A stretch of DNA of 60,436 nucleotides, filler included, from 5 parts of 5 records of this genome joined end to end with filler, not necessarily neighbours in it; one strand, 5' to 3'. Counted from the whole stretch's first letter, positions 1 through 60,436 are shown. Notes: generated from the letters alone by a model not told the origin. Translations and numbers: made by a program.

Positions 1-321
1 TGAATCGCCTAAACCGCAATGTAAGAAGCGATAATCAAGCTCAAAGACCCTGGATTTTCCAGGAAAAGTTGCCAACTATTAAACTGCGGACTTTACGGCG
101 ACTTGTCGCGTTAGCTCAGTTTTAGAACCCTGCATTGCGATCAACTGGACACTTGCCGAGGCCACTTAAGGGAAGTTAACGCCCCGTAAGCAAGCCTGGC
201 GTACCTCCGCCATAGATATTGGCTTCGAAATTCGCCCCATAATGCAAAAAAGTTCCTTCGGGGGGTGACTTCCGCGCAGCCTCTTCTCACCAGAACTAGC
301 AGTCCAAGATTTAACCCCATT

Positions 322-416
322 CAACTTCGTAGAGTGGGTGCAACCACCAAACATCGTCCAACTTCGGAGGGTGGGTGAACCCCACCAGAAACTCGCATTG
401 GTGGGGTCAACCCACC
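322..416. repeat. Cluster of three REP-like palindromic elements (GTGGGT..CCCACC type), the third inverted
   Basis: caacttcgtagagtgggtgcaaccacca (322-349), caacttcggagggtgggtgaaccccacca (359-387), tggtggggtcaacccacc (399-416); intergenic, downstream of the ABC permease stop. Confidence 0.6.
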
Positions 417-492
417 GGTTCAGCCAACCTGCGACTGACAACTTCGTTAAGTTGCGACGGTTGGGATTGGTGATTTCATGCTCTACGGAGTT

Positions 493-2802
493 TTAGGCTA
501 GTTCGGCGCGGACGACTTGCCGAGTTCCTTCGTCGCGGCGTGCGATGACGAATAAGAGTGCTACGGAGAACATGACACTCATCGTGATCCACTGAGGGCT
601 GTACTCCCATCCGCCAGCGCCGTCTTCCAAAGCCCAAGAAAAGACCGGGCTGATCGTGGCACCATTGGCCGCGAAATGCGCTAGGCTAAGCGACAAGGCG
701 TTGTTGATCAAGTGAATCACAATCGTACAAATTACTCCACCGGTTCGCCAAGCAACAATGCCAAGCAAAACGCCCATGACGCAAGCTGCTAACGATTGCT
801 GCAGAACAGAGTGGGTGAATCCGAAGAAGAGAGCCGATACGACAATCGCTCGCAACACTCCACCTTGACGCAAAAGGCCGCCAAAGATGAAGCCGCGGAA
901 AGTGAGTTCTTCACAGATTGCAGGCAACACAGCCATCAAGAGCAATACGGCCCATAAGGGCTGAGCCATAACCGTCGCCTGGACCATCTCAAGAGCAGCC
1001 TTCGTCTCAGGGCTGAACGAGTAGACGATCGAAATCGCTTTGCCCAAGACCATGTAACTCGGGTGCAGTGCAAAGCCAAGCAAAACGGCTGCAGCTAGGT
1101 GGGTTGGTTGAACTCGGTGAATCCGGAGTGCATGTCGAATCGATTTCGTTAAGAACGCGGCCAGCAACACGGCGGGCATCAGGATAATGGCAATCTGCAC
1201 CACTGTCGTAGAAATAACAAACGATTTCCAACTGAACAGTGAACCACCCGCGGCAAACTGAGCAAAGAACATCGTGACGATGATAATCAAGCCGCATAGC
1301 AAGGCTTCTGGCGGTGACGCAGTCTTCTCGCGATCTCGCCACAAGTGATGAACCCAGAGTTTCAGGTTCCAACGCTCCGCTTCTCGGAACATGACCGATT
1401 CACTCTCAAACTGCCGAATAGCCCAACGAATCGACAAAGCGCAGCAGCACAGTGTTACAATCATGACCAGTGGCAAGTGGACCAGCGCTAGTGAGTAGTC
1501 ACCTTCGATGAGGGACCGGACAAGGAACACTGCACCGGCTACAGGTACCAAGCTTGTTCCGAGATTTAACTCGAGACTGGGTAGCATTGGAAGTGCAACC
1601 AGGGGAAGCGTGACTAACAGCAGCGGCATCAGGTAATACTGCCCCTCTTTGGTGCTGCGTGCCAACGCGGCCACGGCCAGGGCCAGAGCACTGAAAAATG
1701 CGGCCATCGGAATCAGCAATAGGACCAACCAACCAAGCGCGGCGAAGGGCATCGGCCCCAATGCTTCTGCAAGTTGGCCTCCTCCAGCAGCACCGAGTTG
1801 TTTGACGATCAGGCCAGCGGTCACGTGCATGCTCATCAGATTCAGGAGTGCACTTCCAACGCTGAAGACGCTGATCGTGAGCAGTTTGCCCCAGACGATC
1901 TCTTTTCGGCGAGCTGGGCTGGAAAGGAGAGTTTCCAGCGTGCCGCGTTCCTTTTCGCCGGCGCACAGGTCGATCGCCGGGTAGAACGCGCCGGTCAGTG
2001 CCCAGATGAGCATCACGAAGGGAAGGACTTTCGACCACAGCATGGCGCGTTTGACGCTGCTTTCTGCAGTGTCCAGTTCTGCCAATTGAAGCGGTTCAAC
2101 CAAGCGAGGATTGACGCCCGCGTGAGCCAATTGCGCCGCGGTCCAGTCGCGTTTCCATTGGGTTAAGATCAAATTCAACCTCTGGCTGGCGATCTGGGAA
2201 TGGTCGCGAGCAAGGTTAGCAATTAGGTGTAAGCCATCGCTTTCACCCAGCTCGATTGGAGCGGGCGATTCGCTGGCCAGTGCGGCGATGTCTTGTCCTT
2301 CTTCGCTTCCGCTGCCATTGTTGGCGTTCTGCAGGGTGTCCTCGTTTGGTGCGGCCAGGCTTTCACCGCCCTTCGATGCCAAGAGATTCTCAAAATCGGG
2401 TGCAACGATCAGCACAGCGTCATACTGATTCGTGCTCAGTTTCTGCTGCGCGTCTGCTTTCCAAAGCTCCAGTTGCTCTTCGGTCGATTTGCCTGCGTGG
2501 ACTTCTCGGTCCCAGGCAACCGTCTCCAGCTCCACGAGACTCGCGAGCTTTGGATCATAGGTCTGTACGGCTAGTGAACCGTCACCGTTGATCAACGGTA
2601 AACTGCTCGGCCAATTCTCTTGCCCGATTACTTGAACTCGGACCGTGTACTCGCGTTTGAACTGCGCAATCTGCATCATCAGCATGCCGAGCAGCGGATA
2701 AAGCAGGATGGGGAGTACAGTTATTGTGAAGAGCGTGCGTCGATCGCGTAGTTGATCGTTCAGCTCTCGCATGAAGATAAGGTGGACGTGCTGCCAGTTC
2801 AT
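493..2802 (-). CDS. natB: NatB-like ABC permease fused to a C-terminal CPBP (Abi/CAAX) intramembrane protease domain
   Basis: [15 protein letters not shown]-terminus, [16 protein letters not shown]-2 motif, [22 protein letters not shown] motifs; ATG at 2802 overlaps the ATPase stop (ATGA). Confidence 0.85.
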
Positions 2803-3602
2803 TGTACCGCCTCCAAAGCATTGCAGGCCGAGCCATTCCGCTCGGCGGCTTGTTCTTGACGACGGCGATCGCAATCGACGAGCAGCTTGAAAAACATTTC
2901 TTCGAAGTCTGGTTCATCGTGCTGCTGTGCTAGCTCTTCAAGTGTTCCAGTCGCAAGTGTCTGTCCGTGATAAAGGATCGCAACTCGATCGCACAGCCGT
3001 TCCACCTCTCGCATGATGTGTGTCGAAAAGATGATGCACTTGCCTTCGTCCTTGAGACTGGCAATGATGTCCAGCAACGCCCTTGCTACCATGACGTCCA
3101 ACCCAAGGGATGCTTCATCAAACACTAGCACCGGTGGATCGTGCACGATGGCGCGTGCAATCGACACCTTTTGCCGCATGCCGGTCGACATGCGAGCTCC
3201 AGAGACGTTGCGGATCTCGTTCATGTTGAGCTGTTCGAAGACAGCCTCCATCCGAGACTCCAGCGTGTCCGCTTCTAAGCCGTAGAGTTTGCCAAAGTAC
3301 TCAACCATCTCCCATGCCGTCATGCGGTCATAGATCGCCGTGTTGCTGGAGACAAAGCCGATGCTGTGACGCACTTCGTAGGGGTGAGTGACGACGTCGA
3401 ATCCGTTCACCCTAGCATGGCCACTGGTCGGGCGAAGGACGGTACTTAAGATCCGAAGCGCTGTGGTCTTGCCTGCTCCGTTGGGCCCCAGCAGACCGAA
3501 GATTTCCCCCTGCGAAACCTGAAAACTGACTCGGTCGAGGGCTAAGAATTGCCCCGATTGAAGGTCGGGATAGGCTTTGGTCAGCTCGTCAGCTTCAACC
3601 AT
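2799..3602 (-). CDS. natA: NatA-like ABC transporter ATP-binding protein
   Basis: Walker A GPNGAGKT, signature MSTGMRQK, Walker B VLVFDE, H-loop STH; AGGAG RBS before ATG 3602. Confidence 0.85.
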
Positions 3603-3750
3603 TATCAGCTCCTGGAACAAGCGTGGATTTGGGGCATGTGCAGTATTCCAACCTTCGCAGGGGCGTTCTGTGGAGGTTGCGGGCCGTTTTGTCGCGACTG
3701 GGTCCGGTTGGCAGGCTGATCAGGTGTGCTGGAGAGTCCACCAGCGGCCC

Positions 3751-5694
3751 TTACGCTTGCCCGGACAGACTGGACGGCGCAGCATCGGTTTGATTTGGCA
3801 TGGACAGTGGCGGTCGCCCGCCTCCGGAAGTGCTGGCCTTCGCAGGTGCGGGCTCATGGGCGGCATCCTCGGAAGCGCCATCCGCTTGGGCACCAGCTTC
3901 GGCGGCTGGAGCGGTCTTCGGTCGGACGGTGTTCGCGTGCTCGGCAAACGACAATTCACCAAGTCCACCAAGCAGCTCTTGGCTCAGTGATTCTTCACAG
4001 CCATTTGAATCGGTCATTGCTGCGACAACGCCCTGAACGCGTCGGCGGTCAATGGGTTCATTGCCTTGTGGGGAAGCTGGAGCCGTCTGTGTCGTCGCCG
4101 TTGGTGTTATCGCCGTCTGTGGGATCACATCTGAGCGGCGATTGTCGTGTCCTCCACGATTGTCACTGCCACGACGATTTTCACTCCCTCGGCGTCTTCG
4201 TTCAGCTCCGGCCGGTAACGCACCGGCGTCAGCTACGCGAACTTGGTCACTCATTCGGCGACCAACGCCCGCGAAATCGGAAGCTCTGCGTCCGAAGCCA
4301 CCTGTGGGTTGTAGATCCATTGGACTGAACAGGAAGACGAGCCCAAGGCCAAACATCAGGCCGCATCCTGTGGCAGCGGCTACGATGGTCGCCTTACCAG
4401 GACCGACGGGGGTTTCGCCCACCAGCGGATCATCTAAACGAGTCACCAAGCTCGAAGTACTGGCTGCATTGCGCGAAGCGACCGCGCTAGCGAGTTCCAT
4501 TTCCGCTCGCTGCAGTTGTTCATTTCGACTGCGCACTTCAGCGGCTACATTGGAGTAGTCTGCCCGAATGCCGGCGAGAACCGAAAGTCGTTCTTCCAGG
4601 TATTCTTGTTTGCTCTTGAGGCGTCGCGCTCGTTCGGCTGTGATCTCAAGCTCTTGTTCTAGGTTATCGATCGCGACAGCAAGTTCGTCGTGAATTTGTT
4701 CCACGATTTTCGCTTCGGTGGCCTTGGCGGCTACGACCTGCGGATGCTGTTCTTTGAATCTTCCAGTCAACTCGCTTCGAGTGATCGATGCATCAGCAAG
4801 CCCTTGACGAAGCTTTAGTAGTCCTGGGTTGCTGGACAGTACCTTGGCGGGTGCGGAAAGGAACTTCTTCGGCGACTCAAGAGACTCTAGCGCAACGCCA
4901 TGTTCCGCTTGAAGTTGTTGCTGACGTAGCTCTACAGCCAAGAGCTCACTCTTAACGGCGTCCAGGCGAGTACGATTGGCGCTTCCGCCAACGTTCGCGT
5001 CGGTCAGACTGCGTAGATCGCTAAGGTCCGCACCAGCCGATGCTTCGAGCTTCTTCAGTTTTTCAGTCGAAGTCTCCAAAGCCACGCGTGCACTTTCTGC
5101 AGCGGTCTTTAGTTCTGCGATGACACCGTCGGCCCGAACACGCCGAACCTCCTGCAAGTGTTTTTCGAGTTCTTCAGTGACGGCACGGTTGAGTTTGTTC
5201 GCATGCTCAGGCGTCTTTGCCGAAACGTCCAAGTAGATCACCTCAGTTGTGCCAAGTTCCGCACCGCGCGGAGCACGAACCTCAATGCCGTCTTTCGCGA
5301 GTGCCTCGACCTCTTTGGATGTAGGTGAACCAGAGGGGGCTTTTTTGCCGAACAGCTTGCTCAAACCCAGGGGATCTTTGCTGGGCTCGCGACCAACCTT
5401 GGTGAGAGCATTACGAAGTACCTGGGGATTTCTGGCCATCTCAAGAATTGTCTCTTGAGCAGCCTTCATCGCCGTTTGGCTTTCAAAGCGTCCTAAACGC
5501 ATGACTCCGCCGTTGGCTTCGTCGCGTACCAGTAATCCCTGGGATGAAACCCACTTGTCTTCTTTAAGAAGCGTTGCGTAGCCGACGCCCAACCCGCCGA
5601 AAAGCAGGGTGGTGAATACCCACAACAAACGCCATTGCCAGTACGTCTTTAGAAGAGTTAGCAGGTGTTTATTGGTTATCTTGGGAGCAGTCAT
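3751..5694 (-). CDS. GumC/Wzz-like polysaccharide co-polymerase with a long low-complexity Arg-rich C-terminal tail and no kinase domain
   Basis: N-terminal TM, long coiled coil, FKEQHPQV motif, P-x-GP before the second TM; no Walker motifs after TM2. Confidence 0.75.
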   Translation of the reverse strand: MTAPKITNKHLLTLLKTYWQWRLLWVFTTLLFGGLGVGYATLLKEDKWVSSQGLLVRDEANGGVMRLGRFESQTAMKAAQETILEMARNPQVLRNALTKVGREPSKDPLGLSKLFGKKAPSGSPTSKEVEALAKDGIEVRAPRGAELGTTEVIYLDVSAKTPEHANKLNRAVTEELEKHLQEVRRVRADGVIAELKTAAESARVALETSTEKLKKLEASAGADLSDLRSLTDANVGGSANRTRLDAVKSELLAVELRQQQLQAEHGVALESLESPKKFLSAPAKVLSSNPGLLKLRQGLADASITRSELTGRFKEQHPQVVAAKATEAKIVEQIHDELAVAIDNLEQELEITAERARRLKSKQEYLEERLSVLAGIRADYSNVAAEVRSRNEQLQRAEMELASAVASRNAASTSSLVTRLDDPLVGETPVGPGKATIVAAATGCGLMFGLGLVFLFSPMDLQPTGGFGRRASDFAGVGRRMSDQVRVADAGALPAGAERRRRGSENRRGSDNRGGHDNRRSDVIPQTAITPTATTQTAPASPQGNEPIDRRRVQGVVAAMTDSNGCEESLSQELLGGLGELSFAEHANTVRPKTAPAAEAGAQADGASEDAAHEPAPAKASTSGGGRPPLSMPNQTDAAPSSLSGQA

Positions 5695-6119
5695 CTCAAG
5701 CATCAGCCAGAAGAGTCGCAAAGGCAATCAGTACCAGCCAGCATTTCGAGTGCACTGCCTCGCGATTTGTTCGGGCCGCAATGCCCCGTTAACCGCTATA
5801 GAGTGAACCGAAAGTGGCGACGGGCGCATTGCCCGACGAGGAACCGTAGCTCACGATTGGTGGTGCTGCGCCGTTGACTGCCGTGCCGAGATTGCTGTAT
5901 CGCAAGCATTCACGCGGTCGTAGGGAAGATTCCGGTCGTAAGCCGACCAGTCTGTAGAAGGATGGCTGATTGGGCAGTGCCAGAAGCCGCTAGATGCCAG
6001 CAGTAACAAAGGACCTACAGATGATTCTTGGCACTGCTAAATTGCGGCTTCTAATAGAAGTAGGATGGGCGAAATCCACCACTCGGATGCTCACGAGTCC
6101 AGCTACGAGCGCTCCGCTG

Positions 6120-6872
6120 CTAGCGAAGAACACCGCCGGGTGAGCCGCCGGGCGGACTGGCCAGAAACGATGGTGGATCGGTGGCGATACCTGAATCCAA
6201 ACCAGATGCACCGGAAGGCGATCCAGCGGAGTTAGCGATATACTGCTTCCAAGCGGCGATGTCGCCACCATGATCTTCGCCGGAAATTGTTCTCAGTGAC
6301 TGGGCGACTCGATACTGAATGACGGGACTCTGATCGTCTAGCAAGGAGTTGAAGCTGCGCAGGACAACTGCGTCACCAAAGGCGGCCAAGCTTGCGACTG
6401 CAGCCTGGCGAACACTGGCTGTTTCGTCCTCGTTCTTTGCAACCGAAAGAAGCATGTCGCGAGCATCAGTGCCGGTTTGTTGTTTCCACGCCTCACATGC
6501 AGCAATCCTGACTTTTTCGCTGTCGTCAATTGTCGCCAAGTTCAGAGCTTCGATAACGGCAGCGTCCGCGACGCCTGCGATCGCACGCACCGCCTTGGCT
6601 CGCATCTCAGAGCTCGGATCATTCTTAATGACACTGGCCAGAGTGAGCACCCACTTCTGCTGTTCTGCAGGATCCATGTTCGCCAAGCGCTGGGATGCGT
6701 AGATCAACTCGTTGTATCGATCTTCGTAGGTCGGGCCGTGTTCACGGTCCTTCTCCCACTGCGATGTGTAGTACGGATTGATGCGTTTTAGGTTGTAAAG
6801 TGGTCCATCGACACAGCCAGAACCGATGCACGTGCAGAAACTCAGTGCCAGCAGGGCGAGTTGGCGTTTCAT
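6120..6872 (-). CDS. HEAT-repeat lipoprotein
   Basis: Signal peptide ending GSGC; repeated DxxxxVRxxAxxAL helical units. Confidence 0.75.
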   Translation of the reverse strand: MKRQLALLALSFCTCIGSGCVDGPLYNLKRINPYYTSQWEKDREHGPTYEDRYNELIYASQRLANMDPAEQQKWVLTLASVIKNDPSSEMRAKAVRAIAGVADAAVIEALNLATIDDSEKVRIAACEAWKQQTGTDARDMLLSVAKNEDETASVRQAAVASLAAFGDAVVLRSFNSLLDDQSPVIQYRVAQSLRTISGEDHGGDIAAWKQYIANSAGSPSGASGLDSGIATDPPSFLASPPGGSPGGVLR

Positions 6873-6948
6873 TGTCGATAGTCTTTGTGAAGGCTGATAG
6901 ATCATGTGTTGTTTCATCGATATGTTCTTCCCTGCAAACCTCGCGAGT

Positions 6949-8343
6949 TTAGTCAAGGAAACCTCCCGCTGATCTAACTTGAGGGCTCGAGCGCGGGCCG
7001 CTTGCACTTCCGCGGTTGCTGGATTCGCCCTGGTAAGGCCCCGGCGCAGGTGCGGGGCGACTGCCACTGGCGGGCCGGACAACGCTGCGTTCGAATTCTG
7101 AATTCGTGCCTGCCGTGTGTCCGCCGGTGGAGCGGAGGTCCGAATTGTTTCGACTGGAGCCTGCGTGCAGCGTTCCCGCTGGAGTTGGCTCGGCTAAGTT
7201 GCCCCGCGAGGGCGCCCGAGGAGTCCACACAGTCTTGCCAGTCGATTCCGACCAAAGGAAAATTTCTTTGTAGCCCACGACGCGGCGGCCATCTTTGAAT
7301 GTGTATCTCGCAAAGACGAGCACTTTGTCGGCTCGTGGGTTTTGACCGTTCCACGGTAGACGAAGGTGGATACCTTGCTGTGCGCCGATTGGCTCCATCT
7401 TGCCTTTGACATCGTCCTCGGTGTACGACCAAAGCCCAATGCGATCTTGGCCCTTCGGCAGTGACGGATCGAGGATAGCAATCTGCAATTGCCCCGGTAC
7501 GTTGACCATCTGCCCGTGACGATTTTTCGGTTGCAGGACAATGTAAACTCCATCGTCGCCATCTTCACCGTCTAGATCGATTGCTCGAGTGATGGTCGGA
7601 TGGAAGGCGATTTCGATTACGCGTTTGTCAGTGACTTGTTGAACGGCTGGTGTTAGCGATGCCTTTTCGGGAAGGGCATGCGACGCGGTGAGAGCAGGCA
7701 CTTGTACCTGGGACAGACTTAGCTCCATTTCGCTATCGGGCAGTTCTGCTGGTGCGCTTGCAACCACATCGTCTTGCGTTTGCTGTCCAAAACCAATGGA
7801 TGGCGGCTCGGATTGTTGCGGCGCAATGGGAAAGTCGGATTGTGTGCCCGACCGGCCATCAGCGGCTGGGCTGCCACGCGTTTGAAAGCCCTCGGGTGGT
7901 TCAAGCAGCGAGACGGGCGGTGCTCCCTCGGATCCCATCTCAATGGCAGGTGGGGAAACTGAATCCAAATCAAAATCGCCGGTGTCATCAAATCCATCGT
8001 TGCCCGGAGGTGATGGCAGGGAGTTGCGTGTGCTGGGGCGGTTGGAGCGAGGCGGAGTCGGAGACTTTGTTCGGCCGCGGGTCAAATCGTCCAGAATGGA
8101 CGGACGACGCGTCTCAGTTGAATTTGCCCCGTCGCTCTCCAGATAGTCGAGCTGTCGTTGCAGGGATGCGTTCTGATTCTCCAGCCGCCGATACTCGTAG
8201 TCGTACTCGTACAACTGATCTTCTAAATCCCGGATCTCGGCACTCATCGTCTCAATGTACAAATCGTCGCGTGCTCGACCGCGGCAGCCGCTCAACAGCG
8301 CACCGACAGCCAGCATACCCAACAGGTACTGGATCCGGTGCAT
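6949..8343 (-). CDS. Hypothetical lipoprotein (N-terminal coiled coil, Pro/Ser-rich linker, C-terminal globular domain)
   Basis: Lipobox LLSGC after MHRIQ start; long ORF co-oriented with the HEAT lipoprotein. Confidence 0.7.
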   Translation of the reverse strand: MHRIQYLLGMLAVGALLSGCRGRARDDLYIETMSAEIRDLEDQLYEYDYEYRRLENQNASLQRQLDYLESDGANSTETRRPSILDDLTRGRTKSPTPPRSNRPSTRNSLPSPPGNDGFDDTGDFDLDSVSPPAIEMGSEGAPPVSLLEPPEGFQTRGSPAADGRSGTQSDFPIAPQQSEPPSIGFGQQTQDDVVASAPAELPDSEMELSLSQVQVPALTASHALPEKASLTPAVQQVTDKRVIEIAFHPTITRAIDLDGEDGDDGVYIVLQPKNRHGQMVNVPGQLQIAILDPSLPKGQDRIGLWSYTEDDVKGKMEPIGAQQGIHLRLPWNGQNPRADKVLVFARYTFKDGRRVVGYKEIFLWSESTGKTVWTPRAPSRGNLAEPTPAGTLHAGSSRNNSDLRSTGGHTAGTNSEFERSVVRPASGSRPAPAPGPYQGESSNRGSASGPRSSPQVRSAGGFLD

Positions 8344-8536
8344 TGAAGTAAGTCTTGGTGGCCGTCTCACGTGTGTGCCGCTTAAGCTACTGCTTTGCTG
8401 CAATCCTGCCGTCGAAGGTGGTGCTTCTGAGCAGAATCGTTAAAGTTCTCTGTGCGAAGTACCGAAACTCGGCAGCCGGTGTCAAGACGAGCTGAACCGA
8501 AAGCTACCAATCTGCCTGCGTAATAGTGCCAACACC

Positions 8537-9253
8537 ATGAAGCTTCGAGTCCTGTTTGAGGACAATCACCTCCTGGTCGTCGACAAGAATGCTGGCATTG
8601 CCACGATGGGCAGTGCTGCTGGGCAAACGTCGATGGTAGAAATGGCCGCGGCGTACTTGAAGGAGAAGTACAACAAGCCAGGCAACGTGTTCGTAGGCGT
8701 GGTCAGCCGTCTGGATCGGCTGGTGACCGGAGTGCTCGTATTGGCTCGAACCAGCAAGGCAGCCTCGCGGCTTAGTGAGCAGTTTCGCCAGAGGAGTCCA
8801 ACGAAACGCTACGTTGCCATCGTTGAAGGGGCCATTGATAGCAAGCGGAAGGATGACGAGGGCTGGATTCTTCTGAGAGATCACGTCGTCAAGAATGACG
8901 CTCGCCATCGCATGGAGATCAGCCGTGGTGCGGGCGGGCAACTTGCCGAGATGAAAATCCGCGTTCTGACGCAATCGAGAAAGCGTAGCCTAGTCGAAGT
9001 GGATTTGATGACCGGAAGGAAGCATCAGATTCGATTGCAACTAAGTGCACTTGGGCACCCGATCGTGGGTGACCAAAAATATGGTAGCAGCCACCGCGAA
9101 ATTTCCAGTGGCATTGCACTCCACTGTTCGCAGCTTGTCATTCAACACCCGACGCTTCGCCAGCCGCTTCAATTCCAGACGTCGTGCCAGAACGTTTGGA
9201 AATCTCTGTTGCTGCCAGACGAAATCGAAGCCATCACAGCAAACGGCCTCTGA
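8537..9253 (+). CDS. RluA-family RNA pseudouridine synthase
   Basis: VLFEDNHLLVVDK, SRLDRLVTG catalytic motif, TGRKHQIR, PIVGDQKYG, ALH. Confidence 0.92.
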   Translation: MKLRVLFEDNHLLVVDKNAGIATMGSAAGQTSMVEMAAAYLKEKYNKPGNVFVGVVSRLDRLVTGVLVLARTSKAASRLSEQFRQRSPTKRYVAIVEGAIDSKRKDDEGWILLRDHVVKNDARHRMEISRGAGGQLAEMKIRVLTQSRKRSLVEVDLMTGRKHQIRLQLSALGHPIVGDQKYGSSHREISSGIALHCSQLVIQHPTLRQPLQFQTSCQNVWKSLLLPDEIEAITANGL

Positions 9254-9303
9254 CACCTGCTACCTGTGGGCCAGTGCTACCTGAGGCCACAGTCTCGCCC
9301 TGC

Positions 9304-9356
9304 GACATCCGATTGGCGTAGGACATCCGATCGCCGTAGGACATCCTATCGCCTAC
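9304..9356. repeat. 18-bp tandem repeat x3
   Basis: gacatccgattggcgtag / gacatccgatcgccgtag / gacatcctatcgcctac, between convergent genes. Confidence 0.8.
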
Positions 9357-11182
9357 TCTTCCGTGGCAGTAGGTTGGCCGGGGGCAGTTGGAATCGTTGG
9401 TCCAGCGGGGGCTGTCGGCTCCACTGTTGACGATGCATCTACGCTGCCGGCCGCAATGGTGCCCGTTAGAGCTTCAGCCGTCGCCGCATCGGTTGCATTG
9501 ATTGCTTCATCAGTGCTGCCTGCTTCGTTGGCGGCCTGGTCGGCTGACGAGATGCTGTTGGCGTTGTCGAAATCTGTAATCGTGAAATCTTGTCGGTTGA
9601 CGATCGGACTGGTACCCGTCTGCAACTCGGTCGTAATCTTGTACTTACCAGGCGGAAGTGGCCCAGGCATCCGGAACTCCAAGTCCTCGCTCTTGCCCGG
9701 CATCAACCACTTTCCGTATCCAGCCGAGACAATGAAGCGTTTCCCTGCCTCAGACACGACAACCAACCTCGAGTCGAGCGGAACGTGTACTGCACCGGTG
9801 TTTCTCACAAACGCCCGGAAAGCTGGCTTGCTGCCCGTGTCGACCCATCGTGCAGGTTCCAGTTCCAATTGCGGGGCTTCGGTATCGCCATACTGTATCG
9901 CAATCGGAATGCTGCCTGTCGTGTCCAATTCTCCACGCAGTGCCCGAGACGTAATGGCCATAGCTCCATAGCTAATAGCTTCGTCGAAGTCGCGGGTTCT
10001 TCGCAGCGAGATGCTCAGACGTCGGTTGCGACCTGGCGAAAGGGTGAATTCGCTGGGTTGTAGCATCAGCCCCTGAATTGGGCTGCCATCGGCGGTCAGA
10101 GGCTGGAGCATTATCGAACGTGCTTCGGACGAGTTGTTCTTGAACTCCATGCTCAATCGGCGATTGCCACCGCGAACCTGAGACAATTCAACTCGGGCTG
10201 GAGTTGTGTAAATTCCACCGCCGACGGACGCGATCTGCGCACTTTGAGCGGGGTAGTCTTTGGTGTTGGCCAGCACGGAGAAACTCTTCTTGTTGACTTC
10301 CCGTCCACTGACCAACATGGCCACTTCCATTTCGTACTCGCCATCCATCAGTGGTTCTGGCACAATCTCTTGCATCTGAATGGTGCTGCCCGGCAAGATC
10401 CTGGCGACGAAGCGTTCTTCGGTCTCCACACCTTGGCGGACCGGCATCACCAGCCGCACTGGTTTGAACGATCGATCGCTGGGCGAGCGTTTTAGCCGCG
10501 CCCGCATCTCGAATTCAAACGCCGTGTCGGTTGGATTGCGAATTCTTGTGGTCAGTCCTGGGAAACCGTTAGCTGTCGCGAGCTGGCCGTCTTCGATCAT
10601 CAGCGCTTCGGCTCTCTGACCGCGCGAACCCAGCACTTCGAGATCAATACGGAGGACGTATTGGGTGATAAAGTTGATGCCCGCCGAAGTGAGCGGTTGA
10701 CCCTCTTCGTCGAGTTGGTCGCCAGCGTTGCGTCGTGTGCCAAAGTCCTTGACCAGGACGCCGTATGAATGAAACGCAGCGTTGCTACTGGGGACGCGGA
10801 CGATACCTTCAATGATGTGCGGCTGATCACGCAGAATAGTGTAACGTCCGGGATTGACCAACTGAATTACACCGTCATCAACGGTGGTTTCGTCGTGGAG
10901 AATCTGACCGGAGATCTCTTGCCGAAGCCCCACCAGGGAGACTTCGATATCAGCCTCTTTGTTCTTTGGCGTGACTTGAAACTGAAACTGCAGCACATCG
11001 CCCCGTCGGCCTTGGATGCGGTGCACCAGCGGTTCAATACTGAAGGCCGGTTCAAAAGTCTGGGTGACGCTCACCTTCCGCTGACCAAATGCGACTGAGC
11101 CAAGGGTGCTCAAAATGCAAATGGTTGCGACGAGAATTGTGGTAGAGTTTTTACGTAGCATGGGGGCTGCCTGATTCCGCAT
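9353..11182 (-). CDS. Secreted protein with two tandem pilus-chaperone-like (PapD/EcpB-like Ig-fold) modules
   Basis: Signal peptide; module 1 FSIEPLVH..RVP..YVLRIDLEV plus RIRNP..ILPG..GEYEMEV; module 2 TPARVEL..PSEFTLSPG..IPIAIQ plus VRNTGAVH..LMPG..PGKYKI; start overlaps the secretin stop (TAATG). Confidence 0.6.
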   Translation of the reverse strand: MRNQAAPMLRKNSTTILVATICILSTLGSVAFGQRKVSVTQTFEPAFSIEPLVHRIQGRRGDVLQFQFQVTPKNKEADIEVSLVGLRQEISGQILHDETTVDDGVIQLVNPGRYTILRDQPHIIEGIVRVPSSNAAFHSYGVLVKDFGTRRNAGDQLDEEGQPLTSAGINFITQYVLRIDLEVLGSRGQRAEALMIEDGQLATANGFPGLTTRIRNPTDTAFEFEMRARLKRSPSDRSFKPVRLVMPVRQGVETEERFVARILPGSTIQMQEIVPEPLMDGEYEMEVAMLVSGREVNKKSFSVLANTKDYPAQSAQIASVGGGIYTTPARVELSQVRGGNRRLSMEFKNNSSEARSIMLQPLTADGSPIQGLMLQPSEFTLSPGRNRRLSISLRRTRDFDEAISYGAMAITSRALRGELDTTGSIPIAIQYGDTEAPQLELEPARWVDTGSKPAFRAFVRNTGAVHVPLDSRLVVVSEAGKRFIVSAGYGKWLMPGKSEDLEFRMPGPLPPGKYKITTELQTGTSPIVNRQDFTITDFDNANSISSADQAANEAGSTDEAINATDAATAEALTGTIAAGSVDASSTVEPTAPAGPTIPTAPGQPTATEE

Positions 11183-12774
11183 TATTGATACGGGACAATT
11201 CTTGGCGAGATGAAAATCGCCACTTCAGCATCCTGCTCTTGTTTCTCGATTGTCCGGAAAAAGGTGCCGATCAGGGGGAGTGATCCCAGGAAAGGCACTT
11301 TGTTGACTCGATCGACGGTCTGTCGTTGAATTAATCCGCCGATCACGATTGTGTGTCCGTCGCGGACGTCCACCTTTGTCGATACCTGGCGGCGGTTAAT
11401 AATAGGATACGGATTGTTGTTTAGCGCTGGATTCGATCCATTTGAGCGTATGTCTTCACTCACCTCGGCGCGTTCTATTTCGACGCTAACGATATCACCG
11501 CGTATGCGGGGAATGATCTCCAAAGTGATGCCAGCATCGACCTTCTGAACATCTTGCCGAAAGAGCACATTCGAAGCAGTTGGTTGTAGTGAGAAGAACG
11601 TCTCACGTGCGATTGAAATGGAAGCCTTCTCACCGTCTTTGGCCGTTACACTAGGCTGTGCCCGGATCGTAACATAGCCCTCCTGCGAAAGCAGTTTTAC
11701 GAAAGCGCTCGTGACGGCAAACTCATTGAAGGCATTGTTCAGGCCGTAGGGACTGGCCGATGCACTCAGTGACAGTCCACTCAATCCGACGTTGACCTGA
11801 TTAGTGTCATCCAGTGAAAGTACATGGTTCCAATCCATGCCGAATTGGAAACCACTATCGGGCGAAGTTACACAAACGATCGCTTCGAGCACGACCTGCT
11901 GAACGGGTCGATCAAGATGCTGGAGCCGCTGAAGGATATCTGCGGCAATCTGCTCCGGTGCATCGATAACAATTAAGTTTCGTTCGTCAGATACTTGGTA
12001 AAAATCAACGTAACGCGCCGGCAGCAATTCAACCAACTTGGTCGGCAAATGCGAATTCGGTACATACTGCCGATTCGTGGACACGTACCGAAACAACGCG
12101 GCATCTGGATCGGGAGGAGAAACGACGTAAGTGCCTTCGTGTTTTGCATAGACATAACCTAGAGGCAACAGCACCTGTTTGAGGGCTTCTTCGAAAGTCG
12201 CGTTTTCGATCTCCATTGTGATAACGCCACCAACCGTGTCGTCGACCACGACCTTATCGCCCGTCGTCTCGGCCAGGATCTCGATTGCTTCGCGGACATC
12301 GGTAAGATCGAAATATTCGCTTACGCGTATGCCATCGCTCTGATCTGGCAGAGGCAACGCTTCCTGGATAACTGGTTCGGTAGCAGAAGCAAAACCGACC
12401 AAGGGCAGAGGGCTGATGTTCGATTCGTCGAGCTTGACTTGGTCTAGGATCTCGACGGCATCGAAGCTCTCCATGGTGCCCGGAGCTTCAATCGCAAGCG
12501 GCTCGGCTATGCTATCGGTGATGTTATCGGCTCCGGTCTCGATACGTTCTGGAGCATCGGAGAGCGTGGCGGTCGCGTGGCCATCGGTGGCGAGTCGGGT
12601 TGTCGTTGTCATGATGCTGCCGGAGTGGACCGCCGGGCGTGCGACATGAACGGCATCTTGATATAGGTCTGCAATACTCCGCCGCTCGATCTGCGCATTC
12701 TGCGCACAGCCGACCATGGTCAGCGCAACTGCCAGGAGTGCAGTTTCTTGAATGCGTGCAGAAGTTGGCAACAT
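11182..12774 (-). CDS. Outer-membrane secretin (GspD/PilQ superfamily), probable lipoprotein
   Basis: STN-like N0 domain (DVREAIEILA), N3 (DERNLIVID..LDRPVQQVVLEA), AQPSVTAKDGEKASI, DAGITLEIIP, VRDGHTIVIGGLI..KVPFLGSLPLIGTFFR..IFISPRIV; lipobox MVGC. Confidence 0.9.
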   Translation of the reverse strand: MLPTSARIQETALLAVALTMVGCAQNAQIERRSIADLYQDAVHVARPAVHSGSIMTTTTRLATDGHATATLSDAPERIETGADNITDSIAEPLAIEAPGTMESFDAVEILDQVKLDESNISPLPLVGFASATEPVIQEALPLPDQSDGIRVSEYFDLTDVREAIEILAETTGDKVVVDDTVGGVITMEIENATFEEALKQVLLPLGYVYAKHEGTYVVSPPDPDAALFRYVSTNRQYVPNSHLPTKLVELLPARYVDFYQVSDERNLIVIDAPEQIAADILQRLQHLDRPVQQVVLEAIVCVTSPDSGFQFGMDWNHVLSLDDTNQVNVGLSGLSLSASASPYGLNNAFNEFAVTSAFVKLLSQEGYVTIRAQPSVTAKDGEKASISIARETFFSLQPTASNVLFRQDVQKVDAGITLEIIPRIRGDIVSVEIERAEVSEDIRSNGSNPALNNNPYPIINRRQVSTKVDVRDGHTIVIGGLIQRQTVDRVNKVPFLGSLPLIGTFFRTIEKQEQDAEVAIFISPRIVPYQ

Positions 12775-13516
12775 GAAGGGGAATCTACGAAGTGCGGCTT
12801 GCAAAGGACCACTGCACAATCACCAGAAGCGTTCAAGAGAACCTGTCACGCAATGACACACTACGCTTGGGGGCTTCTTGGTTGCCGATCATGATGCAGT
12901 TGCCGCTTAAGCAGGCTGAAACCGGATTCATTGTCTCGGTTCCGTTTCGCCGAATAGCTCAGCAGCGGGGCAACTCTTCGTATAACCGCAAAATGCAAGT
13001 GGTGACAATAGCAGCTATTGCGGGGGATTTTTGCGCTGGATTTCTGCGCTAGTGTTTGCAAATCTCGGCCAGCCCAAAAGTGCACGAAGCGCGCCGTGGC
13101 TGATTGATAGCATTTTCGTGCGACGCTTGATCGCGATCAGTGATTGCACAAACTGCGAAGCTGGGGAAAACCAACGCGACTCGCCCTCGAATCGGGTTGA
13201 ACGTACCGCATGATAGCAGCACTCGTTGGGTAGGAACCGTGGGTTCGAATTGCCTTTCCGCAGATCCGAAGATCTTGTGTATTGTTTGCCAGCAATTGGG
13301 CGAGATTGCGGGACTTGTTTGCCTGCAATCAATCCTCGGCGGCGGAGAGGAACAGATAAGCACTGTGAGCTCACTGCATCCGAGGACTGGTTGCGCTGGC
13401 GGTGTTTGGTTTGCGAGCAGACCTGGATCGGCTGGCAAGTTAAACGGGCGATGCCTGTGCGATGCTGGGACGACCCCAGGTGCAAAGACCTGCCGCGTGA
13501 CGAACGACTAGCTGTT

Positions 13517-14038
13517 CTAGTTGGCTGCAACGGTACCGACAACGGTCATGTCATAGTCGCCCGCAGCAAAGACACCAAACTCTTCAGTGATGAAGCTCAC
13601 CGTCAGGTCAATATTGGCACGGCCAACGCCGTTGCTAGACGCAGTAACTTGTGCAACTGGATCGTTGTTGACATAGTCAGTCTGGTCGGTCGCGGTGCCG
13701 ATGTTCCAAGTAGCAGGACCTTGTGTGGTGCCGAGTGCAATAGCTAGGCCAGCGTCACGTTGGAAGTTACCGCTGGAGTGCTTGAAAACGTCTTGAGTTG
13801 CGAAAGTGACCGTCAATCCGTTCGACGCATTTCCTTTCACGACCCAAGTCTGAGCAGGGAAAAGGTTGTCAGCATCTGTCTCATCGTGCACAATCTGAGC
13901 CGCTCCAGGTGCAACGATACTCAAACCGGTGGGTACAACAACTCGGAAACCCTGAGAGTCGTTTTGGGCAAAGCCAGTGCCTGATAGTAGCGAGAATGCA
14001 GCGACCGTGGCGGTGATAGTTAGGATTCGATTGATCAT
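13517..14038 (-). CDS. Small secreted beta-rich protein, chaperone-usher-like pilin subunit
   Basis: Sec signal (..GTGFA), N-terminal alternating strand FRVVVP, C-terminal AAGDYDMTVVGTVAAN resembling the pilin G-x-Y-x-x-T-V terminal strand; GGAG RBS. Confidence 0.6.
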   Translation of the reverse strand: MINRILTITATVAAFSLLSGTGFAQNDSQGFRVVVPTGLSIVAPGAAQIVHDETDADNLFPAQTWVVKGNASNGLTVTFATQDVFKHSSGNFQRDAGLAIALGTTQGPATWNIGTATDQTDYVNNDPVAQVTASSNGVGRANIDLTVSFITEEFGVFAAGDYDMTVVGTVAAN

Positions 14039-14309
14039 GTTGGGGGACTCCAAACAAATTTAATCTGTGGGGGGCAAACTCGTGAAGCAGGGCCCTCGCC
14101 TCACGTCAAAAACTTAGGCCACTAACGCACCGGAATGTCGACCACATGGCGAGAAATGAGCCATAAATCGAGTCGAAAACTGGATTTCTTGTGGGTTTCC
14201 CCCCGGCGTTAGGTACACCAAGTTTCACACTGAGTAGAGGCATGCTCAAGCTGAAGCGCCAGGGCAATGCACAAAATGAAGCGCCAGGGAGAAAGAATGC
14301 ACCGAGTTG

Positions 14310-15035
14310 CTATTTTGAAGCCTCGGGGCGCGTCAATTTGCACTCGAAGACTCGGATCGTTACACGCTCATCTCCAAGATCAACATCGTGCTCGTTGACT
14401 TCCCAAGGCTGCTTGGCAATAAAACGAGCGAAGTAGTCACCGGTGTGACGATGTGGTTCGCTCAGCAGCAGCGTCCCACCCGGTGCCAAGTGCTTCTCGG
14501 CGCACGACAACAGAGACTCAAACAGTGAAATATCGTAGACAAGATCACTGCCCAATATGTATGGAAACTTCCGATCCAAGGTATCCTTGGACCAGTGCAG
14601 TTTCTCAAACCTGATTCGCGACCGAACCGGAAATGCGTTCAATTCCGCTACTTTCAGCGCCAACGGGACCGCATCGGTCATCGTGACGCGGCCACCTCGG
14701 GTCGCCGCGCCCACGCCAGCTTGCCCGGACCCACAGCCCAACTCCAAGAATTCGACATCCTTGCAGTCGAGTCGCTCGAGGTAACGGTCCAACCCAATGG
14801 CCGCTCGCCACGTTGCCGCCCAAAACGGATCCAGCTCTGCGATCTCCGTGTCGCCTGACTCCGCAGATGCCATCGCCGCCTGGTCCAGCAACTCGCTTCC
14901 GTCGCGAACGCGATACCACGCAAATTCCTTGCCACCCAGCTCAACGGGAATCGTCGTCAAACGGACGATGTCGGTTACTTCCCGAAGCAACTCTCGGTGC
15001 CGCAGCATCGATTTAGTACTCGTTTTCTGCGGCAT
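14310..15035 (-). CDS. Class I SAM-dependent methyltransferase, METTL21/family-16-like
   Basis: DPFWAATWRAAIGL, LELGCGSG, MTD, ILGSDLVYD motifs. Confidence 0.85.
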   Translation of the reverse strand: MPQKTSTKSMLRHRELLREVTDIVRLTTIPVELGGKEFAWYRVRDGSELLDQAAMASAESGDTEIAELDPFWAATWRAAIGLDRYLERLDCKDVEFLELGCGSGQAGVGAATRGGRVTMTDAVPLALKVAELNAFPVRSRIRFEKLHWSKDTLDRKFPYILGSDLVYDISLFESLLSCAEKHLAPGGTLLLSEPHRHTGDYFARFIAKQPWEVNEHDVDLGDERVTIRVFECKLTRPEASK

Positions 15036-15227
15036 TGAGTTCCTTGGTTTGCTGTGCGGCATCACTCTAGCTGGTTTTCACTGGGGCAGTATCATCCACC
15101 ATCGGGGAGAATTTCTGTCGGGCAGTATTGCTGTCGCCCCAGTCAATCCCGTCTTGTTGCCGTTGGACTGTTGTTGGCAATCGGGCGTCGCACCAAAGTC
15201 TTGCCAGCAACTTGCCAGTCGAATTAC

Positions 15228-16598
15228 TTAGTCATTGTCGGCCGCTGTAGATTCCAGTAGGGATTCAACCTCGGATGACTGAGGACCGGAATTCGTCGGC
15301 TCTTCCTCAGATTCGACAACGAAGTCGCCCATGATACCAACTAGGTCAATGTCTTCAAATTCGCGATGCGAGCGCTCGAAAGGAATTTCCTCCAATAGAC
15401 TAAGTGAATCGAGTAGTTCACGTCGCTCTTGAATATTCAATTGATTGGCGAACTCGCGAGCTCGTTCCTCGTCGAAACCGACCAGCCAATGGCGATGCTT
15501 CATAATCAACAGTTCATCTGCACCATCAAGCAGGATGTCGCTGACCCAGATCGGCGGAGCAGCCTTGTGAACCGTGCGGATCATTTCGTCAATGTTCGAG
15601 ACGCGGCCTCTACGACGTGGCGGTGGATCCCACGACTCAGGAAATGCCGCTCTTGATTCACTCTGAACCATGTACTGAATCGCTTCGCTCAACTCATCGT
15701 TCTTGATCAGTCGTTCAACTTCTGCGGCGCGGTACATCTTTGGCTGGAAATACGCGATCCCACCGAATAGACACGCGAAGACAACGCCTGCCAAAGCCCA
15801 AAGTCTCCAATGAATGATGACTCGTCTTTCCATAGCCTGCAGTTCGGGAAGTGCACGGTATTCAGCGCCAAAGCGGTAGGCCAAATAGGCCAACGAGACG
15901 GCGACGGATATTCCCAGTGTCCAAACTGAAATACCGACAACTGCATCCGAGAACCGCGTCACCGCTTGTTCCGCAGCAGTTTGACGAATGCCACCCATGA
16001 TGCCTACCAAACTAATTTGCTGCTGGATAAGGCCGCCGATTGCCACGATTGTGCAAGGGATCAGAATCCAAGCCAGCGATATGATCATCGGTCTTCCGTA
16101 GCGAACGGAAACAAATCTCGAGAACAATAAGACACGCCAAACAGAGACTATGCTCAGTAAAGTGAGATTGGCGACGACAGCCGTATACTCGCTAAACAGT
16201 GTTTCAACAGGGATTGCGTACAACCACGCTAGTGGCGCTGTGAGCCAATATCCGGCAAGAAAAATAACATAGTCGCCAGTGGTGAATTTTTCTGGTGCAA
16301 CCATCTTCTGTCTGGGCAACATCGCCAGCCAAACAAATAGAAACGTTGCCAGAATGATGCTGGCGGCGAAGGGGGCCAACAGGTCTTGGGGGCTATGCCA
16401 CAAGCTAACGGCGTCATACTCCCGGCTGAATGCAGCCGTGGCAACCAACACTGCTCCGAAAACGAGTGGACGACGACAGTGGATAAGTTTCTCGATCGCC
16501 CGGCGACTCCCGAATAGAAATCCGACCAGGTCCCGGGGCCCGAACATCTCCTCTGACTTGTCTTCGCTCGCCTCAGTTGTTTCTGCCTGTTCGCCCAC
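15228..16598 (-). CDS. Hypothetical multi-pass membrane protein with a soluble C-terminal domain
   Basis: About 8 hydrophobic segments in a 456-codon ORF. Confidence 0.7.
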   Translation of the reverse strand: MGEQAETTEASEDKSEEMFGPRDLVGFLFGSRRAIEKLIHCRRPLVFGAVLVATAAFSREYDAVSLWHSPQDLLAPFAASIILATFLFVWLAMLPRQKMVAPEKFTTGDYVIFLAGYWLTAPLAWLYAIPVETLFSEYTAVVANLTLLSIVSVWRVLLFSRFVSVRYGRPMIISLAWILIPCTIVAIGGLIQQQISLVGIMGGIRQTAAEQAVTRFSDAVVGISVWTLGISVAVSLAYLAYRFGAEYRALPELQAMERRVIIHWRLWALAGVVFACLFGGIAYFQPKMYRAAEVERLIKNDELSEAIQYMVQSESRAAFPESWDPPPRRRGRVSNIDEMIRTVHKAAPPIWVSDILLDGADELLIMKHRHWLVGFDEERAREFANQLNIQERRELLDSLSLLEEIPFERSHREFEDIDLVGIMGDFVVESEEEPTNSGPQSSEVESLLESTAADND

Positions 16599-17093
16599 CT
16601 GTCTGGCCGCTTATATTAGAGCCGTGCACGCCCGCCCTCAATTGTTCGACCATTTGAGCCATAGAAGTTGGACAAGTCAAACACCCGCATCGCATTCTGA
16701 TCGACACTCCGCAGCTCCTCGCTCCGCAGTTCCTCCCCGGGCTTGGCCTCAGCAAACAGGGGCCAACCATCGTTTCGACCCGGTGTTGTTTGCAATCGGT
16801 CGAATCTCAGGCCCCGATATCATCCGCGCTCAAAGCAACTCAGTTTCGCACCGTTTGCTTCAAGGTGAACACGCGAACTCTCAGCCATCTTCCCGGTGAA
16901 CACCACGCGTTACTTTCCTGGTGAACACCACGCCACGCGCGACACCCAGAGTGTCTTAAACATCGACTCGTGCTCCACAAGTTATCGACCGCCTCGGCTC
17001 CTCCCCTGCCCCCTGGAAGGACCATTGCCCACTACTGCAAACATGTGAACAATACTGACTTCCGCCTGTTTATCAGACAGGCTGTCTGATAAA

Positions 17094-17193
17094 NNNNNNN
17101 NNNNNNNNNNNNNNNNNNNNNNNNNNNNNNNNNNNNNTTAATTAATTAANNNNNNNNNNNNNNNNNNNNNNNNNNNNNNNNNNNNNNNNNNNN
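17094..17193. other. Artificial contig junction (N-run, TTAATTAATTAA, N-run)
   Basis: Linker with stops in all frames; genes truncated at either side. Confidence 0.98.
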
Positions 17194-17221
17194 AATCACC
17201 ATGTACATCGCCAACCGTTAA
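17194..17221 (+). CDS. pqqA: PQQ precursor peptide PqqA, 3' end (partial)
   Basis: a atc acc atg tac atc gcc aac cgt taa = (E)ITMYIANR*, the PqqA ExxxY C-terminus, directly upstream of pqqB; absent from the ORF track. Confidence 0.9.
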
Positions 17222-17236
17222 TTTGACGGTTCGCAC

Positions 17237-17273
17237 AGCCCCGGATAGCCTTTCGGCTGGCGGGGCTTTTTTT
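17237..17273 (+). terminator. Hairpin plus U-tract between pqqA and pqqB
   Basis: agccccg..agcc tttc ggct..cggggct followed by a T-run. Confidence 0.75.
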
Positions 17274-17293
17274 ACCCCTGAAAAAAAGCAACT

Positions 17294-18226
17294 ATGAAAA
17301 TCAAAGTTCTGGGTTCCGCAGCAGGCGGAGGGTTCCCACAATGGAACTGTAACTGCAACAACTGCCAAGCTGTCAGGGCCAGAGCGCCTGGATACACTGC
17401 GCGCACCCAGTCGTCGATTGCCATATCGGACGGGTCGGCCAACTGGATTCTCGTGAACGCGTCGCCCGATATTCTTGCGCAAATCAAAAATACCCCAGAG
17501 TTACAACCCAATAGAGGACCACGCGACACCGGTATTTCTGCCGTCATTTTGATGGACGCGCAAATTGACCACACCACTGGCCTGTTGATGATGCGTGAAG
17601 GCAAAACACCCATGCGCCTTTACACCACACCCGCAGTGTGGGAAGACCTCACCAATGGTTTGCCCTTGGTACCCACTTTGGGATTTTATTGCGGCGTGAA
17701 ATGGACACCTTTGTGTACCGAATGCGACGACCCCCTCACCATCAGCCCGATGGACAGCATCAAGATCAAATCAATTCCATTGATCAGCAAAGCGCCGCCC
17801 TATTCGCCGAACCGATATGCGCAACGCCGTGGCGACAACATTGGCTTGCTGATCGAAGACATCAACACGGGCAAGAAGGTTTTTTATGCGCCGGGCCTCG
17901 GAGAAATTACGCCCGATATTCTGCCCTACATGCAACAAGCTGACGTGTTGATGGTGGACGGCACGTTCTGGACCGAAGACGAAATGGTCACACAGGGTTT
18001 CTCAACAAAAATGGCAGCCGATATGGGCCACCTGCCGCAAACCGACAAACCAGGCAAGCGTGGTTCAGGCATGATCAGTCAGCTTCGCCAATTCGAGCAC
18101 CAGCGCAAAATCCTGATTCACATCAACAACACCAACCCGATTTTGTACGAGCATGGCGACGAACGCGCCATTCTGGCCGACAATGGAATTGAAGTGTCTT
18201 ATGACGGCATGGAGATTCTTGCATGA
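17294..18226 (+). CDS. pqqB: PQQ biosynthesis protein PqqB
   Basis: [41 protein letters not shown]. Confidence 0.97.
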
Positions 18227-18948
18227 GCAGCAACAAGGCGTGGAGTAAAAAAGAGTTCGAAGAACGTCTGCGTGCCAAAGGCGACCGCTACCACATACAC
18301 CACCCTTTCAATGTGGCCATGCGTGAAGGCAAATTAAGCCGTGAACAATTGCGTGGTTGGGTGGCCAACCGCTTTTATTACCAGGTTTGCATTCCGCAAA
18401 AAGACGCCGCTGTGATGGCCAACTGCGACGACCGTGAAACCCGCCGCCGTTGGGTACAACGTATTCTTGACCACGATGGTTGGGAGGGCAATGCCGGTGG
18501 TATAGAGGCATGGAGCCGCCTGGGCGAAGCCGTGGGCATTGAGAGGGATGTACTGTGGAGCCAGCAACTGGTGTTGCCAGGTGTCCGTTTTGCGGTGGAC
18601 GCCTACGTGAATTTCGCGCGCCGTGCGCCATGGCAAGAGGCGGTGTGCTCGTCGCTGACCGAGATGTTCGCCCCTGAAATTCACAAACAGCGCCTGAGCA
18701 ATTGGCCCAAAGATTACAAATGGGTTGCTTCCGAGGGGTTGAATTACTTCCGCTCGAGAATCAGCCTTGCACAACGCGATGTGGAGCACGGACTGGAAGT
18801 GACCTTGAATTATTTCAAGACCCGCGCGCAACAGGAACGTGCGCTTGAAATTCTTCAATTTAAACTGGATGTATTGTGGAGTATGTCCGACGCGATCGCG
18901 TTGGCTTACCCCGACAAACCCGCCAAAACAAAACAGAAAAAACAATGA
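18223..18948 (+). CDS. pqqC: PQQ synthase PqqC
   Basis: [32 protein letters not shown]. Confidence 0.97.
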
Positions 18949-19226
18949 GCACCGAGACCATCCCGAACCTGCCGGAACTTCCCAAACTGAACCGCTTGTT
19001 CCGCCTTCAATATGAGGAGGCACAAAAAACGCATGTGTTGTTGTATCCGGAGGGAATGGTCAAACTGAATCAGTCCGCCAGTGAAATTTTGCTGCTGTGT
19101 GACGGTACGCGCACCGTGAGCGATATTGTCGCTGCGCTTGAAGCGAAATTCAACGCAAGCGGACTGGAAGCGGATGTGCGAAGCATGCTGCAAGAGGCCA
19201 CTCGACGAAACTGGCTGGAAGCATGA
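18945..19226 (+). CDS. pqqD: PqqD peptide chaperone
   Basis: [22 protein letters not shown] overlap with pqqC. Confidence 0.95.
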
Positions 19227-20419
19227 CAGGCGTGAGTTCAACCAACACTCGCCCCGCTGGCCCACTTTGGCTATTGGCTGAACTGACTTACCGCTGCCCG
19301 CTGCATTGTGTGTTCTGCTACAACCCGGTTGATTACAAGACCAACACGCATGAATTGAGCACTGCCGAGTGGAAAGACACCATGAAGCAGGCCCGTGCGC
19401 TGGGTGCAGTTCAATTGGGTTTTTCCGGTGGTGAGCCCTTGCTTCGAGACGACCTCGAAGAGTTGGTGGCCTATGGCCATGAACTGGGCTACTACACCAA
19501 CTTGATCACCTCAGGCATCGGCCTGAAACCCGCACGGCTTGATGCCCTGAAAGCCGCTGGCCTCGACCACATCCAGGTGAGTTTTCAAGATGCAACCCAG
19601 GCCGCAAATGATGCACTGAGTGATACAAAAACATTTGCCAAGAAACTGGAAATTGCAAGCGCTGTGAAAGCGGCCGGTTGGCCCATGGTGTTGAACGTGG
19701 TACTCCATCGGTTGAATCTCGACCACATTGATTCAATTATTGAGTTGGCTGTCAAACTGGGCGTTGAATACCTGGAGCTGGCGAATACCCAGTATTACGG
19801 CTGGGCATTTAAAAACAAGGCTGCCCTGATTCCGACCCATGAACAGTTAAAACACGCCGAAGAACGCGTAGCCGTGTGGCGCGAGAAGTTGGGCAACCGC
19901 ATGAAATTGTTGTTCGTGGTGCCCGATTATTTCGAGAAAACCCCCAAGCCCTGCATGAGCGGATGGGGCAATGTTTTTCTCAGCATCAGCCCCGACGGCA
20001 CCGCTTTGCCATGCCAGGCCGCACGCATGCTGCCCGGCTTTGAATTTCCAAATGTAAAAACCAGCACGGTTGAACACATTTGGTACGAGAGCGATGGATT
20101 CACCCGTTACCGTGGCGATGCGTGGATGAAGGACCCCTGCAGAACCTGCCCCGACATGGCCAAAGATTACGGCGGTTGCAGGTGCCAGGCCTACCTGATC
20201 ACAGGCGACGCCACCAGCGCCGACCCGGTATGCCACAAATCACCTGATCATGACAAAGTAATCGCCTTCGTTGATGCGGCGCAGCGCCGCGACAATCCCA
20301 ACGATTACCTGAAGGTTCAGAAGCCTGAACAGCAAGCATTGGCCAATACCACCGAGGTGCCCGTGGTATGGTATCGCAGCGATCACAACAGCTTGCACCT
20401 CAGCAAAAACGGCACTTGA
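19223..20419 (+). CDS. pqqE: PqqE radical SAM/SPASM protein
   Basis: WLLAELTYRCPLHCVFC, PKPCMSGWG, GGCRCQA. Confidence 0.97.
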   Translation: MTGVSSTNTRPAGPLWLLAELTYRCPLHCVFCYNPVDYKTNTHELSTAEWKDTMKQARALGAVQLGFSGGEPLLRDDLEELVAYGHELGYYTNLITSGIGLKPARLDALKAAGLDHIQVSFQDATQAANDALSDTKTFAKKLEIASAVKAAGWPMVLNVVLHRLNLDHIDSIIELAVKLGVEYLELANTQYYGWAFKNKAALIPTHEQLKHAEERVAVWREKLGNRMKLLFVVPDYFEKTPKPCMSGWGNVFLSISPDGTALPCQAARMLPGFEFPNVKTSTVEHIWYESDGFTRYRGDAWMKDPCRTCPDMAKDYGGCRCQAYLITGDATSADPVCHKSPDHDKVIAFVDAAQRRDNPNDYLKVQKPEQQALANTTEVPVVWYRSDHNSLHLSKNGT

Positions 20420-21201
20420 ACACCACCAACACCGCAATCGACACCACCATCCGCCTGCACGCACAGGGCTTGTGCTTCTCTTGGGGAGAACGGCGGGCAC
20501 TGAGCAATGTCAGCCTTGATTTGAATGCAGGCGAAATGTTCGGCCTGCTCGGGCCCAATGGTGCCGGTAAAACCACGCTCATCAGCCTGATCGCAGGCCT
20601 GATCACTCCCGACCAGGGCGAGCTCTCGGTGCTGGGTTACAGCACCCGCAGGGCCGCAGACCTGGCTAGAAAAAATCTGGGTTTTGTGTTCCAGTCAGTG
20701 TCACTGGATCGTTTCATGACCGTGGAAGAAAACCTGATGTTTGCAGCAGGCCTGCAAGGTTTGAACAAGGCTCAAGCAAAAACCAATCTCGCACACCTGT
20801 TCACCATTTTCCCAATTCAGGCCTGGTTAAACCGCACCGTGGGAAGCCTGTCAGGCGGACAAAGAAGACTGGTGGACATTGCACGCGCCATGGTGCACAA
20901 ACCCGGCGTTCTTATTCTCGACGAACCCACCACTGCGCTGGACGTGCCGTCCAAAAACAGCGTGTGGCAAACCTTGAAGACCCTGCAGGCGATTGACGGA
21001 CTGACTATTTTCATTGCGACGCATTTGATGGACGAAGCCAACAGTTGCGACCGGGTCGGTTTTCTTCACCAAGGTGAATTGAATTGGCTGGGCACACCTG
21101 CACAAGCGCTGGATGAATTGCCCGACCAAAGCGTCACCAGCGTGCGCACAGCCACCCTGGCGGACTGGTTTGTCTGGAAAATGAACGGTGGAGCCCACTG
21201 A
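20416..21201 (+). CDS. ABC ATP-binding protein of the PQQ alcohol dehydrogenase system (PedB-like)
   Basis: [23 protein letters not shown] start overlapping the pqqE stop; context. Confidence 0.8.
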   Translation: MNTTNTAIDTTIRLHAQGLCFSWGERRALSNVSLDLNAGEMFGLLGPNGAGKTTLISLIAGLITPDQGELSVLGYSTRRAADLARKNLGFVFQSVSLDRFMTVEENLMFAAGLQGLNKAQAKTNLAHLFTIFPIQAWLNRTVGSLSGGQRRLVDIARAMVHKPGVLILDEPTTALDVPSKNSVWQTLKTLQAIDGLTIFIATHLMDEANSCDRVGFLHQGELNWLGTPAQALDELPDQSVTSVRTATLADWFVWKMNGGAH

Positions 21202-22018
21202 GATGTTGATGCATTTTTACTGGGCTGTAATACGCCGCGAAAGCCAAAAGCTGTTGAAGCAACGAGATCGCCTTGCAGCAGCCATGGTGCGCCCTGTGCT
21301 GTGGTTGTGGATCATCGGTGGCGGCATGCAAGCTTTGGCCGGCGGTGACTACACCGCACGTTTGCTACCCGGCATTGTGGGCATGACACTGCTGTTTGGC
21401 GGCATGGTGGGTGGCCTGAGCATTGCGCTGGACAAAGACGCCGGCACCATGCGCCTGCTGGTGACCGCCCCTGTCAAAACACACCACATCCTGATTGCAA
21501 AAACCCTCGGGGCCGCAATAGGTGCGCTGGTTCAAATGGGCTTGCTGATCACCTTGCTACTCGCGCTTGAAGGCCTGTACACCCTTCTGTTTCCCTTGGG
21601 CTTTGATTTACAAGACGTACTGCCATGGGTTGGTCGTACCTTGTGGCCTGAGTTACATGTACTGCTGCCAGGTGCGGCATTGGCCGCGATGACTTGTGCT
21701 GCCTTGGGTGTGCTGTGTGGTACTTTTGCAAAAAGCATTGATGGTTTTGCAGTCATGATGAACTTCGTGATTTTTCCGGTGTTCTTTTTCAGCGGTGCCT
21801 TATACCCCATCGAACCCATGCCGGCCCTGGCACGTTGGGTAGCCTTGCTCAATCCATTTTCTTACTGTGTCGACTTGCTGCGACATGCGTTCAGCAGCCA
21901 TGCTGAATTTGGTTTGATGTTTGCCACGCTGGTGCTTGTGGGTGCAACTGTGGCCATGCTGATTGTCGCCACCTGGAAGTTCTCGCAAAGTGGTGCAGCA
22001 GTGCCATTGAATCAATAA
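21188..22018 (+). CDS. ABC-2 permease of the PQQ alcohol dehydrogenase system (PedC-like)
   Basis: RLAAAMVRPVLWL, GTMRLLVTAP, FAVMMNFVIFPVFFFSGALYP, NPFSY. Confidence 0.8.
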   Translation: MEPTEMLMHFYWAVIRRESQKLLKQRDRLAAAMVRPVLWLWIIGGGMQALAGGDYTARLLPGIVGMTLLFGGMVGGLSIALDKDAGTMRLLVTAPVKTHHILIAKTLGAAIGALVQMGLLITLLLALEGLYTLLFPLGFDLQDVLPWVGRTLWPELHVLLPGAALAAMTCAALGVLCGTFAKSIDGFAVMMNFVIFPVFFFSGALYPIEPMPALARWVALLNPFSYCVDLLRHAFSSHAEFGLMFATLVLVGATVAMLIVATWKFSQSGAAVPLNQ

Positions 22019-22140
22019 AATACTATTTTTCAATAGATTTTATAGAGGATAATTCTATATTTTATAAGCACGATCGTTCGTATTTTTACTTACAATGTCC
22101 TCGGAAATTCCATTCTCAAAAACGGACCTACGAGGACGAC

Positions 22141-23418
22141 ATGAAACATTCCCCTTTCCAAATCAAAACGATCTGTGCTGCCGTCGCCACATTGAGCATG
22201 GCTGGTACCGTTCAGGCTGCAGGGTTTGCCCTGCTTGAACAAAATGCAAGTGGTGCCGGTGTGGCTTATGCAGGCAAAGCAGCCATTGGCGAAGACGCCA
22301 GCGCTGCTTGGTTTAACCCCGCCAGCATGAGCCGCCTGAAAGAACGCCAGGTTGTGCTGGGTGGGCACTACATCGACTTGAATAGCGAATTCAACAACGA
22401 AGGGTCTACTTCTCCTGCTGCAATGCCTGCGAACCCTGGTCGCAATGTGGGTGATTTCGGTTCAGAAGGTTACATCCCTAACTTTCATCTGGTTGTGCCC
22501 TTTAATGACAAGATCAATTTCGGTTTTTCTGTGGCCACTCCGTTTGGTTTGAAAACTGATTATCAAGCCGACTGGATTGGTCGCTTTCAGGGCATCACCT
22601 CTGACATCAAATCATTGAACATCAACCCGTCGCTGTCCTACAAGTTCAATGAACAGTGGTCTGCAGGCGTCGGCGTGTCAGCTCAAAAACTGGATGCCAA
22701 GCTCAGTTCTTCCACTGTATTGGGGCTGAATACTGAGTCGCTGACCACTATTGCTGGCGACGGTTGGGGTTATGGCTTTAACCTGGGTGTGATGGGTCAA
22801 GTCACACCAGCAACACGCGTAGGTATCGCCTATCGCTCAGCAATCGAACAGGATCTCGAAGGCAATGTCACATTCAGTGGCCCGGCCGCGGCCACGCAGA
22901 ATAGTGACTTGAGCAGCAAGATCCGCCTACCCTCTTCACTGAGCATTTCCAGCGTCACCGAGTTGAATCCCAAGTGGCAACTGTTGGCAGACGCCACATG
23001 GACCGAATGGACAACCATTCAGAAACTGCAGTTTGACCGTGTCAATGCAGGTGGAGGCGCTGCGCCCATTCCAGTGCAAGACTACGAATGGAAAAACAGC
23101 TGGCGCTTTGCGGTGGGTGGTATTTACAAGTACAGCGACACCATCAACCTGAAAGCCGGTTTGGCTTATGACATTACCCCAGTGCCCGACGAGCGTCGCA
23201 AAGTTCGCTTGCCGGATGAAAACCGAATTACTTTTGCCGTGGGATCACAGTACCAGTTCGACAAAGCCACCACCTTCGATGTGGCCTTTCAGTATGTGAT
23301 GCCCGACAAGGCAAAAATTGACAGCACTGAAGGCGCTGGTGGAGCTCAAAGCCGCATTCTTGGCACAGCCGAGGGCGATGCATTCATCCTCTCAGGCCAA
23401 GTGTCCTACAAGTTCTAA
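22141..23418 (+). CDS. FadL/OmpP1-family outer-membrane channel
   Basis: AAGFALLEQNASG..AYAG, WFNPA, PFGLKTDY, C-terminal YKF. Confidence 0.92.
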   Translation: MKHSPFQIKTICAAVATLSMAGTVQAAGFALLEQNASGAGVAYAGKAAIGEDASAAWFNPASMSRLKERQVVLGGHYIDLNSEFNNEGSTSPAAMPANPGRNVGDFGSEGYIPNFHLVVPFNDKINFGFSVATPFGLKTDYQADWIGRFQGITSDIKSLNINPSLSYKFNEQWSAGVGVSAQKLDAKLSSSTVLGLNTESLTTIAGDGWGYGFNLGVMGQVTPATRVGIAYRSAIEQDLEGNVTFSGPAAATQNSDLSSKIRLPSSLSISSVTELNPKWQLLADATWTEWTTIQKLQFDRVNAGGGAAPIPVQDYEWKNSWRFAVGGIYKYSDTINLKAGLAYDITPVPDERRKVRLPDENRITFAVGSQYQFDKATTFDVAFQYVMPDKAKIDSTEGAGGAQSRILGTAEGDAFILSGQVSYKF

Positions 23419-23650
23419 AACCTTCAGGCGAAAAAATGCCCGGCTCAAGGCCGGGCTGAAAAGACGCATTCGTTTAGGAGACTCTCAAACCGCCACAACT
23501 TTTTCCGGCTCCCAATCAATGCCGGAAAAAGGTCCCAAGGAGCAATTTGATTAAACCGTTTGCGTCAATAAGTTCCCTGCGGAGCAGGCAGAAAACTTGG
23601 GGGTGAAAATGACAACACTTCTAAAACGCTCTACTACTTCACTACTCACC

Positions 23651-23674
23651 AAACCACCCCACACGGGGCGGTTT
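23651..23674 (-). terminator. Hairpin downstream of the PQQ dehydrogenase
   Basis: aaaccacccc acac ggggcggttt inverted repeat. Confidence 0.55.
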
Positions 23675-23693
23675 GATGTACTTCACAAACTGA

Positions 23694-25439
23694 TTACTTC
23701 ATCAGCTTGAATACCCACACGGAGCCACCTTGTTCAAGGTAGTTCACCTTGCTGGCTACGTCACCGCCCCACAGGGGAACAGCGCCGCCCCAACCAGACA
23801 CAACAGCCACGTACTGCTGACCGTCTTTGCCTTTCCAGGTCACGGGAGGTGCAACCACGCCGGAGCCAGTCTGGAACTTCCATACTTCCTTACCGGTCTT
23901 GGCATCAGCCGCCTTCAGGAAGCCTTCTGGAGTACCCCAGAACACCAGGTTACCGCCAGTGGTCAGAACACCACCCCACAGAGGCGCATTGTTGGTGATT
24001 TCCCATTCGATCTTGCCAGTCTTGGGGTTCATCGCACGCAGGGCGCCGATGTAGTCAAAGCCAGGCAATGTCTTGATGGTGAAACCAGCGCCCAGGTAAG
24101 CAGCACCTTTCTTGTAAGTGATTGGCTCGTTCCAGATTTCCATGCCCCACTCGTTGGCAGGAACATAGAACAGACCTGTGTCAGGGCTGTAAGCCATGGG
24201 TTGCTGGTTCTTGCCACCCAGGAAAGATGGTGCAGAGAATACAACCTCACCCTTCTTGCCATCTTTGGCAGTAGGATCGCCAGGACGGTTGGCTGGATCG
24301 AAAATCGGACGACCTGTCTTCATGTCGATGCCCTTGGCCCATGTGATCTTCTTCACGAATGGGAAGGCATTTTCCAGTTTGCCGGTTGCAGCGTCATTGA
24401 TGTACATGAAGCCGTTGCGGTCAGCCTTGGCGCCAACACGCTTGCCATTCATGTCGAAGGTCACGAACTCGTTCACACCGTCGTAGTCCCAACCGTCGTT
24501 CGGTGTGGACTGGTAGTGCCACTTGATCTGGCCGGTTTTTACATCGATTGCCACTGTGGATGTGGAATACAGGTTGTCGCCGGGGCGCAGGTGGCTGTTC
24601 CAGGGAGCTGGGTTACCAGTACCGAAGTAGGCCAAGCCAGTCTTGCTGTCGTATGTACCGCCCAGCCAGGTTGCTGCACCACCGGTTTTCCACATGTCGC
24701 CTTTCCAGGTGGCATTCGTGGTACCGGAAATACCAGCTTCCTTCTTGTTACCGTCTTTGTCCCACACGTAACCCATGTGACCTTCAACGGTTGGACGCAG
24801 CCATACCATTTCACCGGTCTTGGCATTGCGGGCCTCAACGCGGCCTACCACACCAAATTCACCACCAGATACGCCTGTCAACACCAAACCATTGGCGATG
24901 ATGGGTGCAGCAGTGTTGGAATAACCAGCGGCGTAGTCGTCAATCTTGTCCTTCCAAACCACCTTACCGGTGTTCTGGTCCAGAGCGATCAACTGGGCAT
25001 CCAGTGTCGAGAAAATAACCAGGTTGTCATACAGGGCGGCACCGCGGTTCACCACGTCGCAGCAAGGCATAATGCCTTCTGGCAGACGGTGTTCGTACTT
25101 CCACAGCTTTTCACCTGTGGCAGCGTCCAGTGCGTAAATACGTGAATAGGAACCGGTGACAAACATCTTGCCGTTGTGAATCAGCGGCTGGCTTTCCTGA
25201 CCACGCTGCTTTTCACCGCCGAACGAGAATGACCAGGCTGGAACCAGCTTGCCAATGTTCGATACGTTGATGTCTTTCAATGGGCTGTAACGCTGACCCT
25301 CTGTACCCATACCCCAGGAGAGAATATCGCCTGTGGATTTGGCATCGTTTTGAATCATTGCGTCTGTCACAGCGGCCGAAGCCACTGCGGGAATCGCCAG
25401 TGCGGTTGCTACCATCGCGCTAAGCAGAGTTTTGCGCAT
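23694..25439 (-). CDS. pedH: PQQ-dependent alcohol dehydrogenase, lanthanide-type (PedH/ExaF-like)
   Basis: Signal peptide, [23 protein letters not shown] vicinal Cys pair, W-propeller repeats, active-site WDYDGVNE. Confidence 0.85.
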
Positions 25440-25523
25440 TATTTGTTTCTCCTCTCTTCATCCGTTACTTTGAGGTTCTCGCCCCTCGTTTGCAGAGTCG
25501 GGGCTACCCAGTGACAACCTAGC

Positions 25524-25538
25524 GCAAGCTTCATGCCA
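25524..25538 (-). promoter_or_regulatory. Sigma-54 promoter of the PQQ ADH gene
   Basis: Minus strand TGGCATGAAGCTTGC = GG-N10-GC; IHF-like AATCAGTACTTTA at 25578-25590. Confidence 0.8.
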
Positions 25539-25739
25539 AGTAGAATAATTCATCTAAATAAATTTTTTATTCAATAAAATCAGTACTTTAAGAAAACACC
25601 CTCATTTGAGTGATTTCCTTCACCGCGATCAACAAAAAAAGAGACAGTTTTGTGACATTGCAACAGCGCACCTGTTCAGCAACACACAAACTGTCCCTTT
25701 TTGACACACTTGGTACAGCGTTAACCCTGATGATTTTTC

Positions 25740-26726
25740 TCAGAATCCGCCCAAAGCCTGCTTCTCATATAGAGGATACAAATTGGTCACATTGCGATAA
25801 AACTCGGCCGGGTAAGCGGCAAAGTTCCGGAATCGCTCGGGAGCACCTTTCCTCATTACATCATTGATTTCCTCGCCCATATTGGCTGCATCAGTGAGTC
25901 GTTTGTCCAGCCAAGTCAGGTAATCCAGCGTTTGGTCAATCGCTTCACTACCCCAACTCACAGGACCATGACTGGGCACCACCACTTTGGGTTTCATGGT
26001 TTGCAGTTTTTTGAGGCTTTCAATCCAGGGTTTCAACTGGGCATGCGGCGTGGTCACAATGCGCTTGTAAAACACCAGGCCCCCCGCCCACATCACCCTG
26101 CTTTCCGGATCAAACACCACCAAATCCGAATCAGTGTGGCCTTTTAACTCCAGGGTTTCGATGGATTTGTCCCCGAAGGTCTTCAACCTGCCCGGCACAA
26201 TGGTCTGCACGGGAAATACGCTTTCCGTGCCCTTCATCCAGTCGCCACACAAGCGGTACAAGTTGGTTTCATACAATTCGGCTTCCGCCTTGATGCCCTG
26301 GATGGTCAGCTTCGTCGCGGCCAGTGATTCCTGGGGGTAAGCCTGGTTGCCCAGAAAATAATCCGGGTGAAGATTCAGTGCCACCACCTGCTTGACCGGC
26401 TTGCTCTTGCTGACTGAATCAATCAAGGCACGCTGCTGCTCGCCATAAATACGCGAGGTTCCGGTGTTGATGACGTACACCCCGGCCTCATCCACATAAA
26501 AGCCGGTGTTGATGATGTTGCACCCATTGGCCTGGGAAAAATCATCATTCGCACCTGCAATGACATACCAGCCGTCCGCCAGTCTGGTGGCTTTCAAGCC
26601 GTAATCAAGGGTCGATTTATTGGGTGTTGGTTTGGCAACATTGGGCAGTTCGGCCAACGCAGGGGCAGCAAGAACATTGAACATGGACACGGCAACTATT
26701 GCGCGCACAGCTTTGCACAAACTCAT
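25740..26726 (-). CDS. Quinoprotein-relay-system zinc metallohydrolase (MBL fold), periplasmic
   Basis: NGCNIINTGF, NLHPDYFLGN, GHTDSDL, PSHG; coupled to the SoxYZ-like gene. Confidence 0.85.
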   Translation of the reverse strand: MSLCKAVRAIVAVSMFNVLAAPALAELPNVAKPTPNKSTLDYGLKATRLADGWYVIAGANDDFSQANGCNIINTGFYVDEAGVYVINTGTSRIYGEQQRALIDSVSKSKPVKQVVALNLHPDYFLGNQAYPQESLAATKLTIQGIKAEAELYETNLYRLCGDWMKGTESVFPVQTIVPGRLKTFGDKSIETLELKGHTDSDLVVFDPESRVMWAGGLVFYKRIVTTPHAQLKPWIESLKKLQTMKPKVVVPSHGPVSWGSEAIDQTLDYLTWLDKRLTDAANMGEEINDVMRKGAPERFRNFAAYPAEFYRNVTNLYPLYEKQALGGF

Positions 26727-27574
26727 TGGGTAACCTTTGCATCAATCCGGTTGCCATTGTTGTCGCGCCCTACCAAACTGATTGGGCCCACCGGTTTTTT
26801 GTCAAAATCAAACGAGAACAAAGGGTTCTCCGATACGGGTTCAAATGGGTATAGCTTGGCCAGCACTTGTTTGTTCTTGTCCTGCAGAATCATCTCTTCG
26901 ATGTAAAAAGCGGGTACACCAGCCACCAAACCTGTGTCCATCGGGTGCGACACCTGCACACGCAGACGTGCGTCATCGCGCAACTGGTTGGCATCAAACA
27001 TTTTCCCAGCCACTTTGTTCAAGGTTTGGGGCCAACTGCCATCGGCCCGCGTTGCGCCAGGCACAGTACACCCGCCGCCAGCCGCTTCAATAAACGCATA
27101 GCCCACATGCCACACGCCGTCTTCAGTCAGGGCTGCAACGCGAATGGGGCTGGCTTGCTCCAGCTTGAACCGGAAATTCAAGGCAGGTTTGGCTTTCTCG
27201 GGAATGAACTCCAGCACTTTTCGAATCGGGTTTCTGTCCACCAGCACCACGATTTTTTTTACCTTGCCCAAGGCAGAAGCATCAAATGACACGGGCACAT
27301 TCATGGCATCTTCGGCAAACAAGGGCACTGTGACCTTGATGCGGGAATCAAACACGGTTTTTGCGTCCGCATCGAAGAACTGACCTTTCATGTCGGGCCA
27401 CTGCATGGAACCCAGTGGATCACCGCCGGTCAAATCGCCTTTCACTGCGCCAAGCTCGGCGGGTGCTGCAAGAACCGGGCTGGCGAAGAAATTGCTCACC
27501 AGCAAGACACTGCCCAAGAAAACCCCGAGCGGGGACTTTTTACCAATCGATTGTTTTGTACTGCTGAACATCAT
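26723..27574 (-). CDS. Quinoprotein dehydrogenase-associated fused SoxYZ-like carrier
   Basis: AEDAMNVPV, DRNPI, GGGCTVP carrier Cys, HPMDTGLV, SENP. Confidence 0.85.
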   Translation of the reverse strand: MMFSSTKQSIGKKSPLGVFLGSVLLVSNFFASPVLAAPAELGAVKGDLTGGDPLGSMQWPDMKGQFFDADAKTVFDSRIKVTVPLFAEDAMNVPVSFDASALGKVKKIVVLVDRNPIRKVLEFIPEKAKPALNFRFKLEQASPIRVAALTEDGVWHVGYAFIEAAGGGCTVPGATRADGSWPQTLNKVAGKMFDANQLRDDARLRVQVSHPMDTGLVAGVPAFYIEEMILQDKNKQVLAKLYPFEPVSENPLFSFDFDKKPVGPISLVGRDNNGNRIDAKVTQ

Positions 27575-27615
27575 GATTACCTGTCTCCTGCATTTTGTAA
27601 TCTGTCAGAATGCAA

Positions 27616-27630
27616 GCAATCGACATGCCT
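27616..27630 (-). promoter_or_regulatory. Candidate sigma-54 promoter of the SoxYZ-like/MBL operon
   Basis: Minus strand AGGCATGTCGATTGC = GG-N10-GC, about 40 nt upstream of the ATG. Confidence 0.55.
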
Positions 27631-27640
27631 GTATCCGTAA

Positions 27641-28717
27641 ATGCTAAATCTAAAAATATCCGCCCGCTGGAAAAAAGACGATGGTCAGTTTGTTGAACTG
27701 GACCAGCGCATGTTGAACACCCTTAAAACCATTGACTCGGAAGGCTCCATTTCGCTGGCCTGTAAGGCGCTGGGCATCTCATACCGTACCCTATGGTCGC
27801 AAATCCAGCAATACAACCAACTGCTGGGCGAAGAACTGGTGGCCACACACGGCAGGGCTGGTGCCTGCCTGACCCGGTTCGGTCACAAGTTGATCTGGAT
27901 GGTGGAACAGGGCAATGTGCGCGTGGCCCCCGACCTGGGTACCGTGGGCGAGCAACTGAACGCCGAATGGCTGGATGTCGATCAAAACAAGCCTTGGATC
28001 AGCCTGGCATTGAGCGACGACCTGGTGCTGCAAAACCTGTTTCAAAACACCGCACTGTACAAAAAACTGCAACTGTCGCTACGCTGGTCGGGCAGTATCG
28101 CGGCACTCTCGGCCCTGCACCGCGGTGAAGTGCGCGTTGCTGGTTGCCACTTGCCGGTTGGCCTTGAGGAACACTCCCATGTCCATCACATCATGCGGCG
28201 CTGGTTGCGCGGTTCCAACCTCAGTGTGATTGAACTGTTCGAGCGCGACATCGGCTGGATGAGCCGCCCAGCCGCCAAGCCCCCAACTTTGGAGGATGTG
28301 GCCCAAAAGCGTGCTCTGCTGGTGAACCGCAACTCGGCTTCATCCACCCACCACCAGCTGGATGCCTTGATCACCAAGGCCTGCCTGAAGGCAGAAGACT
28401 TGCCGGGATTTTTTCACGAAGAGAACTCCCATTTGGCAGTGGCCTGTACCATTGCAGCAGGACACGGTGATTTGGGCTTGGGCATTCGAGCTGCAGCTGA
28501 CCATTACGCCCTGCAATTTCGTCCAGTGTCGAAAGAACGATATTTTTTGGTATTGCACAACAGCGATTTGCAATACCCAGCAATGAATATTTTGCTGCCT
28601 TGGTTGCGCAGTGCGGAAGTATTGGAACATGTCAAGAATGCGGCGGGCTACAATCCGTCGAACTTGGGAAGAACACAGGCACTGGAATTGTTTCTCAACG
28701 AAATTCAAGCCAACTAA
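27641..28717 (+). CDS. ModE-like wHTH regulator fused to a periplasmic-binding-protein-type sensor domain
   Basis: GSISLACKALGISYRTLW HTH; GSIAALSAL..AGCHL, VNRN..SSTH, SHLAVA..GDLGLGI..ERYFLV. Confidence 0.8.
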   Translation: MLNLKISARWKKDDGQFVELDQRMLNTLKTIDSEGSISLACKALGISYRTLWSQIQQYNQLLGEELVATHGRAGACLTRFGHKLIWMVEQGNVRVAPDLGTVGEQLNAEWLDVDQNKPWISLALSDDLVLQNLFQNTALYKKLQLSLRWSGSIAALSALHRGEVRVAGCHLPVGLEEHSHVHHIMRRWLRGSNLSVIELFERDIGWMSRPAAKPPTLEDVAQKRALLVNRNSASSTHHQLDALITKACLKAEDLPGFFHEENSHLAVACTIAAGHGDLGLGIRAAADHYALQFRPVSKERYFLVLHNSDLQYPAMNILLPWLRSAEVLEHVKNAAGYNPSNLGRTQALELFLNEIQAN

Positions 28718-28895
28718 CCCCCCCTTTTTGGTGTGTCAAAACTGTGCATCGCAACAAAATTATGCAATTAATTGCATAATAAATTAAAACCCCTCTGCCA
28801 CCTTTGCTCCAAGTCTGGCAAGTTTATTCCTGATTGGTTTTCAAGCCAGATCGACTTTCGGAAAAGAACTTCCGGATATTGTTGGCAATCTACGC

Positions 28896-28910
28896 TGGCA
28901 TGCCCATTGC
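28896..28910 (+). promoter_or_regulatory. Sigma-54 promoter of the aldehyde dehydrogenase
   Basis: TGGCATGCCCATTGC = GG-N10-GC, 45 nt before ATG 28955 with an AAGGAG RBS. Confidence 0.8.
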
Positions 28911-28954
28911 GCAAAGTGCCCTACCACCATCAACACTACAAAGGAGTTAGGGAC

Positions 28955-30475
28955 ATGAATATGGTTGACGAATTAAAACTGGGCGTGGCCTTCCCGTTCA
29001 AAGCAAAGTACGACAACTTCATCGGCGGCAAATGGGTTGCTCCCAAAAGCGGACAATACTTTGACAACTTGACCCCAGTCACAGGCCAAGTGCTCTGCAA
29101 GGTAGCCCGATCGCAAGCCGAGGACATTGAACTGGCACTGGACGCTGCCCATGCGGCGAAAGACGCTTGGGGTAAGCGTTCACCCACAGAACGTTCCATG
29201 ATCCTGAATCGCATCGCCGACCGCATGGAGGAAAATCTGCGCTTGATCGCAGTGGCAGAAACCCTGGACAATGGCAAACCCCTGCGCGAAACCATGGCTG
29301 CAGACATCCCGCTGGCGATCGATCATTTCCGTTATTTCGCAGCCTGTATTCGCGGTGAAGAAGGCAGTATTTGCGAGATCGACCACCAAACCTACGCTTA
29401 TCACTTCAATGAACCACTGGGTGTTGTAGGGCAAATCATTCCCTGGAATTTTCCAATTCTGATGGCTGCCTGGAAGCTGGCACCTGCATTGGCTGCTGGT
29501 AATTGTGTGGTATTAAAGCCTGCAGAACAAACACCAGCGTCCCTGCTGGTGGTCATGGATTTGATTGCTGACTTGCTGCCGCCCGGCGTGCTGAACATCG
29601 TGAATGGGTTTGGACTGGAAGCTGGCAAACCATTGGCGAGCAACCCGCGAATTGCAAAAATTGCATTCACCGGTGAAACATCCACAGGTCGATTGATCAT
29701 GCAGTACGCTGCCCAAAACCTGATTCCAGTCACTTTGGAACTGGGCGGAAAATCACCCAATATTTTCTTCTCTGACATTATGGACGCCGACGATGCCTTC
29801 TTCGACAAAACCCTGGAAGGCTTTGCCATGTTTGCTTTGAATCAAGGCGAAGTATGCACGTGCCCTTCACGTGCCCTGATTCAGGAAGACATCTACGACG
29901 CTTTTATTGAACGTGCCATTGAGCGCGTGAGCAAAATCAAACAGGGCAACCCGCTGGATGAGAGCACCATGATTGGCGCACAAGCTTCTTCAGAACAACT
30001 GGAGAAAATCCTGAGCTACATCGACTTGGGCAAACAGGAAGGCGCCAAGTGCCTGATTGGTGGCGAACAAAACAAACAAAGCGGCGACTTGGCTGGTGGC
30101 TACTATGTGAAACCAACCGTATTCAAAGGCCACAACAAAATGCGTATTTTTCAGGAAGAAATTTTCGGCCCCGTGTTGTCGGTAACTACCTTTAAAGACG
30201 AAGCCGAAGCCCTGCAAATTGCCAACGACACGCTGTATGGATTGGGTGCAGGGGTCTGGAGTCGAGATGGCGCACGCGCCTTCCGCATGGGCCGTGCCAT
30301 TCAGGCTGGCCGCGTGTGGACCAACTGCTACCACCTGTATCCGGCTCATGCCGCATTTGGTGGCTACAAGCAATCGGGTATCGGCCGTGAAAACCACAAA
30401 ATGATGCTGCACCACTACCAGCAAACCAAAAACCTGCTGGTGAGCTACAACCCCAACGCACTGGGCTTTTTCTGA
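28955..30475 (+). CDS. aldB: NAD-dependent acetaldehyde dehydrogenase (AldB/ExaC/AcoD type)
   Basis: [50 protein letters not shown]. Confidence 0.92.
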
Positions 30476-30548
30476 GCGCGTGAATTGAGGTAGCTTGAAC
30501 CGCTCAATTCCACAGGGGTTGGGCGGTTCTTCCATTGATGTGGAGAAG

Positions 30549-30923
30549 ATGATGGCAAACCGAGTTAGCGCAAGCGCGCAAGCACTGGAATTGATCGCAA
30601 CATTGAAAGCGCAACATGGCGACGTGATTTTTCACCAAAGCGGCGGCTGTTGCGACGGCAGCGCCCCCATGCTGTTTCCGCGCTCCGATTTTCCCCTGGG
30701 CGGCGCAGATGTAAAACTGGGAGAAATTGGCGGTGTGCCGTTCTACATGAGCAAATCGCAATTCACGTACTGGGAACACACGCACCTGACGATTGACGTG
30801 GTGAAAGGCAATGGCGGCATGTTCAGCCTCGAACGCCCCAGCGGCCTACGATTCCTGACCCGTTCGCGTTTGTATTCCGATGAGGAATTTTCGGCACTGC
30901 CACCGGTGGAAGCCGTGAAGTAA
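30549..30923 (+). CDS. DUF779-family protein
   Basis: FHQSGGCCDGSAPM, QFTYWEHTHLTIDVV, RFLTRSR; usual position after aldB. Confidence 0.9.
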   Translation: MMANRVSASAQALELIATLKAQHGDVIFHQSGGCCDGSAPMLFPRSDFPLGGADVKLGEIGGVPFYMSKSQFTYWEHTHLTIDVVKGNGGMFSLERPSGLRFLTRSRLYSDEEFSALPPVEAVK

Positions 30924-31017
30924 CAGGAAATCTTGGGTGTGTAGCAAGGGTCATCCACAATTGACCCGAAATTCAGTAATGAAATAATTGCTGCTACTCC
31001 AAGCCACACCCGTCAAC

Positions 31018-31274
31018 ATGAATCAATTCAATGTGCTCTCGGAAATTCTGGGAGTCACCGCCCCTGTGTTTGCCATGGTATTCATGGGTCTGGTGCTGCG
31101 CAAAATCAATCTGATCAATGACTCCTTTATTCAGACCGCATCAACGCTGACCTACAAAGCCACCATGCCCACGCTGTTCTTCCTGTCCATTTGGCAGGCA
31201 GATCTGCAAAGCGCATTCAATGCCGAGCTGGTACTTTTTTTGTGTGCGGCCACGGTGCTTGGTTTTCTGGCCAG
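31018..31274 (+). CDS. AEC-family transporter, 5' part (truncated by gap)
   Basis: TAPVFAMVFMGLVLRK, MPTLFF hydrophobic pattern. Confidence 0.75.
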
Positions 31275-31374
31275 NNNNNNNNNNNNNNNNNNNNNNNNNN
31301 NNNNNNNNNNNNNNNNNNTTAATTAATTAANNNNNNNNNNNNNNNNNNNNNNNNNNNNNNNNNNNNNNNNNNNN
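31275..31374. other. Artificial contig junction
   Basis: N-run with TTAATTAATTAA. Confidence 0.98.
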
Positions 31375-31792
31375 AGACTTGTTCGCATTGTTCTGACACC
31401 ACCTATGGGGGGCCTCTTCAATGATAACAAAGGTTGCCTGATCCGTGTTCATATGCATGATAATCTTGTTTTGAACTTGGTCTGTTGGCGCGCGGAAGTG
31501 TTGAGCCTCTGTCAAAACAGCATAGCCGTCAAATACAGCTCATTTGGTCAGGGCAGTGTAATCAGCCGTCGCGTTTGTCGAATAGGCGGTATCCTGTCCG
31601 TCCTCTCCCTATCTGATGCTGGCCTCATAATCACAAATTCCCGGATCGTATAACAAAAAAATCGGAAAACACTTAAAAGACGAGCCTGCCATTTGAAAGC
31701 TTCTGGGCATGCTAAACAACTTTTAATTGTTCACATATAAACCTCAGATGCCTGTAGTGCGAATTGAAAAGCGCTTCGCCTCTCAGGCGATG

Positions 31793-32722
31793 TCAGTCGC
31801 TCCCAAAAATCTTTTCTAGGGCTTTTGCAGCTTTATCGTTACGGGCCTCGTCCAGTATCTCGCCAAGCAGAAATCTATCTTGTGCAGCCTCGGCGTGAGC
31901 AAAACCTATCAGTTCTTTGAAATCGCCCATTGAGGTCACTGGGTGTGGGATTTTGTTGGTCATATGACTCTTACATAGAGCAGATAGGTTTTGCCGCATT
32001 GCCTCGGTGGCGCTCATCAACGCGACCAATGGGAAGACTGCAAGTCCTGCTACCTCTTCTATCTCAGTTGGCGATAAGTCTGCCTCGAGCCATCCCAGAA
32101 TCTGCAGTGACAAAGGCACTCCGACTGCTTCGCGCAGCCTGCGAAGCCCGTCAATATCATGGAAACATCTTGATATGGGCTGAATTAAATCGGCACCAGC
32201 TGCAGCATAGAGTTTACCCCGCGCAACTGCGTCTTCTTCAGTGGTGGCATCTGTACGGGCGATTATAAGAGTGTTTGGATCGCATCGCGCTTCTACTGCT
32301 GCACGGATCTTAGCGGCGTGTTCGGCAGGTGTGATAATCTCTATTCGGCCAGCTGCTGCAGGGCAACGCTTGGGTGCTTCCTGATCCTCGAAGATCATGC
32401 CCAGTACGCCAGCCTTTTCAAAGGCACGTACTGTTCGCTGCACATTCAGTGCATTGCCATAGCCGGTGTCTGTGTCTGCGATCAGTGGTACTCCGACTGC
32501 GTCTATCATACGCGAAACCACGCCTAGGTTCTCGGTCATCGTATAGAGCTCGACATCAGGCATTCCTAGATGCGAGGCAGATACACCAAAACCAGTGCTC
32601 ATTAGCACCTCAAAGCCAGCTTGTTCTGCGAGCTTAGCCGATAGTGCGTCAAAAGCGCCAGCGGCCCACAGGGTCTCACCTGCACGAATACGTGCAGCAG
32701 CTTCCGGTTTTTTGAGCGTCAT
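31793..32722 (-). CDS. Isocitrate lyase/PEP mutase superfamily enzyme (2,3-dimethylmalate/methylisocitrate lyase-like)
   Basis: GAFDALSAK, DTDTGYG, EDQ..PKRC, IIARTDA. Confidence 0.88.
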   Translation of the reverse strand: MTLKKPEAAARIRAGETLWAAGAFDALSAKLAEQAGFEVLMSTGFGVSASHLGMPDVELYTMTENLGVVSRMIDAVGVPLIADTDTGYGNALNVQRTVRAFEKAGVLGMIFEDQEAPKRCPAAAGRIEIITPAEHAAKIRAAVEARCDPNTLIIARTDATTEEDAVARGKLYAAAGADLIQPISRCFHDIDGLRRLREAVGVPLSLQILGWLEADLSPTEIEEVAGLAVFPLVALMSATEAMRQNLSALCKSHMTNKIPHPVTSMGDFKELIGFAHAEAAQDRFLLGEILDEARNDKAAKALEKIFGSD

Positions 32723-33237
32723 TTGGCTCCCTCCTTTTCGCGAGCATGTAGATAGCCAATCAACCCACCATTGGCTAACATCATGCGGTCGCCCTGTGAT
32801 AGCGGTTCAATAGGCAGCGTTTGGCCCGAGGTGTGGTTGCGAAATTCACAAGCTTCCCAATCTACTTCAACTTCGTCCCAGCGGGAAACCGCGCTCAGGA
32901 CTCCAGGGCAAGATATTTGAGGAAAGCCCATCGCGATCTCACCGCGCCAGTAACCTGGCGAGAAACTTTCAGCGACGACAGCAGATAGGCCTAGTTCTCG
33001 CATTGCGATCATTGGCGGGTAATGCGGATGACCATAGCCGAAATTAGTGCCGCCAACTAATAAATCGCCCGGTTTCACCGTTGCGGCAAAATCGGGGTCG
33101 AAATCCCTCATAGCCACTTCGGCCAGCTTAGTTGGGTCCTTGATCTTGATATTTGCTACGCCAACTATGTCGTCTACATCAAAATCAGGTTCGGAAAATA
33201 TCCAAGCTACTCTGCCGCGCAGATTATTCAGCTTCAT
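32719..33237 (-). CDS. LeuD/DmdB-like aconitase-family small (swivel) subunit
   Basis: DFDVDDI, VKPGDLLVGGTNFGYG, VVAESF, GGLIGYL. Confidence 0.85.
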   Translation of the reverse strand: MKLNNLRGRVAWIFSEPDFDVDDIVGVANIKIKDPTKLAEVAMRDFDPDFAATVKPGDLLVGGTNFGYGHPHYPPMIAMRELGLSAVVAESFSPGYWRGEIAMGFPQISCPGVLSAVSRWDEVEVDWEACEFRNHTSGQTLPIEPLSQGDRMMLANGGLIGYLHAREKEGAK

Positions 33238-33247
33238 CGGCACCTCC

Positions 33248-34504
33248 TCAAAGGTAGTCTCGAGGGTCGACAATTTTACCCTCAATGGCTGCCGCTGCGA
33301 CAGCGGCGGCGTTAACAATGAAGATCTCACTATCGCGACTGCCCATACGGCCGCGCACGTTCAGCGTACCAGTCGAAACCGCACGCTGGCCTTCGCGCAT
33401 AACGCCCAACCGACCGAAGCAATAGTCGCAGGAGGAAGAGGTTACAAAAGCTCCCGCTGCCACGAGATCTGCAATGATACCCTCTTCTGCAGCAGCCTGC
33501 ATGATTGCCTGACTGGTTGGCACTACGTTGAGTTGGAAGCCTGGTGCGACCTGACGCCCCCTCAGCACCTGTGCAGCGGCGCGCAGGTCTTCTAGCCTTC
33601 CTGATGCGCAAGATCCGAGATAACCGACTTGCACCGCTGTGCCAATGTGGTCCGAAATGTTTTCGGTATTTGCGGGGCTTGGCGGAACCACAATAACAGG
33701 TTCTAGGTCGGTTACATCGATTTCATGAACCGCGGAGTAGGCAGCGTCTGGATCAGAAAATACGGGGTCAAGTAAGACACGCGCGCGCGGGCTGGCGTAG
33801 TCTAGTGCTTTATTGTCTGGATTAATGATCGCGGTGATGGCGCCGGTGAACATAGCAAGGCATGTGATGGCCTGCCTGCCTTCAAGTGTCAGGTTGTCAA
33901 TGACCTCTCCGCCTAGTTCTAAGACTTGGAACCGACATGAAGACGGTCCCAGCACCCGCACAATATGGTGGAAGATATCACGCGCCATCACTCCACGCCT
34001 TAGCGTGCCGGTTAAATTCACGCGTACCGTTTTGGGCACGCTGATCATAATATGTTCTTTGACAAATGCTTCGAGCAGGTGACGCCGCAGGCCAATGGCC
34101 AACGTTCCATATGTGCCTAGCTGTGATATATGACCATCGAAATGCACTGCAAATGCACCTGGCGTGGCATAACCCAGTTCGGCTGCGACCTGGTGGCCGA
34201 TGCCCTTTCGTTCGTAGACCGGCACTCCCTGTTCAGCCCCCCAATCGCGAGTGATTTGGTGCAGGTCTTCTTCGGCTGTAGTGACTGCTGGGACCATATG
34301 ATCAATGAACAGCGCATATCGCGATGGTTCTACCACGTGCTTTACACCGAACTCTTCTTTCATTTGTCGGAAGATTACATCGGTGTAACCGGGAAAGTCG
34401 TAGGCAATAACAAAATCTGGTCGGGCTCGAATATCATCTCCGGCGCGGACACTGTCGCGGTCCGCGCAGCGCGCAAGAATCTTTTCTGCAATCGTGGCGC
34501 CCAT
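33248..34504 (-). CDS. LeuC/DmdA-like aconitase-family large subunit
   Basis: TIAEKIL, IDH, GIGHQV, GSCASGR and SSCDYCFG [4Fe-4S] Cys, GRMG. Confidence 0.88.
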   Translation of the reverse strand: MGATIAEKILARCADRDSVRAGDDIRARPDFVIAYDFPGYTDVIFRQMKEEFGVKHVVEPSRYALFIDHMVPAVTTAEEDLHQITRDWGAEQGVPVYERKGIGHQVAAELGYATPGAFAVHFDGHISQLGTYGTLAIGLRRHLLEAFVKEHIMISVPKTVRVNLTGTLRRGVMARDIFHHIVRVLGPSSCRFQVLELGGEVIDNLTLEGRQAITCLAMFTGAITAIINPDNKALDYASPRARVLLDPVFSDPDAAYSAVHEIDVTDLEPVIVVPPSPANTENISDHIGTAVQVGYLGSCASGRLEDLRAAAQVLRGRQVAPGFQLNVVPTSQAIMQAAAEEGIIADLVAAGAFVTSSSCDYCFGRLGVMREGQRAVSTGTLNVRGRMGSRDSEIFIVNAAAVAAAAIEGKIVDPRDYL

Positions 34505-34569
34505 TCCATACTCCTCCCTCGTAACCAGCTCAGATTATCGGAGTAAATGCTGCTGTCAATTAATGACTT

Positions 34570-34590
34570 CAGTTTTAACTGATGAAATTA
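34570..34590. promoter_or_regulatory. Degenerate copy of the candidate IclR operator upstream of the aconitase-like operon
   Basis: cagtttta-actga-tgaaatta; right half identical to the 35451-35471 palindrome. Confidence 0.5.
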
Positions 34591-35394
34591 TTAGTGGAGT
34601 CGGTCTGAAATTTGTGAGCAGGTATCAATGACTGCGGTCAGTAATTCTGGGTGCGGTTGTCCGTCTGCGCCTGAGATCGTCGTAATCAGACCACCCACAG
34701 ACACGGCGCCTATTACATCACCCGAGGGATCTCGAACTGGGCTTGCCAGTGCTGCGAGTCCTTCTACCACGTCATCAGTGGATAGAGACCAGCCTTGCTC
34801 CCGTACTGTGGTGAGCTTGTCGCGTAATGCTATAGGGTTGGTGATGCTATGCCGGGTTAGAGCGGGTAGGGGCCCAGCCAATACTGCTTCTTGATCGGCT
34901 TTTGGCATATGAGCCAATAGTAATCGCGGTGCAGCTCCGCAGTTTAGTGGCATAGATTCGCCAACTGGCCACCATCTTACCTGGACTGGCGAATCACCGT
35001 GCTCCCTTGCAATGCAAACAGGCTTTCCATCTTGTAATACTGAAAGTAGTACAGTCAGTCCTGTGGTTTCAGCCAGGGCCCGAAGGTGATCTTGTGCTAG
35101 CTCACGGAGCGAGCGCCCCTCAGGCACGGCTGCGGCCAGCCGCATAACCTGAAGTGTTAGGTGGTAACGTCCATCTGGGGCCTGCCCTATTAACCCCTCG
35201 TCTCGCAGTGTTACCAATAGGCGTCGGGTAGTTCCTGCATCAAGTTGTGTCAGGTTTGTGATGTCGCCCAGCATCATGTGTGTGCGGCCTGGAGAAAAGC
35301 ACCGCAGGATTGCCACCGCACGTGACACTGACCGAACGCGGGCTAGTGTGGCCCCGTCGCGCATTCGCTTGCCTGTTTCTGGGGCTGTCGTCAT
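34591..35394 (-). CDS. IclR-family transcriptional regulator
   Basis: RSVSRAVAIL HTH, GAAPRLLLA, GLAALASPVRD..GAVSVGG. Confidence 0.92.
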   Translation of the reverse strand: MTTAPETGKRMRDGATLARVRSVSRAVAILRCFSPGRTHMMLGDITNLTQLDAGTTRRLLVTLRDEGLIGQAPDGRYHLTLQVMRLAAAVPEGRSLRELAQDHLRALAETTGLTVLLSVLQDGKPVCIAREHGDSPVQVRWWPVGESMPLNCGAAPRLLLAHMPKADQEAVLAGPLPALTRHSITNPIALRDKLTTVREQGWSLSTDDVVEGLAALASPVRDPSGDVIGAVSVGGLITTISGADGQPHPELLTAVIDTCSQISDRLH

Positions 35395-35450
35395 TTGTCT
35401 GCTCTCCCGCGGTTGCTTCATTCGCGTGTGTTTTAGTCAGTGTCTTGCAG

Positions 35451-35471
35451 TAATTTCAATCTATGAAATTA
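35451..35471. promoter_or_regulatory. Perfect 8-bp inverted repeat, candidate IclR operator in the divergent promoter
   Basis: TAATTTCA-atcta-TGAAATTA between iclR and dctP. Confidence 0.65.
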
Positions 35472-35550
35472 AATTTGCTAGTTGACTTAATGCTTGACCC
35501 TGCGAAAAATAGCGTCAGCCCAATCATCGGGGTGCTTAGGGAGGATCAAG

Positions 35551-36618
35551 ATGAAAAATATGAAAACTCTACTAGCAGCGACTGTCGTTGCTTTGTCCGG
35601 CCTCACGTTTTCGACTGCTGCAGATGCACAGACCCGAGAACTGCGCTTTGCCGAGTTTGGCCCCAATGCAGGTGCTCGCGCAGGTGGTATAGTATGGCTA
35701 GATGAGGAGCTGCGAAAGCGGTCGGGTGGTAAGCTTGGGCTTGATATTATATGGGGCGGCGCACTTGTTGGAGCAGCTGGTGCTGCGCAAGCTATTTCGG
35801 ATGGTGTGGCTGATATGGGGTCAATCGTCCCAGTCTATGCCCCAGGGCAACTGGTTGCCTACGAGGTCGTCGATACTGGTGAGATCTCGGACGAATTTGT
35901 TGGGATGATGGCCGCCTACGAGCTGATGACTACGCATCCAGTTGCACTTAAAGAGGCTGAAGATTTTAACGTTAAATATTTCGGAAATTACACCACGGGT
36001 CCAACCCAGCTTTTGACTCGAGATAAGCCTGTCTCCACGCTGGAAGACCTGAAGGGAATGACCATCCGGACTACCGGGGCGCATGTTCCTGCGCTCGAGG
36101 CGTTCGGAGCAGCAACTGTGTCCATGTCACAGCCAAAGGTTTACGAGGCGCTTTCGAACGGGTCTGTGGATGGATCGACTACTTATTATTATGTGGTCAA
36201 TGGCTACAAGCAATATGAAGTTGCTAACTATATGACTGAGATTAACATGGGTCAGACGCTTGGTTTTGGGATCATTATGAATCGTCAAACTTATGATAGC
36301 CTGAATCCAGAGCACCAAGCGCTTATGGATGAGCTTGGTCGGGATTTCACCATTAAGATGTCAGGGATCATGGCAAAATCTCGTGTCGACACAAAGGCTA
36401 AGTTGGCAGCAGGAATTGATGGCAAATCTGTAGAGATGCTGGATGCAGCTGCAGGCATGCGCGATGCGCTAGTTGAGGTGGCTCTGGCAGACTCGGCTAA
36501 CTGGATCAAAAAGGCTAACGATAAGGGCTTCGAGGGCGAAAAGCTGTTTAGCGAATGGATCGCACTCACAGAGAAATACGCCGCTGAAGTGCAGGCAAAG
36601 GGATATCCCTGGGACTGA
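35551..36618 (+). CDS. dctP: TRAP transporter substrate-binding protein DctP
   Basis: Signal peptide, GGALVG..DGVADMG, LEDLKGMTIR, VYEALSNGSVDG. Confidence 0.92.
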   Translation: MKNMKTLLAATVVALSGLTFSTAADAQTRELRFAEFGPNAGARAGGIVWLDEELRKRSGGKLGLDIIWGGALVGAAGAAQAISDGVADMGSIVPVYAPGQLVAYEVVDTGEISDEFVGMMAAYELMTTHPVALKEAEDFNVKYFGNYTTGPTQLLTRDKPVSTLEDLKGMTIRTTGAHVPALEAFGAATVSMSQPKVYEALSNGSVDGSTTYYYVVNGYKQYEVANYMTEINMGQTLGFGIIMNRQTYDSLNPEHQALMDELGRDFTIKMSGIMAKSRVDTKAKLAAGIDGKSVEMLDAAAGMRDALVEVALADSANWIKKANDKGFEGEKLFSEWIALTEKYAAEVQAKGYPWD

Positions 36619-36635
36619 TTGCCCACTAAACTCTT

Positions 36636-36665
36636 TGGGCGCGCGCTACATATGGCGTGCGCCCA
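36636..36665 (+). other. GC-rich hairpin after dctP (mRNA stabiliser or attenuator)
   Basis: tgggcgcgcgcta cata tggcgtgcgccca. Confidence 0.6.
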
Positions 36666-36740
36666 TTTGGCTGCACTTTGTAGTGGTCACCGAAAAATCG
36701 CCATTTCTCATTACGTGTCCCCCGAAAAGGTTTCTCATTC

Positions 36741-37283
36741 ATGACAACCAATCCAAGAGGGCTGCGCAGACTTCAGCTCGGTATTGAAGCTGCAGCTTTA
36801 TTCTTAGCCGGGCTGGTGCTTTTAAGTATGGGGTTGATAATTGTCGTGTCCATTTTGGGTAAGGTGCTGTTCTTGCGCCCAATCCCTGATGATTTGCTTA
36901 TGGTTGGTCTTCTAAATGTGGCAGTTATTGTCCTGCCGCTAGCCTACGTTGAAAGCCAGCGCGGCCACATTGCTGTGACCGTCACCACCGACTGGATGAA
37001 TGTCCGGGCCAAGGGTGCTTTGAGGGCTGTCGGTGCCTTGTCAATGGCGGTTTTTTTCGGCGGCATTGGATTTATGGTGGCGCGCCGGATGCCGAGTGAT
37101 ATCGCCCGTGGGGCTTATTATGATGGTGTACTACAAATCCCAACTTGGCCGATGAAAGCGGTGTTTGGAGCAGCTATTTTTCTATTCGTTGCTAGGCTTC
37201 TAACTAGTTTTGTAGAAGGCATTCATACTATGCGTACTGGCAGAGATGTATCTCTTGCCTCCTCACATAGCGAGGAGGTTTAG
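36741..37283 (+). CDS. dctQ: TRAP small permease DctQ
   Basis: Four TM segments, LAYVE..GHIAV. Confidence 0.9.
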   Translation: MTTNPRGLRRLQLGIEAAALFLAGLVLLSMGLIIVVSILGKVLFLRPIPDDLLMVGLLNVAVIVLPLAYVESQRGHIAVTVTTDWMNVRAKGALRAVGALSMAVFFGGIGFMVARRMPSDIARGAYYDGVLQIPTWPMKAVFGAAIFLFVARLLTSFVEGIHTMRTGRDVSLASSHSEEV

Positions 37284-37287
37284 TATA

Positions 37288-38631
37288 ATGGATCCCCTTC
37301 TCGTAGGACTTATTGCTCTTTTTGTCACAATATTTTTGTTGGCGATCCGTGTCCCCATAGCTGCAGCACTTGGCATCTCGGCGTCGATAGGCGTTTTTAT
37401 CATCTTTGCTTGGCGACCAGGCAGCGATTTTGCTGCCCAGTATGCCTGGCGACCGACGCTTTCACTGATTGCGAATGGGCCTTATGATTTTCTAAAAAGC
37501 TATAGCCTCGCGACTGTACCGCTCTTTGTGCTGATGGGGCACCTCGCTTTTGAAGCTGGGTTCACTACGGATGTATATCGTGCGGCTCGATTGTGGCTGG
37601 CGCGGTTGCCGGGGGGGGTCGCCATGGCATCCGTCGTAGGATGCGGGGGGTTTTCAGCCATCACAGGATCTTCGGTGGCTTGCGCAGCGGCAATGGGGCG
37701 CATCGCCATACCTGAGATGCTATCATTCGGCTACTCTAAGTCGTTAGCCACTGGATCGGTGGCAATCGGCGGCACTCTAGGTTCGTTAATTCCCCCCTCG
37801 ATTCTTTTCATTCTCTATGGGGTCTTTGCTGAGCAATCGATTGCACGCCTTTTCATGGCCGCAATTGTGCCAGGATTGATTTCTCTCATAGCCTATCTTT
37901 TGGTGATTTACATCTGGGTGCGCTTACGCCCGGAGGCAGCGCCGTCACCAAAAGAAAATATCACTGCCGATGAGCGATGGCGCAGCCTTGGCCAGTGCTG
38001 GTCTATCGTCACCTTGTTTGCAGTTGTTATCGGGGGCATCTATGCGGGTTTTTTTACCCCGTCTGAGGCTGCAGGTGTTGGCTCCATTTCGGCGCTCGCA
38101 TTGGGGTTGTTGCTGGGACGCCTGGACTCAGCCAAAATCGCAGCGGCTCTGCGAGAGAGCGTTTATCAATCGTCGATGATTTTTGCTATAGCTATCGCCG
38201 GCAAAATTTATGTCAGTTTTATCGCGCTGACAGGGCTTTCTGGTGCTATTGGAGACTGGATTACGTCGGTCGATATATCGATGTTCGCTGTGCTGATTGT
38301 TATCGTAGTGTTTTATCTTGTCCTTGGAATGTTCCTCGACCCTATTGGGATCATCTTGTTAACTTTGCCCCTGACCATTCCAATCGTCGAAGGTTATGGT
38401 CTTTCGTTGATCTGGTTTGGTGTGCTGGTGGTGAAGTTGCTAGAAATCGGGTTGGTGACGCCGCCTATCGGTCTCAATGTGTTTGTTATCAAGTCGATTG
38501 TGGGAGAGCGTATAAAGCTCGAAACTATATTTGCTGGGATTGCACTGTTCCTGATCGCTGAGGCCGTAGTTCTAGCCCTCATTGCTTGGATTCCGGCTTT
38601 GTCACTATGGCTGCCAGGTATTTTGATGTGA
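37288..38631 (+). CDS. dctM: TRAP large permease DctM
   Basis: VPLFVLMG, GSSVA, GGTLGSLIPPS, TPSEAA, TPPIGLNVF. Confidence 0.93.
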   Translation: MDPLLVGLIALFVTIFLLAIRVPIAAALGISASIGVFIIFAWRPGSDFAAQYAWRPTLSLIANGPYDFLKSYSLATVPLFVLMGHLAFEAGFTTDVYRAARLWLARLPGGVAMASVVGCGGFSAITGSSVACAAAMGRIAIPEMLSFGYSKSLATGSVAIGGTLGSLIPPSILFILYGVFAEQSIARLFMAAIVPGLISLIAYLLVIYIWVRLRPEAAPSPKENITADERWRSLGQCWSIVTLFAVVIGGIYAGFFTPSEAAGVGSISALALGLLLGRLDSAKIAAALRESVYQSSMIFAIAIAGKIYVSFIALTGLSGAIGDWITSVDISMFAVLIVIVVFYLVLGMFLDPIGIILLTLPLTIPIVEGYGLSLIWFGVLVVKLLEIGLVTPPIGLNVFVIKSIVGERIKLETIFAGIALFLIAEAVVLALIAWIPALSLWLPGILM

Positions 38632-38667
38632 CACGTTAAATCTTGAATCTTTGGGGAAGAAAGACGA

Positions 38668-39732
38668 ATGGAAAGTATTTCTCGTTACGGAGCGCCGCCT
38701 ACACGTCTGATTTCTATGATGAAATCTTTTGAGTATCCGTTCCGAAATGTCCATGCGGGTGACCGCTTCGTGATCCTAACCGATGATCAGATGGACCCGC
38801 TGATTTGGCAGGCAATGATGGGCGCATTGCACGCTCGTGGAGCTGAAGCATGCCTGTGTCTTTACCCCAAGCGTGCTTATCATTGTGCTGATCCGTCGCC
38901 TATGGCCGTCGGTGCCGCTAAGGAAGCGGATGTTGTGATAGCACTGACGACCACAGCTCTGAACAGTGGTACGCCTGGGCTGCGTGAAATTAGATCGGAA
39001 GGTGGGGCCAAGGGTAAAACACCGGTATGGTTGTGGGAAGAAATCAACCAAGAAATCCTTATTGAAGGCGGTGGATCCTGCACCGAAGAGGATGTTGAGG
39101 AAATGTGTGCAATCCAGCGTCGGATGGGTGAGATCTGTGACGCAGGTAACACGATCCATGTGACGACTGAGGCGGGAACCGACTTGCGAGCGGATATTAC
39201 AGGGTATCCGCCCGGTGCCTTGGCGCGGCGTTGGGGGGCGCTCCCGTTTGAACGCGATGCTGCTTCTGGGCGGTTTGGCCTGAGCCCCGGCACCTGGCCT
39301 TTTGGTGAGTTCCATGTGGAACCTGTGGCTGGGACTGCCAACGGCGTCGTTGTTTGGGAGCAGACCGGCCAGCATCCGGCAGGTCATTGGCATAATCCAG
39401 TGCGTGTCGAGATCAAGGCTGGCAAAGTTGTGGACATCTCTGGGGGGCATGAAGCTGATCAGATTCGGGCCTATCTCAACGCTTATGGTGACGAGAACTC
39501 TTGGATGGTCGGTGGTGAGATCTCTATCGGAACAAACCGGAAATGTCCGCCTCATACCGGCAACATGCGCAGTGAAAAGAAAAGATATGGCGCGATGCAT
39601 TTCGGTATCGGGCATGGCGCTGATCGTGGTGAGGTGATCAGTCGGCTGCGTTATGAAGGTATTTGCGACCGGGTAACGATGGTGGTGGACGACGTTCATG
39701 TCTTAGCGAAAAATGGTGAGATCAAAGTATGA
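38668..39732 (+). CDS. M29 aminopeptidase-fold protein (aminopeptidase T/NicX-like), divergent
   Basis: IHVTTEAGTDL, WPFGE..P..GTANG, GEISIGTN, GAMHFGIG. Confidence 0.65.
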   Translation: MESISRYGAPPTRLISMMKSFEYPFRNVHAGDRFVILTDDQMDPLIWQAMMGALHARGAEACLCLYPKRAYHCADPSPMAVGAAKEADVVIALTTTALNSGTPGLREIRSEGGAKGKTPVWLWEEINQEILIEGGGSCTEEDVEEMCAIQRRMGEICDAGNTIHVTTEAGTDLRADITGYPPGALARRWGALPFERDAASGRFGLSPGTWPFGEFHVEPVAGTANGVVVWEQTGQHPAGHWHNPVRVEIKAGKVVDISGGHEADQIRAYLNAYGDENSWMVGGEISIGTNRKCPPHTGNMRSEKKRYGAMHFGIGHGADRGEVISRLRYEGICDRVTMVVDDVHVLAKNGEIKV

Positions 39733-40082
39733 CCTGCGCGCTTTCTGATGCTGACGTGGTTCGCCTTGTACATGCTTTCCGTCTTACTAGCAGTACTGAA
39801 CTCGACTTGTGCGTTGGAACGACAAAGTTACGTCTTGGTGGGCTGCGGGTGGAAAGCTCGGTCGAACGTGTGACTGCTCCGGTGGTTGGGATTTTTCAGG
39901 CCGATGCTGCACTAGGGGATGCTGTGCAGTCAGATAGCATTCTTGGCCGTATTAAATCTGTACAGGCCGAAACACTGGTGCATGCGAGACGGGCCGGAGT
40001 GATCACCAAGATGATCGCAATGGACGGCGAATTCGTCGAGTATAGTGCCCCGCTGGCGGAAGTCCGGTTCGCGGTAGGCTAG
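39729..40082 (+). CDS. Biotinyl/lipoyl-fold protein lacking the biotin-accepting MK motif
   Basis: VTAPVVGIF..GD.V..GRIKSVQ..AGVI..DGEFVEYSAPL. Confidence 0.7.
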   Translation: MTCALSDADVVRLVHAFRLTSSTELDLCVGTTKLRLGGLRVESSVERVTAPVVGIFQADAALGDAVQSDSILGRIKSVQAETLVHARRAGVITKMIAMDGEFVEYSAPLAEVRFAVG

Positions 40083-40086
40083 GGTG

Positions 40087-41463
40087 ATGGAACGGATATT
40101 CATTGCTAACAGAGGCGAGATCGCTCTCCGGATCATCCGGGCCTGCAAGGAGGCTGGTCTGCAAACGGTGTTGGGCATATCCGAAGTTGATCAAGGATCG
40201 CTGCCTGCGCAATTTGCGACACGTACGGTCATTATCGGACCGGCGTTATCGGCTGAAAGTTATCTGAATTTGGATGCAGTGGTGACTGCAGCGCTTGGGA
40301 CCGGGTGTGATGCCCTACACCCAGGTTACGGTTTCCTTGCAGAAAATGCTGACTTTGCGGAATTGTGTTCCCAGCAGGACCTGATTTTTATAGGTCCTAG
40401 AGCAAAAACGATCCGAGACCTCGGCGATAAGATTAGCGCGCGGCGCTTGGCGCAGGCGGCGGGTGTACCGGTAGTACCGGGACGTGACCGGCTCGAAAGT
40501 CATGCCGACGCCTTGGCTGCAGCGGAAGACATTGGTTTCCCCATACTGCTAAAGGCTGCGGCAGGTGGCGGTGGACGTGGCATGCAAGTGGTCAGGGATC
40601 GGAAAGCTCTTGCTAGCGCTTTCGACACCGCGCGCGCCGAGGCATGGGCGGCATTTGGTAATGGCACCCTCTATGCTGAGCGTTTCGTGGAGCGAGCGCG
40701 GCATATTGAGGTGCAAGTCCTGGGCGATGGTCAAGGGAAGGTTCTACACTTGGGCGAACGCGACTGCACTCTGCAACGGCGCTACCAGAAGATTATCGAA
40801 GAGGGTCCCGCTACTCAATTGCCAGCCGGTGTCGTGGCGCAGATGCACCAAGCGGCAGTCAACCTGGCAGTCTCGGTCTCTTATCTAGGCGCTGGAACGG
40901 TTGAGTTTATCTTCGATCAGGATACAGGTGAGTTTTATTTCTTAGAGGTTAACACGCGTATCCAAGTTGAGCATCCAGTAACTGAGATGTTAACCGGCGT
41001 CGACCTCGTGCGGCAACAATTGCGTATTGCCGCTGGAGAACCACTTGAACTCAATCAGGATGACATTGTGCTGACTGGCCACGCCATCGAATGCCGGATC
41101 AATGCCGAAACAGTATCCAGTGGCTTCTGGCCTGCGCCTGGCAAGATAATTACGTGGGATCCCCCTGAAGGGACAGGTATTCGTGTCGACAGCCATTGCC
41201 ACCCGGGATATGTGGTGCCGCCCTTTTACGACTCTATGCTGGCTAAGCTTATTGTACACGGCAGCGACCGCTCCGACGCGCTGCGCCGTATGAGTGACGC
41301 GCTGGCAGCGTTCCGGCAGACGGGCGTTGACACAACCTTGGGATTTCTCCGGGCCTTGATCGAGCGCCCGGAAGTTTTGTCCAACGAGGTTAACACCCGC
41401 TGGGTGGAAACGGTGTTACAAGATCCAGATTTTTTGGGGAGATTGGAAAGGGAACGACAATGA
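40087..41463 (+). CDS. Biotin carboxylase (AccC-like)
   Basis: IANRGEIA, HPGYGFLAEN, GGGGRGM, ERDCTLQRRYQK, EVNTRIQVEHPVTE, YDSMLAK. Confidence 0.95.
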   Translation: MERIFIANRGEIALRIIRACKEAGLQTVLGISEVDQGSLPAQFATRTVIIGPALSAESYLNLDAVVTAALGTGCDALHPGYGFLAENADFAELCSQQDLIFIGPRAKTIRDLGDKISARRLAQAAGVPVVPGRDRLESHADALAAAEDIGFPILLKAAAGGGGRGMQVVRDRKALASAFDTARAEAWAAFGNGTLYAERFVERARHIEVQVLGDGQGKVLHLGERDCTLQRRYQKIIEEGPATQLPAGVVAQMHQAAVNLAVSVSYLGAGTVEFIFDQDTGEFYFLEVNTRIQVEHPVTEMLTGVDLVRQQLRIAAGEPLELNQDDIVLTGHAIECRINAETVSSGFWPAPGKIITWDPPEGTGIRVDSHCHPGYVVPPFYDSMLAKLIVHGSDRSDALRRMSDALAAFRQTGVDTTLGFLRALIERPEVLSNEVNTRWVETVLQDPDFLGRLERERQ

Positions 41464-41927
41464 GTGAAATGACCTATCGAGACGTCGTTCGTATCTTGGA
41501 GTTGATCGACACATCTGATTGCTTGGATCTTAACCTTCATTTAGGAGAGCTCAAACTTAAGGTGACGCGTAGTCGTGGCCCAGTGCCTGCTCGATCACTT
41601 CAGGCTGAGAGCCAGTCAGAACTTCCCATAGGCACAGAAAAGGTCCCGTCTTCGCTCCTGGGGAGTGATGGTGTACACCCCGGCGCCACTCCGATCTACG
41701 CCCCGATGGGCGGTGTGTTTTACGCTTCGCCAGCACCAGGTGAGCCCCCGTTTGTGTCCGAAGGTCAGGTGGTGAAGGCAGGCGATCAAGTTGGGATCGT
41801 CGAGGTCATGAAACTCTTTACGGCTGTAACCGCACCCTGCGACGGGACGGTGGTATCGATACTTGTTGATAATCATGATGCCATCAAAAAAGATGATACG
41901 CTGATGTTGCTCGAGGTGCAGGCATGA
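41460..41927 (+). CDS. Biotin carboxyl carrier protein
   Basis: APMGGVFY..PFV..EVMKLF. Confidence 0.92.
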   Translation: MSEMTYRDVVRILELIDTSDCLDLNLHLGELKLKVTRSRGPVPARSLQAESQSELPIGTEKVPSSLLGSDGVHPGATPIYAPMGGVFYASPAPGEPPFVSEGQVVKAGDQVGIVEVMKLFTAVTAPCDGTVVSILVDNHDAIKKDDTLMLLEVQA

Positions 41928-43393
41928 CGCGTAAAATAAAACTGGTCGACGAAACCCTGCGTAACGCTCAACAATCTCTCTGGGCCACGCGTATGCGTAC
42001 TGAAAGCATGTTGCCGATTGCTGATGTGATCGACCGGGCTGGCTTCGAAACAGTCTGTGTTGCTGCCGGAGTAAGCTTTGAAACGTCAGCGATGTACCTC
42101 CACGAGGATCCGTGGGAACGCATGCGTCAGTTGCGTTGGCGCATGCCGAAAACGAGGTTTGATGTGTTAGTGCGAGCACGAAACCTTTGGGGCTGGAAGG
42201 CGCAGCCATATGACGTGCAAACTTTGTTCTTGGAAACGCTGCAGCGCAATGGTGTCGACAGTTTCAAGCTGTTTGACGGATTAAACGATCTTCGAAATAT
42301 GGAATATTTCCTGTCAGAAGGTGTGCGATTGGGATTTGACGTCAAAGTCCTTTTAGGGTGGAATGAAAGCCCTGCGCATACCGATACCTACTTGGCGAGT
42401 AAGGCGACCGAGATTGTATCTCACGGGGTTAATGGGCTGATTTTGTCGGATTCCCCTGGTGTTATGACTGCTGAACGAGCGCATTCTTCTGTGGCGGCTG
42501 TACGCCAAGCAGTCGGGGACATGGATCTGCATTTTCATTGTCATACAAGTGGAGGATTAGGTAGAAGCGCATGCCGAGAGGCAATCCGCGCAGGTGCAAA
42601 TGTGATCTGGACTGCAGCGCGTCCGCTCGCATGGGGGGCGGCCTTGCCCTATGTAGGCGACATCGTTGAGATGGCCTGTGAGGAGGGCTATACGGTTGAC
42701 GCTGACATGTCTGTCTTAAAAGAGATCGACGACTGGTTCTACTGGGTTGCGTACAAAGAAGGCTACAAGGTTCACGATGAAAAGCCTTTCGATCCGGCGT
42801 TCTACCAACGTTATGTTGGGCACCAGATACCTGGAGGTATGATCTCAAACTTGGTCCAGCAACTTAAAGACCGAGGACTTGAAGATAGGATGCCAGAGGT
42901 ATTGGAAGAGGCTGGGCGTATCCGGCGAGAACTAGGCTATCCGCACATGTCGACTCCGTTTTCGCAATTTGTGGGGGTGCAGGCGGTCATGAATGTGATC
43001 CAAAACGAGCGCTACGCTAACCCGCCCGATGCTCTGAGGATATATGCGCGCGGCGGCTTTGGTCGCACGATTGCTGAGATGGACCCAAATGTACGCGATC
43101 GATTGACCCAGGGGCTGCCTGACCTAGATCCTCTCGAGGGGTTTGATGAACCACTTCTGCCCAAAATCCGCTCTGAGTATGGCCCTTTCGATTCAGATGA
43201 GGATCTCCTGACATTCCTGTTTCTTCACCCAGCGGCCTATCAGGGTTTTCGGGCAAACCGCATGCCTATTGTCGATCGTCCGCGGCCGCATCCTGTGGTT
43301 TGCCTGGCCGAAGAACTCATGGCGCGGAAAGAACTGATGCAGGTCGAGATTAGCCATGGCGATGATCTTTCATTGGTGGTCAGCAATGAGTGA
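41924..43393 (+). CDS. Pyruvate-carboxylase/oxaloacetate-decarboxylase-type carboxyltransferase, divergent, no biotin domain
   Basis: DETLRNAQQSLWATRM, EDPWER, FDGLND, HFHCH, HQIPGGMISNL, LGYPHMSTPFSQ. Confidence 0.85.
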   Translation: MTRKIKLVDETLRNAQQSLWATRMRTESMLPIADVIDRAGFETVCVAAGVSFETSAMYLHEDPWERMRQLRWRMPKTRFDVLVRARNLWGWKAQPYDVQTLFLETLQRNGVDSFKLFDGLNDLRNMEYFLSEGVRLGFDVKVLLGWNESPAHTDTYLASKATEIVSHGVNGLILSDSPGVMTAERAHSSVAAVRQAVGDMDLHFHCHTSGGLGRSACREAIRAGANVIWTAARPLAWGAALPYVGDIVEMACEEGYTVDADMSVLKEIDDWFYWVAYKEGYKVHDEKPFDPAFYQRYVGHQIPGGMISNLVQQLKDRGLEDRMPEVLEEAGRIRRELGYPHMSTPFSQFVGVQAVMNVIQNERYANPPDALRIYARGGFGRTIAEMDPNVRDRLTQGLPDLDPLEGFDEPLLPKIRSEYGPFDSDEDLLTFLFLHPAAYQGFRANRMPIVDRPRPHPVVCLAEELMARKELMQVEISHGDDLSLVVSNE

Positions 43394-43430
43394 AACGGCT
43401 GTGTCAGAGGAACTTTGCTTGAGGCAGGGC
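43386..43430 (+). CDS. Start of the next gene in the operon (truncated)
   Basis: ATG overlapping the carboxyltransferase end: MSETAVSEELCLRQG, open to the gap. Confidence 0.4.
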
Positions 43431-43530
43431 NNNNNNNNNNNNNNNNNNNNNNNNNNNNNNNNNNNNNNNNNNNNTTAATTAATTAANNNNNNNNNNNNNN
43501 NNNNNNNNNNNNNNNNNNNNNNNNNNNNNN
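43431..43530. other. Artificial contig junction
   Basis: N-run with TTAATTAATTAA. Confidence 0.98.
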
Positions 43531-44159
<629 letters not shown>

Positions 44160-44163
<4 letters not shown>

Positions 44164-44312
44164 CTGCCCCGTTTCTGTGTGGACCCGGCGCGCTTGGCTT
44201 CCGCTTTGACGCGCGCCTTGTCTGCTGCAGCTGCCAATTGCCCTGCGGCCCCCGCCAACAACAGCCCCAACGCACCCAGTGCGGCCAGTTCACCAAGAAA
44301 TGAAAATGTCAT
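44160..44312 (-). CDS. Small hypothetical protein (50 aa, one hydrophobic segment)
   Basis: MTFSFLGELAALGALGLLLAG..; ATGA and GTGA overlaps with both neighbours. Confidence 0.5.
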
Positions 44313-44482
44313 CTGCGATCCAATTCTTGCAACTTTATCGCCATCACCCACAACAGAACCAACAGTCCCAGCGGGATAAGGCAGGCCAACGCCCAAAGCT
44401 TGTTGATGCCAAAGTGCGGCAGCAGCTTAAGCAGCGGTATTACCGTCGCTACGGCAATGATCATCCAGATAATGAACCCCAT
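44309..44482 (-). CDS. Small membrane protein (57 aa, two TM segments)
   Basis: [60 protein letters not shown] overlaps the nuoC stop (TAATG); below the ORF-track cutoff. Confidence 0.75.
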   Translation of the reverse strand: MGFIIWMIIAVATVIPLLKLLPHFGINKLWALACLIPLGLLVLLWVMAIKLQELDRR

Positions 44483-45087
44483 TACTTGGCCTCCTGCTTT
44501 TCATCCCCTGGCAGAATGTACTCCGCCCCCTCCCAGGGACTCATGAAGTCAAACTGGCGATATTCCTGAACCAAGCTGACTGGCTCATAGACAACCCGCT
44601 TTTGCGATTCATCATAACGCACCTCGGTATACCCAGTGGTCGGGAAATCCTTGCGCAGCGGATACCCACGGAACCCATAGTCGGTCAGGATGCGGCGTAG
44701 ATCCGGGTGCCCGGAAAACAGAATGCCGAACATGTCAAAGACTTCGCGCTCGAACCAATTGGCTGAGGGGTGCACATCTGAAATCGAGGGGACCATGTCG
44801 TCTTCACGGATCGAAACCCTCAGACGGATACGGTGGTTCTGATACATCGACAGAAAGTGGTACACCACATCAAACCGTTTGGCGCGCTCTGGGTAATCAA
44901 CACCGGTAATGTCCACGAGGCTCGAAAACTTGCAGGTCGGGTCGGTTTTCAGAAAATCAATGAAATCAACGATGTTGGACGGGGCCACGTTCACAGTCAG
45001 CTCACCGTGGGTCACGTCCCAAACCAAAACACAATCAGGGCGTTTCAGCTCGATATAGGCGCCAAGTTCTTTCAGTGCATCACTCAT
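44482..45087 (-). CDS. nuoC: NADH-quinone oxidoreductase subunit C
   Basis: [39 protein letters not shown]. Confidence 0.97.
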
Positions 45088-45617
45088 CGTACGATCGTCC
45101 CCGTGCGGCGAATTTTACGTTGCAGCTGCATCAATCCATACAGCAGTGCCTCGGCCGTTGGGGGACACCCTGGAACATAGATATCGACAGGAACAACCCG
45201 GTCACAGCCACGCACAACTGAATAGCTATAGTGGTAATACCCGCCCCCGTTGGCGCATGACCCCATCGAGATCACATAGCGTGGCTCAGGCATCTGGTCG
45301 TAAACCTTGCGCAGGGCTGGCGCCATTTTGTTGGTCAACGTACCCGCAACAATCATGACGTCGGACTGACGCGGAGACGCACGCGGCGCGATCCCAAAGC
45401 GTTCGGCGTCATAGCGCGGCATTGAGGTGTGCATCATCTCAACTGCGCAACACGCCAGACCAAACGTCATCCAATGCAACGACCCGGTCCGGGCCCAGTT
45501 GATGATATCCTCAGAAGAGGTCAGCAGAAACCCTTTGTCCTGCAACTCTGCATTCAACGCCTGTGTGGCAACTTCTTTGTCGACACCAGCCGTGTTCGCC
45601 CCGGTCATCACTCCCAT
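45084..45617 (-). CDS. nuoB: NADH-quinone oxidoreductase subunit B
   Basis: [30 protein letters not shown]. Confidence 0.97.
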
Positions 45618-45973
45618 TCCAAGGCTCCCTTCTTCCATTCGTAGGCAAACCCGATGGTCAGCACACCCAAGAAGACCATCATCGACCAGAAACCAACCAT
45701 GCTCACATCCTTAAAGGCCACCGCCCAGGGGAACAGGAAGGCAATTTCGAGATCGAAAATGATGAAGAGGATCGAAACCAGATAGAACCGAACGTCGAAC
45801 TTCATCCGCGCATCATCGAATGCGTTAAAGCCGCATTCATAGGCGCTGACCTTTTCAGGATCGGGATTGCGAACAGCCAAAACGACAGCCGCAAGGATCA
45901 AAACGACCCCTAGACCGACCGCAACAGCCAGAAAAACTAATATAGGGAGGTACTCCCGCAAAAGTTCATCCAC
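45608..45973 (-). CDS. nuoA: NADH-quinone oxidoreductase subunit A
   Basis: [32 protein letters not shown]. Confidence 0.97.
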
Positions 45974-46155
45974 AAGTGGCTCCTTTCTTGCGCGTCATAC
46001 CTGCGCGCCGTCAATTGGCGTATAGACTCGGTGATTTCTAACCGTGTGCCGACGGAGCGTCAACCAAGCGAACGCTCTGACGGTCAGTTTAATCAAGGCA
46101 ATAGGTCGCGGGAATTAACTGGTTTTTCATTTTCTCGCGACTTTGTGCGACTACG

Positions 46156-46944
46156 TCAAACCTGAGTCATCCATGCAGGTTTCCGTTTGTCGAAAAAGGC
46201 CTGGATCCCATCGTTGGCCTCTTGGGTTTCCCAACGGTCGACCAAAGCCTGAATTGTATGATCAATCACGGCGTCATTGATGGGCGTTCCAAGATCCCGG
46301 GTCAGCTGCTTAGCTGCCGCAACGGCACCCGGCGCACAGCTCAGGTATGGCACAACTTCAGCCTCAACCGCATCCGCCAGCTGATCGGCGGGCACCACAC
46401 GGGCCAACAACCCCAGATCACAGGCTTCTTGCGCACCAAAGATCCGCCCTGACATGAACACCCGACGCGCGCGCGCCTCGCCCATGCGCGAAATGACATA
46501 AGGGCCAATGGTGGCTGGAATGATCCCAAGCCGGGTTTCCGTTAGCCCCATCTTCAGGCTGTCGACCCCAATCGCAATATCACAAACAGACGCCATCCCA
46601 ACGCCGCCGCCAAAGGCATTCCCCTGTAGCGCTCCGATCAAGGGCTTAGGCAATGTATTGAGCGCCTGCAACATCTCGGCCAACTTACGGGCCTCGACAA
46701 ATCGAGTGGCCGCATCAGCCGCCATTTGGTCCTGCATCCACGCCAGATCACCGCCAGCGCAAAATGTTTTGCCGGCCCCGGTCAGGATCACAACACGCAC
46801 GGCATCATCTGTTGCCAGTTGGTTTGCTGCTGCCGTCAGCTCCGCCAGCATTTGCGCCGACATCGCGTTGTGTTTTTCAACGCGATTCAGGGTCAAGGTG
46901 GCCACGCCGCGCGCGTCCACCTCCAATTTTAGAGTTTCGTACAT
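46156..46944 (-). CDS. liuC: Crotonase-family enzyme, probable methylglutaconyl-CoA hydratase
   Basis: FCAGGDL, AFGGGVG, ETRLGIIPATIGPYV; position after HMG-CoA lyase. Confidence 0.8.
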   Translation of the reverse strand: MYETLKLEVDARGVATLTLNRVEKHNAMSAQMLAELTAAANQLATDDAVRVVILTGAGKTFCAGGDLAWMQDQMAADAATRFVEARKLAEMLQALNTLPKPLIGALQGNAFGGGVGMASVCDIAIGVDSLKMGLTETRLGIIPATIGPYVISRMGEARARRVFMSGRIFGAQEACDLGLLARVVPADQLADAVEAEVVPYLSCAPGAVAAAKQLTRDLGTPINDAVIDHTIQALVDRWETQEANDGIQAFFDKRKPAWMTQV

Positions 46945-46952
46945 TTTGGTCC

Positions 46953-47807
46953 TTATTCTGTACGCATTGCGCGCGCCATTTCAGCGGCCTCTTGCACCAC
47001 TGCCATATCGAGGCCTGTTTGATATCCCAGCCGTTCCAGATGTTCGGCCACGGCTTCGGTTGCGACGTTGCCGGCAGCGCCCGGGGCGTAAGGGCATCCA
47101 CCCAATCCCCCAACCGCGGCATCGAATACGCGCACGCCCATCGCAAGGGACGCATCAATATTCTCAAGCGCTCGTCCGGCTGTATCGTGATAATGCCCAG
47201 CGATCCGGGTCATAGGTACGCGTTCACGCACCGCCAACAGCATCCGGGCAATGCTGTCCGGCGTTCCCTGCCCGATCGTGTCGCCGAGGGAGATTTCATA
47301 ACACCCCAGCGAAAACAGCCGATCAGCCACTTCGGCCACTTTTTCCGGCGCAGTCGGGCCATCAAATGGGCAATCCGTGACACAGGATACATAGCCTCGT
47401 ACCGGCATATCAATGTGACGCGCCGCTTCTAAAATCGGAACAAAGCGGGCGATGGATTCTTCGATTGTGGCGTTGATATTGGCCTTGGAAAACCCTTCGG
47501 ATGCGGACGCAAAAATCGCGATTTCGTCCGCCTTGGCCCCCATTGCGCCCTCATATCCCTGCATATTTGGCGTCAGTGCGGCATACCGCACCCCTTCGGC
47601 ACGGGTGATTCCGGCCAAAACATCGGCACTGCCCGCCATCTGAGGCACCCATTTAGGAGAAACAAAGCTTGCGACTTCGATCCGCTGAAACCCGGCCCGG
47701 CTGAGACAATCAACCAAGGCCACCTTTTCAGCGACAGGAATTTCACGTTTTTCGTTCTGCAGACCATCGCGTGGCCCCATTTCGAAAATCTCGACCCGTT
47801 CGCTCAT
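46953..47807 (-). CDS. hmgL: Hydroxymethylglutaryl-CoA lyase
   Basis: GPRDGLQNE, SFVSPKWVPQM, HYHDT, GLGGCPYAPGAAGNVATE. Confidence 0.95.
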   Translation of the reverse strand: MSERVEIFEMGPRDGLQNEKREIPVAEKVALVDCLSRAGFQRIEVASFVSPKWVPQMAGSADVLAGITRAEGVRYAALTPNMQGYEGAMGAKADEIAIFASASEGFSKANINATIEESIARFVPILEAARHIDMPVRGYVSCVTDCPFDGPTAPEKVAEVADRLFSLGCYEISLGDTIGQGTPDSIARMLLAVRERVPMTRIAGHYHDTAGRALENIDASLAMGVRVFDAAVGGLGGCPYAPGAAGNVATEAVAEHLERLGYQTGLDMAVVQEAAEMARAMRTE

Positions 47808-47887
47808 CTCGTGCCCTTCTCTTGGTTTTATTCAGGATAATAGATCCAACACCTGCAGCCTGCGCTTAGGTGTTGGATTTGGCAAGG

Positions 47888-49819
47888 TCAGGCATCCTCC
47901 AATCGAACAAGTGCCGCACCCGCTTCGACTTGCGAACCATCACTGACCAAAACTTCGGCGACGACCCCGTCGCGTGCTGCCAGCAGCGAATGCTCCATCT
48001 TCATGGCCTCGAGAATGGCCAAACGATCGCCTTCTTTGACCTCTTGCCCGGCTTTTGCAAAGACGGCTTTGACCAGTCCCGGCATTGGCGCCTCAATCAA
48101 GTTTCCATCACCTGTTGCACTTGCGGCGCGGTTCAAAGGATCGATGACCTGAAAGGCCATGCCGTAGCCTTCGAATACGGTGATCTCGCTGCCTGCCTGA
48201 ACGACATCGGCCATTGCCTGTCCGTCAACACGCCAAGTCCCACCTATGCGATCTGCTAGAACCTGTTCATCCCCAACCTGCCAGAGTTGGCGATTTGGAC
48301 CGTCGACTTGCACATCTGCATCAAACACCTCGTCCTGCCAACTCAGCTGCACCGCGCGGTGCAAGGGGGCCCAGAGAGAGAAGCCAGTGTCCTCGGCAAC
48401 ATCAACAAGATCCAACGCGACCATCGCCGCCATTGCCTTGTGGCGCGGCATTACTGCCGGTGCCTGTACCAAGGTATCGATATCGCGACCAATAAGACCG
48501 GTATCAACGTCCCCAGCAGCAAAGCCAGCATGCCGTGTCAGCGCGCCCAGAAAGGCAAGGTTGGTGACCGTGCCGCCGACCTGCGTGCCCGCGAGCGCCT
48601 GATCCAACTTGGCAAGCGCAACAGCCCGCGTTGGACCATGCACAATGACCTTGGAAATCATCGGATCATACCAAGGACTGATAGTGTCCCCGGCGCGCAC
48701 GCCGCTGTCCGCCCGGCAATCTGCAGGGAAATGCAGATGGGTCAGTGTTCCGGTCGCGGGCAAGAACCCCTTGGGCACGTCTTCGGCATACAGGCGCGCT
48801 TCGAACGAATGACCTGTGATAGACAGCTCGTCTTGCTGTTTTGGCAGGCTCTCGCCCCCGGCAACGCGCAGTTGCCATTCCACCAGATCAACTCCGGTAA
48901 TCGCCTCTGTCACGGGGTGTTCAACCTGCAGACGCGTGTTCATTTCCATGAACCAGAACCGATCCGGGCGCAGCCCTTCGGAGGCATCGACGATGAATTC
49001 CACCGTGCCCGCACCGCTGTAGCCAATCGCCTCGGCAGCACGCACGCCCGCCTGCCCCATCGCATCGCGCATCTCTTGCGTCATGTCTGGCGCGGGCGCC
49101 TCTTCGATCACTTTTTGGTGGCGACGCTGCAAGGAACAGTCGCGTTCGAACAAATGCACCGCATGTTTGCCATCACCGAAAACCTGAATTTCGATGTGAC
49201 GGGGCTTGGAGACGAATTTTTCGACCAACACCGCGTCATTGCCAAAGGCCGTCTTGGCCTCGCCCTGCGCGCTCGCCAACGCCGCGGCGAACTCTTCGGG
49301 GGCTTCGACAAGACGCATACCTTTGCCACCGCCACCTGCGACCGCCTTGATCAGAACAGGATATCCGATGGTATCCGCCGCCCCTGCCAGATGTTCAGGG
49401 TCTTGATTGGCACCGTGATACCCGGGGACAACCGGCACGCCAGCTTCCTCCATCAGCACCTTAGCGGCATCTTTCAGCCCCATCGAGCGGATCGCATGGG
49501 CTGAGGGTCCGATAAAGGTCAGCCCAGCAGCCTCGACCGCGTCTACGAATTCGGGGTTTTCGGACAGAAACCCATAACCGGGATGGATCGCCTGCGCACC
49601 AGTCTCCAACGCGACTTGAATGATCACATCGCCTTTTAGATAGCTCTCCGCCGGGGCCGGCCCACCAATATGCACGGCCTCGTCCGCCATCTGCACATGT
49701 TTGGCCGCGGCATCCGCATCGGAATACACAGCCACGGTTTTCACACCCATCACGCGGGCAGTTTCCATCACGCGGCAGGCAATTTCACCACGGTTTGCAA
49801 TCAGAATTTTGTTAAGCAT
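47888..49819 (-). CDS. liuD: 3-methylcrotonyl-CoA carboxylase alpha subunit
   Basis: Biotin carboxylase motifs plus C-terminal EAMKME; operon context. Confidence 0.9.
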   Translation of the reverse strand: MLNKILIANRGEIACRVMETARVMGVKTVAVYSDADAAAKHVQMADEAVHIGGPAPAESYLKGDVIIQVALETGAQAIHPGYGFLSENPEFVDAVEAAGLTFIGPSAHAIRSMGLKDAAKVLMEEAGVPVVPGYHGANQDPEHLAGAADTIGYPVLIKAVAGGGGKGMRLVEAPEEFAAALASAQGEAKTAFGNDAVLVEKFVSKPRHIEIQVFGDGKHAVHLFERDCSLQRRHQKVIEEAPAPDMTQEMRDAMGQAGVRAAEAIGYSGAGTVEFIVDASEGLRPDRFWFMEMNTRLQVEHPVTEAITGVDLVEWQLRVAGGESLPKQQDELSITGHSFEARLYAEDVPKGFLPATGTLTHLHFPADCRADSGVRAGDTISPWYDPMISKVIVHGPTRAVALAKLDQALAGTQVGGTVTNLAFLGALTRHAGFAAGDVDTGLIGRDIDTLVQAPAVMPRHKAMAAMVALDLVDVAEDTGFSLWAPLHRAVQLSWQDEVFDADVQVDGPNRQLWQVGDEQVLADRIGGTWRVDGQAMADVVQAGSEITVFEGYGMAFQVIDPLNRAASATGDGNLIEAPMPGLVKAVFAKAGQEVKEGDRLAILEAMKMEHSLLAARDGVVAEVLVSDGSQVEAGAALVRLEDA

Positions 49820-49909
49820 CCGAGCGGTCCTTTTGTTCTGGGAACAGCGTAGGGATCATGCCCCACACCCCCAGAGTCGTTTTGAAAAGATGAAACATAC
49901 CGAGCAGCC

Positions 49910-51197
49910 TCACATCCGAAACACGCCGAAACGTGTCTCATCAATGGGGGCGTTCAGGGCAGCGCTTAGGGACAGCGACAGTACATCACGTGACTTACGC
50001 GGGTCGATGATGCCGTCATCCCACAGGCGCGCTGACGCATAGAGCGGGTGGCTCTGTTCTTCGAACATCTCGATGGTGGGGCGTTTGAATTCAGCCTCTT
50101 CCTCGGCTGACCAATCACCGCCCTGCCGTTCGATGGCGTCGCGTTTGACTGTGGCCAATACACCCGCCGCCTGTTCGCCGCCCATGACCGAAATACGGCT
50201 GTTTGGCCACGTCCACAGGAACCTTGGTTGATAAGCCCGTCCGGCCATGCCGTAGTTGCCAGCCCCAAAGGAGCCCCCCACCAGCATTGTGATCTTGGGT
50301 ACATTGGTCGAGGCCACAGCCGTCACCATCTTGGCCCCATGCCGCGCAATGCCTTCGTTTTCGTATTTGCGGCCAACCATAAAGCCGGTGATGTTTTGCA
50401 GGAACACCAGAGGGATTTTGCGCTGGCTGCATAGTTCGACAAAATGCGCACCTTTTTGCGCCGCCTCCGAAAACAGCACGCCATTGTTGGCGACGATGCC
50501 CACGGGGCAGCCTTTGACATGGGCAAACCCAGTCACGAGCGTCTCGCCAAAACGGGGTTTGAATTCATCAAACCGCGAGCCATCCACCAGACGCGCGATC
50601 ACTTCGCGGATGTCATAGGGTGTGCGCAGATCGCCCGGTACTACGCCAAGAATCTCCTCGGGGTCATACGCAGGTTCTTCGGGGCTGGCCCAATTTACTG
50701 TTAATGGCTTGTGCCGGTTCAGCGACTGCACCGCACGGCGCGCCAAGGCCAGCGCATGGCTGTCATCCTCGGCCAAGTAATCCGCCACCCCGGATAGACG
50801 CGTGTGAACATCACCGCCGCCCAGATCCTCGGCTGACACAACTTCGCCAGTTGCGGCTTTTACCAGTGGCGGACCGGCGAGGAAAATCGTTCCTTGTTCC
50901 TTGACGATGATGGTCACATCCGACATCGCGGGAACATAGGCGCCGCCTGCAGTACAGGACCCCATCACCACCGCGATCTGTGGGATGCCCTTGGACGACA
51001 TGCGCGCCTGATTATAGAAAATCCGGCCAAAGTGGTCGCGATCAGGGAACACTTCGTCCTGCTGCGGCAGGTTGGCCCCGCCACTATCCACCAAATAGAT
51101 GCAGGGCAGATGGTTTTCCTCGGCAATCTCCTGCGCGCGCAGGTGCTTTTTGACCGTCATCGGAAAATAGGTGCCGCCTTTGACGGTGGCATCGTTG
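49910..51197 (-). CDS. liuB: 3-methylcrotonyl-CoA carboxylase beta subunit (5' truncated)
   Basis: [50 protein letters not shown]. Confidence 0.93.
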
Positions 51198-51297
51198 NNN
51201 NNNNNNNNNNNNNNNNNNNNNNNNNNNNNNNNNNNNNNNNNTTAATTAATTAANNNNNNNNNNNNNNNNNNNNNNNNNNNNNNNNNNNNNNNNNNNN
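51198..51297. other. Artificial contig junction
   Basis: N-run with TTAATTAATTAA. Confidence 0.98.
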
Positions 51298-52126
<829 letters not shown>

Positions 52127-52139
52127 CGAGGGATCGCGC

Positions 52140-52541
52140 ATGACCACCGAGCTGCCAGAATACTATTTCCGTGTCCGCGACAACGGGGCCTTTGTGTTTC
52201 GCGTGGACACCGAGAACCGGCAGCGTCGGATTGAAATGGACCAGATCGCCGTTGTGAACATTCGCAACGGCGAGATCAAACCCCACGGCGGGCGCGATCT
52301 GACCAAACAGGACCGTCAGGAAATAAAAGCTTGGATGGCCGACCGCATCGCCCTGCTGGCCGAACGGGATATGGACGACATCCACCGCGCGGTTGATTAC
52401 CTGAACCTGACCACCCATTGGGTGCAATCCAAAGCCGAGGATGCCCAGCTGGAAGAGATCACCGATGATCTGCTGCTGGCGATGCACGACCTGCGGTCCG
52501 TGTTAGTGCGCAAAAAAGCGGACCGACTGATGAAACGGTAA
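52140..52541 (+). CDS. Hypothetical protein
   Basis: 133-aa ORF with host-like codon usage immediately after the aminotransferase. Confidence 0.75.
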   Translation: MTTELPEYYFRVRDNGAFVFRVDTENRQRRIEMDQIAVVNIRNGEIKPHGGRDLTKQDRQEIKAWMADRIALLAERDMDDIHRAVDYLNLTTHWVQSKAEDAQLEEITDDLLLAMHDLRSVLVRKKADRLMKR

Positions 52542-52585
52542 CGGGCAATGCGCGCTGCTTGACGCGCGCTATTTGCCCGCCCAGA

Positions 52586-53350
52586 TCAGAATTTACCGTT
52601 CTGGTTTTTCCACTCCTCGCGCGGTGCGACCTTCTCGGTGGTATCCCAGTGTTCCACGATCTTGCCGCCCTCAATGCGAAACAGATCGTAAAAGGCCGAA
52701 TGCACACCGCCCACCTCGCCCTCGCAAACGCTCAGCACAAAATCCCCCTCAGCCAGCACCCGGTGCACACGTTGGTAATCGATCCGCTGCCCCCCGGCTG
52801 TTGACGGATCAAGTCCCGCGCGCAGCATCCCCAAATCATCGCCCATATGCGGATTGTGCTCGGTGTACACCGCCACATTCACAAAGTCCTCCAGACGCTC
52901 CACCTGCCCAGCAATCAGAACCGCGTCTGCAAACGCCAGAACCAGCGCTCGGTTGTCCTCAGTCAGATCCAGATCCGTACTCTCGGATGGGCCATCCACC
53001 ATACTATGCCCTGACCCGTTCAGCCCCTGCCGTTCTTGGATATTGTCCCAATGTTCAACCGCTTGACCGTTCTCAAACCGGAACACCTCGAAACAGATCT
53101 TTCGGCTGGCAAAGTCGTATTCCATATGCGCAAACACATATTCCCCGTCCTGAAACCCGCGAACCATATTCACCCGAGGCTCGGTCCTGGACAACCGCGC
53201 GAACAACTGTGCCAAACCTTCGCTGCCTTCGTGCGTCTGTGGATTGTGCTGAATGTAAGCGCTCTCGTTCACCACCGCGACCGGCCCCGGATCCCCCGTT
53301 TCAATGCTCTTCAACAGATCTCTGATCTGCTCCACCCGAGGTGCCACCAT
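52586..53350 (-). CDS. Tandem SnoaL/NTF2-like domain protein
   Basis: Two copies of Y.QHNP/Y.EHNP .. FRFENG/FRIEGG .. VEHWD. Confidence 0.85.
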   Translation of the reverse strand: MVAPRVEQIRDLLKSIETGDPGPVAVVNESAYIQHNPQTHEGSEGLAQLFARLSRTEPRVNMVRGFQDGEYVFAHMEYDFASRKICFEVFRFENGQAVEHWDNIQERQGLNGSGHSMVDGPSESTDLDLTEDNRALVLAFADAVLIAGQVERLEDFVNVAVYTEHNPHMGDDLGMLRAGLDPSTAGGQRIDYQRVHRVLAEGDFVLSVCEGEVGGVHSAFYDLFRIEGGKIVEHWDTTEKVAPREEWKNQNGKF

Positions 53351-53524
53351 GCCCAATGCTCCGTCAATATCTCTTGCATGTGCAGCAAGCCGCTCTTTGG
53401 CGTCAAACACCAGCCCTTTCGTGCTCTCCCCCCCGCACCACCCCCCGGCAAAACACGGTAGCACCTGAACCGCCCCGCCGCTAAGCTCAGGCCAAACAAG
53501 ACAAAACACAAAGGTCATGATTCA

Positions 53525-53941
53525 ATGAAGCTGGAATTTCACCACATCAACTTTGTCTCCGAAGACGTCGACCGGTTGCATGATTTCTACACCAATGTGC
53601 TGGGCCTCGATGACATCGCCCAAGAAAACTTTCCCCGCACCAAGGCCACAAAGGATCACGGCTACACCGGTAAGATCCGTTTCGCCACCGAAGGCGCAAT
53701 GCAGATGCATCTTGCAGAACGCGCCTTTGATGTGGGGTTCAAACACGACCAGATCATCAACCCGGTCGAACGCGGCCATATCGCCTTTCGCACCGACGAT
53801 CTGCCTGCCTTCCTGCGCAAACTCGATGAAAACGGCATTCCCTATTCGGATTATGGAACCACCTTTGCAAAGGAATGGCATCAGGTGTTTTTCATGGATC
53901 CCGAGGGCAACGTGATCGAAGTCCACCAACAGGTGGCCTAA
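53525..53941 (+). CDS. VOC/glyoxalase-family protein
   Basis: HHINF..FYTNVLGL, GHIAFRTDD, FFMDPEGNVIE. Confidence 0.9.
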   Translation: MKLEFHHINFVSEDVDRLHDFYTNVLGLDDIAQENFPRTKATKDHGYTGKIRFATEGAMQMHLAERAFDVGFKHDQIINPVERGHIAFRTDDLPAFLRKLDENGIPYSDYGTTFAKEWHQVFFMDPEGNVIEVHQQVA

Positions 53942-53974
53942 TCCCGGCCACCTGGATACGTCAGGGGCGCTCCC

Positions 53975-55348
53975 TCACTCAGCAGGCACGCTATCCGTGC
54001 CAATCCGTTTGATCGAGCGTCCCCAGAATCGCGCCATCAGCAACACCGCTGCACAGCCCAATCCCAAAACCAAGCCCATCCAGACACCGATGCCCTGCCA
54101 GCCAAAGACGAACCCAAACACATAGCTGGCCGGAATGCCCACGACCCAATAGCTCAGCGCCGCCATCACCATCGGCACGGCGGTGTCCTGCACCCCGCGC
54201 AACACGCCCAGCGCAATCGCCTGAATGCCATCCACCAACTGGAACAAGGCCGCCATCCCCAACAGACCAACCCCAATCGCAAGGATCTCTGCGCGATTGG
54301 CTTCTCCGTCTTTCAGGAACAAGGAAATCAACAAGTCCGAACAGGTCAGGAAAATCACCACCGACACCGCAGAGACCGCCAACGAGATCACCGTCACAAC
54401 CACCGTCCCACGCGCCATATGCGCCCGGTCTTGTCGCCCAAAGGCATTGCCCGCCCGGATCGTCGCCGCGTTACTCAGCCCCAGATGCACCATAAAGGTC
54501 GCCGCCGCCAATTGCACCGCAATCCCATGCGCCGCCAAGGGCACCGTGCCGATCCACCCCATCATAAAGGCCGACGCCCCAAACATCGAAACTTCGCTCA
54601 GGTTGGTCAATCCAATCGGCAGACCGATCTTGAACACCCGGCCAAACATCTCCCAATCGGGGCGCCAGAACCGTTGAAACAACGCATGTTCGGGCAACAC
54701 CAGCAGCGCATAAATCACCACCGCAACCAGCGACACAACCTGCGTCACAACCGAGGCAATGCCCGCCCCCTGAATGCCCAACTGCGGCGCACCCCAGTTG
54801 CCAAAGATCAACGCATAGTTCCCCATGGCATTGACCACAGCCGCCAGAATGGTGATCCATAACACGATCTGCGTGCGCTCAAGCCCCGCCAGATAGGATT
54901 TCAACGCCATCACCATCAGCGCCGGGAAAATACCCCAGCCCGCAACGCGCAGATACTCAGCCGCCAACGCCGCCACATCAGGTTTCTGACCCAACGCCAA
55001 CAGGATCGGCTCGGACCACCACAGCAGCCCCATCGCCAACACCCCAAACAGCTGCGTCTGCCACAGCCCCATGCGCGTCACCCGCCGGATCGAGGTCTCG
55101 TCCCCCTGCGCATCCGCCGCCGCAACCATCGGCATGATCGCAATGGCAAGCCCACCGCCCAGCATGAACAGGATAAAGAAATAGCTCCCGGCCAACGTCA
55201 CCGCGGCCAGTTCCTCAACCCCATACCAGCCCAGCATGACCGTATCGGTCAACCCAATGGCAAACTGTGCCAGATGCCCGCCAACCAGCGGCAACCCCAA
55301 CACGGCGATCGCGCGGGCATGCCCGCCATATGTCATAACTTTATTCAC
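53975..55348 (-). CDS. MATE-family efflux transporter (NorM-like)
   Basis: DTVMLG, NYALIFGNWGAPQLGIQGAGIAS, FQLVDGIQ..GVLRG; about 12 TM segments. Confidence 0.92.
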   Translation of the reverse strand: MNKVMTYGGHARAIAVLGLPLVGGHLAQFAIGLTDTVMLGWYGVEELAAVTLAGSYFFILFMLGGGLAIAIMPMVAAADAQGDETSIRRVTRMGLWQTQLFGVLAMGLLWWSEPILLALGQKPDVAALAAEYLRVAGWGIFPALMVMALKSYLAGLERTQIVLWITILAAVVNAMGNYALIFGNWGAPQLGIQGAGIASVVTQVVSLVAVVIYALLVLPEHALFQRFWRPDWEMFGRVFKIGLPIGLTNLSEVSMFGASAFMMGWIGTVPLAAHGIAVQLAAATFMVHLGLSNAATIRAGNAFGRQDRAHMARGTVVVTVISLAVSAVSVVIFLTCSDLLISLFLKDGEANRAEILAIGVGLLGMAALFQLVDGIQAIALGVLRGVQDTAVPMVMAALSYWVVGIPASYVFGFVFGWQGIGVWMGLVLGLGCAAVLLMARFWGRSIKRIGTDSVPAE

Positions 55349-55695
55349 CCAACAGGCTTAGGGCCGCCTGTTCCAACAGACAAGGGGCCACACAAAAGTT
55401 TCAAAATGACACATCTGAAAATTCAAAACAGCGACAGAAAACACCAGAAAAACGTCACCGGGCGACAGCGCACTGCGGCCCGGTAACTGCCCACCCCATA
55501 CCCCTTAGAGAGAAGCAGGATCGCGGCCTGTTAGACACGCCCCCTGGTCGTCTCGTTCGGATCCTAAACGGTCCCTGCGCGGCACGGGGGCAAAAGGCCG
55601 GCCCATGCGGCGTGCTGTGTCCAGCCCAGAAACCTGACGCGTTGGTCCTGCAACGCCAATTTTTGCCTCTTCGGCAGTAGGTTGGTATTGAAACA

Positions 55696-56370
55696 CTATG
55701 CCAGCAAGTTGAACTCTACAATCCCTTCTAGAACATATCCCCTGTTCAGCAACGCCTCACGCAGAAGAAATGGCAGCCGCCGCAAGCCTTGGTAGTCGTA
55801 TTGCCAATGCTTGGCAGATGCACAAAACCGAGCCAGCTCATCAATGCGAACCTGCAAGTCCGCCATCGACTGTCTCTCTACTTGGCAAATCTCCCAGACT
55901 GCATGACGATCTGTGATTTGTATCGCGCGCGAAGGCGGCTGCCCGCGCATCGGAGCAAAGGCCGCATCAGTCCTCTCCAAGAGAAAAACAAAACTCCCCG
56001 CCCCCTGATCGTGAACAGTGATCCTGACCGCGCTCGGTATTTTCACATTCGGGCTAGTGTGAACCGTATCTATAAACACTTCTTTCAACAGGATCTTGCC
56101 TTCAACCCGGATATATCGCCGTGCCGACGTCTCTGTTGCTGCCATCTCATACAGCTTGAACGGTGCCCGCATTAACAAATGACCAAATTGCTCAAACAAT
56201 TCGCTCAACTGATGTTCCTGCGCCTTGGCCACACCCTTTTTCCACTTACTCACCTGAGGTTGCCCAACGCGGCACAGGCGGGCAATCTCCGCCTGCGTCA
56301 TGCCCTCATTCATCGCCAGCAGAATCAGTTCTTTGGTGGCCTTAAACTTCTTCTTCGAATGGTCTGACAA
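55696..56370 (-). CDS. XRE-like HTH protein with an unknown C-terminal domain
   Basis: GMTQAEIARLCRVGQPQVSKWKKG HTH; TTG start with an AAGGA RBS. Confidence 0.75.
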   Translation of the reverse strand: MSDHSKKKFKATKELILLAMNEGMTQAEIARLCRVGQPQVSKWKKGVAKAQEHQLSELFEQFGHLLMRAPFKLYEMAATETSARRYIRVEGKILLKEVFIDTVHTSPNVKIPSAVRITVHDQGAGSFVFLLERTDAAFAPMRGQPPSRAIQITDRHAVWEICQVERQSMADLQVRIDELARFCASAKHWQYDYQGLRRLPFLLREALLNRGYVLEGIVEFNLLA

Positions 56371-56390
56371 ATTCTTTCCTTACATAAAAG

Positions 56391-56414
56391 CAGGAGCAGC
56401 CAAGGCTGCTCCTG
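56391..56414 (-). terminator. Perfect hairpin plus short U-tract between the microprotein and HTH genes
   Basis: caggagcagcc aa ggctgctcctg, followed by CTTTT on the minus strand. Confidence 0.7.
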
Positions 56415-56419
56415 TACAC

Positions 56420-56563
56420 TCAATTCGCTTTTTTGGGCTGCGTTTGTTGCGGATTTAACTGTTTTCCACGGTTGCCCTGATGAACCGCGCGTGTCTTGTT
56501 TTGGCCCGCGGTGCCCTTATTACCGTTTTTCATGTCCGCGTTATGATTGGGTTTCTTGGTCAT
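56420..56563 (-). CDS. 47-aa Asn/Gln/Lys-rich microprotein
   Basis: MTKKPNHNADMKNGNKGTAGQNKTRAVHQGNRGKQLNPQQTQPKKAN; AAGGA RBS. Confidence 0.7.
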   Translation of the reverse strand: MTKKPNHNADMKNGNKGTAGQNKTRAVHQGNRGKQLNPQQTQPKKAN

Positions 56564-56716
56564 GTCATTTTCCTTTTTGTGTTCAGTGACATGACCTTCG
56601 CTCATTCCCCGACCTCAGCCGAGGCATAGGACGGGAATAATTTGGAATACTCTGGAATGTCGCGAGAATTCTCAAATTCCCGCGAACATCAGACGTATTG
56701 CTCTGGCAACGCGCCC

Positions 56717-57721
56717 TTACTTCGTGCGCCCATCGGGGTGCAACGCCGTGCCCAGAATATGCTCTGAGCGGTGGATCACATGATGGGCCTGTCCCACGAT
56801 CAGCGGATCGGGCTCGCCCACCACATCCAGATTTTTATCTGGGTAATCAATGGTCGACAGGAAATGACGCATACAGTTCAGGCGAGCGCGTTTCTTGTCA
56901 TTCGATTTGATGATCGTCCACGGCGCATCGGCGGTGTCGGTGTAAAAGAACATCGCCTCTTTGGCTTCGGTGTAATCGTCCCACTTGCCCAGCGACGCCT
57001 TATCGATCGGGCTCAGCTTCCACTGTTTCAACGGATCGGTTTCGCGCGATTTGAACCGGCGCAGCTGTTCTTCGCGAGTGACCGAGAACCAGTATTTGTA
57101 GCACCGGATGCCTGACCGAACCAACATCCGTTCCAGATCCGGCGTCTGGCGCATGAACTCCAGATATTCGTTCGGGGCACAGAAATTCATCACCCGTTCC
57201 ACACCGGCTCGATTGTACCAAGAGCGGTCATAAAACACCATTTCCCCCTCAGTCGGCAGCTCGCGCACATAGCGCTGGAAATACCACTGGCCCTTTTCCT
57301 CTTCGGTGGGTTTGTTCAACGCCACCACCCGCGCCGCACGGGGGTTTAAGTGCTCCATGAACCGTTTGATCGTGCCGCCCTTACCGGCCGCATCGCGCCC
57401 TTCAAACAACAGAATGAACCGCTCGCCGGTTTCCTGCGCCCAATGCTGAACCTTCAGCAATTCGGCCTGCAACAGCGCCTTTTCCGCCTCATACGCGCGG
57501 CGGGGCATCTTGCGGGAATACGGATACCGCCCCGTTTCAAACGCCTGACGCACGCGCTCGGCGTTTGGCGCGGCAGCCTTGCCCTTTGGCTTGGCAGGCG
57601 CATCGCCTTTATCATTTGCAGGGACCGGCGCGGCTTGCGTTTCTACGGCTGCACCCTGTGCAACCTCTTCTTCTGAGGTAGAAATCAGCGCAATTTTGTC
57701 GGCGTTGGGGGCTGTTGCCAT
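56717..57721 (-). CDS. ppk2: Polyphosphate kinase 2
   Basis: FEGRDAAGKGGTIKR, DRSWYNRAGVERVM, WKLSPID. Confidence 0.96.
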   Translation of the reverse strand: MATAPNADKIALISTSEEEVAQGAAVETQAAPVPANDKGDAPAKPKGKAAAPNAERVRQAFETGRYPYSRKMPRRAYEAEKALLQAELLKVQHWAQETGERFILLFEGRDAAGKGGTIKRFMEHLNPRAARVVALNKPTEEEKGQWYFQRYVRELPTEGEMVFYDRSWYNRAGVERVMNFCAPNEYLEFMRQTPDLERMLVRSGIRCYKYWFSVTREEQLRRFKSRETDPLKQWKLSPIDKASLGKWDDYTEAKEAMFFYTDTADAPWTIIKSNDKKRARLNCMRHFLSTIDYPDKNLDVVGEPDPLIVGQAHHVIHRSEHILGTALHPDGRTK

Positions 57722-58010
57722 AGGGTCGTCTCCTGTCCGTTTTTGATTTGAGCGCATCCTACCCCACCCCGCAAAGGCTCACTTTGATCCCGGTCAACAA
57801 ATTCTGACTTTTACAATCATCAACACAAGTGTCGATTAAAGCGACATAACTGGAATTCCTTTTGGTGACGGGGGGTCATTCCAATGTTTCATTTCAATGC
57901 TACGCCGACCCTGTTTCACTCACCCCGCAATCAACGCCCATCAAAGCCACCGCCCCAACACCGCAGACACACCCTGCCGGGCGATCCCTTCAAGCGTTAA
58001 GGAGCCAATC

Positions 58011-59300
58011 ATGAAAACCACGTTCACTGCCGCCGCTGTTGTCGCGGGTCTCGCCGCGACGGGCGTTACTGCCGAAAACCGAATTGATCGCATCCGCCCT
58101 GACGCCCCCGAATTGGCCCCTTACGGCGCGCTGCCGATTGGCGTGCAGACCCTGCAATTCACCAACCCCGGCCAGATTGACATCCTCAACACCACCGCCG
58201 ACGCCGCACCGCTCTATGATCGCCCCCTCACGGTCGAGGTCTGGTATCCCGCGGCGGATGGCACCGAACAGGGCGGCACCTATCAGGCCAACCTGCGTGA
58301 TGGTCAGACCGAGGTCACCCTGCATGGCCGCGCCGCCCGCGATGCCACGCCCGCCAGCGACACAACCTATCCGCTGATCGTGATCAGCCACGGCTACCCC
58401 GGCAATCGGTTCCTGATGTCCCACCTGGGTGAAAACCTCGCCTCCAAGGGATATGTCACCGTCTCGATCGACCACACCGACAGCATCTACTCCGATCAGG
58501 CCGCGTTTGGATCAACCCTCTTGAACCGGCCCATCGACCAACGGTTTGTCATTGACCAGATGCAAGCGCTTGATGGTCCACTGGGGGCCATCACCGACAC
58601 CAGCCAAACCGGCGTCATCGGCTATTCCATGGGTGGCTACGGCGCGCTGATCTTTGGCGGCGCGGGTGTCACGCAAGCCTCAACCGAATACAGCTGGGGC
58701 ACGCCCAACGGGCTGCTCGCACAACACCTCGCCGGGTCCGACAGCCACGCCGCGCTGATTGATGATCGGGTCAAAGCGATCATCGCCATCGGTCCGTGGG
58801 GCATGAACACCGGGTTCTGGGATGCAACCGGGCTGGCCGGGTTCGAAAAGCCGCTAATGCTGATGGCTGGGGGCGCGGATGATGTTTCGGTCTATCCCGC
58901 CATGCGCCAGATTTTTGCAAGCACCACAGGCACCGACCGCCACCTGTTGACGTTCGAGGGCGCAAACCACAATGCCGCCGCCCCCATGCCGGCCCCAATC
59001 GAAAGCTGGGAACCTGTTGAAACCCTCGGTTTCATCCCGTTCGACCACTACGCCGATGCCGTGTGGGACACCAACCGGATGAACAACATCACCCAACACT
59101 TTGCCACCGCGTTCATGGATCAACACCTCAAGGCGGATGCCGACAAAGCCGCCTATTTCGATCTGGAAACCCGCGCCGCGGATGGGGTTGTCGCGCTGGA
59201 TGATGCTGGCAAAGAAACCGCCGAGCACACCCACTGGAAAGGCTTTGCACCCCGCACCGGTCAGGGCCTCACATTCGAAACCCTGACGAAAGGTAACTGA
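58011..59300 (+). CDS. Secreted alpha/beta hydrolase (dienelactone hydrolase/PAF-acetylhydrolase-like)
   Basis: Signal peptide, EVWYPA, ISHGYPG, GYSMGG nucleophile elbow, ANHN. Confidence 0.85.
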   Translation: MKTTFTAAAVVAGLAATGVTAENRIDRIRPDAPELAPYGALPIGVQTLQFTNPGQIDILNTTADAAPLYDRPLTVEVWYPAADGTEQGGTYQANLRDGQTEVTLHGRAARDATPASDTTYPLIVISHGYPGNRFLMSHLGENLASKGYVTVSIDHTDSIYSDQAAFGSTLLNRPIDQRFVIDQMQALDGPLGAITDTSQTGVIGYSMGGYGALIFGGAGVTQASTEYSWGTPNGLLAQHLAGSDSHAALIDDRVKAIIAIGPWGMNTGFWDATGLAGFEKPLMLMAGGADDVSVYPAMRQIFASTTGTDRHLLTFEGANHNAAAPMPAPIESWEPVETLGFIPFDHYADAVWDTNRMNNITQHFATAFMDQHLKADADKAAYFDLETRAADGVVALDDAGKETAEHTHWKGFAPRTGQGLTFETLTKGN

Positions 59301-59369
59301 GCCCTAAAAGTTCCCTTTTCCCCTTGGGACTGCTTGAGTACCTTTACACAGCCCCAAGGGAGCCCAAAG

Positions 59370-60254
59370 ATGCACACCAAAACCATCGCCCTGAACGGGC
59401 AGGATTTCTTTGTCAGAACTTGGGGCGATCCCGCCCTGCCTCCCCTGCTGATGCTGCACGGCTTTCCCGAATACGGCGGCGCGTGGGCCGATCTGGCTCC
59501 ACTCTTGCAAGACCGGTTCCACTGCATCGCCCCCGATCAACGCGGCTACGGCCAAAGCTGGGCCCCCGACGGCGTCAAGAATTACACCACCGCAGCACTT
59601 GTGTCCGACATGGTCGCCCTGATCGACCAGATCTGCGCGCCAGTCACCGCACCGGTCACCGTGCTGGGTCACGACTGGGGCGCGGCTGTGGCCTATGGGC
59701 TGGCCATGTTCCAACCGCATCTGGTCAGCCGCCTGATCATCGCCAACGGCGTGCACCCGGTGCCATTTCAGCGCGAGATGGCCGCTGGGGGCGCGCAATC
59801 GGCGGCCTCGCAATACATCCACACCCTGCGCCGCGACGACGCCGCCCAGATCTTTTCGGCCGACAACTATAAAAACCTCGAAACCTTCTTTCGCCGCCAC
59901 GTGGGCACCGACTGGATCGATGCCGACACCCTTGCGGCCTATAAAACCGAATGGGCCCGCCCCGGTCGCCTGAACGGTATGCTGAACTGGTATCGCGCCT
60001 CGCCCCTGCGCATCGCCGCGCCGGGCGAACCGCTCACCGATCTGCCCGACCTGCCGCTGGACAAACTGCACGTGCCCCAACCGCACCTGCTGATCTGGGG
60101 CGACGACGACAAGGCGCTGCTGCCTGAATCCACCCACGGGCTCGAGGACTTCGCCCCCGACCTGACCCGTGTCACCATTCCCGATGCAGACCACTGGCTC
60201 TGCCATCAGCAACCCCAAGCCGTTGCCGACGCCATCCGCAACTGGCACCCGTAA
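59370..60254 (+). CDS. Alpha/beta hydrolase, epoxide-hydrolase-like
   Basis: LHGFPE, PDQRGYG, GHDWGA, NWYRA, DHW. Confidence 0.88.
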   Translation: MHTKTIALNGQDFFVRTWGDPALPPLLMLHGFPEYGGAWADLAPLLQDRFHCIAPDQRGYGQSWAPDGVKNYTTAALVSDMVALIDQICAPVTAPVTVLGHDWGAAVAYGLAMFQPHLVSRLIIANGVHPVPFQREMAAGGAQSAASQYIHTLRRDDAAQIFSADNYKNLETFFRRHVGTDWIDADTLAAYKTEWARPGRLNGMLNWYRASPLRIAAPGEPLTDLPDLPLDKLHVPQPHLLIWGDDDKALLPESTHGLEDFAPDLTRVTIPDADHWLCHQQPQAVADAIRNWHP

Positions 60255-60267
60255 CCGGAGCATTCCC

Positions 60268-60436
60268 ATGATCAAAGTTCACCACCTCAACCAATCCCGC
60301 TCCCTGCGTATCCTGTGGCTGCTCGAAGAACTCGGCCTGCCCTATGAGGTGATCGCCTATCAGCGCGACGCCAAAACCCGGCTGGCCCCGCCCGAGCTGA
60401 TCGCCATGCATCCCTTGGGCAAATCCCCGATGATCG
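60268..60436 (+). CDS. Glutathione S-transferase, 5' part (runs off the window)
   Basis: MIKVHHLNQSRSLRILWLLEELGLPYE..HPLGKSP; absent from the ORF track. Confidence 0.9.
   Translation, partial: MIKVHHLNQSRSLRILWLLEELGLPYEVIAYQRDAKTRLAPPELIAMHPLGKSPMI

Follow-up and report, generated by a model that had tools for sequence, protein, structure and literature searches.

A conserved trio of genes for a small secreted subunit, a secretin and a tandem chaperone-like protein in Planctomycetota: a candidate chaperone-secretin fibre module

Donor-strand pili of bacteria with two membranes are thought to need an usher, while the use of secretins is held to be confined to ATP-driven machines and phage. 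What could be built by a locus in which the genes for a small secreted beta-rich protein, a secretin and a chaperone-like protein lie together and no usher accompanies them? This question is raised by three genes in the window, the whole stretch of DNA analysed here (60,436 nucleotides, several parts joined), for which an earlier note had suggested a hybrid pathway with donor-strand pili leaving the cell through a secretin. With modest confidence, we lean towards the view that the three genes are a self-contained "chaperone-secretin" fibre module. The trio is most likely a new form of chaperone-guided pilus assembly that is so far undescribed, and no description of such a chaperone-secretin system was found in the literature, as judged partly from titles and the openings of abstracts.

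The three co-oriented open reading frames reported in the note are all present (Table 1) and, from the coordinates, the ATG of the chaperone gene and the stop codon of the secretin gene overlap by one shared base. The trio is flanked by genes for an RluA-type pseudouridine synthase and a methyltransferase, which are indeed unrelated to it, and a scan of 19 flanking proteins of the window confirmed that no usher, secretion ATPase, platform protein or prepilin peptidase is encoded within approximately 9 kb on each side.

Table 1. Features of the three-gene locus in the window
Feature	Coordinates	Strand	Remarks
Subunit ("pilin") gene	13517..14038	minus	ORF 13517..14053; ATG at 14038 gives 173 aa
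Conserved non-coding spacer	12820..13516	minus	about 700 bp, from subunit gene to secretin gene
Secretin gene	11182..12819	minus	545 aa from TTG; likelier ATG at 12774 (MLPTSARIQ...)
Tandem chaperone-like gene	9353..11182	minus	609 aa, secreted

The window is a composite. Its first 17.2 kb or so are syntenic with a Pirellulaceae metagenome-assembled genome (71-78% nucleotide identity), while bases 17194-31274 show 97-98% identity to a genome from another lineage. Only the first 17 kb of the window are Pirellulaceae-like.

Within the spacer, the blocks that are kept in the related locus L001 score alike in six of six frames, which points to non-coding conservation. It holds no remnant of a minor pilin and has no Rfam match; a terminator-like hairpin lies at 13194-13177, and promoter and terminator scans of the spacer gave background levels.

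The trio is conserved as a unit. The three genes are kept together in 26 of 27 loci (23 of 24 sources and all three further loci), an arrangement far beyond chance, and conservation of the trio, which the note had proposed to check, is thereby established. In G614 the genes for subunit and chaperone are on separate contigs; a locus scan with a single protein query returned three loci. Subunit, secretin and chaperone are the only families common to all 24 compared sources, the sole other recurring family being a LuxR-type regulator (9 of 24), and across these sources no ATPase, platform protein or prepilin peptidase is conserved. The pairing of chaperone and secretin reaches further. All six distant planctomycete loci, which come from five genomes, encode a remote homologue of the 609-aa protein (E 1e-12 to 1e-20) next to a Pfam-confirmed secretin, in a gene order different from that of the window. 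Small secreted proteins with ends of the AG-x-Y...L/V-T-V type precede this pair (L104-L109); they are called pilin-like by size, signal peptide and C-terminal motif only, and hhalign against the subunit profile gave nothing significant beyond the signal peptide. Remote forms of the pairing are therefore present in other Planctomycetota, and perhaps in other diderm phyla too.

The distribution of the protein families is patchy: members of the subunit family turned up in 28 of the 251 genomes from the same taxonomic family, and members of the chaperone family in 9 of the 401 from the phylum. This weakens the link that had been drawn to planctomycete surface fibres in general. Counts of the subunit in genomes around G001 (0 of 151 for the order, one weak match among 301 for the family) are uninformative, since G001 is related only to window bases 17194-31274 and not to the locus.

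The 609-aa protein has a signal peptide followed, in the AF2 model (pLDDT 83.6), by four beta-sandwich domains at approximately residues 45-186, 192-312, 318-435 and 436-537, and ends in an acidic, low-complexity tail (540-609). Residues 45-330 of the model align with the Enterococcus faecium WxLIP structure 9i1y_A (Z 15.8, 238 of 267 residues), and Foldseek lists the WxLIP entries 9i1y and 9i25 (E of about 5e-10). Residues 322-531 align with FimC (Z 13.4, 176 of 198 residues), SafB and YadV (13.3 each), CsuC (12.8), PapD (12.5) and EcpB (12.3); the alignments to FimC, SafB, YadV, CsuC, CupB2, PapD and EcpB cover 163-184 residues and both domains, and the same residues also align to chain B of the CFA/I chaperone-adhesin entry 6k73. 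These matches of the predicted structure, WxLIP in the first half and PapD-type chaperones in the second, strongly favour the "tandem chaperone" of the earlier note. Domains 2 and 4 are moreover homologous (hhalign 94.8%).

At the level of profiles, the window's protein gives a weak match to WxLIP_HBD (PF11797, E 0.01; 16.2 bits against a cut-off of 28.9) and none to PF06030, while one of the 12 distant members scanned, the full-length relative P0291, passes WxLIP_PGBD (PF06030) with 30.2 bits against 27.3. Pfam PapD_N and PapD_C gave no match in it at E up to 1, and no counterpart was located in it of the two basic residues that PapD-type chaperones conserve. The protein is periplasmic and unanchored: a hydrophobic helix past residue 60 (19-residue window, Kyte-Doolittle mean of at least 1.8) is present in none of the 45 alignment members and none of the 85 full-length representatives of the family, which occurs as a single copy in ten of ten genomes. 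WxLIP-type modules are known from the monoderm Elr and Pam pili and PapD-type modules from diderm chaperone-usher pili; since both types stand here in one polypeptide, the 609-aa protein may mark an evolutionary link between the two chaperone families.

The small subunit has a Sec signal peptide with predicted cleavage after GFA, so that the mature protein starts at Q25; as read from the sequence, its leader (MINRILTITATVAAFSLLSGTGFA/QND) is of the ordinary Sec type and not that of a type IV prepilin. The mature protein is modelled by AF2 (pLDDT 92.1) as all-beta with a single beta-sandwich domain, and DSSP of the model assigns no strand to residues 29-38. Two motifs are conserved, the strand Q-x-F-x-V-x-V-P at the N-terminal end and AAGDY-x-x-TV-x-GTV at the C-terminal end, where the window's protein finishes with AAGDYDMTVVGTVAAN; the AG-x-Y-x-x-T-V-x-x-T-V pattern presumably recalls SCPU/Csu subunits. 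Many loci contain two to four paralogous subunits that have only the terminal strands in common, and all the classes of paralogue (major, minor, second, divergent and orphan) share the N-terminal strand and a C-terminal AG-x-Y-x-x-T-V motif, the remaining sequence being divergent. Between the window's subunit and its counterpart in L001 there are 90 nucleotide differences and two amino-acid differences, a ratio indicative of very strong purifying selection. All those of the 109 homologues that have a named source come from Planctomycetota; one of them, P0097, is according to its source Pla22_16070 of Rubripirellula amarantea, a cultured strain.

No Pfam family matched the subunit (173/178 aa) at E up to 1, including SCPU, DUF4402 and WxL (PF13731), nor did any NCBIfam model or the sequence of any solved structure, and two family profiles searched against PDB sequences gave nothing useful. 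In the Foldseek search with the subunit model, nine of the top 12 rows are donor-strand fibres (CanA, cannulae, bundling pili, FimG, Csu, Caf1 and CfaB), the top matches being 7uii (E 3.5e-4), 9h8b and 7ueg with low TM-scores of 0.34-0.41. A second fold search returned donor-strand subunits, so labelled from entry titles, in 21 of 50 rows, and CsuA/B, CfaB, AggA and FimG are among the best neighbours. All these matches are weak, with a best Z of 7.7 and all below 8, a range that the aligner calls a common arrangement, and integrin domains and leukocidins score like the donor-strand subunits. In the Atlas, where neighbours were taken from stored homologues rather than from the window's exact proteins, the subunit homologue lies near DUF4402, SCPU (Csu-type) and WxL clusters, the last with a score of 0.92 that is a lead only. 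Fused or longer forms of the subunit were not found, which is weak evidence; long open reading frames in the loci that might have been such forms were rejected as upstream-extension artefacts.

These data can also be read as a two-partner export of a small protein that does not polymerise, with the secretin as pore, the 609-aa protein as holdase or adaptor and the 173-aa protein as a monomeric cargo that is set free or shown at the surface (a surface lectin or matrix protein, for instance). We consider this unlikely. The linkage of the three genes would fit it equally well, the fold matches of the subunit stay under the aligner's own significance bar, and neither a two-domain tip adhesin nor an anchor subunit was found. 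Nevertheless, both halves of the 609-aa protein match chaperones with a known role in donor-strand complementation, and paralogues that share their terminal strands alone suggest subunits that must fit each other and not a single cargo. Moreover, secretins are not known to pass free proteins without an inner-membrane motor.

It is less probable still that the 609-aa protein is an Ig-like ring, spacer or gate-keeper of the secretin complex, with the small protein a separate and merely co-regulated envelope protein. Ig-like domains are common, as seen in the 132 chains that reach a Z of at least 8 against the chaperone model and in the top Foldseek rows, taken up by ciliary proteins of eukaryotes that have Ig-like domains in tandem; in addition, translational coupling links the chaperone gene with that of the secretin and not with that of the subunit. 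However, it is whole two-domain chaperones (FimC, WxLIP) that are matched over most of their length, not lone Ig domains, and the subunit gene accompanies the pair in all loci but one, pilin-like genes preceding it in the distant loci as well.

The identification of the middle gene as a secretin holds firmly (Pfam PF00263, E 5.7e-40, 137.1 bits against a cut-off of 27.5), with weak STN and N0 matches. The protein consists of a long low-complexity linker, N0/STN at approximately 170-235, an N3-like region and the secretin domain at 377-542, without an S-domain. It is a predicted lipoprotein with the lipobox LTMVGC; among the secretins of the loci a lipobox was detected in 14 of 24 by regular expression and in 23 of 24 by eye. 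In a phylogeny the 27 linked secretins group together (SH-aLRT 100) in a clade of their own, apart from the hosts' other secretins; the 22 of these, from five carrier genomes, all fall on the same side of one branch (87). The linked secretins score 288-557 bits, against at most 79 for the other secretins of the same hosts.

Such a clade bears on a further alternative, in which the trio would be an operon accessory to a canonical machine (type II secretion, type IV pilus or Tad) that has the genes for its ATPase, platform and pilins at other sites, and the secretin would be a spare outer-membrane channel for it. Carrier genomes have 5 to 11 secretin matches each, from which it is clear that planctomycetes multiply their secretins, and by comparison with solved structures its secretin domain is roughly as far from PilQ as from GspD. 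We nevertheless regard this as very unlikely. Besides standing in a separate clade, the secretin scores well below every NCBIfam equivalog cut-off (GspD, PilQ, MshL, HofQ and SctC), the best being GspD with 150.2 bits against 351.35, followed by PilQ with 145.9 against 284.35. Components of such a machine are conserved near the trio in none of the 24 sources, the subunit lacks a prepilin leader, and the adjacency of chaperone and secretin holds across deep divergence.

No cognate usher was found elsewhere in any of the five carrier genomes searched: neither the usher family (PF00577) nor PapD_N (PF00345) was detected in any of them, the E. coli control being positive for both; four of the five are genomes of 7.2-8.2 Mb whose matches lay on a contig of more than 7 Mb. 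All of the note's refuting conditions that were checked (conservation of the trio, an usher elsewhere, grouping of the secretin) turned out in favour of its reading. A classical chaperone-usher system with its usher elsewhere in the genome, which the chaperone-like fold of residues 322-531 might have suggested, is hardly credible in the face of these results.

In the chaperone-secretin module that we favour, the subunit would cross the inner membrane via Sec and be captured in the periplasm by the soluble 609-aa protein, which would act as a pair of two-domain chaperone modules, the first resembling WxLIP/DUF916-DUF3324 and the second PapD/FimC. By lending a strand (donor-strand complementation), the chaperone would keep the beta-sandwich of the subunit competent for assembly. 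Next, donor-strand exchange would join the subunits head to tail, the chaperone strand in each being displaced by the N-terminal F-x-V-x-V-P strand of its neighbour, and the thin growing fibre would exit through the dedicated lipoprotein secretin in the place of the usher. We infer these steps, from the binding of the subunit by the chaperone to the exchange of strands, the formation of a fibre and its exit by way of the secretin. In chaperone-usher pili donor-strand exchange is powered by folding energy, and for the same reason no ATPase would be needed here. Lipidated, self-piloting secretins are known. An usher has two docking sites for chaperone-subunit complexes; a four-domain chaperone might hold two subunits side by side and so take over the catalytic task of the usher, leaving the secretin as an exit pore only. 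That the trio is a distinct "chaperone-secretin pathway" in this stricter sense is a tentative idea, which we put forward with some doubt.

Parts of this scheme have counterparts in known systems. In the Elr pilus of Enterococcus faecalis, ElrD is the pilin and ElrE a DUF916-DUF3324 "WxLIP" chaperone, shown to act as donor-strand chaperone of the WxL pilus; a C-terminal helix is given for 96.7% of WxL chaperones, and the system is reported as confined to Bacillota (bioRxiv 10.64898/2026.10.17.759780). The planctomycete trio shares with it the WxLIP fold, seen in the modelled N-terminal half of the 609-aa protein and accompanied by the PF06030 match of P0291, the small secreted beta-sandwich subunits with a conserved N-terminal strand and a locus without usher. 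Unlike the Elr/WxL system, however, the planctomycete host has two membranes, its chaperone carries a further, PapD-like module in tandem and is soluble (C-terminal helix in 0 of 130 members, against the proportion reported for WxL chaperones), a secretin is always linked, and the subunit has no Pfam WxL match; nor was an LPxTG anchor or a gene for a sortase noticed at the locus.

With chaperone-usher pili, above all the archaic and alternative types (Csu, CFA/I and Ecp), the trio has in common a soluble periplasmic chaperone, the C-terminal half of which aligns to whole chaperones, the absence of an ATPase and a subunit whose best fold neighbours include components of such pili. It differs in having four chaperone domains instead of two, no usher, no Pfam PapD_N and a secretin as the outer-membrane component. 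The Pam pilus of CPR bacteria combines donor-strand pilins and FimC/PapD-like chaperones in one operon without an usher, and its chaperones PamC and PamD are anchored in the membrane, the cells having no outer membrane (PMC13278184). There too the chaperone is encoded with the subunit and no usher is present; the planctomycete chaperone is in contrast unanchored and linked to a secretin, a word that occurs 0 times in the text of the Pam paper (PMC13278184).

Like the secretin machines (GspD, PilQ, RcpA, T3SS and pIV), the locus encodes a genuine secretin domain accompanied by N0 and an N3-like region, but an inner-membrane platform protein, ATPase, prepilin peptidase and type IV pilin-like subunit do not travel with it, and the conserved partner of this separate secretin clade is a chaperone-like protein. 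Chaperone-free donor-strand fibres such as the archaeal CanA cannulae, bundling pili and TasA resemble the trio through the top Foldseek matches of the subunit; unlike the trio, they need neither a dedicated fold-completing chaperone nor an outer-membrane pore.

If true, a conserved chaperone-secretin module would break both the rule that donor-strand pili of two-membrane bacteria need an usher and the rule on what secretins are used for. The range of the recently described WxL-type chaperones, which are reported from Bacillota only, would extend to the diderm Planctomycetota. The trio would be a candidate gene set for some of the surface fibres of planctomycetes, and the pathway is directly testable, given the homologue Pla22_16070 in cultured R. 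amarantea.

The locus lies entirely within the Pirellulaceae-like part of the window. Over about its first 17.2 kb the window shares synteny with G449, a Pirellulaceae MAG, at 71-78% identity. The 14-kb block that follows matches a single contig of G001, an unrelated genome of 3.2 Mb, at 97-98% identity. That block carries genes for PQQ biosynthesis, an ABC transporter, a FadL-type porin, a PQQ dehydrogenase and SoxYZ; beyond 31274 the resemblance to the G001 lineage is weak, and an exact 30-base repeat is found at the junction near 17194. The joining of G449-like and G001-like parts indicates that the window is probably a chimeric assembly, a very recent transfer being less likely.

Coordinates of the features in the window and in the loci compared
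Feature	Source	Positions	Strand	Description
Subunit gene	window	13517-14053, ATG at 14038	minus	173 aa, C-terminal end AAGDYDMTVVGTVAAN
Secretin gene	window	11182-12819	minus	545 aa
Chaperone gene	window	9353-11182	minus	609 aa
Spacer	window	12820-13516		700 bp, between subunit and secretin genes
Terminator-like hairpin	window	13194-13177		conserved, in spacer
ORF beside locus	window	6949-8403	minus	484 aa, Pro/Ser-rich, hydrophobic N-terminal stretch, without Pfam family
ORF beside locus	window	15228-16598	minus	456 aa, multi-pass membrane-like, without Pfam family
G001-like block	window	17194-31274		matches G001:C1:85781-99861
Subunit gene, nearest relative	L001	8147-8668
Upstream response regulator	L038	4946-5635
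Small or TPR lipoprotein after secretin	L104	6458-6880		pilotin-like
Small or TPR lipoprotein after secretin	L105	633-989		pilotin-like
Small or TPR lipoprotein after secretin	L108	8506-9522		pilotin-like
Small or TPR lipoprotein after secretin	L109	1264-2280		pilotin-like
Tandem secretin, first	L046	8790-10388
Tandem secretin, second	L046	10672-12147		very long tree branch

All three co-oriented genes described in the earlier note were located, and the chaperone start codon does overlap the secretin stop codon, with one base in common. The neighbours encode an RluA-type pseudouridine synthase, a methyltransferase, a HEAT-repeat protein, a Wzz-like protein and ABC transporters; scanning 19 flanking window proteins revealed neither an usher nor any secretion ATPase, platform protein or prepilin peptidase, in keeping with the unrelated flanks first reported. 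Blocks of the spacer are kept relative to L001, the locus of the nearest relative, and score equally in all six frames, which points to non-coding conservation. The hairpin could be an attenuator giving a high subunit-to-machinery ratio.

The subunit, secretin and chaperone genes are side by side in 23 of 24 sources (the window, three collection-scan loci and twenty regions from genomes with a subunit match), the sole exception being the carrier genome G614, where the chaperone is on another contig. They are the only families common to more than 11 of these sources, and three more loci with all three genes were found in a phylum-wide search; the trio is conserved. The chaperone family was single-copy in all 10 genomes tested. 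A LuxR/NarL-type response regulator, which reads as REC plus HTH directly from the sequence rather than from a family scan, precedes the subunit gene in nine of the 24 sources (L038, L039, L040, L043, L044 and L047-L050); none is found in the window.

Six further loci, from five other Planctomycetota genomes, contain only a remote chaperone homologue (E 1e-12 to 1e-20), directly adjoining a Pfam-confirmed secretin in each case. In these loci the subunit-like genes come first, then the chaperone and the secretin, and in many cases a lipoprotein or TPR gene comes next. The secretin of the window is itself predicted to be lipidated. In one of these loci, L106, the secretin (919 aa) has its own N-terminal extension containing TPR. 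The chaperone-secretin pairing has outlasted this divergence and a change in gene order, which speaks for a functional unit.

In the 609-aa protein Pfam recognised WxLIP_HBD alone, and weakly (E 0.01). The AlphaFold2 model, based on an alignment of 45 homologues (mean pLDDT 83.6), comprises a signal peptide, four beta-sandwich domains and an acidic disordered tail. In a Foldseek-independent structure search the best match was the Enterococcus faecium WxLIP 9i1y_A (Z 15.8), with 238 of 267 residues aligned over model residues 45-330. The next-best matches, over residues 322-531, were complete chaperone-usher chaperones: FimC (Z 13.4, 176/198 aligned), SafB and YadV (both 13.3), CsuC (12.8), CupB2 (12.7), PapD (12.5), EcpB (12.3) and FaeE (11.9). 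Although Ig-like domains are widespread, and 132 chains reached Z >= 8, these matches span both domains of the two-domain chaperones, and the fold bears out the tandem-chaperone reading. Profile comparison of the four domains showed domains 2 and 4 to be homologous (hhalign 94.8%, E 4.9e-8) and detected no homology between domains 1 and 3; the arrangement resembles that of a two-domain module that has been duplicated. Among 12 distant members scanned with Pfam, one full-length relative (P0291) was above the WxLIP_PGBD cut-off (30.2 vs 27.3 bits) and two others were sub-threshold. Since no hydrophobic helix was found past residue 60 in any of 45 or of 85 family members, the chaperone should be free in the periplasm like PapD, whereas WxLIP/ElrE and PamC/D are anchored. 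The Atlas neighbours of the stored homologue P0144 include Bacteroidota and Deinococcota clusters of proteins of about 270-300 aa, with partial WxLIP_PGBD/WxLIP_HBD or 'PapD chaperone' labels, which hints that WxLIP-like chaperones are more widespread among diderm bacteria than reported.

The 173-aa protein has no Pfam match, and its 109 homologues are all unannotated, those with source names being Planctomycetota. Its model is confidently all-beta (pLDDT 92.1). Foldseek gave a single match at E <= 0.001, the cannula protein CanA (3.5e-4), and donor-strand fibres made up 9 of the 12 top rows. In two VIA searches the best match was a CLIPPER domain (Z 7.7), and many chaperone-usher subunits scored 6.5-7.4, similar to integrin and leukocidin domains; as the tool warns that Z < 8 may reflect just a common arrangement, we take the modelled fold as suggestive of kinship with donor-strand fibres. 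Atlas neighbours of a stored homologue (DUF4402, SCPU of Csu type and WxL clusters) are leads only. More telling is the pattern among paralogues, which comprise the major subunit, a minor form of 148-163 aa between the subunit and secretin genes (7/24 sources), a second copy after the chaperone gene, divergently transcribed copies and orphan copies. All classes have Q-x-F-x-V-x-V-P right behind the signal peptide and end in AG-x-Y-x-x-T-V-x-x-T-V, with a divergent middle. In a 62-sequence alignment conservation was strong just past the signal peptide, at Q29, V33, V35, P36, I41, A43 and P44, and C-terminally, at G160, Y162, T165, V166, G168 and T169. Relative to L001, 90 of 522 bases (13517-14038) but only 2 of 173 residues differ, with protein identities of 79% for the secretin and 82% for the chaperone; purifying selection on the subunit is unusually strong for a presumed surface protein.

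The secretin gene matches PF00263 (E 5.7e-40) and, weakly, STN and N0; it scores far under the NCBIfam equivalog cut-offs of GspD, PilQ, MshL, HofQ and SctC. It has the lipobox LTMVGC; a lipobox was recognised in 14 of 24 locus secretins by regular expression and in 23 by eye. Carrier genomes contain 5-11 secretin matches each, and bit scores against the secretin domain of the window are 288-557 for the linked orthologues and at most 79 for every other. A maximum-likelihood tree of 55 secretin domains, built quickly (short search, no bootstrap or reference secretins, midpoint root for drawing only), has the 27 linked secretins as a single group (SH-aLRT 100), a branch (87) with 22 others all to one side of it, and the six remote chaperone-linked ones in between. 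Judged by its domain sequence the secretin is dedicated, and does not group with the other secretins of the carrier genomes. One locus, L046, has two secretin genes in tandem.

The usher is indeed missing: neither PF00577 (usher) nor PF00345 (PapD_N) was matched in any of five carrier genomes, four of which returned matches on a contig >7 Mb, and the same searches were positive in E. coli. Sampling 251 genomes of the closest MAG's family turned up the subunit family in 28, and the chaperone profile matched 9 of 401 in a phylum sample with just three candidates scored per genome; against 1.84 billion representatives it gave 1517 matches at E 0.001, 467 at 1e-10 and 130 at 1e-30. Boedeker et al. 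(PMC5394234) describe fibres of 12 nm and 6 nm, their composition not known, in the crateriform structures of planctomycetes. The patchy distribution argues against the earlier note's link to surface fibres if a general fibre of these structures is meant, but the product could be a lineage-specific fibre.

Among known systems, the WxL pilin ElrD is reported to be primed by ElrE (WxLIP) via donor-strand complementation and to polymerise by donor-strand exchange via its N-terminal strand (bioRxiv 10.64898/2026.10.17.759780). The Pam pilus of CPR bacteria has anchored FimC/PapD-like chaperones (preprint, PMC13278184); the word secretin is absent from the text under that accession, whereas the locus here has one. 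A full-text search combining secretin, donor strand and Planctomycetes found no paper, and the titles and abstract openings of the papers listed as containing secretin, donor strand, chaperone and pilus present no such system. We therefore rate the assembly variant as new: the locus most likely encodes chaperone-guided donor-strand pilus assembly in which a secretin replaces the usher and the chaperone is soluble and four-domain.

Components, folds, linkage and usher absence are computational observations; chaperone-subunit binding, strand exchange, fibre formation and passage through the secretin are inferred. After Sec export the soluble tandem chaperone would capture the subunit by donor-strand complementation; subunits would polymerise as the conserved N-terminal strand is exchanged in, and the fibre would exit via the lipoprotein secretin. 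No ATPase would be required, since the exchange of strands releases energy in chaperone-usher pili. If the tandem chaperone truly takes the catalytic role of the usher, the system would deserve to rank as a pathway of its own.
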